A DNA stretch of 31,325 nt from a virus (Duplodnaviria > Caudoviricetes), in IMG/VR virus record IMGVR_UViG_3300005805_000300, positions 1 through 31,325 of that record; one strand, given 5' to 3'. How positions within the stretch are numbered: position 1 is the first letter of the stretch; each line of letters opens with the position of its first letter. Shown here piece by piece: positions 1-31,325 of this stretch. The translations under genes and the position numbers were made by a program. The notes beneath the pieces were generated by a model. It saw nothing but the letters and a program-made list of their open reading frames with translations, had not been told where the DNA came from and did not search any database.

Positions 1-3000
1 AAATAGGTTTCGAAATAGTCGTCTGTGGCGCCGGTTTTTTCCTCGTCGGTAAGGTCTCCAAATTTCATCGTGTCCCTAAACCCACGAGAAGATTGATTTA
101 TTGTTTTTATTGATTCTTGTTGTTTTCGTTTGTCTGTGAAAAGATTTGCTCCAGCAAGGAATATATCTGTGAAGGCTTGCTTCATTTGCTGTGAAGATTT
201 AGCAGCAGCCAACCCCATTCCTTTTAGGGAATCCGTAAATTTAATAGTGGTATCGTAAAGATTGAAGCCCATTTCGTGTGCAAGTTTTTCGAGTTCCGGA
301 ATTGATTTTCCGGTCATCTTCGTTAATTCGTCAAGCCGTTTTGTCATAACTTTGTCTTGCATTTGATAGGCAGCTGTTTCTCCTTGCGTTAGACTGCCGG
401 TAGCTTGCAGTGCTGCCTGAACAGTGTTGTCGTTTTTGAACATCTCTTTGCGTTCTTTATTGCTGGTTTGAACACCTTGTTTTGTTTGCGCCGCTAAAAC
501 TTTTTCAAGGAGCGCCGCATTTGATAAGGCTCCTGCTGATCCAGCAGCATTTGTGCCTTCTACTATATTTCCTTCGACTATCCCTCTAAGTGTTGCTGAT
601 TTTTCCAAATATTGCCTACCCAATCCTTCGAATGAGCCCCTGTCTTTCATGGCCGATGTGTCGCCGCCAGCATCCTTAATTGCTTGAAGCCTGTCTTGAC
701 TTCTAAAGAATTTTTGAGCACCTTGTCCAACAACGCCTTTAAAAACTTCCGCCATATTATTTTCCATAGCTTTTTTTGCTTTTTTGGCTTCAGCCTTCCC
801 CTTATTGATCATGCCCTTAAAGGCGCCAGCAAGACCACCAATCACTGCACCAGCGAGTGCTCCGCCTGGTCCTAAGTAGGAGCCAAGGGCAGCTCCACCT
901 GCTGCTCCAGCTAGCAACCCAGACTTTGCGCTTGTTGCGTTGTATGCACCGCCCAAGCCCGCAACAGCGAGCCCTGCTCGTGCATCCATTTGTGCAACCA
1001 TTCCACCAAGCGCCATTGCTCCCTGCATCTCTTCCGGCACATACTGACTGGCAATTCCAAGCCCTAAGCTGGAACCCATTTTGCCACCCATGCTCTTACC
1101 GAATTTATTTGAAGCCGCACCGAATCTTGTGTTATTTCGATTTACTCGATTAAGGTCTCTAGCCCTATCAAGACGGGCTTTATTTTTGGCGATAAATCCA
1201 GTTTGCCCAGCACCTCCCTGACTTTTAGCTGTAGTCCTGTGTTTGTAGTCTTGTTTTATTCTCTCACGCTGATTGTCGACATCTATGTTCCCACCACTAC
1301 CAAACATTTGTTTGCCAGATGCATCAAGCATTGGGCTGCCATCTGGATTTTTGAGAGCCACCTGCATATTGGGATCGTAAGCTCCACCCATTGCGTAGGC
1401 CATCATGCCAGCCGCACCGCCATACATTTTTTGAGCCCTACTAGTTACTCTGTCTGTTATTGCTTGACTATAATCTTTGAATTGACTCCCTCTTACATCC
1501 CTCATTGGCATTGCTGCTGTTGCGTCTACCCGCGCAATATCCATAGCGGAAGCATTTAAGCGACTCTTATAATCTGGGAACGCCGTTCTTGCTTGTTCTG
1601 CTTTGAGCGCTCTGTTGTATGCCCTGTTTTCTGCATTCTGTATTCTTTGTTGTTTTCTTTCGTCGTACCAATTGGCGGCAGCGCCGTCCATGTACATATG
1701 TCTGCCAGTTCTTCTGGCTGAGCGCAAATTAAAATCAGACGTTGGGTCTAACTTCATCGCTGCCCCACCCCTAAAGGTGCTGAGAGCCCTTTGATCGTAG
1801 GCGTCAGCACTTGTATTCCCTTGATTAAAAGACGCTCTTCTGGCATCGTAGCCCATCGCTGTTACAGCTGCTGGATTGCTTGGCCCAAGATATCCACGTT
1901 GATCCATGAATGCTAAATTTCTTTGACTTGCATACATTGGAACAAATCCTGCACCCCTAGCACCGGAAGCAAGTCCTGGACCGGCTTGCTGACCTGTCCC
2001 TCCAGGACCAACTGGTCCGCGCGGTGCGGCATTTGGCCCTGCGGGATTTCCGTTTACGTTTACGTTTGCTGCAGTCACATTCATCTGTTGGGTGCTTTGT
2101 ATTGCTTTTGATTCCGGCGTAAAACGACCAGTCACTTTGCCCATCGCACGACCGGCAAGACTAAATGCGACAAGTGGAGCCAATGCTGACATTAGGCCCT
2201 TGCCCATTGTGCCGGTCATCATTTTTGTCATCATCCCAAAAACCTGAGAAAGCATGTTGACTATTTTTGTCAAAAATGGAAGAAGATCAAAAAACCCTTT
2301 TTTCAAATTCATAAATAATTCAGAGGCCTGCCTAATCATTCCACCAAGGGCTTCACCAAATGCACTTACCTGGACTTCATTTTTTTGTAGTAAGTCATTA
2401 AATAAAAACATATTGTCTGCGCCGGCACCAAGCGCTTGACCTATGGGTTTAAAAGCTTTTTCTATAACTTTTGCACCTTTTTCTAGTGGTGCCATATACT
2501 CAATAACGCGTTTCCAGCCTTGTTTAAACTCCGTCATCCAGTCGCCGACTCTGTCGAACATACCAATAGCTTTTGGCAAATATTCACGAATTGTTTTTAC
2601 CATCCAATTGCTTAACTTGTCGACTCCGTTAACAAATCCGTCAAGCAGTCCCTCAAATCCCATCGATTGACCTATGGTCGCAGATATTCTCTGAAGGTCT
2701 CTTCTAATTATTTTGAATATGTCTTCAAAAGCTCCTTTTGCTGGTTCAAGAAATTGATCACCAAAATCTGCAAACTCTGTTTTTAACCGAGTCATATATA
2801 CTTTGAGTTGACCAATTAAGGTATTGTTTACTGCAGCGAATTGTCCAGCAACACCACCCTTCTCTGCAAGAAGACCAGAAAACAACGCTTCCTTAAAACC
2901 TTCTTTTGTTTGCGTAAATTTTGAATCTTTGAGCGCTTTCTGCATTTCTGGACCAAGCTGACCTGCCGCCGCCTTGACATCAGCAAGACTTTTTTTCTGA

Positions 3001-3716
3001 TCATTAAGCGCAGCAACAACAGCAGCAACTTGCTCTATTGCTTTTTGTGGGTCCTGTCCGGCGGATCCGAAATCCATTAACGCTTTAATAGCTTTGCCGC
3101 TTGCGTTTATTTGTTGGACATTCATGGTTTTAGACATAACACCGTATGCTTTATTTAGACCATCAATTCCCAGAACAGCCAAGCCCGCATCAGCCTGTAG
3201 ATTACGCATGGCCATTCTCGTTTGATTCATCGCTGAACCGAATTCTTTTGCGCCCGATCCCCTGTAGGCGTACATTACTGCCTGTTGTTCCCTCATTGCC
3301 GCAGCGGCTGCTCCAAGCGCCATGGTTGCCGCCGCCGCACCACCAGCCAAGACCTGCATGGCTCCGGAATACGCCTTTACAAGGAACCTTCCAGCACCGA
3401 GGATAAGGTGCCAACCCAAAAATGCAGCGCTAAGTAAACCCATTTCCAGCAGAACACCCTTTATTGCTGTTGTTAAGAATTTGGTTATCCCTTTCCCGGC
3501 CATTTTTACTGCGGAGTCAATCACGTCAAAACTTTTTTTCATTTTTAAAGCGGCGGATTTAACGGCAATGACAGAACTTTGCATCATTGGCCCCATGCTG
3601 TTTTTGCCTATTTTTTTGGCGGCTCTATCGAGAGCCATCAATTCAAGGCGTGCTTTTACGAGGTCTTTTGTTTTGGCATCAAATACAATTTTTATTTTTA
3701 CAAGCTCGTCTGCCAT
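1..3716 (-). CDS. Tape measure protein (partial, runs off the window start; >1230 aa)
   Basis: Not in the ORF track. My translation from ATG at 3716 (MADELVKIKIVFDAKTKDLVKARLELMALDRAAKK...) stays open to the window edge. Ala/Gly/Met-rich, helical, with glycine-zipper segments (GVLAGAAGGAALGSYLGPGGALAGAVIGGLAG). Lies directly after the tube and chaperone genes. Confidence 0.9.
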   Translation of the reverse strand, partial: MADELVKIKIVFDAKTKDLVKARLELMALDRAAKKIGKNSMGPMMQSSVIAVKSAALKMKKSFDVIDSAVKMAGKGITKFLTTAIKGVLLEMGLLSAAFLGWHLILGAGRFLVKAYSGAMQVLAGGAAAATMALGAAAAAMREQQAVMYAYRGSGAKEFGSAMNQTRMAMRNLQADAGLAVLGIDGLNKAYGVMSKTMNVQQINASGKAIKALMDFGSAGQDPQKAIEQVAAVVAALNDQKKSLADVKAAAGQLGPEMQKALKDSKFTQTKEGFKEALFSGLLAEKGGVAGQFAAVNNTLIGQLKVYMTRLKTEFADFGDQFLEPAKGAFEDIFKIIRRDLQRISATIGQSMGFEGLLDGFVNGVDKLSNWMVKTIREYLPKAIGMFDRVGDWMTEFKQGWKRVIEYMAPLEKGAKVIEKAFKPIGQALGAGADNMFLFNDLLQKNEVQVSAFGEALGGMIRQASELFMNLKKGFFDLLPFLTKIVNMLSQVFGMMTKMMTGTMGKGLMSALAPLVAFSLAGRAMGKVTGRFTPESKAIQSTQQMNVTAANVNVNGNPAGPNAAPRGPVGPGGTGQQAGPGLASGARGAGFVPMYASQRNLAFMDQRGYLGPSNPAAVTAMGYDARRASFNQGNTSADAYDQRALSTFRGGAAMKLDPTSDFNLRSARRTGRHMYMDGAAANWYDERKQQRIQNAENRAYNRALKAEQARTAFPDYKSRLNASAMDIARVDATAAMPMRDVRGSQFKDYSQAITDRVTSRAQKMYGGAAGMMAYAMGGAYDPNMQVALKNPDGSPMLDASGKQMFGSGGNIDVDNQRERIKQDYKHRTTAKSQGGAGQTGFIAKNKARLDRARDLNRVNRNNTRFGAASNKFGKSMGGKMGSSLGLGIASQYVPEEMQGAMALGGMVAQMDARAGLAVAGLGGAYNATSAKSGLLAGAAGGAALGSYLGPGGALAGAVIGGLAGAFKGMINKGKAEAKKAKKAMENNMAEVFKGVVGQGAQKFFRSQDRLQAIKDAGGDTSAMKDRGSFEGLGRQYLEKSATLRGIVEGNIVEGTNAAGSAGALSNAALLEKVLAAQTKQGVQTSNKERKEMFKNDNTVQAALQATGSLTQGETAAYQMQDKVMTKRLDELTKMTGKSIPELEKLAHEMGFNLYDTTIKFTDSLKGMGLAAAKSSQQMKQAFTDIFLAGANLFTDKRKQQESIKTINQSSRGFRDTMKFGDLTDEEKTGATDDYFETY

Positions 3717-3791
3717 AGCTTTTTGCCACTTCTTTATGTGATTTTTAAGTCACGTGAGTGTAAAAAGCGCCGGAGCTATGCAGGCATTTGG

Positions 3792-3995
3792 TTATGCCTG
3801 CTGAGTCTTCGACTTGCGCTCTTGCTCTTCGCGGTCGTTAGATATAACTTTAGCACAAGCCATTAGCAGTAGCCAGTCAACATCATCTTTATCTAGTAGG
3901 TCTAATGGACTCTGTCCAAATAGTTCCCCTAGTCTTGCTGCTGATTTAATTAAGGAATCCTTGACTAGCTCGTCGAAGATTCCTTCGTAGGGTCC
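3792..3995 (-). CDS. Frameshift-accessed C-terminal extension of the tail assembly chaperone (gpT-like)
   Basis: Open -1 frame overlapping the chaperone 3' end: GPYEGIFDELVKDSLIKSAARLGELFGQSPLDLLDKDDVDWLLLMACAKVISNDREEQERKSKTQQA*. It has no start codon in its 5' two-thirds and fills the gap before the tape measure gene. Confidence 0.75.
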   Translation of the reverse strand, partial: GPYEGIFDELVKDSLIKSAARLGELFGQSPLDLLDKDDVDWLLLMACAKVISNDREEQERKSKTQQA

Positions 3996-4528
3996 GATGC
4001 GGACACCGTATCTGAGTATCCGGCGGCATCAAGAATTGCTAATGCGGCCGATTCGATGTGTGGGTCGACACCAAAAAGTGCTCGAACTGCGTCCGGAACT
4101 GGTTTTGTGGTTTCTGTCATTTCAAGAATAAATGGATGAGCGAAGTTCATGATGTTGCCATACTCGTCAAACACCTCTTCGTCGTCCATGTGAATTCCGA
4201 TTGTGGTATGCCCGATGACCAAACAGGCAAACCTTGTTGCATCAAGACCGTTTCTGGAATCCTCGCCGCACTGTTTTCTCCAGTTCTTCATCTGTGTTTG
4301 AGTAATGTTCGGGCTTACCTTAACGAACAAACCCGGTCTCTCTGGAACTTCAATAAGAACTGGTTTTCTTTCAACTTTCTTTTTGACCAAATCACGCAGT
4401 CTGTTTAACTGTGTCTCTTCTTTGGCTGCTGAAATGGTTGCAGCACTAGAAACCGCTTCCTTTAATGCAGCCTTCTTTGGCTTTGAACTATCTGATTCTT
4501 CTGTCGTGTAAAGTGTGTTGTCGCTCAT
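3965..4528 (-). CDS. Tail assembly chaperone (gpG-like)
   Basis: 187-aa ORF between tail tube and tape measure, ending ...SDPTKESSTS with an overlapping -1 frame ORF. Confidence 0.75.
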   Translation of the reverse strand: MSDNTLYTTEESDSSKPKKAALKEAVSSAATISAAKEETQLNRLRDLVKKKVERKPVLIEVPERPGLFVKVSPNITQTQMKNWRKQCGEDSRNGLDATRFACLVIGHTTIGIHMDDEEVFDEYGNIMNFAHPFILEMTETTKPVPDAVRALFGVDPHIESAALAILDAAGYSDTVSASDPTKESSTS

Positions 4529-4544
4529 GTTGAGAAAACTAGCA
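4529..4544 (-). promoter_or_regulatory. Extended -10 promoter giving a leaderless chaperone mRNA
   Basis: Minus strand reads TGc-TAGTTT, 7 nt, ATG(4528). No SD sequence. Confidence 0.5.
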
Positions 4545-4576
4545 CACCCAAACTTCCCGTAGTGGAAGTGTCAGAA

Positions 4577-5080
4577 TTATCTTGTAGTTGAAGTAACGTC
4601 CGAGATTGCAAACGTAAGAGCAAATGTCGCAGGGGCACCAGATGAAGAATCTCCGTCTGGTTCTGTGATGCCAACCAATAGGGCGTCATAGTAGTAGCGG
4701 TCATTTGTTGGATCTTTGATGTCACAATCGTAAACAGATATCACAATGTTGTAGTAAGCGATACCGACATATTTACGAAGCCCTTGCAGTTTGGCGCCAA
4801 TTCCAGCAGCCGTCTCCGCGCTGACCATGTCATCGTCATAGTGGGCGGTCAACGTAATGTCGCCAATCTCTGACGGAGCGCAAAGAACTGTCGGACGCGA
4901 CTTGCCACCCTCATAGATTTTTTCTACAGAGGCTGTTATTTCGCCGCCAGACACCTGAGCGAACTTGAAACCCGTCCATTTAGGAAGGTTTGCTTGAACG
5001 TTCGTTTGCTGCTTGGCGTTGCTCGCAAAGTTGCTTGGGAATATTTCCGCAAGTACTTGTCTCTGTGCAATTTTAGCCAT
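4577..5080 (-). CDS. Tail tube protein
   Basis: 167 aa, immediately after the sheath. Tube-like beta-rich pattern (FAQVSGGEI...YEGG...IGDITLT...PDGDSSSGAPATFALTF). SD GGAGG upstream. Confidence 0.8.
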   Translation of the reverse strand: MAKIAQRQVLAEIFPSNFASNAKQQTNVQANLPKWTGFKFAQVSGGEITASVEKIYEGGKSRPTVLCAPSEIGDITLTAHYDDDMVSAETAAGIGAKLQGLRKYVGIAYYNIVISVYDCDIKDPTNDRYYYDALLVGITEPDGDSSSGAPATFALTFAISDVTSTTR

Positions 5081-5094
5081 TTCCTATTCCTCCG

Positions 5095-6555
5095 TTATAC
5101 GACTGTTGAAGTCAGATTTGATTTGACGATGTCAATTTCAATCTTGTCACCAACGCTGGACACTCTTACTCCAACGCGAGCTTTGACAAGACCTGTTTGC
5201 AACTGAGCAGGCGGGTTGATTGATGAATCACATTTAACTGTGTATCCATTATCAAGTTGCTTGCCATTTGCATCGAATGCTGGATAGAGGGCGCCAAGGT
5301 CTCTCATTCCTGCAAGAATTACTACAAGCCTCGCTTCAATATTTGCAAAAATTGTATTTCTTCCATCAATTGTAGAGAAGACAAGATCTTCAAGCGAGCG
5401 ATAGCACTCAGTGACAATCGTATTGACAACGTCTTGCTGTGTGACATAGCGGAAGTTGTCTGTGTCTGTCGAGAGTGAACGAGCGCCGTAAATTCTGACG
5501 GTATTTTGAATTACACGAATTGCATTTACTGCACTCTCATCAAGGTCATCGCCAGTTATCTTGTCGATATCAACCGCAGCACCGCTGACAAACTTCGCTG
5601 CAGAAATAAGGCCTGCCGCTGGAAGTTGTGGTCCTGTTTGATTGTGTGCAACTGCTCTTTTTGCTGCAACATATCCATCTGGTGGAATCGTTCTAAGTAC
5701 ACCAGCAATGCCGGATGGTACCGTAACCCATGGATAATAAAGAGCAGCGTGTTCTGCGTTTTCGCCAGCTTGATGTGCTAGGGCTATTGCCTTGACGGCC
5801 GCCACTGATGCGTCAGAGCCTGCGTGCAGAATTGCAACTCTGCTGTAAGCGTTTGCGTGTGCAATTAACCCTTCCCGCACTGCCTCGTCATCGTTGGTCA
5901 CCTCAGGGCACACAACCGCACCGGTTCCAAGAGCGTCATTAAAGACACTCAATGCAGCCACATAGGTTGATGCGTTTACTTGATTTTCGAATGCGTTTCC
6001 AGCAGCAAGTGCTGTTACGGCAAGTGCTGCAGGAAGTGTTGATGTTGAATTGATTGATGCAGACACATAGCGGGCTGCAATTGAGCTTGAATTTACTCTT
6101 CCAACTATTTGAGACGATGAAGAGCAATTCCCGGTTGTGTAAACCAATGCATCTTCGTAGTACAAGTTGAGTTTGACTAATGAACCGGAAGCTACCACTT
6201 CCGCGTCAACATTCGCACTCCACGCGCCAGGCCCGTTTGCTGTGAGCGTAATGCAGGCTGCCGCAGCGCTGTTGTTGAGGACTAGAGTTCCAACAGTTGC
6301 ACTTGCTCCAACTGCGCGAGCTACATAGGCTTGCGTGCCACCTTCTTCAAAAAATGTTCCAACCGTTGAGTAGAGATAGGAGTCTGAGCGGTATTCGCCA
6401 AACATGCTTTCAAAATCCGCAATGCTTTGAACCAGAACTGCTTCACCGCTTGGACCTCTATTGGCCAGACCAACTACAAACAGCTGTGATGATTCACGAA
6501 CTGTAGCTGTCGATGGACCGGTTCTTACTGAAGTTGATATAACTACGCCAGGCAT
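5095..6555 (-). CDS. Contractile tail sheath protein
   Basis: 486 aa with sheath-family features: MPGV start, FFEEGGTQAYVARAV, ALYYPWV, IPPDGYVAA, VNAIR...VRIYGARSLS...FRYV. Confidence 0.93.
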   Translation of the reverse strand: MPGVVISTSVRTGPSTATVRESSQLFVVGLANRGPSGEAVLVQSIADFESMFGEYRSDSYLYSTVGTFFEEGGTQAYVARAVGASATVGTLVLNNSAAAACITLTANGPGAWSANVDAEVVASGSLVKLNLYYEDALVYTTGNCSSSSQIVGRVNSSSIAARYVSASINSTSTLPAALAVTALAAGNAFENQVNASTYVAALSVFNDALGTGAVVCPEVTNDDEAVREGLIAHANAYSRVAILHAGSDASVAAVKAIALAHQAGENAEHAALYYPWVTVPSGIAGVLRTIPPDGYVAAKRAVAHNQTGPQLPAAGLISAAKFVSGAAVDIDKITGDDLDESAVNAIRVIQNTVRIYGARSLSTDTDNFRYVTQQDVVNTIVTECYRSLEDLVFSTIDGRNTIFANIEARLVVILAGMRDLGALYPAFDANGKQLDNGYTVKCDSSINPPAQLQTGLVKARVGVRVSSVGDKIEIDIVKSNLTSTVV

Positions 6556-6689
6556 AGGACCTTCCTATTACTTCTCATTGGGGTTGGATTCCCTTATGTG
6601 AGTCAATTGTACAGAAGCAAAGTGATTATTTTGTGCAACTATCACTACAACCTTAAAGAAGTGACTTTAATAAGAAAAACATTTATAAA

Positions 6690-7367
6690 TCATACACCAG
6701 GGCCACTAACCGTGACCTCATCATCGACTCTCGTGAGGGTGATTCTGTTGTCTAGTGATTCAAGATTTAAATTAGAAATAGGAACTCCAGCCCCAACAGA
6801 GGAGGTTTCAAACTGTATTTGCTGGACGTCTGAATAACCTTTTCTCATTACTACTTCATCTATTTGAAGGGTGTAAGAAACATAGGCTCCAGCCATCACC
6901 CTTTCGCCCTTCAGTAGCGTTATGTCCGAAAACTCTTCACGAATAGTTGATTCATCTATGATTGCTCGAAACGATGTTCTCGCGTCATAAGACTTCAGGC
7001 ATGGATAATCAAGGAGGGCTGATCGAACAACTGTCGTCATCCTGTCTCTCATTAGGGTGCAATCCTCCGAGCCCTCGGTACGAACCCACACATAGGTACG
7101 CATTGAATAACTAACTCTGTAAAGAGGGTCTCCATTATCCATCCCAATTCGCTCTAATTCGTTGGTCGTCAAAACGGTAGTGATTATTGATGGCCACCTA
7201 TCAAGCGCCAGTGGTTCGTGAATTATGTATTGCTCTGGTAGGGGGAGTTCGCGATTGCTTATTGTCCACCCATTGTGGTATTCAACAATTCTGGTTGGGA
7301 TATCTAATTGCAAATAATCGTTTACATATTTTTTTGCGAAATGCGCGCCATTCATTAGGCTTATCAT
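6690..7367 (-). CDS. Putative tail terminator / tail completion protein
   Basis: 225 aa, between neck gene and sheath; its start overlaps the upstream stop. Call rests mainly on position. Confidence 0.5.
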   Translation of the reverse strand: MISLMNGAHFAKKYVNDYLQLDIPTRIVEYHNGWTISNRELPLPEQYIIHEPLALDRWPSIITTVLTTNELERIGMDNGDPLYRVSYSMRTYVWVRTEGSEDCTLMRDRMTTVVRSALLDYPCLKSYDARTSFRAIIDESTIREEFSDITLLKGERVMAGAYVSYTLQIDEVVMRKGYSDVQQIQFETSSVGAGVPISNLNLESLDNRITLTRVDDEVTVSGPGV

Positions 7368-7849
7368 GTCAATTTGCTTCCGTGCTTAATATACTTTCGT
7401 GCAAGCCTCCCAAGATCTCTATCAAAGTCGCGGGGAGTAAAAAGGATGGGTCTTGCTGGCATATTTTCTGTTCCGTATTGATGAAATTTAGCAATTCTGT
7501 TATTGACAACAAACGTCGCTGATTGATCACTTGATGAACCACCAACAATGTCAAGATTGGTTGCATCAAAAAACAATTTACCAGTTCTTATCATTAATGG
7601 GGTCGCCCAGTGCGTTGCTTTCCATGCACCATACTCTGGAGACAAAGGAGGCCATGCACCCCCAAGCATCGCCCTGGCCGACATTGAACCTTGCGATAAA
7701 AAGTTCTCTCTGTTTGATTCTTCTAATTTATTTTTTGCCCATCTCAAAACAGGACCCATATCGCTGGTTCTATCGCTCATGTCATCAAGACGCTCTTTTG
7801 CTTCGTCTGAATCAACCTTGATTCGTGTTACTACACGTATTCTTGCCAC
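7364..7849 (-). CDS. Virion morphogenesis / neck protein (Mu gpG / P2 gpS-like)
   Basis: Motifs WPPLSPEY, LMIRTGKL, AKFHQYGTENMPARPIL, typical of this family. Confidence 0.8.
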   Translation of the reverse strand: MARIRVVTRIKVDSDEAKERLDDMSDRTSDMGPVLRWAKNKLEESNRENFLSQGSMSARAMLGGAWPPLSPEYGAWKATHWATPLMIRTGKLFFDATNLDIVGGSSSDQSATFVVNNRIAKFHQYGTENMPARPILFTPRDFDRDLGRLARKYIKHGSKLT

Positions 7850-7851
7850 GG

Positions 7852-8496
7852 CTATATCCGTGTTCTTTTATATTTTCTCAAAGTTGAAAGTTCAGAATCA
7901 AGAAAACCTGTTTCAGCTATTGCAACATTTCGCGGATTAAGGTCCTTAACACCAACAACATCGTCGTGCATATTTTGCATTTCACGAGTTGCTGCTCGAA
8001 GAATCATCAATTTCAGAACCGGAATACTCTGGCCATCAAGACCGGCTGTGTATGTGATTGTTATTAAATCGTCTGGGTTTCCATAATAATAATCAATTCC
8101 ATAAGTTCTTTTTATATAGTGTGTTTCATTAACAAGAGTTCTTTCTACACCGTAAACTGGTTTAACTTTAACGCTAGATATCGAAACTATGGGTGTATTT
8201 TTTAGATAAATTGATGGGGCAGGTTGAGAAAAAGTATTACTATCAACAATATTGTCGTTGAAAGTGTCCGAATAGTTTAGGTCGTTTACGGACAAAAAAG
8301 ACGACATCGGAACCCCCATGTGACCAGAATCAAGTCTGTGTTCTTCCACGAACTGCTTCTGCTCTATTGGTCTACGAAGAAATGATTCAAGTTCGCTTTG
8401 AAGTCCTGCAAGTATCATCTCGCATGCGTCAATTTGACGATTAGTGAGAGATATATCCATATAGACCTTGAGGTCATTTACTGTTACAAGCGCCAT
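7852..8496 (-). CDS. Head-tail connector/adaptor (gp6/gp15-like)
   Basis: MALVTVNDLKVYM start, LESFLRRPI, ITITYTAG, C-terminal LRKYKR; first gene of the neck/tail operon. Confidence 0.75.
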   Translation of the reverse strand: MALVTVNDLKVYMDISLTNRQIDACEMILAGLQSELESFLRRPIEQKQFVEEHRLDSGHMGVPMSSFLSVNDLNYSDTFNDNIVDSNTFSQPAPSIYLKNTPIVSISSVKVKPVYGVERTLVNETHYIKRTYGIDYYYGNPDDLITITYTAGLDGQSIPVLKLMILRAATREMQNMHDDVVGVKDLNPRNVAIAETGFLDSELSTLRKYKRTRI

Positions 8497-8580
8497 GTCA
8501 TCCTCTGGTCAAAAGTTATTGAAATTCTCTGCAGCTCACAATTTTAACATTTATTACATATTTTTAAGGTCAACGATTGA

Positions 8581-8615
8581 TTGACCAACCAGTAGGGTGG
8601 TGATACTGTACAGGA
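8581..8615 (+). promoter_or_regulatory. Sigma70-type promoter, leaderless transcript
   Basis: TTGACC(8581-86), 17-nt spacer ending TGa, TACTGT(8604-09), 6 nt, ATG(8616). Confidence 0.7.
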
Positions 8616-9002
8616 ATGGCCAAAACAAATAAAGCAGAAATAAAGGAAGATGTAGTTAACATCTTGAACCACGTAACAGAAACCTTATTTTATTTTTTTG
8701 AGGAAAACGAAGAAAATCTTGAAGAAGACGATGAGGCCTTAGACGATTTTCAATATTTCATGTGGGTGATAGCAAATGTTGCTATGGGTGCCGCAGGGAT
8801 GACTGTGACCGGGCGCAATTCTGACGGCACAATTAACGCCGTGTTCAATCCGGTAAAAAGCGTTAAAAAATTCATCCAAGAAGAACATGTGTCCGAGGAC
8901 GGGGATAGATTTTTTGAAGACATGATTGAGTTAGAGGAAGACCCATCAGAAATCGATTTGGGTGGTTTTACGGAGCTATTTACGGGAACGAAAGAAAACT
9001 AA
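8616..9002 (+). CDS. Highly acidic hypothetical protein
   Basis: 128 aa, D/E-rich, own promoter; the only plausible plus-strand gene in a minus-strand block. Confidence 0.75.
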   Translation: MAKTNKAEIKEDVVNILNHVTETLFYFFEENEENLEEDDEALDDFQYFMWVIANVAMGAAGMTVTGRNSDGTINAVFNPVKSVKKFIQEEHVSEDGDRFFEDMIELEEDPSEIDLGGFTELFTGTKEN

Positions 9003-9004
9003 AA

Positions 9005-9781
9005 CTATCTCTTCCGTCTGCTTGTTCTCTTTTTCCCTGCAGCCCTGCCAGCCCCTCTAACATTTTTCTTGGTCTTTCTTTGAGCACTGCTTGCCCTTTT
9101 AGCAGACGCCGCAGCTCTTGGTTTTTTTACCAGAGGTGGGCGAAAATCTCGAGTTGATAAATTTCTAGCAGGCGAAACGCCACCCACCCTATCGACTCTC
9201 GCAATACCTAATTTATCTAGCCCGGCCCTATCCCCTACCTGCCTTCTTGATCTACCAACCCTTACTCCACCTCTGCTCTGCATTCTTTTGTATGCTCGGT
9301 CCTCAATATCTCTATAGCCCTTTGGCTTGGTGAGACCGAGATAGGTTTGTGTTGTTTTGCCTCTTGGGTCATCGGAACGGGTCGTTTTCCCCTCGCTACG
9401 TTTTGAGAATTCCGTTGTCTCACTTCTTTTCATTATTTTTTTAGTTCGTTTATTCCTGGCGAGCTTAGCACCCTTTGAAGGCGCCCCTTTTTTAGTTACG
9501 CCCTGAGTGGAGTATCTTTGCATTTTGTAGACATCGCCATATTTACCACGCTTCAAATCTCGCTTTGTCACGCCAAAAATATCTGTAGCTAATTTGGCCA
9601 ACCTGTCATATTTCGCTTGATCTTTTTTGCTCAATTTTGCAGCTTGTACTTTTTTGCCAGCTTTTTTGGCAGCCTGAGCTCGACGCTTAAGCGCCTCTTC
9701 TTTTTCATTAAGGTTTCTTATTCCCTTATAGATAGCTGCAGCATCGTCTGCAATATCCGGGCCGTAACGTACACCTGGCAT
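9005..9781 (-). CDS. Very basic K/R-rich protein, putative nucleic-acid binding/condensing protein
   Basis: 258 aa, K/R/A-rich with a histone-H1/protamine-like tail (AAASAKRASSAQRKTKKNVRGAGRAAGKKRTSRRKR). SD AGGAG upstream. Confidence 0.7.
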   Translation of the reverse strand: MPGVRYGPDIADDAAAIYKGIRNLNEKEEALKRRAQAAKKAGKKVQAAKLSKKDQAKYDRLAKLATDIFGVTKRDLKRGKYGDVYKMQRYSTQGVTKKGAPSKGAKLARNKRTKKIMKRSETTEFSKRSEGKTTRSDDPRGKTTQTYLGLTKPKGYRDIEDRAYKRMQSRGGVRVGRSRRQVGDRAGLDKLGIARVDRVGGVSPARNLSTRDFRPPLVKKPRAAASAKRASSAQRKTKKNVRGAGRAAGKKRTSRRKR

Positions 9782-9815
9782 AAAACTCCTTGGACATAAA
9801 AATATACCAGAGTTT

Positions 9816-9837
9816 ATGGTGTCAAACTTGACACCAT
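9816..9837. promoter_or_regulatory. Perfect 10-bp inverted repeat (operator or hairpin)
   Basis: ATGGTGTCAA-AC-TTGACACCAT, between the ParB-like gene stop and the basic-protein start. Confidence 0.55.
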
Positions 9838-9855
9838 TTAATCAAGTTCTTTTAT

Positions 9856-10416
9856 TTATCTATCTGGGTTTGGGGGAGACTCAAAAAATGATTTAGGTGA
9901 GTCATCTTTACCTGATGGAGCCTCAATTGGAACCCATGCTCGAGCGTAATTGTGTTCTTTTATTTTTCTGACCTTGATCAAACTGCTGTCAAGCATTAGC
10001 GATAATTCATCTGACTTCATGCATAGAAGGTCATCAAAATCTTGATTGGTATATCTTCCCGACCTTCTCATCTCCCTAATAATTCTTGATAATTTAGCTG
10101 CAACGACTACCGACTTGCCTCTATTGAGCTGTACGTGCATCATCATCGCTTCGATTTTGTCGCAATCGTGAAACACTACCGGGATCATCTCTCCATGTAT
10201 TTCTGATATTTTATCAATTTCCATAAATAGGTTGTATCTCTCGGAGCCATCAATTATTTCCCTCGTCTCCCGACGAACATGAAGTGGCTGTATAAAGCCG
10301 TACTGCATCAATGACGATGAAATAACGAAAAGTTCAGGTCGGAGAGTGTATGTTGACTTCCAGTCGGGGACAACTAATTGCCCTCGCTCAACTAATTCAA
10401 TTTTTATATTTTTCAT
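9856..10416 (-). CDS. ParB/Srx-domain protein, IbrB/YbdM-like
   Basis: SLMQYGFIQPLHV...EIIDGSERY...MMMHVQLNRGKS; translationally coupled to the PAPS-reductase-like gene. Confidence 0.8.
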   Translation of the reverse strand: MKNIKIELVERGQLVVPDWKSTYTLRPELFVISSSLMQYGFIQPLHVRRETREIIDGSERYNLFMEIDKISEIHGEMIPVVFHDCDKIEAMMMHVQLNRGKSVVVAAKLSRIIREMRRSGRYTNQDFDDLLCMKSDELSLMLDSSLIKVRKIKEHNYARAWVPIEAPSGKDDSPKSFFESPPNPDR

Positions 10417-11540
10417 AGTTCTATTTCTCTTTCAAGAATCCTGACAGCATTTGCTTTCGTTTTTGGGCCAACTGGCGTTGGTGAGTTCACATCTATTTCG
10501 TTCAGCATCAAGTTACGTATTAACCAGCTAATTGGGTAACCATAGGGGTCCTGAAGATGTTTTTTTCTAAATTTAGAGACATACACACGGGCTTCCATTT
10601 TTCTTCTATCGCCAACAAGATATTCGTCAATGAATTCAGAGGCGCCATCAAAACCCAGACCAGAATATCTTTCTATTAATTTTTCACTATCGAATTCTGG
10701 CCACCATCTTCGCTGCGCATCTATAAATGGAAAACATTCCCAAAGTCTGTCATAAAATTCAGGTTCAGTAGCTATGACGTCCCCTATGCGTCGAATTGCT
10801 GTTGCGTGAAGCGGTATGCCGACCCTAGTGTTGCTCCCGGTCGACATAGCTAGATCGTAATACTCACAATATTCTGCGTTATGCTCTTCAATGATAAATT
10901 TAAAAACATCATTAGTATTCCAGTCGTAAATTACTTTGGCAAATTTAAGTGGAATTCCAGCTTTTAGTTTGTATGGAGTGTTGATGTAGTTTTCGTGCAA
11001 TTTTTGCACAACAGAACGATATCTAACCATAGATTCACTTGCCCTTACCCCGGTCAAAAAAGCAACGTTCCCCTTTTTCCCTTGCATCGTGTAGTAGTCG
11101 GTTTGTTCTGGAAGTGATGTTTCATGAGATAAACCAAAATCATTTGCATTGATGGCAAATTGAGGCATATCTCTAAGCCACCTTTTTTGCTCTCCCCGCT
11201 GTTGACTCCAAAGAACAGTGGTTAGTCGATATCCAAGAACCCATATTTCTGCCGGGTATGGCAAACAATACCACTCCATATCCACCCAATCATAATTTCT
11301 GACTTTCTCTACATACTCAACAACGCTTGGGCTGACCATTTCTTCATCTCTAAATATTACTTTTACCGGGCCAAGATTTCGTTCTTCGTGAATTTCTTTC
11401 GCAAGATACAAAACTGCTGTTGAGTCTTTACCACCAGAAAATTGAACACAGACGGTATCAAACTGATCGTAGACGTGACGTATTCTTTGACGCGCAGCGT
11501 CAACACACGACATATCCAGAAACAGTCTCTGTCTTGTCAC
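10413..11540 (-). CDS. PAPS-reductase-family (PP-loop) protein, IbrA/YbdN-like
   Basis: PP-loop VQFSGGKDS, plus AARQRIRHVYD, FRDEE, TGVRASESMVRY, IYDWNTNDVF. Confidence 0.88.
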   Translation of the reverse strand: MTRQRLFLDMSCVDAARQRIRHVYDQFDTVCVQFSGGKDSTAVLYLAKEIHEERNLGPVKVIFRDEEMVSPSVVEYVEKVRNYDWVDMEWYCLPYPAEIWVLGYRLTTVLWSQQRGEQKRWLRDMPQFAINANDFGLSHETSLPEQTDYYTMQGKKGNVAFLTGVRASESMVRYRSVVQKLHENYINTPYKLKAGIPLKFAKVIYDWNTNDVFKFIIEEHNAEYCEYYDLAMSTGSNTRVGIPLHATAIRRIGDVIATEPEFYDRLWECFPFIDAQRRWWPEFDSEKLIERYSGLGFDGASEFIDEYLVGDRRKMEARVYVSKFRKKHLQDPYGYPISWLIRNLMLNEIDVNSPTPVGPKTKANAVRILEREIEL

Positions 11541-12364
11541 GGGGTGTGTTCTGAAATAAAAGATATTAATTTTTCCGCAACAGTATCGCCTTCAAGGCCT
11601 GCATCGGAACGTAACCATTTAATAAATGCGTACCATTCGGCTTGCTGTTGGGTGTTGTCAAAGACAATTGTGTACTGAACAACTGCTTGCGGAGCGGAGC
11701 GTGGAGAAACAGTTGTAGACCCCCTTACAACTGCATCATTTTGATCCATTTCTGGACGAATATTTATTCGTTGATTTCCCTCTTTGTCTTTGGTTATAGA
11801 CACCGTATTCATGTCTAGGGAGGTGTTCTTTGGTTTTTCGTCTTCCTCTTCTTCCTCTTCTTCCTCTTCTTCTTGATCTCTAATTATCACCGGGGGAACA
11901 TAGGAGCCAGAACTAACAACTTGATATTCATCTCTTATTGCAGATTGTTCAAGTTCAGCTAATTCAAACTCGTCCCAACCCAAACTGTCTATGAGTTCTG
12001 GATACTCCTCATGGATCTCCATAATAAATTCGCTAAGCATCTCTGGCTCTGTGTATCCAAGCTCCATGGTTCTGTTGTCAGCTATAGCAAACGCAATCGC
12101 TTTCTTGTTGTCTACGTCATAACTTACGGCGGCTATTTTGTCCCAACCAAGCTGCTTTGCCGCTTCAAGTTGATGATTTCCGGCAATAACCGTAGATGTT
12201 CCGTCGTCGTTAGGTCTTACGACTATTGGCTTGATTTGTCCAAACTCCTGATACGAAGCGATGATTGATTGCACATTGCCTTTTCTTGGATTCCCCTCTA
12301 GGGGGACAAGGGTGTTTACATCGACCGCAAGTTGTCTTAGTGATTCATGTATTTTGTCTGTCAT
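11537..12364 (-). CDS. ParB/Srx N-terminal domain protein with poly-Glu linker
   Basis: LVPLEGNPRKG...FGQIKPIVV...VIAGNHQLEAAKQLGW...AIADNRTMELG; internal QEEEEEEEEEEDE tract. Confidence 0.85.
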   Translation of the reverse strand: MTDKIHESLRQLAVDVNTLVPLEGNPRKGNVQSIIASYQEFGQIKPIVVRPNDDGTSTVIAGNHQLEAAKQLGWDKIAAVSYDVDNKKAIAFAIADNRTMELGYTEPEMLSEFIMEIHEEYPELIDSLGWDEFELAELEQSAIRDEYQVVSSGSYVPPVIIRDQEEEEEEEEEEDEKPKNTSLDMNTVSITKDKEGNQRINIRPEMDQNDAVVRGSTTVSPRSAPQAVVQYTIVFDNTQQQAEWYAFIKWLRSDAGLEGDTVAEKLISFISEHTP

Positions 12365-12366
12365 TT

Positions 12367-12702
12367 CTATACCTGCACCCTTACGTTTGCGTTAAGTGTC
12401 CGCATAGCATCTATCGATGTTCGTAGCGACAACAGAAGTTCGCGTTTTGTTTTTACTAAAGCTTCAGCACACTTGTGGTCGAAGTTTTGTTCATCCATTT
12501 TGTAATCGGCCCAAGCTTCTCGTTCTTTTATCGAACCTTTTGCTGATAGGTATTCTCGAGCCCAAGTAGATTTGTATAGCGCTTCTTTTTTTGCTGAGTC
12601 CATAGCTAGCGTTTCAAATTTTTCAGTTTCAATCTCAAGTCGGTCAAGAAGTCTGAGCAACTCTTGTTCTATGTCTACTTGACTAATTGGTGATGTTCTC
12701 AT
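12367..12702 (-). CDS. Helical hypothetical protein (possibly UvsY-like recombination mediator)
   Basis: 111 aa, coiled-coil character, overlaps the RuvC-like gene. Function inferred from size and context only. Confidence 0.45.
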   Translation of the reverse strand: MRTSPISQVDIEQELLRLLDRLEIETEKFETLAMDSAKKEALYKSTWAREYLSAKGSIKEREAWADYKMDEQNFDHKCAEALVKTKRELLLSLRTSIDAMRTLNANVRVQV

Positions 12703-13237
12703 TGTTTGATTCCTTTTTGTTTAGTGGTGTCCAATCTACTTTAGTTAGCGCATCAAGGTTTTGTGTAGGCCAATTATGTCTTTGTTTACCCAAATGAACA
12801 AGTCCCATTTCCTGCAATATCCAGGCGTCACATTTGTCGTCGGCCCCTGGATTGGACCAAATCTTTCCTGTCCTAGCAGATATCGCTGAAAGAACCTCAA
12901 GCTTTGAAGCATTGCCTTTACCCGTTGCAAATTTAGCCCTACATGTTGGTGGAACAATAACGCACGGAACCCCTATTTGCCAAAATAATAGTTTAACTAC
13001 CCCGCCCAATTCACCAATGGAAAAAGCTTGGCCACTACGGGACGCGAATGAGTAGCCCTCAAGAATTACTGCTTTCACATCAAGACTATTAATTAATCTT
13101 TCGATTTCTTGTTTTATTAAAAACAGCCTTTCCAATCCGGTCGCATCAAAAGACACTGTCCCGGTTTGTTCCCCGTACGAATACCCAGTAGAGGTTAACG
13201 AAAGATCGAGACCCAAAACGTCATTTATCACTGACAC
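12683..13237 (-). CDS. ruvC: RuvC-like Holliday junction resolvase
   Basis: VLGLDLSLTSTG, VILEGYS, IGELGGVVK, PPT..KFATGKGNASK, DDKCDA: the RuvC catalytic acidic residues. Confidence 0.88.
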   Translation of the reverse strand: MSVINDVLGLDLSLTSTGYSYGEQTGTVSFDATGLERLFLIKQEIERLINSLDVKAVILEGYSFASRSGQAFSIGELGGVVKLLFWQIGVPCVIVPPTCRAKFATGKGNASKLEVLSAISARTGKIWSNPGADDKCDAWILQEMGLVHLGKQRHNWPTQNLDALTKVDWTPLNKKESNNENITN

Positions 13238-13247
13238 ATACTAACCT

Positions 13248-13288
13248 AAAAGCAAAAACCCACCGAACATCTAGCTAGTCCGGTGGGT
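13248..13288 (-). terminator. Intrinsic terminator
   Basis: 11-bp stem ACCCACCGGAC/GUUCGGUGGGU running into a U-rich tail (UUUUGCUUUU). Confidence 0.8.
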
Positions 13289-13390
13289 GTTATTCAAAGC
13301 AGTGGTGGCTGCAATGAATACTTGCCGTGGTTAAACCACTCGATTCTTGGACCACCGCCTTTCTTCCGTGAAGGGTAGATATGGCTAGAC
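13248..13390 (-). ncRNA. Putative structured small RNA (~140 nt) with an extended complement to the 16S rRNA 3' end
   Basis: TGa-TAATCT -10 at 13405-13397; AGAAAGGCGGTGGTCCA at 13364-13348; internal stems; intrinsic terminator at 13288-13248. Confidence 0.6.
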
Positions 13391-13452
13391 GCAACAAGAT
13401 TATCATTTGAGTTAATAGGCAATAAGTGAAGAGCTTTTAAATAATATTATTT

Positions 13453-13502
13453 AAAAACAAACACGCAAAAGCCGAGTGAGTCCCCTCACCCGACTTTCGC
13501 GC
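13453..13502 (-). terminator. Intrinsic terminator hairpin
   Basis: GCGCGAAAGUCGGGUGAG-GGGA-CUCACUCGGCUUUUGCGU followed by GUUUGUUUUU. Confidence 0.8.
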
Positions 13503-13519
13503 CTATAACGGTCCTAAGT
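13453..13519 (-). ncRNA. Putative ~67-nt small RNA antisense to 23S rRNA helix 69
   Basis: -10 TAATCT at 13531-13526; single-stranded 5' leader ACUUAGGACCGUUAUAG; 18-bp stem with four G-U pairs and a GGGA (GNRA) loop; U-tract. Confidence 0.65.
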
Positions 13520-13577
13520 GCTACCAGATTACACCCGCAATAAATAGTGAAAGTGTTAACTATAAAACTATTAAAAA

Positions 13578-13922
13578 TTATTTTTCCCAACCATGTTTTG
13601 CAAGACCTAAATCAAAAGCGAGTTGTGGGTAATGACCAATCCTTACGTGACACGGCCTGCAGACAGCAAGAACATTTTCTTCATCAATAATTGAACCACC
13701 CTGTGAACGACGAACTATTTCGTGAACATCTCTGCTTAGGTGTTGGTTGTATGTTGCTTTTTTATCATGTGCGGCAAAAATTTTACAGGCCTGGCACATT
13801 GGTCTCTCTTTGAGTATTTTTTCTACGAATTTGCGACGCTCAACATATAGCTCTTCTGTTTTTTTGCTTCGTTTTTTTGGTAAGCCGCTTCGCTTTATTG
13901 GTTTATTTCTTCGAATCATCAC
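13578..13922 (-). CDS. HNH endonuclease
   Basis: CQAC...DVHEIVRRSQGGS...ENVLAVCRPCH: zinc-binding HNH motif with a basic N-terminus. Confidence 0.88.
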   Translation of the reverse strand: MMIRRNKPIKRSGLPKKRSKKTEELYVERRKFVEKILKERPMCQACKIFAAHDKKATYNQHLSRDVHEIVRRSQGGSIIDEENVLAVCRPCHVRIGHYPQLAFDLGLAKHGWEK

Positions 13923-13951
13923 GGCACCCTTCGTGCCCCCTTGGGGCTACA

Positions 13952-14461
13952 TCACAACGAATCAACGTCGATGTTGTCAAACGTCCATTTGTTATCAAGA
14001 GTATCCCACAACGAACGGTCCACCGCTGTATCTTCTAGGTCAAATTCACGAAGCATTGAGCGATGCGTGGCGATGGCGCGCTTAAAAAAATCAACCTGCT
14101 CCCATCCATCGTTTTGCAGCTCCTGCCCTGTTGTGATCATTATCGCAACTTCATCAAGCCGTCTATCAACATGAAATTTAAATCTCTTAATTCTTGTCGC
14201 TTTTGTTTCGTAATAAGAACCAGCTTCCTTGGTGAGCCTTGTGCCTGCCCTCCCGAGGGCGCTATACCTTGCAAGGTCCGACTCGGAGTCTGTCTCTATG
14301 TCTTCAATTTGGCGTTTTAGGTTGTCCGAAAGAGCAAGTAATGCATCTTTCCATTTTTCCCAGTTTTCACGTTTCATTAATTCTTTTTTATGTAGGGGTG
14401 AAAGTTTATTTTTGACCTCTTCAGCCACCATGCGCGCAAAAGCATCTTCATTAAGCATCAT
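13952..14461 (-). CDS. Hypothetical helical protein
   Basis: 169 aa, SD AGGAG upstream, tightly packed in the operon. Confidence 0.75.
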   Translation of the reverse strand: MMLNEDAFARMVAEEVKNKLSPLHKKELMKRENWEKWKDALLALSDNLKRQIEDIETDSESDLARYSALGRAGTRLTKEAGSYYETKATRIKRFKFHVDRRLDEVAIMITTGQELQNDGWEQVDFFKRAIATHRSMLREFDLEDTAVDRSLWDTLDNKWTFDNIDVDSL

Positions 14462-14471
14462 TTATTTCTCC

Positions 14472-15263
14472 TTATTTCCAGGCTGGACAAAAAGACTTGT
14501 ATCCACACCATCCGCACAGAACGGATTTGCGTGCCTCAAAGTGTCCAGACGTACAGCGTTCATCAATCATAGATTTTGTTTCTTGAATTTTTTCTACAAC
14601 TTTATTTACATCTGCTGTCGTTATTTGCATTTCAAATTTCACTCCGTCTTTGAGATACAGAAGTTCCGCAGATGCCCCAGCAGAATCAACCCCGATACTT
14701 GATAGGAGTTGAGAATAAATAATTAATTGAAAAAATCTATCCTCAATATCGTTTTTTCTTGGAGTCTTGCCAGTTTTGTAATCACTAATTTTTGCGGACC
14801 CAGTAGATTCATTTTGAGTTAATCTATCGATAAACCCACGAATTTTTACTCCACCGATTCCGCCGCTAACAAACGACTCAAGGCTGTGCGGTTTAACCAA
14901 CCGAGGGTCCTCGAGCATCCAAAGATTTTCAACACACCACCAAGCTGACCATCTAAAAAGTTTAAGTTCTTTTTCTGTGGTTACGACTTCCTGAACCTGA
15001 ACTTCCCATTTACTGCTCCACTGTTCTTTTGCAATAAGTTTTGCTTGCTCTTGTGTTCTGAACTCTGGAGGAAGTTTGTACATCTCTTCAAGAATGTCAT
15101 GCACAAAATTCCCCAACAAAGCTTCTTTGCCGCTTGGGTCCTTGATGTTGTCAATTTTGCTGTATTTAAACTTCAAAGGACATTGATTAAATGTTGAAAT
15201 AGAAGACGGAGAAAGGAACTCTGGCGCCTTTAGGGGCTGGTCTTGATTATTTGGTTTCGGCAT
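14472..15263 (-). CDS. PD-(D/E)XK RecB/Cas4-like exonuclease with Fe-S cysteines
   Basis: LSPSSISTFNQCPLKF, LGNFVHDILE, RGFIDRL, ISDYKTGK, QLIIYS, CGWCGYKSFC. ATG at 15263 preferred to the track's 15299 because it reduces overlap. Confidence 0.9.
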   Translation of the reverse strand: MPKPNNQDQPLKAPEFLSPSSISTFNQCPLKFKYSKIDNIKDPSGKEALLGNFVHDILEEMYKLPPEFRTQEQAKLIAKEQWSSKWEVQVQEVVTTEKELKLFRWSAWWCVENLWMLEDPRLVKPHSLESFVSGGIGGVKIRGFIDRLTQNESTGSAKISDYKTGKTPRKNDIEDRFFQLIIYSQLLSSIGVDSAGASAELLYLKDGVKFEMQITTADVNKVVEKIQETKSMIDERCTSGHFEARKSVLCGWCGYKSFCPAWK

Positions 15264-15954
15264 ATTTGCCACCAAACTGAATACGCAGAGCTTCAACAAT
15301 TAATGCCTGCAATTCGTCCAGTGTCGCCGTTGTTTTTGTCGGCTTTGGCTTTCCTTCGCTATGGGTTTCCCAAAAATTATTAAGTTCCGTTTTTTGTTCT
15401 TTACTTAATCCCTTTGTGATATCAACAAATGACTCCCATTTTTCTTCAAGTTCTGTTTTGGGCGCGACCGCTGCTGCCTCTTGTTGCATTTGAGACCCAG
15501 CGCCAGAAGCTATGGCCTCCTCCACATCAATAGCATCTGCCGAGCGCGACAAGTAAAGCCCAACGCCAAGTTGTTGAGCTGCTTTTTTGAGCGCATCAGA
15601 AACTGCCATTTTTCTTGAGTTTCCATAATCAAGAGGTTTGCCGGTGGATTTAATTCTTTTAATTGTTGCGCCACCAACAGCGTGTTTAATAACTCGCTTG
15701 CCATTCCCAAAATCAACCGTCAGACTAACGTGCGCACTAAGTTCGTCAACGTTCGTTGATACTTCATCACAGCTAATAATTTCAAACGACCAACCATCTA
15801 CTCCGAGAACTTTGTTCAAACGATTAATTACTTCGCTCACTGGAATAAATTTCAAATTAGTTCCAGAAAGCGTCATGATTTTTTCCATCTCCTCTGGAAA
15901 TGGTGCATACAGCGCTTGCATTACATTTTGCTCATTGTTTGTTTGTTGATCCAT
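15247..15954 (-). CDS. Rad52/Sak-family single-strand annealing protein
   Basis: FIPVSEVINRLNKVLGVDGWSFEI...KMAVSDALKKAAQQLGVGLYL; paired with the exonuclease in a Red-like arrangement. Confidence 0.88.
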   Translation of the reverse strand: MDQQTNNEQNVMQALYAPFPEEMEKIMTLSGTNLKFIPVSEVINRLNKVLGVDGWSFEIISCDEVSTNVDELSAHVSLTVDFGNGKRVIKHAVGGATIKRIKSTGKPLDYGNSRKMAVSDALKKAAQQLGVGLYLSRSADAIDVEEAIASGAGSQMQQEAAAVAPKTELEEKWESFVDITKGLSKEQKTELNNFWETHSEGKPKPTKTTATLDELQALIVEALRIQFGGKYAETK

Positions 15955-16001
15955 ACTTAATTGCTCCTTTTTCTAATGATTATTTTGATTGTTTGTTGTA
16001 G

Positions 16002-16496
16002 TTATTGTTTTGGCTTGCGAACAATAATGCTTGTTTTTAGGTCCCCAACTTCACAGTAGTTGTCGGGATTAATTCCTATTTTATTCAACTCTTTTACCCT
16101 CCAATAAGATGGAGCACAATAGATAAGCATGTCCATTGCGATTTCTTGTGGAGATTTGGTGACCTCTCCGGTGTCCATGTCGACGGCCATTTTGGTTAGT
16201 TTGTCAGCGACCGCAGAACCAATGTCCTTATGTTTCCATCCCTTGCGTTCATAGGATGAAGTCTTTTCAATTTTCACGCCGTTTGAAAGATTGACTTCCT
16301 GTTCGTCGCCAATAATTTTTCCCATTGAAAAAGAAAACGAATCATAAGCAGTCGTTAGGTCGCGCTTAAGAAAATTTAATTCAGCAAGCAATTCACATGC
16401 TTCGATTAAGTCGGGAGAAGAATCTGCGTACTCCATTAATTCAGAATCAAGCTCAGCTATGAGCGTTCTAATAAGGCCTAATTTTTCATTGTTCAT
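16002..16496 (-). CDS. Hypothetical protein
   Basis: 164-aa ORF co-oriented with neighbours; no family recognised. Confidence 0.7.
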   Translation of the reverse strand: MNNEKLGLIRTLIAELDSELMEYADSSPDLIEACELLAELNFLKRDLTTAYDSFSFSMGKIIGDEQEVNLSNGVKIEKTSSYERKGWKHKDIGSAVADKLTKMAVDMDTGEVTKSPQEIAMDMLIYCAPSYWRVKELNKIGINPDNYCEVGDLKTSIIVRKPKQ

Positions 16497-16533
16497 TTTA
16501 GTTAATATCCTTGTGGTAGGTGTTGGTCTATCT

Positions 16534-17847
16534 CTACAGCAGTATAGAAACTTTTCTTCGCTGTGGCAACCCCAAGCCAGTTAAAAATGTAAAAGCCCCA
16601 ACAGCTGAGTCAATTTGGTCGTCATGGTCACAGGACTCAGGGAACGATGAAAATTCATCAAGCCAGATAGAGAGCCATGGTGCTCGAACAATCCTGACAT
16701 TCCCGTTGGCTACGGCGGCAGCAAACGGCCTTGCTCTAGTTTCCTTATCTCCTGTCGACCTAATTGCGGAAAAGTCATACCCCGAAAGCACGTACCTGGC
16801 ATACTGATCAACCAGAGCCTTGCCAGACGAACCAGGTTCTTGTTCCATCCGAATGGCCACCCCGTGACCGTCTTCGTTGGCTGTTTGTGCTAATAATTGC
16901 TCAACCTTCGACCCTTTAACACGAGCTCTTTTAACATCGAGAACATAGGACACCCCTTCATCTAATAGCATTAGGGTACCTACGGTCCAGTCTGGGTCGG
17001 GATTCGATGAAGTTGGCTCAGACGCTGCAAGGTCCCAAAACCTAACAACCCTGGCAGAGCTGGTTATTTTGGGTAGTTCATTCGAGTCAATAATGACAAA
17101 AGAGGTTCTGTCGAAAAGTGTTCCTAAAGTCGTGCTCCACCAGTCACCTTCTTCTAGTCGTCTTCTTTCAATTGGGTCAAGTGCCTGAAGCGCTTGACGA
17201 TAAGAAACCGCATCAATGCCTGGGTTGTCAGTCAGTTTTGACGGAACAAAAATTCGCCCTTCATTCCTTCCCTCAATTATAAATCTTTGCCTAACCCAGT
17301 TTGGGGCCGGGTTAGATGCGCACCTCATTCGTAGGGGAATTTGTGATACCGGGCCACTAGCTGGTCGGCGCAATCGAGAAAATAGATATCTATAGTCAGA
17401 CTCTCTAATTTCAGTAACTTCATCCATGCCTATAAATTGAAATTCCGAACCCTTATAACGCAAGTAATCATTGACATTGTTTAGGTAGCCGAACGAAATT
17501 CTCGCCCCAGAAGGGAACGTTGCAATAAAGGTATTACTATTCCAGTGAATGTCGTCGTAGTTGGACATCCACGATTTAAAACGATCCATAAGAGCTCCAG
17601 GCAGCGATAGGTCAGCAAATGTTCTACGAAAAAGAATTGCCGAATACCCAGGAATGTCGACATATTGGAGAGCGGCCATTAATAAAGCCGAAGATTTACC
17701 TCCACCAGCCGCCCCTCCGAAAAGGGCCTCAAGAGCATGCGTACGTAAAAAGACTTTTTGATTCAATGAAGGCTCTTCGGGGCAAAAAGGGGTATTTTTG
17801 GGCGTCAAATATTTGAGCACCTCTTCCCAATTCGGTTTATTGGCCAT
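16534..17847 (-). CDS. terL: Terminase large subunit
   Basis: Walker A EALFGGAAGGGKS, Walker B FIGMDE, motif III ASNP, nuclease RFWDLAAS...HDDQIDS. Confidence 0.95.
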   Translation of the reverse strand: MANKPNWEEVLKYLTPKNTPFCPEEPSLNQKVFLRTHALEALFGGAAGGGKSSALLMAALQYVDIPGYSAILFRRTFADLSLPGALMDRFKSWMSNYDDIHWNSNTFIATFPSGARISFGYLNNVNDYLRYKGSEFQFIGMDEVTEIRESDYRYLFSRLRRPASGPVSQIPLRMRCASNPAPNWVRQRFIIEGRNEGRIFVPSKLTDNPGIDAVSYRQALQALDPIERRRLEEGDWWSTTLGTLFDRTSFVIIDSNELPKITSSARVVRFWDLAASEPTSSNPDPDWTVGTLMLLDEGVSYVLDVKRARVKGSKVEQLLAQTANEDGHGVAIRMEQEPGSSGKALVDQYARYVLSGYDFSAIRSTGDKETRARPFAAAVANGNVRIVRAPWLSIWLDEFSSFPESCDHDDQIDSAVGAFTFLTGLGLPQRRKVSILL

Positions 17848-17887
17848 CAACTATACATTCCCTAATGTCGTATCTTCTTTTATAGGC

Positions 17888-17900
17888 TACTGTATGTTGT
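17888..17900 (+). promoter_or_regulatory. -10 element giving a leaderless transcript of the portal operon
   Basis: TACTGT(17888-93), 7 nt, ATG(17901); same hexamer as at 8604. Confidence 0.5.
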
Positions 17901-18101
17901 ATGCCAAAAATAAGAACTCTGCTCAATAAACTTTTATTGTGGCTTAAACCAAAGATAAATAGAGGTACGTTCGCTAATCTGTTCATGATTTCATTTATAC
18001 TATGTACAAGTATTGGAGCAGGTTTAATATTCCCGCCCGCGGGATTGGTGGTTGCCGGTGTGACGTGCGGTCTATTTGGATATTTGTTAGGACTTGAGTA
18101 A
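17901..18101 (+). CDS. Small membrane protein (about two TM segments) upstream of portal
   Basis: 66 aa, hydrophobic C-terminal half; stop 3 nt before the portal ATG. Confidence 0.7.
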   Translation: MPKIRTLLNKLLLWLKPKINRGTFANLFMISFILCTSIGAGLIFPPAGLVVAGVTCGLFGYLLGLE

Positions 18102-18104
18102 AAT

Positions 18105-20165
18105 ATGGCTTGGAATTCACGAGAAAATAAATCCCTGAGCCAATCACAGCAGAAATCTGTTCTGGGATATGGTGCGCCAGTTTCGTCAAACCCAAGTTAT
18201 GCCGATAAACCATACAGAGATTCATGGGACATAGAGCGTGCCTATCGAGAGGGAATGCAAAAAATCACCTGGGTTAACAGGTGTATTGATGCTATTGCCG
18301 GCAATCAAGCAAGACTTCCAATTATTCTAAGAAAAGAAAATTCCAGACATGGCGAAATAGTCCTCGGCAAAGAAGCAAAGCGTTCCACCTTGCTCGAACT
18401 CTTAAATACAAAAGCCAATATCGGAGAAAACGCATTCATTTTTCGATACAGGCTTTCTGCTCAGCTATTGCTTGGCACAAGAGGTGCGTTCATTGAAAAG
18501 ATTCGCGGAAGAGACGGCGGCATTATCGGTTTAAATCTCCTCCCCCCGCAGTCAACTGCCCCAATTCCTTGTCCTCGCAGATTTGTTTCTGGATATGAAG
18601 TTCAAATGCCGTATGGCCAAAAAGTAATAATGAAGCCTGAGGATGTTGTTTGGATAAGGAGACCGCACCCGCTCGACCCGTATCTGTCGCTTACACCACT
18701 AGAAGCATCTGGGGTGGCTATCGAGATTGAGAATTTAGCAAAACTATACAACCGCAACTACCTATTAAACGATGGAAGACCTGGTGGGCTTCTTGTTGTT
18801 AGAGGCGAAATTGACGAAGACGACAAAGAAGAATTACGCAATAGATTCAGGGGCAATTTAGGCAAAACTGGTCATACGACAGTTATCGCCGCAGACGAAG
18901 GCGTTGATTTTGTTGACACATCAGCAAACCCAAGAGATGCTGCTTATATTCAAATGCGACAAATCACAAAAGAAGAAATTCTTGCTGCATTTGGCGTACC
19001 GGAATCAGTAATTGGAAACGCATCTGGTAGAACATTTAGTAATTCATCAGAAGAAATTAGAGTATTTTGGGTTGAGACAATGTTGCCCCACCTTGAACCA
19101 ATAGCACGAGCAATCGATGAACTTGATGATAAATACTATCTCGACTTCGACACCAGCAATGTTCCAATCTTGCTCCTTTATAAGCAAGAGCGCGATAGGT
19201 ATCTTAAAGACGAACTGAGCCAAGGCCTGATTTCCGTCAACGAATACAGGACCGCAAGTGGAAGAAAAGAAGTTCAAGCAGACCTCGCTGACTCCCTATT
19301 GATGAATCCAAATCTGATTCCAATTGCAAACACAAAAAAGAAAATGGAAGAAAATACTGCTCAAATCCCCGGGGGAGCACCTGGCGCTCCTGGAATGCCA
19401 CCTATGCCCGGAATGCCTCCAGCTGCAGCCCCAGTTCCGCCTCTTGACCCAAACACCATGCAGGGAGCAATGGCGGAGGCGGTTTCGGAAACTACTGGCG
19501 ACATGGCTCAAACAACACTTCCACCAGAGGTCGCCGGTATGGCACCAGCAACCGGGGTCGCCCCAATCCCTTCAGGAATGGCCAGCGATTCATCTGGTGG
19601 TTTTAGATATAAATCAGAATTCAATGAAGAGTTTGATAAGTCCGAAATGGCGATGGAACGATGGTCGGAGATTTTGTCTAGAGGTATTGAGAGGGTTCTT
19701 GAGCGACAGCAACGTGTTGTTCTTGAGAAGACGAGCAGCAGTAAATCCAAAAAAGCTTTGATGTCTGGAACCCTTGATCTCGATTCTATTTTTTCCATAG
19801 AAACATGGAATAGGCAGATGGAGGACGACCTACGGCCGGTTCTCCTAGCGATAGTGAATGATTCCCATGAATTCCGAAAAGAATCATATTCCCAAAAAGG
19901 AATAAAATCTAAAGCCCTTTCTCCTGCCACAGTTAAAAATCATGTTGATTCTCAAATCGCGGAAATATTATTAATCAACTCTAATTTGCGCTCACAAATG
20001 GAAGAAATGATGATGAAATCATTCTCTCATGTGGGTGAAGAGCAAAGATTTTCTTCTTTTAGGGAAGAACTAGTTGGTATGTATGCAAATGTTCTTGCAA
20101 AAGACCAGTTGGAAATATCAGAATCAGAAGCGAAAAAAGCCTGGACATTTGGACAGTTCGCTTAG
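18105..20165 (+). CDS. Portal protein (HK97 family) with Pro-rich linker and C-terminal extension
   Basis: WVNRCIDAIAGNQARLP, LSLTPLEA, NDGRPGGLL, ITKEEILAAFGVPESVIG, GLISVNEYR. Confidence 0.93.
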   Translation: MAWNSRENKSLSQSQQKSVLGYGAPVSSNPSYADKPYRDSWDIERAYREGMQKITWVNRCIDAIAGNQARLPIILRKENSRHGEIVLGKEAKRSTLLELLNTKANIGENAFIFRYRLSAQLLLGTRGAFIEKIRGRDGGIIGLNLLPPQSTAPIPCPRRFVSGYEVQMPYGQKVIMKPEDVVWIRRPHPLDPYLSLTPLEASGVAIEIENLAKLYNRNYLLNDGRPGGLLVVRGEIDEDDKEELRNRFRGNLGKTGHTTVIAADEGVDFVDTSANPRDAAYIQMRQITKEEILAAFGVPESVIGNASGRTFSNSSEEIRVFWVETMLPHLEPIARAIDELDDKYYLDFDTSNVPILLLYKQERDRYLKDELSQGLISVNEYRTASGRKEVQADLADSLLMNPNLIPIANTKKKMEENTAQIPGGAPGAPGMPPMPGMPPAAAPVPPLDPNTMQGAMAEAVSETTGDMAQTTLPPEVAGMAPATGVAPIPSGMASDSSGGFRYKSEFNEEFDKSEMAMERWSEILSRGIERVLERQQRVVLEKTSSSKSKKALMSGTLDLDSIFSIETWNRQMEDDLRPVLLAIVNDSHEFRKESYSQKGIKSKALSPATVKNHVDSQIAEILLINSNLRSQMEEMMMKSFSHVGEEQRFSSFREELVGMYANVLAKDQLEISESEAKKAWTFGQFA

Positions 20166-20275
20166 TTTCACTAAACAATTTCTGTAAAATATTTGATTTG
20201 ATCGAATACTTGCACTCTGGGAGCAATTTCTCGTTTATTATCGACTAACAGCCGAAAAAAGTTGGTTTAAATACA

Positions 20276-23200
20276 ATGTCCACAGAAACATTTGAGTACA
20301 AATCCACGTCCATATCTGGCTCTCAACAAGTCAAGGGCGCAGTAAATTTGGATGAGGCTCAAGGTATTGTCGAATGTTTCGTCGCCGGTATTGGCAACAA
20401 AGACTCGGTTGGCGACGTTTGTGCGCCGGGAGCTTTCACAAAAAGCCTTCTTAGGCGCAAGCCTCGTGTGGTTTGGGGTCACAACTGGAATGACCCAATA
20501 GGTAAGGTCTTAGAAATTTATGAAGTTGGATCGACGGACCCACGCCTACCGCTAAAAATGAAGATGGCAGGAATTGGTGGTCTTTTCGCAAAAGTTCAAT
20601 TTAACTTAAATTCTGAAAAAGGCAAAGAAGCATTTGCTAATGTTGCCTTCTTTGGCGAAGAGCAAGAGTGGTCAATTGGCTATAAAACACTTAGAGCTCA
20701 ATTTGACCAGAAATCTCAAGCAAATATTCTTTATGAGGTTGAGTTGTACGAGGTAAGCCCTGTGCTTCACGGAGCAAACCAGCTCACCGGAACAATTTCG
20801 GTAAAAGCCGATGACTCCGCGTATGGTGGCGCTGTTGCATTGATGCCCGAAAGTGAGGACGATAACGGATTTGAGGAAATGGAAAAAGAATTGAGCAGAC
20901 TGCTCAACGCTAAGGTTTCCATAAATGCAATAGAGGGAGACAGCGTAATATTTACCCGACAGGAAGCTGTCGGCGCCAAGAAATATCGATGTGGATTCAT
21001 GAAGAACCACGGAAGATATATGTTCGGAATACCAGAAATGATTTCCACCCCGCAGAGTATGCGACCTATGTCTCCGATGCCGGTTGTATCAGGAAGACCG
21101 ATGCCGCCAAATGAGCCGCAGAGAATTGTAAGACCACAACAAATGCCCTCAATTCCTGTTGCCGTAAAACCAAGCAGCGACGGCGTAATGATGATTCCTC
21201 TTCCAGCGATTCGCTACGATTCTTCATCTAAACCACAAATAGATAAAAATAATCTCGATCAAGAAGAATCAGATTTGCGCGATGCGCTTTTAAAAATCGT
21301 AAAACGTCATGGAAAACTAGATGAAGATGGAGACGGAATCTGGGCGGGCTACTATCCACCAGAAAAAAATCCAGTCGCGTCAATCGGAGTTAAGTGCGCC
21401 AATTGTGTTTTCTATAAAGGCGGTTCTAGTTGTAAAATTCTTGCGCTCCCCGTGCACCCGGAAGGGAAATGCAGATTTGCGGTAATCCCAAACGGCGTTG
21501 TTGTTGGCAGCAGCTCCAAGGAGCTCGAAGACCTCGCAAGCGAAGCAGAGGACTCGATTATCGAAACACTTGAAATGAAATATCCAGGAGAATTTATTCT
21601 TGGTGTACTGAGAAACACTGTCGGTAGAAGAAAAAAGAGAAGACAGAAGTACAAGAATCTTTCCGAGTTCGGCGACGCAGATGACACCGGTGAAAAGGCC
21701 TACCTAATACCGGTAGAGCCAGATTTTGCGTTCAGTGTAAAGACAGCGCTGGATCCTATATTTGATTATCACAGAGCAGAAACATTTGTTGACAAAGAGG
21801 GCATAGTGATATCTTCCGGAGTGACGGAAGAATTGATTGATGCACTCGATACCGCCTTCCACAACATAAAAAAAAAATTCCAAGAACATAATGTAGAAGT
21901 CAAAGCGCTTGGTTACAGAATCGGTCGCTCACTTGCTTCAAGGGCGATAGATAGACCAAATATCGGCGGGAAAAAACGTGGTCGTGGATTTGGTATGCCG
22001 GAAGGCGACCTCAACCCAATGACCAGAGTTGACAAAAACAGAGATGGAACACTGTTTGACAACATACCAGGATGGGAACAACCAGACCCGACACCGGATG
22101 GACCTGGTTCAATCAATAACGCAAAACTTTCTTCTACTCAAAAAAGAGACATTGACAAAATTTCTGGAGAAGCTAATAAGATAAAACCACAAGACAGCGA
22201 AATAATAAAAAGTCGCAAACCAAAGTACGACGTCAACGAACTGGACGACATTCTTGGGGAAGATAAAAAGAAGCCATCTAAAAAACCTGTAGCAAAAGCA
22301 ACTCCGATTAAAAAAGAAAAAGCCAAACGCGGCGAGTACGACTTCTCTAAGGGTCCTAAAAAAGATAAGCCAATCAAAACCCCATCTCTCGCATCAGGTG
22401 AAGAAAAAGACAAGAAACCAAAGACTCCTTCGCGCAAGAAACCAAAGATGACCGATGAGGAAATCTACAAAAAAAGAATAACGACGAAGGCATCACTTCA
22501 GGAGCTAGCCGATGAGCTCGGCATCTCAAGAATGGAAGTGAGAAAGCGCGAACAGCGCCACATGCGCAAGTTGCGCAATGATAAACAAAGTCCTTCTCTT
22601 TCGTCTGGCGAAAAGAATGAGTGGGCGACGGCGCGTGGTTACGAACCAGACAGATTTGATCTCCGCGAGGCCGTAGAACAAATAGGTAGAGGGAACATAA
22701 TGGCCATTTCTGGTGGTCGTGTTGAAAGAAGAGGGAATGAAATGATTCTCCCTTCGACAAAAGACCAACAAGTCGTAATCGGATACAACGCAGTTCCTGA
22801 CCTTTACTACGTTCGAGCGGAACAAAAAGTTAATACTGGCAAAAACAAGGGTAAGAATAAAATTCTTGCTCAATGGGACGACGTCTATGCCGACGAGTTG
22901 GGTGAACTTGCGTATCAAGCAAGCCTAAAGCCGGCATTGTTAAACAGCGAAAACAAAGAGTATTGGAAGCTTGGAAAAGGCAATCAATTCACTGACAAAC
23001 TTATTGATAGGAGAAGCGGAAAACTCGTAGATGACGAAGTTTCAGAAAAACCTTCTTCTACTCCCTCAAAAGAAGAAACCCCATCTCTTTCTTCTGGTGG
23101 GAGAGGACGTGATTACTACAAATACGACATAGATACGAGCGACAACGGGAACGGCCTGCTTGATCAAATTCATGACGCTCTTGAAGAAAACCCACTACTC

Positions 23201-26200
23201 AAAGATGACATTACGGCCGACATAGCGGACATGCTTGGTGGAGACGGAATAGTTGAAGCAAATGGATTCGATACACGAAAAGCATTCAATCTCGTAACCG
23301 GAAGTGATGATGATTTCCAGGGCTACTTAGACGTCGTTGACGATGCAATGGATGCACTTAAAAATGGTTCACTTGCAAAGCATAAAGCGACGGTTCGTGA
23401 CGCCAATACAACTCTTGATTCGCTCAAATCCGGAAGCGATGAAGCCGGAAAACTTGAAGCATTGAGAGACAGGTCGTATGAGTGGATTGGTGATATTAAT
23501 AAATATTCACGAATATCCACAATTAAAGATAAAAAGAACATCGAAGCAAATGATGTTGCAGCACGGATGGTTTCAAAAGAGCAAGACGCTCTCTGGAATG
23601 CTCGTTCCGCTATAACAGAAAAATACATAGAAGATGTCATCTCTGCAAAGAAAGAATCAAAGCGAAGGGTTCCAATTGATGATGTGGATACAGAAAAAAT
23701 TCCAGATTACGAATTAGCTCTTTCTTCTGGAAGCGTATTTAAAAACAAGCCAGCATCAAAAACATTAGATAGCAAATCGGATGGATTATCTCTCTCGTCT
23801 GGGGAAAATAAAAAAATCTATGACGAAATAGGTAAATCAATTCTCGAGGCACTTATCGAGATGCAAAAAAATCCACAATCCAGATACTGGGATGTTCCGT
23901 GGAGAACCCCTACTCTTTATGCAAAAAACCCAACAAAGGGTCGCTTATATCAGGGCATGAATGCATTGCTTCTCGCAAACTCTCATAGACAAAATCAATA
24001 CAGAGGAAATTTTTGGGCTGGAAAATCTCAGTGGGCAAAATTTGGCGGAACTGTAGAAGATGGAAAGAGCGGAGTAAATATTCTCGTTCCAAGAGAGACC
24101 CCAACTGGCAAAACTTTCATTGTACAAACTGTCTACAACCTGGACGACATTGAAGGCTTGCCAGATTCTTACGTCAAAAAATTATTAGATGTGGGCAAAG
24201 AGCGTCTTGACCCAGCAACCAAAATCAAAGACGCAGAGTCTGTCGTTGACGAAATTAAACCAGAGATTAGGTTCGGTGGAGATTCTGCGTATTACTCAAT
24301 CACGAATGATCACATTCAGATGCCCCCATACGAAATGTTTAAATCCCCTGAGCAATATTACTCAACACTTTTGCACGAGCTAACGCACTGGACTGGCGGA
24401 AAATCCCGTCTTGCAAGAAAGCAAGTAGGTCTACAAAAAGACGAAGAAGCATATTCATTTGAGGAATTAATTGCCGAAATGGGTTCGTCATTCCTTCTTG
24501 CAGCACTTGGTATCACGCCAGAAGTAAGACAAGACCACGTTGTTTATATTGAAAGTTGGATTTCAAATCTCACAAAGGACCCAAGTGCATTTATTAGGGC
24601 AATGAACCAAGCACAACAAGCTGCTGATTGGGTTATGGACAGATCACCCACATTGAGAAGACTTGCCGGCGTACCAGATAGCGAAAGAAAAGGCAAACCT
24701 GATGCAACCAAGGAAGTTGCGGAAGCCGCAACCGAATCTGTTGATGCAGTAAAAGATTCGACTCCATCTCTATCTTCTGGTGCACAAGTCGGTGTACGGA
24801 AAGTAAAAGAGCTTCAATACTTTGGCGACGAAGATCAATATGGCTCTGGAGTTGTTGATAGAGATTCACGGGGACGTATTCTTGATGCGGCTGGCGCTCT
24901 TTCTCTTTCTAGCGGCGCGAAACCGATTAAAAGTGTAGATGGGAAAATAACAGTACCAAGACCTAGCGACAATGTTCCATACAGAGAAAAATACAAATTT
25001 CTCGCTAATGAATTTGAACCAACAGAGCAACAAAAAGCATCAATGGATGTACTGCAACACATGCTCAAAGAAAAGATAAATGGCATCATCGCTATTGGTG
25101 CTGGGGCTGGTTCGGGCAAAACAACAAACTTAAAGCAAAATGCGCGTGCCGTTGCCGCAATTTTCCCTGGCAAACAAATTTACTATACCGTATTCAATAG
25201 GGGAAATGCTAAAGACGGTAACCGAGTAATGCCAAGGAATACCGGCGTAGCAACAAGCAATCAAATTGCATACTGGTCGCTAGTTCTTGGAACCGGTGAC
25301 AAATTTTACGGAACAGGCACTGCAAAAAAAATACAACTTGGAGTCGGACCGAGGGAAAAAGTATATCTACGGGGTGCAAAGAAAAATACGGTAAAAGAAT
25401 ATACAGATTTTGAAGGGAACAAGCTTCAATTTACAGGTGTAATACCCGGATATACAGATTTGGGTTATACGAGCTACGATTCGGAACCAAATATCATAGA
25501 AAGACTTGAGAAGCTTGGGCTTCTTAGTGACGCCGACGAGCTTCTCGGCGCTGATTATTCTCTTGCAGAAATGTTGAAGAAGGCTCTTATGAGATTTGCA
25601 GAGAGCGAAGACCCCAAATTGTCCGCGAAACATTTTTTATTGCGCGATGTGGAAATGATCTCGGCCTTACTGGATGGCAAACCAGTACCTACTGAAGAAA
25701 CGATACCTAAAGAAGTTGTAGAAATCGCTCAAAAGTTATGGGATGAGACGGTAGACCCGAACAGCAATGTTTTAATTCCTCAGGAATATCAAATAAAAAT
25801 GTGGGCCCTCACCAAGCCAGACCTAAGAACAGATAAGGGACTTATTGGACATAGACCAAACGAAACAATTTTTGACAGAATAAAACTTGGTACGGTCGAA
25901 GATTTAGATTCCGGGAAAATCAAAATTGGAAACATAATTGAATTTACCGTGCCAGAAACCGGCGAAAAAGTTGCCGCAGTTATCCGCAAACTTAATCCGC
26001 CATCACAAAAAGAAACAAAAAAAGGCGAGCTGACCGGAAAAAGACAAGTAACTGGTTCTGTTTCTATTGTTTCAGTAACTGCCAACAATCCGCTAGAAGT
26101 GTTTATGTTTGATGAAGCTCAAGACGTGAACCCAGTTATGGCAAAAGTGCTAGCTGATAACGCTGCGAATTTACCAATCATAATGGTCGGTGATTCGCGT

Positions 26201-29200
26201 CAAGCCATTTACGGATTTAGAGGGGCCATGGACGCCCTAGATAAAGCAAATGCGACATTTAGGCTCCCCTTAACACGTTCATTTAGGTATGGAAGGCTAC
26301 CGGCATACCTAGCGAATGTTGTGTTGATGCAAGGAAATATTGATGACTTAAATTTCCATAGGGAAAATGAGACTTTAGACAGACACACATTTCATCACGT
26401 AGTTGGCGAAGCTCAAAATGTTGTAATCAATGCACTGAAAATTACTGGTCCAGATGGTAAAAAACTACTCCCCAAGGAAGAACTCGACAAAAAACTCAAA
26501 TTTATAGAAGTGAAATACAAACTCAAGGGACGCGCAGTCAGCTTTGATGGGAAAAGTGAAAAAGAAATAAAAGAACTTGTTGACAAGCTATATGAAGAGC
26601 ACGTTCCTAAAGCGAATGGTCAAATCGTGGAAAACATGACCAATCCTCAAGCCGTCTTAACATCAACAAATGCTGGCGTAATGGAAGAGGCTCTCAATGT
26701 AGTTGAAGGGGGAATACTTAAGCATCAAATTGCATATCTCGACCTTCTTGGTATTGAGGACATAACAGACGAAATAGAATTAGCTAATAGATTGAAAAAA
26801 ATTTCTGAAATATACACATTGGACGGACTTGAAATAAATCTTCTTGATATCGCGGCAAACGACGGAAAAGATGCGATGCTAAAAACCATCAATGAATTAA
26901 GAGAGGAGCACGCTCCTGGTGGTGCTGATGGAAAAATTCCAGCTATAGGAATCCCGGCTGACACTCACGAAAAACTCTATGACTTCTACAATCAACTAGA
27001 TTGGATTATGGGGGATCTTGATAACAAATTTGGCGTTCAGGGGCGGCCAAAAGCATCGAAATTATTGAAAGATGTCTGGAGATTCGACAAAAAGAAAAAT
27101 AGATATCCAACAAAAGAGGAAATGGTCAGGAAAATAGAGAGAATGGTTCAAGGCGGATCACAGGAGCTTAAAACCTGGTATAGGCTTGCGTACCCTCCAA
27201 TCGGAAAAGGCATACCAAGAGGGGCAAGATTCTTTAAAGATTTACTAAGACCAAACGGACAGGTATATAAAGACCTGAACGGGAATGAACAAAGATATCA
27301 GGGACTAAGGCCAATGCGCGAGGGGATTGAGCTCCCCAACATGGAGTCCGGTAAGGACCACATTACGGCAGATCTTATAAAGGAAACAGCGAAAGAACCA
27401 TTAGGCGAAAGCAAGTCTGGAAGACGCAGAAAAATTTCATGGATAATACCCAAGAAAGATGAAGGTGATTCGTCTGGTGAGGTATTCGTAAAACTAGAAC
27501 TTGACGAAAATGGCAAGTCAACCGGAGGCGTGATTATTGCGGGGAATGGCGCTCATGGTGGAAAGTATAAGTTTAGAAAATGGAATAACAAGAAAAAAGA
27601 ATGGGACCCGATACAAAGCGGGCAGCCCGACAAGAAGGGGTTCGATTACTACGAAGACTTAGCAAAGGTTGCGAAAAAACTGAAAGCTGAATACCCAGAC
27701 GCGGTAATTGAATTTAAGCAGGGCCTCGTAAAACAGGACGGCAAAGCTTTAACATTCCCCCCAGACACCCCCGATGATTTTAAGCCAAAACTAAATCCGA
27801 AAACAGGAAATCCTGACTCCTCCGTCGAAAGAGCATCCTTGCCTGGGTGGGTCGTGAGGGGGAGGAACCCGGAAGAGACCGCACTTATTGCCAACGAATT
27901 TGGTAACAGGGTCAGAAAATTAGCGGCCGAAGGAAATACCGACGTTGACGTTATGACTGTTCATATTGCTAAAGGTAGAGAATGGAAGAGAGTAAGGCTT
28001 TCTGACGACTTCCGAGACCCAGAATCCCTGGTCCCAACTCTCCCACCGGAAGTTTTAGAAAACCTTAAACCAAAAGAGAGACTCCGGGTTCTCAGAGAAC
28101 TCGAGATGATGAAACGAGAAGAGCACAACAAGGTTTATATAGCAATAACTAGAGCACAGGAGCAAATTGATCTTGGTGTTGCTATAACAAAATATTACTT
28201 CTTAGATGAGATACCCAATACTGCTTTAACTGCTGATATCCAAGAGATCAGGAAGAGGATAGAAGATCTAGATAAAGAAATAAGCAAACTCCAAAAAAAA
28301 CCCAACAGCGATACAGATCCAGCAATCAAAAAAGAAATAAATAGACTCAAAAAAGAAAAAATCGAACAGAATAAAATCCTTAATACGTCTCGAGATATGC
28401 TTCAAGCTCAAAAAGTTACTGCAGCTAAAGCAAAAATTGTCGAGAACCCAGACGGCATATACGACGACCTTCAGGCCCCAGAAGGCTTCATTACCCCTTA
28501 TTTGGCCGATACGGAAGAGGCCAGAGCAAAACGCAAAAAGCGTCAAGAAGAATTAGATCAGTCGGTTAAGAGGTACTTTGAGTCACAGCGTCAAAAAGAA
28601 AAACAACAAGCAACCCCGGATGACGATGATGAAGCGATGGTCGAAGACGACTCCGGCGGGCTTGATACTGGTGAGCCAAACTTTGTAGACATATCTGGAC
28701 CAGAAGATGACAGTGGAATAAGTAGCGATGATCAAGACGACGACGGAGACGTTCAATCGCTATCTCTTTCGTCTGGAGCTAAAAAGAAAACAAACAGAAG
28801 AAATAGACGCCTCCCCTACAGTCAACAAGATAGACAGAATCTCGCTGATGGAAATATTATCCGTTCGAAAAAAATTCCTAAAAAACGCAAACCAGGACCA
28901 TCAACTCAAGAATTTGATGATTTAGCGCTTGCTTCCGGAGCGAAAACACCAGAGGGGAGATACGCAAGAAGACTGCGAGCAATAAGCCTCTCTAGCGGAA
29001 GTGATGATATTGGTGCAGGAGCAAAAACTCGACAAATTAACGGCAAGAGATTTGCTGCAACAATTTCTAGGCCTCGAGATCTTGCCGCCATAAGAGTGGA
29101 TGGTGACCCAAACAAAAATGACGAAGTGAAAAACAAACTCGAATATGCAATGAAATTTTGGCGTGGAGTGCGTGAACGCGGCATCGCCCTGGATCCGGAC

Positions 29201-30652
29201 GATGTCTCAGCCGAAAGAAAAGACGTTGAAATCAAAAATTCAATCTCTTCTATTTCAAAAAGAATGTCCACGAGACCAAAAGTTAAAATTGGTAAAGTTT
29301 CATCTAATCAAATAAAAGATGACGTCAACCCTGATGAGTGGTTCGTTCCTGTTTCTAAATTAAAAGACTCGATAAGAATACCAACAGAATTTTCCAATAT
29401 TCCGGCCGACCCCGACTCTCCGGACGGTAGAAAAATTGCTCGCTGGACGCAGACACGCCCACTTTCCAATGACGAACTAGGGAAAATGCTTGCCCTAAGC
29501 AAGACAGACATAAAAAAATTATCTGATGATGATTCTGGCATCACTCACGACTCTGTTCGATTTCTGTTGGCTGAAATAGGTAAACAGAAAGGATTTGAAG
29601 CTTGGAGACTATTTGCTCCGACCTCTTTGAAAGAAGAAGGCGTACAAGAAATGTCGCCCGCAGATAAATTTGTCGCAAATCTAGAAAGAGCCAACATGCG
29701 TGACAGATTCATAATCGAAGCATTTGGCAAAGATGCCTTCCCCTACTGGATAGATAAGGAAGAAAATACTGTTATTGGTCAGAAAGAATATTCAACCCTT
29801 GGCGAAGTCAGTGAAATGGGCAAATTTAGGTCCACTGGAATATTCAGCAAAAAACGCGGAGCATCAGAATTCGGCTCAACCGCCGAAGAAATGCTCCTTG
29901 AGGAAGCGGTGTTTGGCGGCGATGATGGTCCGGGCGACTTCGTGAAGGAAGCAATTATAAATTCCGTATCAGCACCATCAGGTAAAACATCTAGAGAACA
30001 ATTTGATATCAGCCAACTTCTTCAGGCATTAAAAATAAACGAATCAGAAGACTGGTATAAGGAGTTGCGTAAAAGAATGATGAAGGCATTTTCCACAGAC
30101 GATGTTGGTCTTACATCCAAGGAAGTGGCCCGACAGTGGGAGGCCGGTGGGGTTCCTACGACATACATTAATGAAATGATCAGAACAGGCTTGATTCCTG
30201 ATGCTAAATCGGTTTGGAAAAAAGATGGTGTCGGGGAAAAACTAGACAGCGAATTGGCTGCTTCAAAGCACTCTGTCTACGAAGCCCTTTTTGAGTTTAC
30301 GCAAGCAAAACACGCCGCAGATAAAGCCAAAAACACTAGACGAAACAGAGATTACATTCTTGGTTCTACCGATTTTACTGTCTCGCATAAAGGGGTGGCC
30401 GCCAGGAAGGGGGCAACATTCTCAAAGAAAACCGGAGATGAAAGAAGATTTAGCCAAAGCGAACTACAGGATGTTGTAAATCGTTTTAATGAAATATTTG
30501 GAACCAATTACAAAATAGACGACATTTTCAGTGCAGAGCAATTACGCAACGCAACAAAAAGGCTCCGCGAAGAAGGTAAAACCCTATACGGCGAAGAACC
30601 TTTAGAGCTGGGTCAACGAGTTGTTCTTAAGAAAGATAAGAATAATAAATAA
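20276..30652 (+). CDS. 3458-aa polyvalent protein: HK97-type prohead protease + HiPIP-like Cys motif + sigma4-like HTH + ArdC-N/MPTase + UvrD-like SF1 helicase + unknown domains
   Basis: Protease: KDSVGDVCAPGAF, VWGHNW, WSIGY, LYEVSPVLHGAN. ArdC: NPTKGRLYQGMNALLL, LLHELTHWTG, YSFEELIAEMGS. Helicase: AGAGSGKTT, DEAQD, VGDSRQAIYGFRGA, LTRSFRYG, TVHIAKGREW, VYIAITRA. Confidence 0.92.
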   Translation: MSTETFEYKSTSISGSQQVKGAVNLDEAQGIVECFVAGIGNKDSVGDVCAPGAFTKSLLRRKPRVVWGHNWNDPIGKVLEIYEVGSTDPRLPLKMKMAGIGGLFAKVQFNLNSEKGKEAFANVAFFGEEQEWSIGYKTLRAQFDQKSQANILYEVELYEVSPVLHGANQLTGTISVKADDSAYGGAVALMPESEDDNGFEEMEKELSRLLNAKVSINAIEGDSVIFTRQEAVGAKKYRCGFMKNHGRYMFGIPEMISTPQSMRPMSPMPVVSGRPMPPNEPQRIVRPQQMPSIPVAVKPSSDGVMMIPLPAIRYDSSSKPQIDKNNLDQEESDLRDALLKIVKRHGKLDEDGDGIWAGYYPPEKNPVASIGVKCANCVFYKGGSSCKILALPVHPEGKCRFAVIPNGVVVGSSSKELEDLASEAEDSIIETLEMKYPGEFILGVLRNTVGRRKKRRQKYKNLSEFGDADDTGEKAYLIPVEPDFAFSVKTALDPIFDYHRAETFVDKEGIVISSGVTEELIDALDTAFHNIKKKFQEHNVEVKALGYRIGRSLASRAIDRPNIGGKKRGRGFGMPEGDLNPMTRVDKNRDGTLFDNIPGWEQPDPTPDGPGSINNAKLSSTQKRDIDKISGEANKIKPQDSEIIKSRKPKYDVNELDDILGEDKKKPSKKPVAKATPIKKEKAKRGEYDFSKGPKKDKPIKTPSLASGEEKDKKPKTPSRKKPKMTDEEIYKKRITTKASLQELADELGISRMEVRKREQRHMRKLRNDKQSPSLSSGEKNEWATARGYEPDRFDLREAVEQIGRGNIMAISGGRVERRGNEMILPSTKDQQVVIGYNAVPDLYYVRAEQKVNTGKNKGKNKILAQWDDVYADELGELAYQASLKPALLNSENKEYWKLGKGNQFTDKLIDRRSGKLVDDEVSEKPSSTPSKEETPSLSSGGRGRDYYKYDIDTSDNGNGLLDQIHDALEENPLLKDDITADIADMLGGDGIVEANGFDTRKAFNLVTGSDDDFQGYLDVVDDAMDALKNGSLAKHKATVRDANTTLDSLKSGSDEAGKLEALRDRSYEWIGDINKYSRISTIKDKKNIEANDVAARMVSKEQDALWNARSAITEKYIEDVISAKKESKRRVPIDDVDTEKIPDYELALSSGSVFKNKPASKTLDSKSDGLSLSSGENKKIYDEIGKSILEALIEMQKNPQSRYWDVPWRTPTLYAKNPTKGRLYQGMNALLLANSHRQNQYRGNFWAGKSQWAKFGGTVEDGKSGVNILVPRETPTGKTFIVQTVYNLDDIEGLPDSYVKKLLDVGKERLDPATKIKDAESVVDEIKPEIRFGGDSAYYSITNDHIQMPPYEMFKSPEQYYSTLLHELTHWTGGKSRLARKQVGLQKDEEAYSFEELIAEMGSSFLLAALGITPEVRQDHVVYIESWISNLTKDPSAFIRAMNQAQQAADWVMDRSPTLRRLAGVPDSERKGKPDATKEVAEAATESVDAVKDSTPSLSSGAQVGVRKVKELQYFGDEDQYGSGVVDRDSRGRILDAAGALSLSSGAKPIKSVDGKITVPRPSDNVPYREKYKFLANEFEPTEQQKASMDVLQHMLKEKINGIIAIGAGAGSGKTTNLKQNARAVAAIFPGKQIYYTVFNRGNAKDGNRVMPRNTGVATSNQIAYWSLVLGTGDKFYGTGTAKKIQLGVGPREKVYLRGAKKNTVKEYTDFEGNKLQFTGVIPGYTDLGYTSYDSEPNIIERLEKLGLLSDADELLGADYSLAEMLKKALMRFAESEDPKLSAKHFLLRDVEMISALLDGKPVPTEETIPKEVVEIAQKLWDETVDPNSNVLIPQEYQIKMWALTKPDLRTDKGLIGHRPNETIFDRIKLGTVEDLDSGKIKIGNIIEFTVPETGEKVAAVIRKLNPPSQKETKKGELTGKRQVTGSVSIVSVTANNPLEVFMFDEAQDVNPVMAKVLADNAANLPIIMVGDSRQAIYGFRGAMDALDKANATFRLPLTRSFRYGRLPAYLANVVLMQGNIDDLNFHRENETLDRHTFHHVVGEAQNVVINALKITGPDGKKLLPKEELDKKLKFIEVKYKLKGRAVSFDGKSEKEIKELVDKLYEEHVPKANGQIVENMTNPQAVLTSTNAGVMEEALNVVEGGILKHQIAYLDLLGIEDITDEIELANRLKKISEIYTLDGLEINLLDIAANDGKDAMLKTINELREEHAPGGADGKIPAIGIPADTHEKLYDFYNQLDWIMGDLDNKFGVQGRPKASKLLKDVWRFDKKKNRYPTKEEMVRKIERMVQGGSQELKTWYRLAYPPIGKGIPRGARFFKDLLRPNGQVYKDLNGNEQRYQGLRPMREGIELPNMESGKDHITADLIKETAKEPLGESKSGRRRKISWIIPKKDEGDSSGEVFVKLELDENGKSTGGVIIAGNGAHGGKYKFRKWNNKKKEWDPIQSGQPDKKGFDYYEDLAKVAKKLKAEYPDAVIEFKQGLVKQDGKALTFPPDTPDDFKPKLNPKTGNPDSSVERASLPGWVVRGRNPEETALIANEFGNRVRKLAAEGNTDVDVMTVHIAKGREWKRVRLSDDFRDPESLVPTLPPEVLENLKPKERLRVLRELEMMKREEHNKVYIAITRAQEQIDLGVAITKYYFLDEIPNTALTADIQEIRKRIEDLDKEISKLQKKPNSDTDPAIKKEINRLKKEKIEQNKILNTSRDMLQAQKVTAAKAKIVENPDGIYDDLQAPEGFITPYLADTEEARAKRKKRQEELDQSVKRYFESQRQKEKQQATPDDDDEAMVEDDSGGLDTGEPNFVDISGPEDDSGISSDDQDDDGDVQSLSLSSGAKKKTNRRNRRLPYSQQDRQNLADGNIIRSKKIPKKRKPGPSTQEFDDLALASGAKTPEGRYARRLRAISLSSGSDDIGAGAKTRQINGKRFAATISRPRDLAAIRVDGDPNKNDEVKNKLEYAMKFWRGVRERGIALDPDDVSAERKDVEIKNSISSISKRMSTRPKVKIGKVSSNQIKDDVNPDEWFVPVSKLKDSIRIPTEFSNIPADPDSPDGRKIARWTQTRPLSNDELGKMLALSKTDIKKLSDDDSGITHDSVRFLLAEIGKQKGFEAWRLFAPTSLKEEGVQEMSPADKFVANLERANMRDRFIIEAFGKDAFPYWIDKEENTVIGQKEYSTLGEVSEMGKFRSTGIFSKKRGASEFGSTAEEMLLEEAVFGGDDGPGDFVKEAIINSVSAPSGKTSREQFDISQLLQALKINESEDWYKELRKRMMKAFSTDDVGLTSKEVARQWEAGGVPTTYINEMIRTGLIPDAKSVWKKDGVGEKLDSELAASKHSVYEALFEFTQAKHAADKAKNTRRNRDYILGSTDFTVSHKGVAARKGATFSKKTGDERRFSQSELQDVVNRFNEIFGTNYKIDDIFSAEQLRNATKRLREEGKTLYGEEPLELGQRVVLKKDKNNK
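22382..28999 (+). repeat. Ten dispersed peptide-level repeats [PLI][SA]L[SA]SG
   Basis: Copies start at 22382, 22592, 23081, 23714, 23786, 24764, 24899, 28760, 28922 and 28982, with varied synonymous codons. Confidence 0.9.
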
Positions 30653-30789
30653 AAATCAGCCAGGCCATATTTTGACTAAATTGTTTAATACTGCTAATCC
30701 ATTACAAAGCCGCGTGGTAGGTTATAATTTAGACCATTAACAAATGGTGGTTGGCCTATGGCCATCCGCCTGCAGATCCCAGGAGTCAT

Positions 30790-31325
30790 ATGAGCTACGA
30801 CGAAAAGGCCAATGTAAGCATCGACGCTGATGGAAACGTGCTTAAGTGCGCCAAGGGTGCCTCTGCCGCTGAGTGCGGATACGTAAAGGGTGCTGATTTA
30901 TGTGCCAAGTGCGGAGCGATACCGCTACAAATGAAAATGGTCCCCGTTGAAGAAATGGTTGACGAGGATATGGTCGACAGCGAAGAGGGTGACGACAAGA
31001 TGCATGGCACTTGGCGGCACTCGAAATCAAAAAAGAAAAAGAAAATGATTTCAATACCGGAAGATGCGGATAATTCCGAAGAAGAAGAGGAAGAAGTTTT
31101 GGTTGGGGTTACGAAACCGGACTTGAAGAAACCGGAAGAAAAAGCCATGGACGCTGAAATGGGCGAAATGATGGCGATGGACGATGAAGATGAAGATGAA
31201 GATGAAGATGAAGATGAAGACATGGATGACGATGACGATGTCATGGATGACGATGAAGATGATGATTCGGAAGAAAAAGCGTACGGCATGGACGACGAAG
31301 ATGAAGAAAAAATGTATGACATGTC
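30790..31325 (+). CDS. Partial Cys-motif, highly acidic protein (head module; scaffold or internal protein candidate)
   Basis: Not in the ORF track. SD AGGAG(30781), ATG 30790: MSYDEKANVSIDADGNVLKCAKGASAAECGYVKGADLCAKCGAIPLQMK..., then D/E/M tracts; open to the window end. Confidence 0.85.
   Translation, partial: MSYDEKANVSIDADGNVLKCAKGASAAECGYVKGADLCAKCGAIPLQMKMVPVEEMVDEDMVDSEEGDDKMHGTWRHSKSKKKKKMISIPEDADNSEEEEEEVLVGVTKPDLKKPEEKAMDAEMGEMMAMDDEDEDEDEDEDEDMDDDDDVMDDDEDDDSEEKAYGMDDEDEEKMYDM
31183..31218 (+). repeat. (GATGAA)6 coding microsatellite (Asp-Glu repeat)
   Basis: Six exact tandem hexamers. Confidence 0.9.

Follow-up and report, generated by a model that had tools for sequence, protein, structure and literature searches.

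Why should a phage, which itself needs ribosomes, carry beside its ruvC gene two predicted small RNAs with tracts complementary to the rRNAs of both ribosomal subunits? The DNA analysed, hereafter the window, is the whole stretch of 31,325 nt; completeness of this 31-kb fragment is put at about 20%, and its genes for terminase, portal, sheath, tube, a Rad52-like protein, a PD-(D/E)XK nuclease, HNH and RuvC are those of a large contractile-tailed phage. The source is likely a large phage of lake actinobacteria; the complete relatives have genomes of 151-170 kb, and no terminase relative above 43% was found among GenBank phages. The actinobacterial host suggested by the preliminary description is supported by WhiB genes in 4/4 complete relatives (the window fragment itself is not shown to hold one) and in 5/5 records of a further check, WhiB being described as a marker of actinobacterial hosts in PMC6802176.

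On the minus strand, a gap of 340 nt lies between an HNH endonuclease-like gene (13578..13922; PHROG E 1e-10), which is outside the RNA system, and a RuvC-like Holliday junction resolvase gene (ruvC, 12683..13237); both serve here as flanking context. The gap contains no ORF of 50 aa, no tRNA (ARAGORN) and no Rfam match; at the gathering threshold Rfam gave 0 matches across the window, and the best E value in the region was 2.4. The -10 box of ruvC and its likely leaderless GTG start (13231) occupy 13229..13243 on the same strand, as judged from the sequence and from a spacing that is equal in relatives.

Elsewhere in the window, a 3458-aa protein (20276-30652, plus strand) with prohead protease, sigma-70 region 4, ArdC N-terminal, zincin and UvrD helicase domains appears from its sequence to be polyvalent protein-like. 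A trio of ParB-like, PAPS-reductase-like and ParB-like genes (9856-12364, minus strand) is likely a DNA-modification module, and a very basic 258-aa protein without a Pfam match (9005-9781, minus strand) is possibly a DNA- or RNA-condensing virion protein.

Two predicted RNAs in the gap between HNH and ruvC

Unit 1, the one nearer HNH, is a predicted RNA of ~60 nt (13455..13519, minus strand; model R2) without an ORF of 50 aa or an Rfam match. Its predicted start, A13519, lies 6 nt past a TAATCT -10 box of the TAnnnT class (13526..13531), and an upstream hexamer, TTAACA, is found 22 nt before this box (13554..13559). The RNA would begin with a 16-nt tract (13503..13518), followed with gap 0 by a terminator-like hairpin of 18 bp with a GNRA loop and then a T-rich tail (13463..13502; z -6.0). 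The tract is the exact complement of E. coli rrlA 1915-1930 as fetched, which we take to be 1914-1929 in the usual 23S numbering, and covers the 3′ half of the helix 69 loop, the 3′ strand of the helix and the link to helix 70; it matches Bacillus rRNA exactly as well. No exact rRNA match in the window, or in the complete relatives G001 and G002, is longer. An rRNA match of 16 nt was reached by 6/20,000 Markov samples of the 340-nt region, and none of 40 shuffles of the tract had an equally good site in E. coli rRNA. Since the chance expectation for the whole window is ~0.065, the case for unit 1 rests on conservation and not on this single match. In co-folding with the general-type stem, the net binding of unit 1 to 23S after the opening of helix 69 was -19.1 kcal/mol, the two windows containing the target site ranked first of 163 rRNA windows, and the duplex of seed and rRNA together with the hairpin of unit 1 formed a continuous helix of 34 bp. 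In phage G001, no second site was found within 3 mismatches of the tract.

Unit 2 is a longer predicted RNA of ~140 nt (13250..13390, minus strand; model R1), with two-sided changes in 10/14 consensus pairs. Its predicted start, G13390, again lies 6 nt past TAATCT (13402-13397), here within an extended -10 (TGn-TAnnnT, 13397..13405) that recurs in 21/21 distinct promoters of the window's subgroup, and the upstream hexamer TTCACT (13425..13430) stands 22 nt before the -10. For a 5′ segment (13383..13389) two alternative partners are possible: the loop of the 3′ hairpin, which would make a pseudoknot, and the 3′ strand of 16S helix 45. Behind it follow a 17-nt tract complementary to the 16S 3′ tail (13348..13364), which in this copy has no start codon behind it; a bulged hairpin, P2, and then GGCAA (13322..13344; 100% of cells paired, 3/6 pairs with two-sided change); the inner stem-loop of P3 (13299..13312), whose loop, judging by fold and alignment, can mask the tract; and a terminator-like 3′ hairpin (13258..13288; 7/10 pairs with two-sided change). 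The predicted duplex of the tract with the Actinomycetes 16S end spans 17 nt and contains one mismatch and one G-U; the 16S ends of Bacillota, Bacteroidota and alpha- and beta-proteobacteria pair likewise. Among all duplexes with the 16S tail it is the strongest in both the window and G001, and takes fifth place in G002. Because SD-like tracts are common, and 13/40 shuffles had an equally good site somewhere in E. coli rRNA, this tract alone is not improbable. Thus the complements to a 30S and a 50S site that the preliminary description pointed out are both present, while its argument that chance is unlikely does not carry over to the second tract by itself. A 38-aa frame across unit 2 was rejected, as it begins in the promoter and is lost in relatives, and the frames of 20-47 aa in the region are not kept in the relatives compared.

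The elements on which a tandem cassette had been proposed, namely two copies of TAATCT with 6 nt to a purine, two upstream TTCACT...TATTGC sequences and two hairpins, are all found on the minus strand (TTCACT at 13551-13546 and 13430-13425, TATTGC at 13542-13537 and 13424-13419), and each predicted RNA has a promoter and a 3′ hairpin of its own. However, the common TAATCT, although real in the window, is not conserved (0/30 distinct unit 1 relatives and 5/21 distinct unit 2 promoters), and its identity in both units is a coincidence. Both upstream motifs are likewise present, but the hexamers standing in register are TTAACA and TTCACT rather than two copies of TTCACT. The hexamer TTnAC(A/T), 22 nt before the -10, occurs in 27/51 distinct unit 1 promoters and 21/27 distinct unit 2 promoters, and being common to both it suggests co-regulation; genome-wide, the hexamer at this spacing is not enriched before leaderless genes. 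Between the two RNAs themselves only a weak, broken duplex of -12 kcal/mol is predicted.

Conservation of the two units in related phages

Relatives were drawn from the best 80 of 573 ruvC-bearing viral loci, in which model R2 finds unit 1 in 46 and model R1 finds unit 2 in 39. The tract of unit 1 is exact in 29/46 homologues (18/30 distinct), its flanks drift, and the rRNA complementarity does not decay neutrally, as the mean column identity is 0.93 in the tract versus 0.54 in the 13 nt before it. A TAnnnT box with variable inner bases stands 7-8 nt before the tract in most copies; therefore, the tract would be the 5′ end of the predicted RNA. The hairpin, 16-22 pairs long across copies, has two-sided changes in 13/17 consensus pairs and directly abuts the tract in 66/78 distinct contexts, including phage contexts without ruvC or HNH. 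It contains G-U pairs in 77/78 contexts, which fixes the antisense strand for unit 1, and because a good U tail is missing from many copies it is more than a terminator.

A scan for the 16-nt tract followed by a non-rRNA base, whose right boundary is set by the pattern, yet is equal in the ruvC-anchored set, gave at least 119 matches in viral DNA, with ~160 stretches estimated. Among the 119 matches listed, 91 adjoin ruvC or HNH homologues and 14 show other architectures, in some of which the complement is longer or permuted. A control pattern with two Actinomycetes-stem bases gave 3 viral matches, of which 2 are identical and none has the layout. In 596 Gb of cellular genomes the tract scan returned 34 matches; 7 are rRNA-like, 4 are extended and belong to Myxococcota or delta-proteobacteria, and the remainder look like chance. 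No relative of unit 1 was found among GenBank phages (4 matches at E 8), and whole G001 and G002 contain no other exact rRNA match of at least 16 nt, their matches of 14-15 nt being without the promoter-tract-hairpin layout.

The variation within unit 1 bears on its partner. Changes from A to G and from C to T preserve pairing as G-U, and in one lineage (L029, L034, L038, L040) the pairing is shifted towards helix 70-71. Two of its members, L038 and L040, and three further contigs carry GGATGG, the complement of the Actinomycetes-type helix 69 stem, so that the L038 and L040 tracts score -32.5 and -32.9 kcal/mol against Actinomycetes rRNA versus -28.8 and -29.2 against the general type. This switch is a single event, yet pairing with rRNA would predict exactly such a change. 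One subgroup places C opposite A1916, and another has only 11 exact nt; a host variant as the cause of the former is not supported, as G-bearing rRNA is rare (8 metagenome records, none clearly actinobacterial).

Other forms were seen around this family. In other phages, L086, L128, L132, L152, L153 and L162 have the 16-nt tract with the helix 70-71 complement relocated into the 3′ hairpin loop, a permuted two-piece antisense, and L099, L108, L131, L165, L171 and L125 are promoter-tract-hairpin RNAs with complements of 23-28 nt including G-U pairs. In L028 and L036 the slot upstream of ruvC holds other short RNAs, missed by models R1 and R2, with complements of 11-13 nt to 23S about 1923-1935 and 1941-1951 (by eye). 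The RNAs of L036, L028, L108 and L165 reach further into helices 70-71.

Could the element act at the level of DNA, as a homing-endonuclease or integration site, or as a guide that directs the two adjoining nucleases, HNH and RuvC, to host rDNA? In the window HNH lies directly upstream and RuvC downstream, and the tract overlaps the I-CeuI site. However, the HNH linkage is independent of unit 1 (HNH near ruvC in 31/46 loci with unit 1 versus 26/34 without), the tract also occurs in other gene contexts, and no integrase gene was found in the window. The strand-specific G-U pairs, the wobble and bulge variants, the promoter spacing and the permuted forms all fit RNA-RNA pairing, and we regard a DNA-level role as extremely unlikely.

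For unit 2, none of 500 shuffles reached its paired fraction, a lenient control. GGTG(G/A)T(C/T), the complement of GAUCACC at 16S 1530-1536, is found in 39/39 homologues, an invariance that is partly circular because 30/39 loci matched the pattern used for training, the 9 outside the pattern's matches being L032, L047, L048, L050, L059, L064, L065, L066 and L067. An intact GGAGG is found in 0/39. The pseudoknot between the 5′ end and the terminator loop appears in ~22/38 rows (68% of cells), only in the window's subgroup; the middle hairpin is variable, its loop often, but not always, being able to mask the tract, and some homologues retain the tract without the masking partner. In L068, L070, L071 and L080 the slot upstream of ruvC holds a diverged unit-2-like RNA, below the model threshold, in which GGTGATCC is perfectly complementary to the 16S tail and is immediately preceded by 8 nt of anti-23S sequence.

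The two units co-occur frequently, as 33/80 loci have both (31 adjacent, 2 at 2.7 kb), 13 unit 1 only, 6 unit 2 only and 28 neither. These counts are inflated by kinship, and dereplication at 95% RuvC identity leaves 54 loci, of which 17 have both, 10 unit 1 only, 5 unit 2 only and 22 neither. Both sides of the RuvC tree include loci with the pair, and its order differs between groups, unit 1 leading in one and following in another. Nevertheless, an obligate cassette does not agree with the 13 loci with unit 1 only, which include the complete G004 and the 91%-complete G016, both without a unit 2 match; the records with unit 2 only are mostly short fragments. The pair is common, not obligate.

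The start codons of unit 2 raise another explanation, namely that unit 1 alone acts, and that unit 2 has a very strong ribosome-binding site and is a decoy or a small mRNA (a short peptide, a ribosome sponge or an SD-stabilised RNA), adjacent through the common promoter class and slot. Of 49 distinct copies, 18 have a start codon right behind the tract (ATG 16, TTG 2) and hence may act as a ribosome-binding site, opening frames of 13-19 codons, 14 in most; ordinary phage genes show look-alike strong SD sites, 13 loci carry unit 1 only, and unit 2 was near the anti-helix-69 RNAs of other phage contexts in 0/22 loci (fetched flanks). However, 31/49 copies, the window's included, are without the start codon, between subgroups the short frames agree neither in phase nor in sequence, GGAGG is never intact, and the units stay adjacent despite the swap of their order, which makes this explanation rather unlikely. 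The ATG-bearing copies of L027, L039, L053, L062, L239 and their kin, with the 14-codon frame in two different phases, have palindromes at the unit 2 5′ end and in the terminator loop.

Both units are thus conserved predicted small-RNA genes, with tracts complementary to 23S helix 69-70 and to the 16S tail. From the patterns described, the unit 1 RNA very probably pairs with rRNA, and the unit 2 RNA probably does.

Host rRNA type and the ribosomal stage at which the RNAs would act

The helix 69 stem of cultured Actinomycetes leaves two mismatches with the window's unit 1 tract in 5/5 examined, and net binding falls to -7.6 kcal/mol versus -19.1 for the general type. Because of these mismatches, pairing as proposed would require the window's host to have a general-type helix 69 stem, and Acidimicrobiia are the obvious candidates.

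A conserved cellular RNA of ~170 nt was encountered in Myxococcia (L225:2890-3100 of Myxococcus eversor, L232, L226:2977-3161 and L397-L405). It carries 23S helices 69-71 in the sense orientation, split into permuted pieces from which the helix 69 stem could be re-formed; a long match occurs in about 17/151 Myxococcia genomes, and its folding z-scores are weak on both strands. In L226 it sits between two tRNAs of a 15-tRNA array, adjoining a Ro60/TROVE gene; TROVE was not found in the two Myxococcus genomes. This RNA would pair with the unit 1 tract, and the phage RNA might accordingly be imagined to neutralise a host non-coding RNA that mimics helices 69-71, as decoy or sensor, rather than to act on the ribosome. 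We know of no such mimic in actinobacteria, rRNA would outnumber it, and the phage variants track rRNA lineage differences; a target of this kind is very unlikely.

If the partner is rRNA, mature ribosomes could be the target. The preliminary description proposed that the RNAs reprogram or protect host translation in a phage that uses leaderless mRNAs. On this model the joining of subunits and SD-dependent initiation would be blocked on mature ribosomes, to the advantage of leaderless phage mRNAs. In line with this, both G001 and G002 show a TAnnnT peak at 6-7 nt from gene starts, on their upstream side, and ruvC itself looks leaderless; loss of the anti-SD has also been postulated to favour leaderless mRNA. 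However, by crude ORF calls SD-led genes outnumber leaderless-looking ones in both relatives, 50 versus 30 of 167 genes in G001 and 53 versus 17 of 143 in G002, and the window's sheath and tube genes carry SD-like sites. With SD-led genes more numerous and SD-like sites before structural genes, the phage would itself suffer if the anti-SD were blocked throughout. Helix 69 is required in the 70S ribosome for any message, and its block would presumably also hit 70S initiation on leaderless mRNA. A switch to leaderless phage mRNAs is not supported by these gene counts, and action through leaderless mRNAs is quite improbable.

Protection is another conceivable role: the RNAs would cover rRNA sites cut by host abortive-infection or toxin-antitoxin RNases and spare the ribosomes during infection. 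The invariant bases of unit 2 would pair across C^ACCU, the single MazF-mt11/RelE1 cut site in the mycobacterial 16S tail (PMC12274833, PMC12620021), and MazF-mt3 cuts both the anti-SD and helix/loop 70 (PMC5408214); the conserved sense RNA of Myxococcia, which in one case adjoins Ro60 within a tRNA array, could also be read this way. On the other hand, the window's unit 1 misses the UUCCU site in helix/loop 70 by ~11 nt, an oligomer on helix 69 or the anti-SD is itself inhibitory (PMC7038079), and our literature search gave no bacterial nuclease that cuts helix 69, Ribocin being described for eukaryotic ribosomes. We therefore hold protection to be unlikely.

We instead favour, tentatively, a stall of ribosome assembly by pairing at late-maturing sites of immature subunits. 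The helix 70-71 region is buried in the mature 50S. In the maps of 45S particles helices 69-71 are missing, and they are among the last elements to mature (PMC11100780). In the 16S tail, GAUCA and CCUCC are bound by Era (PMC10582724). Bacterial growth or translation is inhibited by PNAs directed at helix 69 and at the 16S mRNA-binding site (PMC7038079). Both predicted RNAs would be expressed and bind free or immature host subunits, stalling the last steps of assembly, and the working 70S ribosomes would stay available to the phage. The 5′ seed of unit 1 could invade helix 69 and stack on its own 18-bp hairpin, giving a nicked 34-bp helix that would prevent the docking of helices 69-71 and bridge B2a; host RNase III might cut this helix, making RNase III-dependent decay possible. 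Unit 2 would occupy GAUCACC, to which Era binds, and retain 30S precursors. The phage might profit in that nucleotides, phosphate and energy otherwise spent on ribosomes would go into its genome of 150-170 kb. In the phage records examined, bS21 genes were found in 0/5 and RNase III genes in 0/5.

The stalling model is favoured because the tract is conserved, ~160 stretches stand against 3 control matches, the seed has switched with the rRNA type, and changes preserve G-U pairing; also because tract and hairpin abut, the target site ranks first, the promoter hexamer is common to both units, and the phage needs SD-competent ribosomes. It is weakened by the Actinomycetes mismatches, the A1916 and 11-nt subgroups, the single-unit loci and the copies with start codons. 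Both targets being late-maturing and open in precursors, the model would resolve the paradox of a phage that itself needs ribosomes. The evidence listed fits immature and mature subunits alike as the target. In its general form, the proposal, which we put forward with less than even confidence, is that phages use natural antisense RNAs of several architectures against host rRNA, and that here a co-regulated pair grips the last-maturing sites of both subunits, helices 69-71 and the Era site, so that ribosome production would be shut down or dismantled by RNA alone, with a seed re-tuned to the rRNA type of the host.

Comparison with known RNA systems

RybB and the OmrA/B-type RNAs are trans-acting base-pairing sRNAs built of a seed and a terminator. 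The units described here have in common with them an own promoter, an unpaired conserved 5′ seed, a 3′ hairpin and a short size, and by sequence they show the features of a trans-acting sRNA: independent promoter, 3′ hairpin, apparently no coding content and a conserved single-stranded seed, whose predicted target is rRNA. They differ in that the conserved complement is to rRNA, not to mRNA, and in that the unit 1 hairpin is twice the length of the usual sRNA terminator and abuts the seed without a gap.

Small nucleolar RNAs and archaeal sRNAs (C/D, H/ACA, U3, U8) pair with pre-rRNA. They resemble the present units in a complement of 10-20 nt to a conserved, modified rRNA region and in a probable access to rRNA during maturation, but these units have neither C/D nor ACA boxes (by eye in alignments A1 and A3) nor an Rfam match, are of viral origin, and would act in a bacterial host, where the partner proteins are not known to occur. 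Unit 2 has its complementarity to the 16S tail in common with strong ribosome-binding sites and STAB-SD elements, and a start codon follows in 18/49 copies; unlike them, unit 2 never has an intact GGAGG, centres its pairing on GAUCACC, has conserved structure behind the tract and has no long downstream message to protect.

For rRNA as the target class of a seed-plus-hairpin sRNA we know of no precedent. Our literature searches, with most subscription papers outside their reach, returned no natural RNA, of phages or of bacteria, that is described as pairing with rRNA; by term search rRNA is not mentioned in a 2025 review of phage sRNAs (PMC12197685), and the main-text terms of two surveys (PMC10690425, Fremin 2023; PMC5737381, Weinberg 2017) gave no description, their supplements possibly listing unnamed candidates. 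A parallel is man-made: synthetic PNAs (PMC7038079) have the same two rRNA targets, which are reachable and whose binding inhibits, whereas the present RNAs are encoded by natural genes. As unit 1 matches E. coli and Bacillus rRNA exactly, the question is testable at once with a 60-nt construct. If the RNAs bind, they would reveal a new way in which phages take over their hosts, late subunit assembly could be studied with natural probes, and antisense antibacterials directed at rRNA would have evolved templates to build on.

Follow-up and report, generated by a model that had tools for sequence, protein, structure and literature searches.

We describe a predicted phage RNA gene of about 140 bases, real and conserved among related uncultured phages, that contains an extended complement of the 3' tail of 16S ribosomal RNA. 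Sequence comparison makes it very probable that the RNA binds the 30S subunit through this tail. As to its function, we tentatively favour a mimic of messenger RNA that lacks a start codon, which would hold host 30S subunits idle and act, on balance, as a decoy on Shine-Dalgarno (SD)-led initiation.

Locus, family and the complement of the 16S tail

The window, as we call the whole 31-kb virus record analysed (31,325 nucleotides), comes from a contractile-tailed phage and carries terminase, portal, sheath and tube genes. An HNH gene and a RuvC-like gene flank the 340-nt gap that contains the RNA gene, and all three are on the minus strand. Its features, and those of a neighbouring RNA gene (unit 1), are given here in the direction of transcription.

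13578..13922, minus: HNH endonuclease gene, upstream neighbour (PHROG 15522, E 1e-10)
13526..13559, minus: putative promoter of unit 1, with the identical 22-nt layout (21-22 nt in 26 of 44 distinct promoters)
13503..13518, minus: 16-nt perfect antisense of unit 1 to 23S rRNA 1914-1929 (helix 69; -29.2 kcal/mol), no other exact anti-rRNA match of the window being longer
13463..13502, minus: long hairpin/terminator of unit 1 (terminator scan; z -4.4)
13425..13430, minus: -35-like hexamer of the putative promoter; it precedes the -10 box by 22 nt instead of 17 (of 54 distinct promoters, 26 have 21-22 nt and none has 15-20 nt)
13397..13405, minus: extended -10 box TG-n-TAATCT (a TAnnnT box before the 5' element in all 54 distinct promoters listed, a few box choices being ambiguous; TG extension in 28 of 54)
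13383..13390, minus: predicted 5' end, which pairs with the terminator loop (-13.1 kcal/mol) and can likewise pair with the 3' strand of 16S helix 45 (-13.2 kcal/mol)
13348..13364, minus: the tract, complementary over an extended stretch to the 16S 3' tail (from ~1529 to the end in E. coli numbering), broken opposite U1537, from match, energy and conservation
13344..13346, minus: GAA triplet at SD-to-P-site distance, replaced by ATG, GTG or TTG in branch B (sequence comparison)
13322..13343, minus: module of UCNAG, hairpin (13339-13327) and GGCAA (94% of cells paired; two-sided changes in three of four pairs; 14 such cells against 2.9 in shuffled alignments)
13296..13306, minus: fold-back (anti-tract) strand (duplex -16.9 against -9.5 kcal/mol shuffled, p 0.006; sequence not conserved)
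13248..13288, minus: terminator hairpin and U-rich tail (93% of cells paired; two-sided changes in seven of ten pairs)
12683..13243, minus: RuvC-like resolvase gene, downstream neighbour (PHROG 159, E 1e-33), its start immediately preceded by a -10 box of its own

The -10 box, tract, fold-back strand and terminator lie where the initial annotation had placed them, as do the 5' GUCUAGC (13390-13384) and the hairpin.

Loci for comparison were gathered through the RuvC gene (80 kept of 573), the HNH gene (36), unit 1 (119) and patterns of the tract. A loose tract pattern returned 120 loci from viral contigs, mostly by chance, and members were retained only if they also had the hairpin and terminator. 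A covariance model of the core located the RNA unit in 45 of the 80 RuvC-anchored loci of related phages, many of which had themselves built the model, and found one copy each in the window and in five of six long phage records (G003 being covered to 153 of 159 kb, and G209 65% complete); it found none in 200 kb of five Actinomycetota genomes. The letters that are invariant in 37 representatives fall in the tract, the UC-N-AG motif and the base of the terminator. The search of Rfam proposed in the initial annotation was run against release 15, and no family matched in the window by gathering threshold or by E-value, the best E between 13150 and 13650 being 2.4. A collection of 50,697 cultured-phage records gave only two short chance matches, and a look-up of sequencing runs listed no RNA run containing the sequence. 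Literature searches, for which subscription papers were outside the scope, returned no description of the tract RNA; it was not found in the accessible part of Weinberg 2017, and the sole motif listed before a RuvC gene in the accessible part of Fremin 2023 (PMC10690425) belongs to phages of Betaproteobacteria. The tract RNA may be among the candidate motifs of the latter study.

A WhiB gene is present in all ten related phage records tested (5/5 and 5/5), the window itself not reaching such a gene, and a search of 14 control genomes matched in Corynebacterium only; an actinobacterial host is therefore likely. A search for homologues of WhiB pointed to no particular host.

Pairing at 16 of 17 positions with the 16S 3' end, as reported in the initial annotation, is borne out: the 17-nt tract forms 15 Watson-Crick pairs, one G-U pair and one mismatch. 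The tail assumed there is of the Actinomycetota type, since its ending is shared by all 29 of the 16S 3' ends retrieved (from the best-scoring 30 loci in 201 genomes of the phylum of a Streptomyces genome, one unpublished genome excluded) and not by the shorter tail of E. coli. Taken alone the match is only moderately unusual, and 8 of 100 shuffled windows reach a match within three mismatches, the tract having two. The tract is also the window's best partner of the actinobacterial tail, at -26.0 kcal/mol compared with -18.7 for the next site, a gap of 7 kcal/mol; it is the best site in five of five carrier records, in one of them by only 0.6 kcal/mol. Energy alone is no proof, because the best chance site in a non-carrier reaches -21.9 kcal/mol; the proof lies in conservation. 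In all 60 sequences of the first set the predicted duplex with the tail is worth -19.8 to -24.4 kcal/mol, compared with -12.2 for a plain SD. In 68 sequences (L066 excluded), 28 of the 29 departures from the perfect complement within the 5' arm, the arm not fixed by our search patterns, are A-to-G changes opposite U that keep the pairing, A-to-G being the commonest type of change in any case and the relatives not being independent. A tract G opposite C is never altered in the same 68 sequences. The single A of the canonical SD core occurs in none of them, and one to three other letters stand in its place; four branch-C sequences have a G-U pair at this position. The 16S duplex is thus broken at the SD core throughout, and not maximised.

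Promoter, fold and start codon

The unit is probably transcribed from its own promoter, given the elements listed above. The TG-a-TAATCT box of the initial annotation is present at 13405-13397, and the hexamer is identical to that of unit 1 at 13531-13526. The two RNA promoters (13559-13526 and 13430-13397, minus strand) form a shared special class that is atypical of the rest of the genome: the 22-nt layout is not enriched genome-wide, and putative leaderless genes have 17 nt.

The fold proposed in the initial annotation stood in part. Its hairpin at 13339-13327 is conserved and covaries, as does the strong terminator, which a simple terminator scan missed because its loop has 9 nt; when the alignment was slid as a control, 22-86% of the hairpin and terminator cells were paired and the two-sided changes were lost. 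The MFE structure lacks the second small hairpin (GCAA...UUGC), whose 3' half is not conserved. Pairing of the 5' end with the terminator loop, also proposed there, spans 5 bp or more in 37 of the 44 branch-A sequences; one clade is compensatory, and several wobbles occur. The same 5' letters fit the loop and 16S helix 45 equally well. The unit as a whole folds with a z of -3.2, largely due to the terminator, without which it is -1.8.

The stem thought to sequester the tract, and to make it switchable, is less secure. The 11-bp stem does appear in the MFE structure; it makes up only about 0.12 of the ensemble, in which the tract is some 70% paired, more with the 5' side than with the fold-back strand. 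An anti-tract strand is present in 11 of 22 branch-A representatives, with different letters each time, and in 0 of 13 from branch B, the relatives again not being independent; support for the long stem and for a switch is thus confined to the window's branch. The tract therefore appears to be loosely covered, and no single fixed switch is demonstrated; opening it costs 7-16 kcal/mol in the ensemble calculation (about 8 for the window). Branch-B RNAs (L027, L039, L062, L221 and others) have a palindrome at the start and another in the terminator loop, unlike branch A, and these may be dimerisation signals.

The branches were defined by sorting 73 distinct sequences by terminator type and not by start codon. 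The triplet that precedes UCNAG is separated from the SD core by 5-9 nt in every sequence (in L066 it is AGG, at 6 nt); the spacing at which an SD functions is given as 4-9 nt in the accessible text of PMC4611024. All 24 branch-B sequences have a start at this triplet (ATG 17, TTG 4, GTG 3), these being the three triplets that IF3 accepts (same source and extent), and it opens a frame of 13-19 codons, exactly 14 in 18 of the 24, compared with 3 of 48 in other frames. The encoded peptides open with M-S-S-G; because the frames diverge after codon 5 and third positions in the common stretch barely vary, selection appears to act on translation of about 14 codons and not on the peptide. Variation confined to ATG, TTG and GTG indicates that the family is read by initiating ribosomes, and branch B is very likely translated.

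Branch A, to which the window belongs, has a start triplet in 0 of 44 sequences, with one stop at the site. Its frames run from 0 to 48 codons, and 9 of the 44 fall within 13-19 codons as against 24 of 24 in branch B. Branch C has no start (0 of 4), and one further sequence has ATG and 15 codons. In a RuvC tree of 66 rows, branch B falls in one supported clade, of which two start-less copies are also members. The 28 rows of the window's clade have either start-less copies only or no copy; on this unrooted tree the change may be read as gain or as loss of the start codon. The initial annotation was right that no properly spaced start of a substantial reading frame follows the tract; the GTG-GTT-TAA that it named as the best candidate stands 15 nt away from the SD core, and relatives do not conserve its GTG. 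It had taken conservation of a small reading frame in place of the structure and tract as evidence against its reading. The sister branch does keep start and frame, alongside both tract and structure. Divergence of the frames after codon 5, together with the start-less state of branch A, argues that the peptide is dispensable, and since branch A retains the tract, spacing and hairpin without a start, what is kept would be engagement with the ribosome.

The neighbouring anti-23S unit and candidate modes of action

Unit 1 RNA starts with its 16-nt anti-helix-69 stretch, and the target is the same in the six actinobacterial operons compared and in the one used for scanning. In relatives the match is extended along the rRNA (23 nt in one) or slid toward helix 70; variants of the window's copy (13518-13463, minus strand) occur in L029, L036, L038, L040 and L345, and short forms of 11-13 nt in L039, L050 and L053. 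Unit 1 lies within 400 nt of the tract RNA in 70 of 119 loci, in either order. In G003 (L525:3957-6518) four genes are inserted between the two, which stand about 2.7 kb apart. Among the rows of the RuvC tree, 26 have both RNAs and 19 have neither within the DNA covered; against paired action, the tract RNA occurs alone in 9 of the 66 and unit 1 alone in 12. Pairing between the two RNAs does not exceed chance (p 0.30), and exact matches of at least 14 nt brought out no additional anti-rRNA RNA in six phage records. The unit 1 pattern gave 68 matches in bacterial and archaeal genomes, from unrelated taxa and at about the number expected by chance from an arithmetic estimate.

We propose that the tract RNA, transcribed from its own promoter, would rest in a loosely folded state, the roughly 8 kcal/mol needed to open the tract being repaid by about 26 gained in the 16S duplex. 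It would then occupy the mRNA channel and place GAA in the P site; IF3 would reject this triplet and leave a dead-end, untranslated 30S complex, and subunits so held would be kept from starting on SD-led messages. Unit 1 may do the matching job on helix 69 of the 50S subunit, and the pair could throttle or park host ribosomes at some stage of infection. Natural precedent for the binding step is found in rreB, an RNA with a 17-nt SD that co-sediments with 30S subunits according to the accessible text of PMC5711450, and antisense PNAs directed at helix 69 block translation, as reported in the part of a review available to us (PMC12828698).

The phage's own genes bear on how such a decoy could act. 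SD starts make up 27/75, 18/49, 16/44 and 20/58 (34-37%) of the scorable genes in four carrier phages and 4/31 (13%) in a fifth, compared with 15/46 (33%) in the non-carrier G210 and a background of 3-7%; these counts cover unambiguous starts only, with one non-carrier and a host control (10-13 genes per genome) that is too small. The signature of leaderless genes, counted in the same way, is not clearly higher in carriers (12-26%) than in the non-carrier (13%), and a model in which the RNA biases translation toward leaderless messages was rejected, the carriers being no different from this one non-carrier. In the window, the genes for the tail tube and sheath are SD-led. A lasting SD blockade would consequently harm the phage, and a blockade could only be an early, a partial or a reversible one; the conserved break at the SD core would permit reversibility. 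The decoy or sponge of the initial annotation thus gains from conservation, wobble-preserving changes and the host match, all of which support the predicted binding to the tail, and loses its simplest form to the phage's own use of SDs. Small lake Actinobacteria hold few ribosomes. Overproduction of rreB left growth unslowed, for which its authors invoke an excess of ribosomes (PMC5711450, accessible text).

Two readings, each of which we regard as unlikely, are the serious rivals to the start-less mimic. The RNA might shield the ribosome by covering the single-stranded 16S tail against host ribonucleases, whether MazF-type toxins in abortive infection or those of starvation decay, and so spare ribosomes for SD-led late genes, with unit 1 guarding the 50S interface. 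The phage does need SD-led translation, and the conserved break would keep a cover reversible; yet a tail under cover is just as unable to read an SD. Related MazF toxins have their 23S site in helix 70, which lies some 10 nt beyond the usual reach of unit 1. In the accessible text on actinobacterial MazF (PMC12274833) the enzyme is single-strand specific and cuts this tail at C^ACCU, a site within the tract's invariant arm, and a MazF-type cut at U^CCUU in the same tail is reported in the part available of a preprint (bioRxiv 10.64898/2026.10.23.761202); the latter site stands opposite the conserved break, and neither paper, as far as its accessible text extends, ties the toxins to phage defence. 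Alternatively the tract might merely load and stabilise the RNA, in the style of a STAB-SD or rreB, while the UCNAG-hairpin-GGCAA module would work at the A site or entry channel or for a protein, or turnover of the RNA might report free ribosomes. Conservation of the module equals that of the tract, and whatever the frame, the nucleotides of its flanks are retained; transcripts are stabilised by an SD that is not translated (review, accessible part, PMC7509114), and the stability of rreB depends on its start codon (PMC5711450, likewise). For such anchoring a plain SD of 6-8 nt would be enough, no partner gene travels with the tract RNA (in L066 unrelated genes come after it), and the helix 69 neighbour suggests the ribosome as the target.

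The remaining explanations are less probable still. That both RNAs pair with the nascent 16S 3' end and helix 69, stall assembly of immature subunits and divert resources to the phage we consider improbable. Both targets are more exposed before assembly, the invariant arm of the tract presumably covers the Era-binding letters of the 16S tail, and the 5' end could invade helix 45 at -13.2 kcal/mol; helix 45 itself is however worth -18.2 kcal/mol, and start-codon selection in branch B and the SD-like spacing suggest mature, initiating subunits. More improbable again is translation of the window's copy from a non-canonical codon, as a minigene or type I toxin mRNA, one of the readings of the initial annotation. 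Branch B is indeed translated in all likelihood, a single letter separates 25 of the 44 branch-A triplets from AUG, and extended SDs help weak starts in S. aureus (PMC13009471, accessible part); against this stand the lack of any canonical start in branch A, the window's GAA, three letters from AUG, and frame lengths that vary as described above. No hydrophobic toxin-like peptide is encoded, and a simple scan for opposite-strand promoters showed no antisense antitoxin, unit 1 pairing with the RNA no better than chance. A role as cis leader of RuvC, or resemblance by chance, can hardly be credited and is largely refuted by conservation and context: the RNA usually directly precedes RuvC, but its covarying terminator ends it, RuvC has a -10 box of its own, the order of the units swaps in branch B, and in L066 and L067 the unit lies 2.8 kb from RuvC.

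For the pair of RNAs we put forward, with more doubt than the start-less mimic itself, a protein-free phage device that clamps both halves of the ribosome, combining the start-less mimic on the 16S tail with a seed antisense on helix 69. The two would be co-transcribed from the special promoter class and would amount to natural anti-association or hibernation factors, the tract RNA possibly being a mini-mRNA turned into a non-coding ligand by loss of its start codon.

Related systems and genomic surroundings

Among known RNAs, the small mRNAs rreB and rreR of Alphaproteobacteria come closest; the comparison draws on the accessible text of PMC5711450. They too are stand-alone transcripts of about 150 nt with 16-17 nt of complementarity to the 16S 3' end, partly folded over, and their reading frames of 14-18 codons resemble the 13-19 of branch B (18 of 24 with exactly 14). 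They are chromosomal, with one on a plasmid, whereas the tract RNA is phage-borne; their duplex is perfect and takes in the canonical SD as well as the start codon's first base, and that of the phage RNA is broken at the SD core; their peptide is conserved, unlike that of the phage family, in which it is not conserved across frames and the window's branch lacks a start; and the phage RNA has an anti-23S RNA as its neighbour. We claim no sequence relationship. A perfect complement of at least 16 nt including a canonical SD, as in rre-type RNAs, is absent here (15 Watson-Crick pairs, one G-U and one mismatch), and a start with a short reading frame is found in 24 of 24 branch-B sequences and in neither the window nor the 44 sequences of branch A.

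The STAB-SD of cry3A (review, accessible part, PMC7509114) is likewise an SD without a start codon that binds 30S subunits, and the window's RNA shares such an SD-like tract. The STAB-SD is a cis element that protects a long mRNA, while the phage RNA is free, has a tract twice as long and has no downstream message; it is not the 5' UTR of a stabilised coding mRNA, given the covarying terminator within 60 nt and the next gene's own -10 box. The tract RNA would work like rreB in branch B and like a free STAB-SD in branch A, and belongs to neither class. Nor does it belong to the type I toxins, having no conserved short hydrophobic reading frame (no start, 0-48 codons). An RNA-guided nuclease locus (IscB/HEARO-like) was also considered and rejected for want of linkage, since the HNH and RuvC genes abut without any RNA between them in related phages and 19 of the 66 tree rows have neither unit within the DNA covered.

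Synthetic antisense PNAs (review, accessible part, PMC12828698) address the same two rRNA targets, the 16S mRNA-binding site and 23S helix 69; they are man-made, and no natural counterpart was found in the literature searches. The anti-SD-cutting MazF toxins of mycobacteria (PMC12274833; bioRxiv 10.64898/2026.10.23.761202; both in accessible part) attack the same 16S tail, also in Actinobacteria, and shut translation down. They are proteins that cut irreversibly, whereas the phage RNA is predicted to pair reversibly.

If the RNA does act on rRNA, the consequences would be considerable. Both rRNA sites are already proven vulnerable to synthetic antisense, and because the targets are nearly universal and the RNAs short, the proposal can be tested directly with purified subunits. 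The known targets of small RNAs from bacteria and phages are mRNAs and proteins; a naturally occurring one that acts in trans on rRNA would, if true, be a new viral route of translation control, and a pair that clamps both subunits a new kind of device. The branches with and without a start codon also offer a natural experiment on the role of rreB-like extended-SD RNAs, which their discoverers left open.

Several further features of the locus and window were observed. The RuvC gene has a TAnnnT box 6 nt before its GTG (13243-13229, minus strand), which is also present in relatives without both RNAs, and the gene is likely leaderless. A ParB-like gene lies beside a PAPS-reductase-like gene at 9856-12364 (minus strand), a pair that we take to be a DNA-modification cluster. 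On the plus strand, 20276-30652 encodes a polyprotein of 3458 aa with prohead protease (31-174), sigma-70 region 4 (737-768), ArdC/zincin (1179-1443) and UvrD helicase (1938-2630) domains. Between these domains lie ten copies of an (S/A)-L-(S/A)-S-G motif, likely self-processing sites that free head-packed proteins; the unusual -35 box may be recognised by the sigma region 4 piece.

Follow-up and report, generated by a model that had tools for sequence, protein, structure and literature searches.

Bacterial small RNAs of the RybB and OmrA/B type have their own promoter, a conserved unpaired 5' seed, and an intrinsic terminator, and are about 70 nt long. Other antisense RNAs, such as RNA I/RNA II and CopA/CopT, present loops and are encoded opposite their own target. 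In archaea and eukaryotes, the box C/D, H/ACA, U3, and U8 RNAs form long perfect pairings with conserved rRNA, possibly during assembly. Phages are known to control ribosomes via proteins. To our knowledge, the base-pairing RNAs of bacteria and phages act on mRNAs or on other small RNAs.

The helix 69 region of 23S rRNA matures late in 50S assembly. Helix 69 forms intersubunit bridge B2a and its tip is exposed when the subunits part; the A1919G mutation leads to decay of both ribosomal subunits, and deletion of helix 69 leads to no decay (PMC4289901). Several mutations in the helix 69 loop inhibit translation or 70S formation (PMC1190176), and a PNA against helix 69 inhibits the growth of E. 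coli (PMC7038079). Two further papers treat helix 69 and the 16S tail as nuclease targets and describe no RNA of the kind reported here (PMC13189344, PMC7913689). Full-text literature searches, whose coverage excludes most subscription papers, found no phage RNA antisense to rRNA. The available text of two motif catalogues (PMC5737381, PMC10690425) makes no mention of one, and there is no 12-mer match in six supplement files of PMC10690425, which were the only supplements within the scope of the search. An earlier reading of the DNA studied here, made from its letters alone (the sequence-only reading), had stated that it knew of no described example. The literature searched, as far as its text was available, and the lack of an Rfam family are in agreement with this.

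The window, which is the whole stretch of DNA that was analysed, comprises 31,325 nt of the IMG/VR virus record IMGVR_UViG_3300005805_000300. It is part of a tailed-phage genome and encodes a terminase, a portal, and a prohead protease domain, as identified by a protein domain scan. The closest cultured terminases are ~42% identical and belong to Methanobacterium and Gordonia phages. The 16S-tail fit and the gene content, and these alone, suggest an actinobacterial host. A 3458-aa protein is encoded at 20276-30652 (plus strand); its domains are those of a prohead protease, sigma-70 region 4, an ArdC N-terminus, a zincin, and a UvrD helicase. At 9856-12364 on the minus strand, ParB-like and PAPS-reductase-domain genes follow one another in a row that resembles a phage DNA-modification cluster. 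Two putative small RNAs and their neighbours lie on the minus strand as follows.

13578..13922, minus strand: small HNH endonuclease gene (PHROG HNH families, best E 1.2e-10), the upstream neighbour of the anti-23S RNA.
13526..13531, minus strand: predicted -10 box TAATCT of the anti-23S RNA (TANNNT at fixed spacing in relatives).
13503..13518, minus strand: 16-nt segment antisense to 23S rRNA 1914-1929 (helix 69 loop, its 3' strand, and the junction after it), the predicted free 5' leader.
13463..13502, minus strand: terminator-like hairpin of 18 bp with a GGGA loop and four G-U pairs (from the fold and covariation).
13453..13462, minus strand: interrupted U-tract (13461-13453), the predicted 3' end (T-run in relatives).
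13397..13402, minus strand: predicted -10 box TAATCT of the second RNA (from the sequence; TANNNT in the same place in relatives by eye, uncounted).
13248..13390, minus strand: second predicted RNA of ~140 nt, with internal hairpins and its own terminator at 13288-13248.
13364-13349, minus strand: segment antisense to the 16S 3' tail (predicted duplex of -26.9 kcal/mol with the natural tail ending CCUUUCU).
12683..13237, minus strand: RuvC-like resolvase gene (phrog_159, E 1.1e-33), the downstream neighbour.

The plus-strand 16-mer at 13503-13518 had been read as a conserved 23S segment, and it is identical to 1914-1929 of an annotated 23S gene from E. coli. No other exact match of the window to either rRNA is as long, the runners-up being 13-mers. 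The minus-strand layout is also as had been read: TAATCT, 7 nt (6 nt and A13519), the 16-mer, the 18-bp stem, and a U-tract, here found to be interrupted. The antisense strand had been proposed as the structured one, and the fold z-score is -4.41 for the minus strand vs. -2.30 for the plus strand. The predicted start is at about A13519, which would give an RNA of ~67 nt. No consensus -35 at normal spacing was found upstream of TAATCT (13531-13526), and the promoter scan does not have this -10 box among its predictions because it requires a -35. In type A, the form of the element that the window carries, a TTAACA/TTGACA-like hexamer (13558-13553 of the window, minus strand) is found repeatedly 21-22 nt upstream of the -10 box. 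It is too distant for a normal -35 and might bind an activator or serve as a divergent promoter of the small gene that precedes type A on the opposite strand in L013, L016, and L153.

In the single-sequence fold of the window's RNA, the 16-mer has a mean unpaired probability of 0.64. The 16-bp duplex with 23S rRNA is predicted at -26.6 kcal/mol vs. -6.4 kcal/mol for isolated helix 69, figures in which tertiary contacts are not counted. The window's own base facing G1930 is an A, a mismatch. Within the window, the 16-mer has a single other target site, with 3 mismatches. The six bases after the -10 box (13525-13520, minus strand) equal 23S 1929-1934 in the sense direction; they are not conserved in the alignment of relatives, and the match is therefore probably due to chance. 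An Rfam search had been proposed for the element, and no family was found for it: the Rfam 15 covariance models gave 0 matches in the window at E up to 1, and matches in 20 loci were only to rRNA (L301) and tRNAs.

Type A was aligned from 26 sequences, namely the window and relatives from RuvC-anchored loci. Conservation is 96% for the 16-mer, which is unpaired in the consensus fold, compared with 75% and 81% for the stem arms and 49% for the tail. In nine of the 15 consensus pairs of the hairpin, both partners vary. None of 500 shuffles attained the covariation score of 0.50, a result that is not a probability because the sequences are related, and slid controls scored at most 0.16. The sequence-only reading had named an invariant 16-mer beside a covarying stem as what relatives should have, and a kept hairpin without the 16-mer as what would speak against it. 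The alignment has the former. A plain intrinsic terminator with a free flank can be rejected, as the leader is better conserved than the stem.

The -10 box is conserved in the same alignment (T 96%, A 96%, and last T 92%), and TANNNT stands 7 nt upstream of the 16-mer in 56 of 63 type-A contexts. With this spacing, the predicted start of the RNA coincides with the seed or lies immediately upstream of it. Downstream of the hairpin, 55 of 64 type-A contexts have a T-run, and the others have a weak one or none. Opposite G1930, the 64 contexts have C in 43 cases, U in 16, and A in 5 (C or U in 59). At the level of sequence, the -10 box, the covarying hairpin, and the T-run support the stand-alone RNA unit that had been predicted on the minus strand.

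The match alone had been considered weak evidence, and it is: shuffled regions scored up to 17.0 antisense vs. 16.0 for the window. A single match is weak, yet the recurrence of the exact 16-mer across at least 207 viral loci makes the observation a real one. These comprise 87 loci without a following G and at least 120 with it, the total of the latter being estimated at ~120. One of the 207, L301, is real rRNA and not a phage element, and L040 and L082 look like chance matches. A universal 16S 16-mer (1491-1506), used as a control, was found in 3 viral loci, none of which has a hairpin. Twelve dinucleotide variants of the 16-mer gave ~150 stretches, with the same layout in 30 of 120 among the matches listed. 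The 90 of these 120 listed matches that lack the hairpin put the background at an estimated ~9 per 16-mer, and the exact 16-mer is about 20-fold above it.

The 207 loci reduce to 116 distinct contexts and, after L079, L262, and L284 were dropped, to 113 with both flanks. Of the 113, 105 have a hairpin of -15 kcal/mol or stronger 3' of the antisense reading, 14 have one 5' of that reading, and 11 have one downstream (3') of the sense-strand reading. Over the same 60 nt, the antisense strand folds better in 95 contexts, worse in 13, and equally in 5. The claim that helix 69 is the matched sequence also holds in regions that were selected by RuvC and not by the motif. Of the 71 distinct regions of this kind, the window included, the best antisense match to the whole 23S overlaps 1905-1955 in 41, as against 2 for the opposite strand.

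A scan of 185,579 cellular genomes, restricted to the subset without a following G (the commoner C-form lay outside it), gave 30 matches. None has the layout by eye, and most are one coding motif, rRNA variants, or chance. Three cellular matches, L325, L346, and L353, have an extended match and no clear terminator. The element was found in no record of the cultured-phage collection: one search gave 4 short matches, none above 28% of the query, and a further search gave 14 rRNA records and 6 short matches inside coding genes.

Other types of the element were found in other phages. In type B, the anti-loop is folded into a small hairpin, and all 8 contexts carry the segment anti-1932-1937 in the terminator loop. 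Type B follows nrdA, for which the closest cultured relatives are 58% identical (Flavobacterium phages). The anti-1932-1937 segment is also in the terminator loop in type D (7 of 7 contexts). In type C, it lies directly 5' in 10 of 10 contexts and the pairing extends to ~1941. Type E follows a structural or major head gene, and its anti-loop is in a hairpin loop on a stem that covaries by eye. The head, nrdA, and flanking genes differ among the types, as do the scaffolds. The common feature is therefore the 23S complement, not the scaffold or the neighbour. The split, single-stranded display of the complement fits RNA-RNA pairing and not a DNA site. In C and C2 elements of L010, L014, and L017, pairing lies on both sides of C1942, while C1942 itself is unpaired in 3 of 3 by eye; this may reflect their own 5' hairpin.

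Several one-off layouts were also observed. In the same slot, L115 (~2890-2900) carries, by eye, an 11-nt complement of 23S 1941-1951 followed by a hairpin, and L123 (~2920-2945) has its target shifted to 23S 1923-1947. In L018 (position 1502, antisense to 1910-1929) and L325, the antisense segment adjoins tRNA genes and there is no strong terminator. L204, L209, L229, L269, L272, L420, and L044 have 17-25 nt of exact complementarity in phages unlike those of types A-E, and L420 has ~27 pairs including one G-U. All guides seen aim at 23S 1910-1947, the sequence through which most loci were found. No other recurring 23S target was found among the RuvC-anchored loci.

The elements were also compared with the helix 69 alleles of possible hosts. 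Metagenome 23S sequences with a non-G at 1922 carried C1921/A1922 in 113 of 114 matches (2 of 64 parts scanned), and all 44 readable 16S tails among those matches end in CCUUUCUA. Arthrobacter crystallopoietes carries this allele. A better fit to C1921/A1922 (-34.3 vs. -30.9 kcal/mol) is seen for the elements of L125, L127, L604-L606, and L609, of which L604, like L602, duplicates a contig of the pair L125 and L127. The elements of L116 and L121 share the promoter and terminator of the L125 kind and fit the common allele (-30.2 vs. -23.5 kcal/mol). L125, L127, L117, and L121 form one supported RuvC clade (99/94). Sister elements appear to track two natural helix 69 alleles, in one event. Three of the 8 matches to the allele-type element (L603, L607, and L608) look like chance, and the exact 16-mer for C1921/A1922 gave 11 matches, none with the element layout by eye. 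Some variants count against strict pairing throughout. These are a U-to-C change opposite A1916 (L114, L149, L150, L170-L175, and L179), the type-E2 dinucleotides AA, TA, and TT, for which there is no matching allele among the 114 sampled (2 of 64 parts), and shortened seeds of only 11-12 pairs (L126 and L140-L144). Internal mismatches are present in L116/L117/L121 and L125/L127.

The second predicted RNA has a fold z of -2.64. Of 80 RuvC loci, 43 have its anti-16S motif upstream of the gene. Within the 420 nt before RuvC, a limit beyond which elements would be missed, both RNAs are present in 31 of the 80 loci, anti-23S alone in 16, anti-16S alone in 12, and neither in 21. The order of the two is reversed in L114, L126, L140-L142, and L149, and a 66-row RuvC tree requires 18 changes among the five presence/order states. 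The second RNA is independent of the anti-23S RNA, and the anti-23S cassette is autonomous, having its own -10 box and occurring alone or paired and in either order. In 23 of 34 contexts there is no ATG or GTG within 14 nt after the SD-like segment; 15 of these contexts are unrelated coding or chance matches. The terminator loop of the second RNA is complementary to its own 5' end (CUAGC/GCUAG in the window and CCAGC/GCUGG in L107 and L108, by eye and uncounted), which suggests a long-range pseudoknot. Both this neighbouring RNA and the spread of the anti-23S element over several unrelated phage types go beyond the first reading.

The HNH gene is a neighbour and not a required part of the RNA unit. 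In 36 HNH-anchored loci, the 16-mer is present at up to 2 mismatches in 15, and some of the others are incomplete at their ends. HNH and RuvC are two separate small genes in the window. The RuvC-like gene probably has a leaderless start, with TAGTAT at 13243-13238 and GTG at 13231. Among the start contexts of 22 window genes, 9 have an SD-like motif and 4, RuvC included, have a -10 box 5-7 nt before the start.

It is very probable that the role of the element is to pair with helix 69 of 23S rRNA. To what is observed, namely the complementarity, its conservation, the strand, the autonomy of the cassette, and the spread across unrelated phage types, a mechanism can be added in which each step is conditional. 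The phage unit would be transcribed into the ~67-nt RNA, which would base-pair in trans with helix 69 of a free or still-maturing 50S subunit. Entry would be through the free 5' end, or in other types through a loop-loop contact. Helix 69 would be unzipped, bridge B2a broken, and no 70S formed with the 30S subunit. There is an even chance, in our estimate, that free or immature 50S subunits are kept from joining 30S subunits in this manner. The neighbouring anti-16S-tail RNA would block Shine-Dalgarno pairing on the 30S subunit. The likely gain would be a throttling of host translation and ribosome production, and stalled subunits could possibly decay and serve as a nucleotide source. This salvage step is weakened by the lack of decay after helix 69 deletion, as described in PMC4289901. 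A phage needs ribosomes and a full block would be harmful to it, so the model requires a partial or timed effect. More broadly, it is more likely than not that small RNAs of this kind arose repeatedly in large aquatic phages, whose hosts span more than one phylum. Such RNAs would pair with working surfaces of the ribosome (helix 69-70 and, here, also the 16S tail), track the host rRNA allele, and serve as natural antisense antibiotics that switch off or remodel the subunits in the course of infection.

Instead of inhibiting, both RNAs might shield exposed rRNA by covering it reversibly against single-strand RNases of the host or toxins that cut ribosomes to stop infection. MazF-mt3 cuts the 16S anti-SD and 23S helix/loop 70, the same two regions, in an actinobacterium (PMC5408214, PMC6101614). 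The anti-16S RNA covers the UCCUU of the tail, and coverage of 23S reaches 1941 in type C and spans 1923-1947 in L123. However, the window type ends at 1929-1930, ~10 nt short of the UUCCU of loop 70 (1939-1943). Duplexes of ~-27 kcal/mol on working surfaces should block function themselves, and types B and E belong to other phage lineages. A shield is considered unlikely.

It is quite unlikely that the RNAs re-tune ribosomes, shifting them from Shine-Dalgarno-led host mRNAs to leaderless phage mRNAs without disabling them. The anti-16S-tail RNA in the same slot and the 4 of 22 window genes that look leaderless would fit, as would the commonness of leaderless mRNAs in Actinobacteria (PMC6101614). 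SD-like motifs are nevertheless present in the 9 window genes noted above, and the anti-16S motif was not found in the available flanks of any of 44 representative non-A elements. Leaderless initiation uses intact 70S ribosomes (PMC6101614), which a helix 69 block should reduce.

The element could also act in cis, as a 3'-UTR tag that tethers or recycles 50S subunits at the end of a highly expressed phage mRNA. The 16-mer does come soon after the stop codon in E1 (1 nt), D (8-39 nt), and B (22-30 nt), behind head/structural genes and nrdA. Types A, C, and C2 are mostly 50 to >1000 nt from any upstream stop. Type A also has its own -10 box, an opposite-strand gene upstream in the three loci named above, and a swapped order with the second RNA. 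A cis role seems very unlikely.

A guide RNA is very unlikely; its 16-nt 5' guide and 3' scaffold would bring HNH, RuvC, or a host enzyme to rRNA or rDNA that is to be cut or modified. The layout of guide then hairpin does sit between HNH and RuvC genes, but the nucleases occur without the RNA and the RNA without the nucleases (types B-E), no change of target was seen among loci that were mostly found through that target, the scaffold varies by type, and there is no Rfam match. A DNA-level site (a homing-endonuclease decoy or an attachment site) or a common terminator that matches by chance is largely refuted and barely credible: the plus strand equals part of the I-CeuI site, which the sequence-only reading had named without this limit, but the window match ends at G1929 and only half is present, the second half is relocated to a loop in types B and D, no integrase is among the window ORFs scanned, and the strand asymmetry, the changes that keep G-U pairs, and the excess over background all argue against it.

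Pairing of a phage RNA with helix 69 can be set beside the known systems. Like RybB and OmrA/B, the anti-23S RNA has a predicted promoter, an unpaired seed, a terminator, and a similar length. Unlike them, it is phage-encoded, has a perfect 16-nt seed, and would target rRNA and not mRNA; in comparisons that covered rRNA and the window's own sequence, the best target, 23S 1905-1955 in 41 of 71 regions, is not the mRNA expected of a trans-acting sRNA. The anti-helix-69 loop of types B and E is presented by a hairpin, suited to a loop-loop start as in RNA I/RNA II and CopA/CopT, although the element is encoded in another genome than its target and the window type is a linear leader. A long perfect complement to conserved rRNA is shared with box C/D, H/ACA, U3, and U8 RNAs, whereas this element is from a bacterial virus, has no partner protein linked to it, and would have an inhibitory role. 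A box C/D or H/ACA guide was rejected, with no Rfam snoRNA match, no such motif conserved in the type-A alignment, and no partner among 15 window proteins scanned. An IscB/HEARO or Cas9-like guide was likewise rejected, as the RNA is found away from the nucleases and they away from it, HNH and RuvC are each encoded by a small gene of their own, and the scaffolds differ. So was an I-CeuI-type homing site, which is continuous and double-stranded on both sides of the cut: types B and D have the remainder in a loop apart from the 16-mer.

The two target regions are those of the PNAs to helix 69 and the 16S mRNA-binding site, both of which inhibit growth or translation; those are synthetic, and the phage RNAs would be their natural counterpart (PMC7038079). 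As with MazF-mt3 and MazF-mt6, the 16S anti-SD and 23S domain IV by helix 69 are addressed, but those are protein nucleases that cut loop 70, while the phage RNAs would pair and the window type stops short there (PMC5408214). The target of the window's RNA is identical in E. coli and the RNA is predicted at only ~67 nt, so the idea is directly testable. If true, pairing of a natural RNA with bridge B2a would represent a new way for a phage to take over its host, and the natural designs (free leader, kissing loop, and split loop) could be compared as evolved templates to probe 50S assembly and subunit joining. A phage RNA against helix 69 appears to be of a new kind, in which the seed-plus-terminator design of sRNAs is used without an mRNA target.

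Follow-up and report, generated by a model that had tools for sequence, protein, structure and literature searches.

A single open reading frame in the DNA window studied here (the whole analysed stretch of 31,325 nucleotides) encodes a prohead protease domain followed by a string of protein modules, and a short peptide tag, whose core across the family is [LFM]-x-S, stands at the module boundaries. In this protein, giant 1, interchangeable modules are strung behind a protease, and we tentatively propose that it would be loaded into the prohead and then processed in two stages, each by its own protease, with a packaged zincin as the second of these. The window comes from an uncultured freshwater phage, which has a contractile tail and encodes a Rad52-like annealing protein. 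Giant 1 is flanked by the portal gene and by an acidic head-region gene:

18105..20165, + strand, portal protein, directly upstream of giant 1, with one Lys site (FRYK/S, the slash marking the site) and no tag
20276..30652, + strand, giant 1, protease-led cargo polyprotein of 3458 aa (ORF call)
20348..20806, + strand, S78/HK97-type prohead protease domain, aa 25-177 (Pfam S78 aa 31-174, E 3e-12)
30751..31323, + strand, start of the acidic head-region gene, kept in 5/5 relatives, where giant 2 comes next

The protease domain scores 47.3 bits against Pfam S78 (cut-off 21) and 53.5 bits against TIGR01543, under the cut-off of 59 for that model. Both catalytic residues are present, His69 at 20480 and Ser133 at 20672, and both are invariant in 120/120 aligned heads (the best 120 of 274); furthermore, the portal gene and an HK97-fold capsid gene, the latter seen in relatives, belong to the same head cluster. 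Independent support for the gene is given by two other freshwater runs, which yield near-identical overlapping contigs with no single contig across the whole gene. Among cultured phages the closest proteases share 40-42% identity and are unfused, and no repeated tag was found in the corresponding regions of Gordonia phage Chidiebere and Streptomyces phage Gilgamesh.

Relatives were collected by searching giant 1 aa 1-260 against proteins of 1901-6052 aa, which gave 274 proteins, of which the best 120, query included, were taken. Among these best 120 of 274, [LFM][SA]SG is present in 3-21 copies in 118/120, and the other two carry G-L-x-S. Matching stretches in IMG/VR number approximately 600. 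The genome-wide comparison was made on five near-complete relatives of 151-170 kb, designated G001-G005. The 170 kb genome G001, a close relative, holds two WhiB genes among the 126 of its 195 ORFs that were scanned and, since WhiB is described as an actinophage marker in PMC10914622, this points to Actinomycetota as the likely host. G001 also encodes glycosyltransferases. Host assignment from GTDB genomes was tried and not used, as the four MAG contigs fell into three unrelated phyla and are probably mis-binned.

Ten hexamers had been reported for giant 1 in an earlier note on this DNA, and a motif scan recovered all ten at exactly the positions given there, with no further L[SA]SG in the protein:

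22382..22399, + strand, tag 1, PSLASG
22592..22609, + strand, tag 2, PSLSSG
23081..23098, + strand, tag 3, PSLSSG
23714..23731, + strand, tag 4, LALSSG
23786..23803, + strand, tag 5, LSLSSG
24764..24781, + strand, tag 6, PSLSSG
24899..24916, + strand, tag 7, LSLSSG
28760..28777, + strand, tag 8, LSLSSG, with a conserved basic mini-module of 54 aa after it (cluster in 72 of 117 proteins)
28922..28939, + strand, tag 9, LALASG
28982..28999, + strand, tag 10, ISLSSG

Against the ten copies of L[SA]SG observed, at most 2 arose in 5000 global and 5000 local (30-aa) shuffles, and LSSG occurs 8 times, whereas no 4-mer exceeded 4 copies when the protein was locally shuffled 300 times. The motif itself, first described as 'SLSSG', had to be replaced by the family core [LFM]-x-S. 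Over the family the residue before Leu is R in 31%, K in 20%, G in 19%, S in 15% and A in 5% of 1306 sites; hence 'SL' is a dialect of the window's lineage. The flanks, which had been taken for low-complexity linkers, are indeed polar, their hydrophobic fraction lying at the 0-41st percentile; low complexity, however, does not hold for all of them (entropy percentile 0-93). The claim that the tag is conserved as a peptide while its codons vary was borne out: the 8 LSSG copies of the window are 8 different 12-mers with Ser encoded by TCN and AGC, and the 90 LSSG copies of the family comprise 69 different 12-mers, with AGY at the Ser positions in 10/90 and 31/90. TCT is found at about twice its expected frequency at both Ser positions. 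Given these varied codons and an only mild TCT excess, the constraint lies mainly on the peptide.

These figures bear on the idea that the tag is a translated recombination scar of module shuffling with no function at the protein level. The TCT excess would fit a scar, as would the Rad52-like annealing protein of the phage and the doublet tags, whose short spacers resemble deletion remnants. However, the diversity of 12-mers and the AGY codons speak against it, as does the presence of the tag in the tape measure (see below), where no module exchange is seen. Since the codons vary, a scar as sole explanation is largely refuted and we regard it as highly improbable; micro-homology may assist shuffling.

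The modules delimited by the tags in giant 1 are:

22382..22591, + strand, HTH module of 70 aa, sigma70 region 4-like, with its cluster in 67 of 117 proteins
22592..23080, + strand, uncharacterised module of 163 aa, near clade only (module clustering)
23081..23713, + strand, uncharacterised module of 211 aa, near clade only (module clustering)
23786..24763, + strand, ArdC-N + MPTase module, with HELTH at 24374 and the extent of a whole ArdC protein
24899..28759, + strand, SF1 (UvrD-like) helicase module of 1287 aa with large inserts (Pfam/profile searches)
28982..30649, + strand, conserved uncharacterised C-terminal module, in 104/117 proteins

On Pfam searches the sigma70-r4-like HTH lies at aa 737-768 of giant 1, ArdC-N at aa 1179-1273 (PF08401, E 2.5e-13), MPTase-PolyVal at aa 1319-1443 (PF18818, E 3e-39) and UvrD pieces at aa 1938-1984 and 2555-2630. 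The ArdC module has the same extent as free ArdC, its aa 34-292 aligning to aa 27-293 of the 305 of ArdC (E 2e-38). The 163-aa module had no match in Pfam, NCBIfam or Atlas, and the Atlas search was blank for the 211-aa module. The AF2 model of the C-terminal module has a mean pLDDT of 76.7, with the first 22 residues below 50, and the module is predicted to be folded from approximately 25 aa after the tag. This fold gave no Foldseek match and a best VIA Z of 4.8 over a small helical part only, and searches of PDB sequences and Atlas returned no usable match for the module; blank searches for the C-terminal, 163-aa and 211-aa modules do not indicate a new fold.

The earlier view that the tags bracket domains stands for the module boundaries, but four of the inter-tag intervals are spacers of 20-54 aa only. 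The helicase module is free of tags, as had been stated, with none between aa 1544 and 2831. In order to compare modules between relatives, 117 of the best 120 proteins were cut at the tag, which gave 1085 segments in 136 clusters. ArdC-MPTase occurs as a whole unit in 99 of the 117 and the helicase in 89. Their order varies: it is ArdC-helicase-C-terminal module here and C-terminal module-ArdC-helicase in protein P0060, while ArdC comes last in P0081. Close relatives differ from the window protein by whole tag-bounded insertions, and an exonuclease module has moved as a complete unit between giants 3 and 1. Furthermore, in counts that are independent of the tag-based clustering, no tag was observed inside 99 ArdC spans compared to 104 expected under a uniform distribution, and 2 were observed inside 55 helicase spans, from Walker A to motif VI, compared to 127 expected. 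Of the two exceptions, one is a span that comprises two helicases, while the other belongs to a second copy of the helicase. The tag therefore sits at module boundaries in homologues as well, and modules are gained, lost and reordered whole at these positions, in agreement with what had been anticipated. As in a polyprotein, a repeated conserved site is found between independently folding units.

Cleavage of some kind at the tag is likely. Alternatively, the tag could stay uncut and serve for Ser modification (phosphorylation or glycosylation), or offer a chaperone or the ejection channel a handle for docking or unfolding. Ser is invariant across all tag dialects, G001 has its glycosyltransferases, and N4 vRNAP, ArdC and TraC1 are described as delivered uncut (Iyer 2017, PMC5512222), all of which would suit an uncut tag. 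However, there is usually one tag per junction and essentially none within domains, the tag-bounded units correspond to stand-alone proteins, and a 3458-aa chain would keep proteins of different targets tethered. Hence we consider an uncut tag unlikely.

The reading of giant 1 as a polyvalent protein, made in the earlier note, holds at the level of sequence, as disparate domains (S78, HTH, ArdC-N, MPTase and SF1 helicase) are joined in a protein encoded among virion genes. Like giant 1, the polyvalent proteins of Iyer 2017 (PMC5512222) are large, combine unrelated domains including ArdC-N + MPTase and lie among head genes, and it is proposed there that they are packaged, injected and proteolytically split. 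In that paper the MPTase is the proposed processing enzyme, whereas in the giant-1 family it is optional cargo, and the assemblin-like peptidase is C-terminal where present, whereas the S78 domain of giant 1 is N-terminal. No junction motif is described in the sections consulted, and the word 'linker' occurs 0 times in the main text. Searches of open-access literature listed no paper on the tag or the family; the architecture files of Iyer 2017 could list such proteins. That an enzyme may be loaded by being fused to a head protein, as Nudix is to the capsid-processing serine peptidase, is already proposed in Iyer 2022 (PMC9503650) and recalls giant 1, but the fusions to MuF, portal or peptidase concern single effectors, and no repeated tag or multi-gene code is described in the available text of that paper. 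Large cargo targeted to the capsid is also reported for P1 DarB (PMC9024508).

Compared to polyvalent proteins, what is new, at the level of sequence, is the N-terminal S78, the optional MPTase and an explicit, multi-gene, drifting tag. Splitting of polyvalent proteins was proposed before without a defined site; here a candidate site, candidate enzymes and natural specificity variants are explicit, and the proposal is therefore testable with short reporter peptides in a laboratory strain and no phage culture. Used as a ruler, the tag resolves the 117 proteins into module clusters most of which lack a known family, and each cluster may represent a protein that acts early or against host defence, in a phage group that is widespread in aquatic habitats. 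If true, loading and release of many proteins from one capsid would be programmed in sequence. Shuffled effector modules separated by recurring linker sites, at which a site-specific protease frees them, are known from MARTX toxins and RNA-virus polyproteins; in contrast, the carrier here is a tailed DNA phage with capsid delivery, and no cysteine-protease domain was detected.

The tag is not confined to giant 1. In G001-G005 giant 2 lies two genes downstream of giant 1 and giant 3 further on, and the giants hold 2.0-2.7 tags per 1000 aa compared to 0.13-0.42 elsewhere (the short giant 3 of G005 being counted under elsewhere). In the window a tag was also found in a tail gene:

3..3716, - strand, tape measure, a long ORF cut by the window end, which follows tail chaperone, tube and sheath genes (phrog_5088, 5102, 23)
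1962..1973, - strand, tag GPG-LASG-AR at aa 582, in a Gly/Pro linker of the tape measure (motif scan)

The name tape measure is taken from position, given that the ORF has no family match of its own; the tape measure of relatives is likewise tagged in a Gly/Pro linker. Distant clades use other dialects (GLAST, GFSSS/GFASRT, GMASR, LRSSG, FASTS) and have additional head-region genes with tagged tails. The dialect is common to the proteins of one genome. Indeed, a profile built from giant 1 alone, on training sites picked with dialect patterns chosen by eye, ranked 1-2 of 11 for the tape measure, giant 2 or giant 3 of its own genome in 25/28 cases, the misses being the tape measure of G002 (rank 11, the last), giant 2 of G003 and giant 3 of G004 (both rank 3). 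The tag most likely has a single trans-acting reader, one for each phage or each host.

A second set of sites, centred on Lys, is found in the front part of giant 1:

20288..20305, + strand, Lys site K9 (FEYK/S), a predicted S78 site, Lys in 100% of 120 heads
20795..20809, + strand, Lys site K177 (ISVK/A), after the protease domain, with predicted self-release, Lys in 100% of 120
21890..21907, + strand, Lys site K543 (VEVK/A), before the anchor, Lys in 100% of 120
21905..22141, + strand, putative head-anchor segment (phmmer E 1.6e-27 to giant 3 aa 24-108 of G001)

The 120 aligned heads are again the best 120 of 274. Lys9, Lys177 and Lys543 sit at the edges of the protease and of the putative anchor, and the segment that precedes the cargo of giant 1 is shared with the N-terminus of giant 3 in relatives. 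The pattern hydrophobic-[EQ]-x-K-[SA], found by inspection, has 39 matches among the 27,564 residues of the head set (head genes plus the front of the giants), 2 among 32,596 cargo residues and 19 among 176,480 others; the 39 in the head compare to a mean of 9.3 and a maximum of 20 in 300 local shuffles. The capsid protein of relatives is HK97-like (E 1e-50 to HK97 gp5) and has a Lys-Asp site (K/D) within approximately 6 residues of the HK97 mature start, kept in 9/9 genomes, while the tag in its own dialect is absent from it in 9/9. The strict Lys pattern misses the capsid protein in G001-G005, and the capsid Lys sites fit only a looser pattern that was selected after inspection; a looser tag pattern matches the capsid protein in 2/9 and the portal in 5/10 genomes. 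To our knowledge, HK97 has no comparable cargo fused to its protease. HK97 gp4/gp5 resembles the relatives here in its portal, its S78 protease and a capsid protein whose mature start lies close to a Lys site, the capsid protein of HK97 being cut at K103/S104 (PMC10275583). Because the capsid lacks the tag and has conserved Lys sites, which also bound the protease's head-proximal domains, it is likely that two codes are present, one made of Lys sites and read by S78, the other made of the tag and read by a second protease.

A comparable use of a short motif is known for SPN3US/T4 (PMC10052503), where, as for giant 1, the motif recurs in many head proteins and cargo is ejected into the host. 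In that account one protease and one motif account for 14 mapped sites in 9 head proteins, whereas in the giant-1 family the cargo is one fused chain bearing up to 21 tags, the capsid protein is marked by another motif, and the cargo tag is present on a tail protein as well.

A model along the lines of the earlier note, with the fused S78 cutting both the tag and the Lys sites within the prohead, has to be weighed here. S78 is present in every member, albeit by construction of the search, the hydrophobic-x-small character of the tag resembles assemblin sites, and the dialect correlation of S78 is as good as that of any region (Mantel test below). Short recognition motifs in many head cargo proteins are indeed used by prohead proteases: that of SPN3US, gp245, cuts after A-X-E with Ser preferred at P1' (PMC10052503). 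However, the capsid, the canonical S78 substrate, has a Lys site in place of the tag in 9/9 genomes, and the Lys motif and the tag occupy separate territories. Furthermore, the tagged tape measure is a tail protein and should be beyond the reach of S78, given that tails join finished heads only after packaging, for which T4 is the precedent (PMC10052503). Finally, S78 is 91-96% identical between genomes with RLASG, xLRSS and GLAS dialects, so the dialect shifts while the enzyme hardly changes; the residues right after Ser133 differ between the LSSG-type and most other clades, and S78 specificity could therefore have shifted. On balance, S78 is an improbable reader of the tag.

The fused MPTase, also suggested as reader, was rejected as a necessary one: PF18818 is not on record for 20 of the best 120 proteins, and 18/20 of those without ArdC-MPTase keep 5-12 tags, which makes it dispensable in cis; it may still act in trans from another gene. 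For the second protease of our preferred scheme the best candidate is a putative zincin of giant 2, seen only in relatives and expected to lie past the window end. Every inspected giant-2 ORF of sufficient length carries an HExxH domain in its constant part, and HExxHxxQ is invariant in 24/24 sequences that are 14-89% identical to the first, the rows having been picked partly for HExxH. The model of this domain (pLDDT 79.5) is mostly helical, with a topology that fits a zincin, and its best VIA match is the catalytic domain of lethal factor (Z 10.3, rmsd 4.7, 195 aligned), followed by Pro-Pro endopeptidases (Z 5.7-6.1); for a mostly helical model a Z of 10 suggests a moderate resemblance. Foldseek gave nothing at E<=0.001, and Pfam and PDB-sequence searches were blank for this domain. 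Zincins commonly prefer a hydrophobic P1' residue, which would fit a cut before the Leu/Phe/Met of the tag. On a Mantel test over 21 genomes, similarity of dialect correlates with that of S78 at a rho of 0.55, with that of giant-1 aa 180-480 at 0.56, of the zincin at 0.48 and of other regions of giant 2 at 0.33-0.42; all regions correlate, so all track ancestry and the zincin is not singled out. An HExxH domain in giant 3 (5/5 genomes) is a further candidate.

Another candidate is a soluble protease, either the phage's own HslV/proteasome-beta-like enzyme or one of the host in the newly infected cell, with dialects that would track hosts. A gene starting MTT with weak HslV/proteasome-beta matches (E 1e-7) is present in 5/5 near-complete and 3/5 partial genomes, a soluble enzyme would reach both the tape measure and the cargo, and a preference for Leu/Phe/Met at P1 is typical of such enzymes. 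However, they usually degrade processively, cutting in the producer cell would detach the cargo from its anchor before packaging, and hosts are known only to the level of Actinomycetota. We thus see a soluble reader as quite unlikely.

In the two-protease scheme that we prefer, S78 would, by analogy with HK97, cut after Lys in the capsid, in other head proteins and in its own front (K9, K177 and K543), after which anchor and cargo would remain inside the head. A second sequence-specific protease would then cut every giant, and the tape measure too, at the [LFM]-x-S tag, and would free ArdC, the helicase and the uncharacterised modules. This would probably take place upon ejection or later, since cargo from the head would first meet the tape measure there. 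In its most specific form the proposal holds that S78 acts at the Lys sites while a zinc protease packaged along with the cargo reads a lineage-specific code that runs through the genome, in at least three giants and the tape measure, that dozens of swappable anti-defence modules would be unpacked on entry, and that ribosomal or polymerase slippage would set the dose; this form we regard as doubtful.

The slippage refers to a run of ten A just before Lys543:

21868..21877, + strand, A10 run (ATA AAA AAA AAA), with a predicted short form of approximately 540 aa

In retroviruses short and long forms are controlled by a frameshift. Here both shifted frames stop at most 6 codons after the run, from which the short form is predicted; most of the product would then be the ~540-aa protease, with few full-length copies carrying the cargo. 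As read from the sequence, the A10 run probably yields such a protease-only form by slippage. Contigs of the two other freshwater runs bridge A10 unchanged. Five genomes contain 141 KKK triplets, of which only 6 are written entirely in AAA codons, and the A10 junction accounts for 5 of the 6. The run is missing from distant clades and is therefore a clade feature.

The protease ORF that leads the cargo polyprotein (giant 1) ends at 282 aa in one of the sequence stretches compared (L007), at 548 aa in L030 and at 536 aa in L071. The latter two stops lie close to the A-run junction and may reflect either variable homopolymer length or faulty assembly. By eye, the cargo of the giant-1 homologues P0118 and P0119 holds at aa ~730-950 what we take to be a kinase-like module, and aa ~1050-1190 of giant 2, another large tagged protein, in the near-complete relative G001 are presumably an ADP-ribosyltransferase-like region.

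In the putative head anchor segment (window 21905-22141; N-termini of giant 3 in G001 and G002) the likeness of giant 1 to giant 3 is apparently greater within than between genomes, which suggests concerted evolution of the anchor segments. A DxDxDG-like word of the calcium-binding type lies inside the segment. The tape measure has a second tag close to its N-terminus, at aa ~36 in G002-G005 and aa 42 in G007, which is lost from the window and G001.

Six or seven conserved unannotated genes occupy the protease-to-capsid interval (G001 124001-144000, L118, with orthologues in G002-G009), and several have predicted S78 cleavage sites (Lys sites) within them or at their start. In the relatives G006-G009, some of these genes have long tails with the genome's own tag, as in a 2585-aa ORF of G009 with 6 tags.

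A further gene is present in 5/5 near-complete and 3/5 partial relatives:
G001 34154-34774 (L082:14154-14774), minus strand, HslV/proteasome-beta-like gene, starting MTT

Terminase and tail genes of the window (3-17850, minus strand) diverge from the portal and head genes (18105-31325) across a 254-bp gap. The tail-side block includes:
Window 9856-12364, minus strand, gene trio ParB-like, PAPS-reductase-like, ParB-like
This trio, possibly a DNA-modification module, adjoins RuvC, HNH, exonuclease and Rad52-like genes.

About 15 2OG-Fe(II) oxygenase-type genes form a dense cluster at G001 63000-83300. A fatty acid desaturase gene also lies in this cluster, as does one resembling cyclopropane synthase genes. 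The MAG contigs that hold relatives at 76-80% protease identity (L242-L244) carry the labels Phycisphaerae and Gammaproteobacteria and are probably mis-binned phage contigs.
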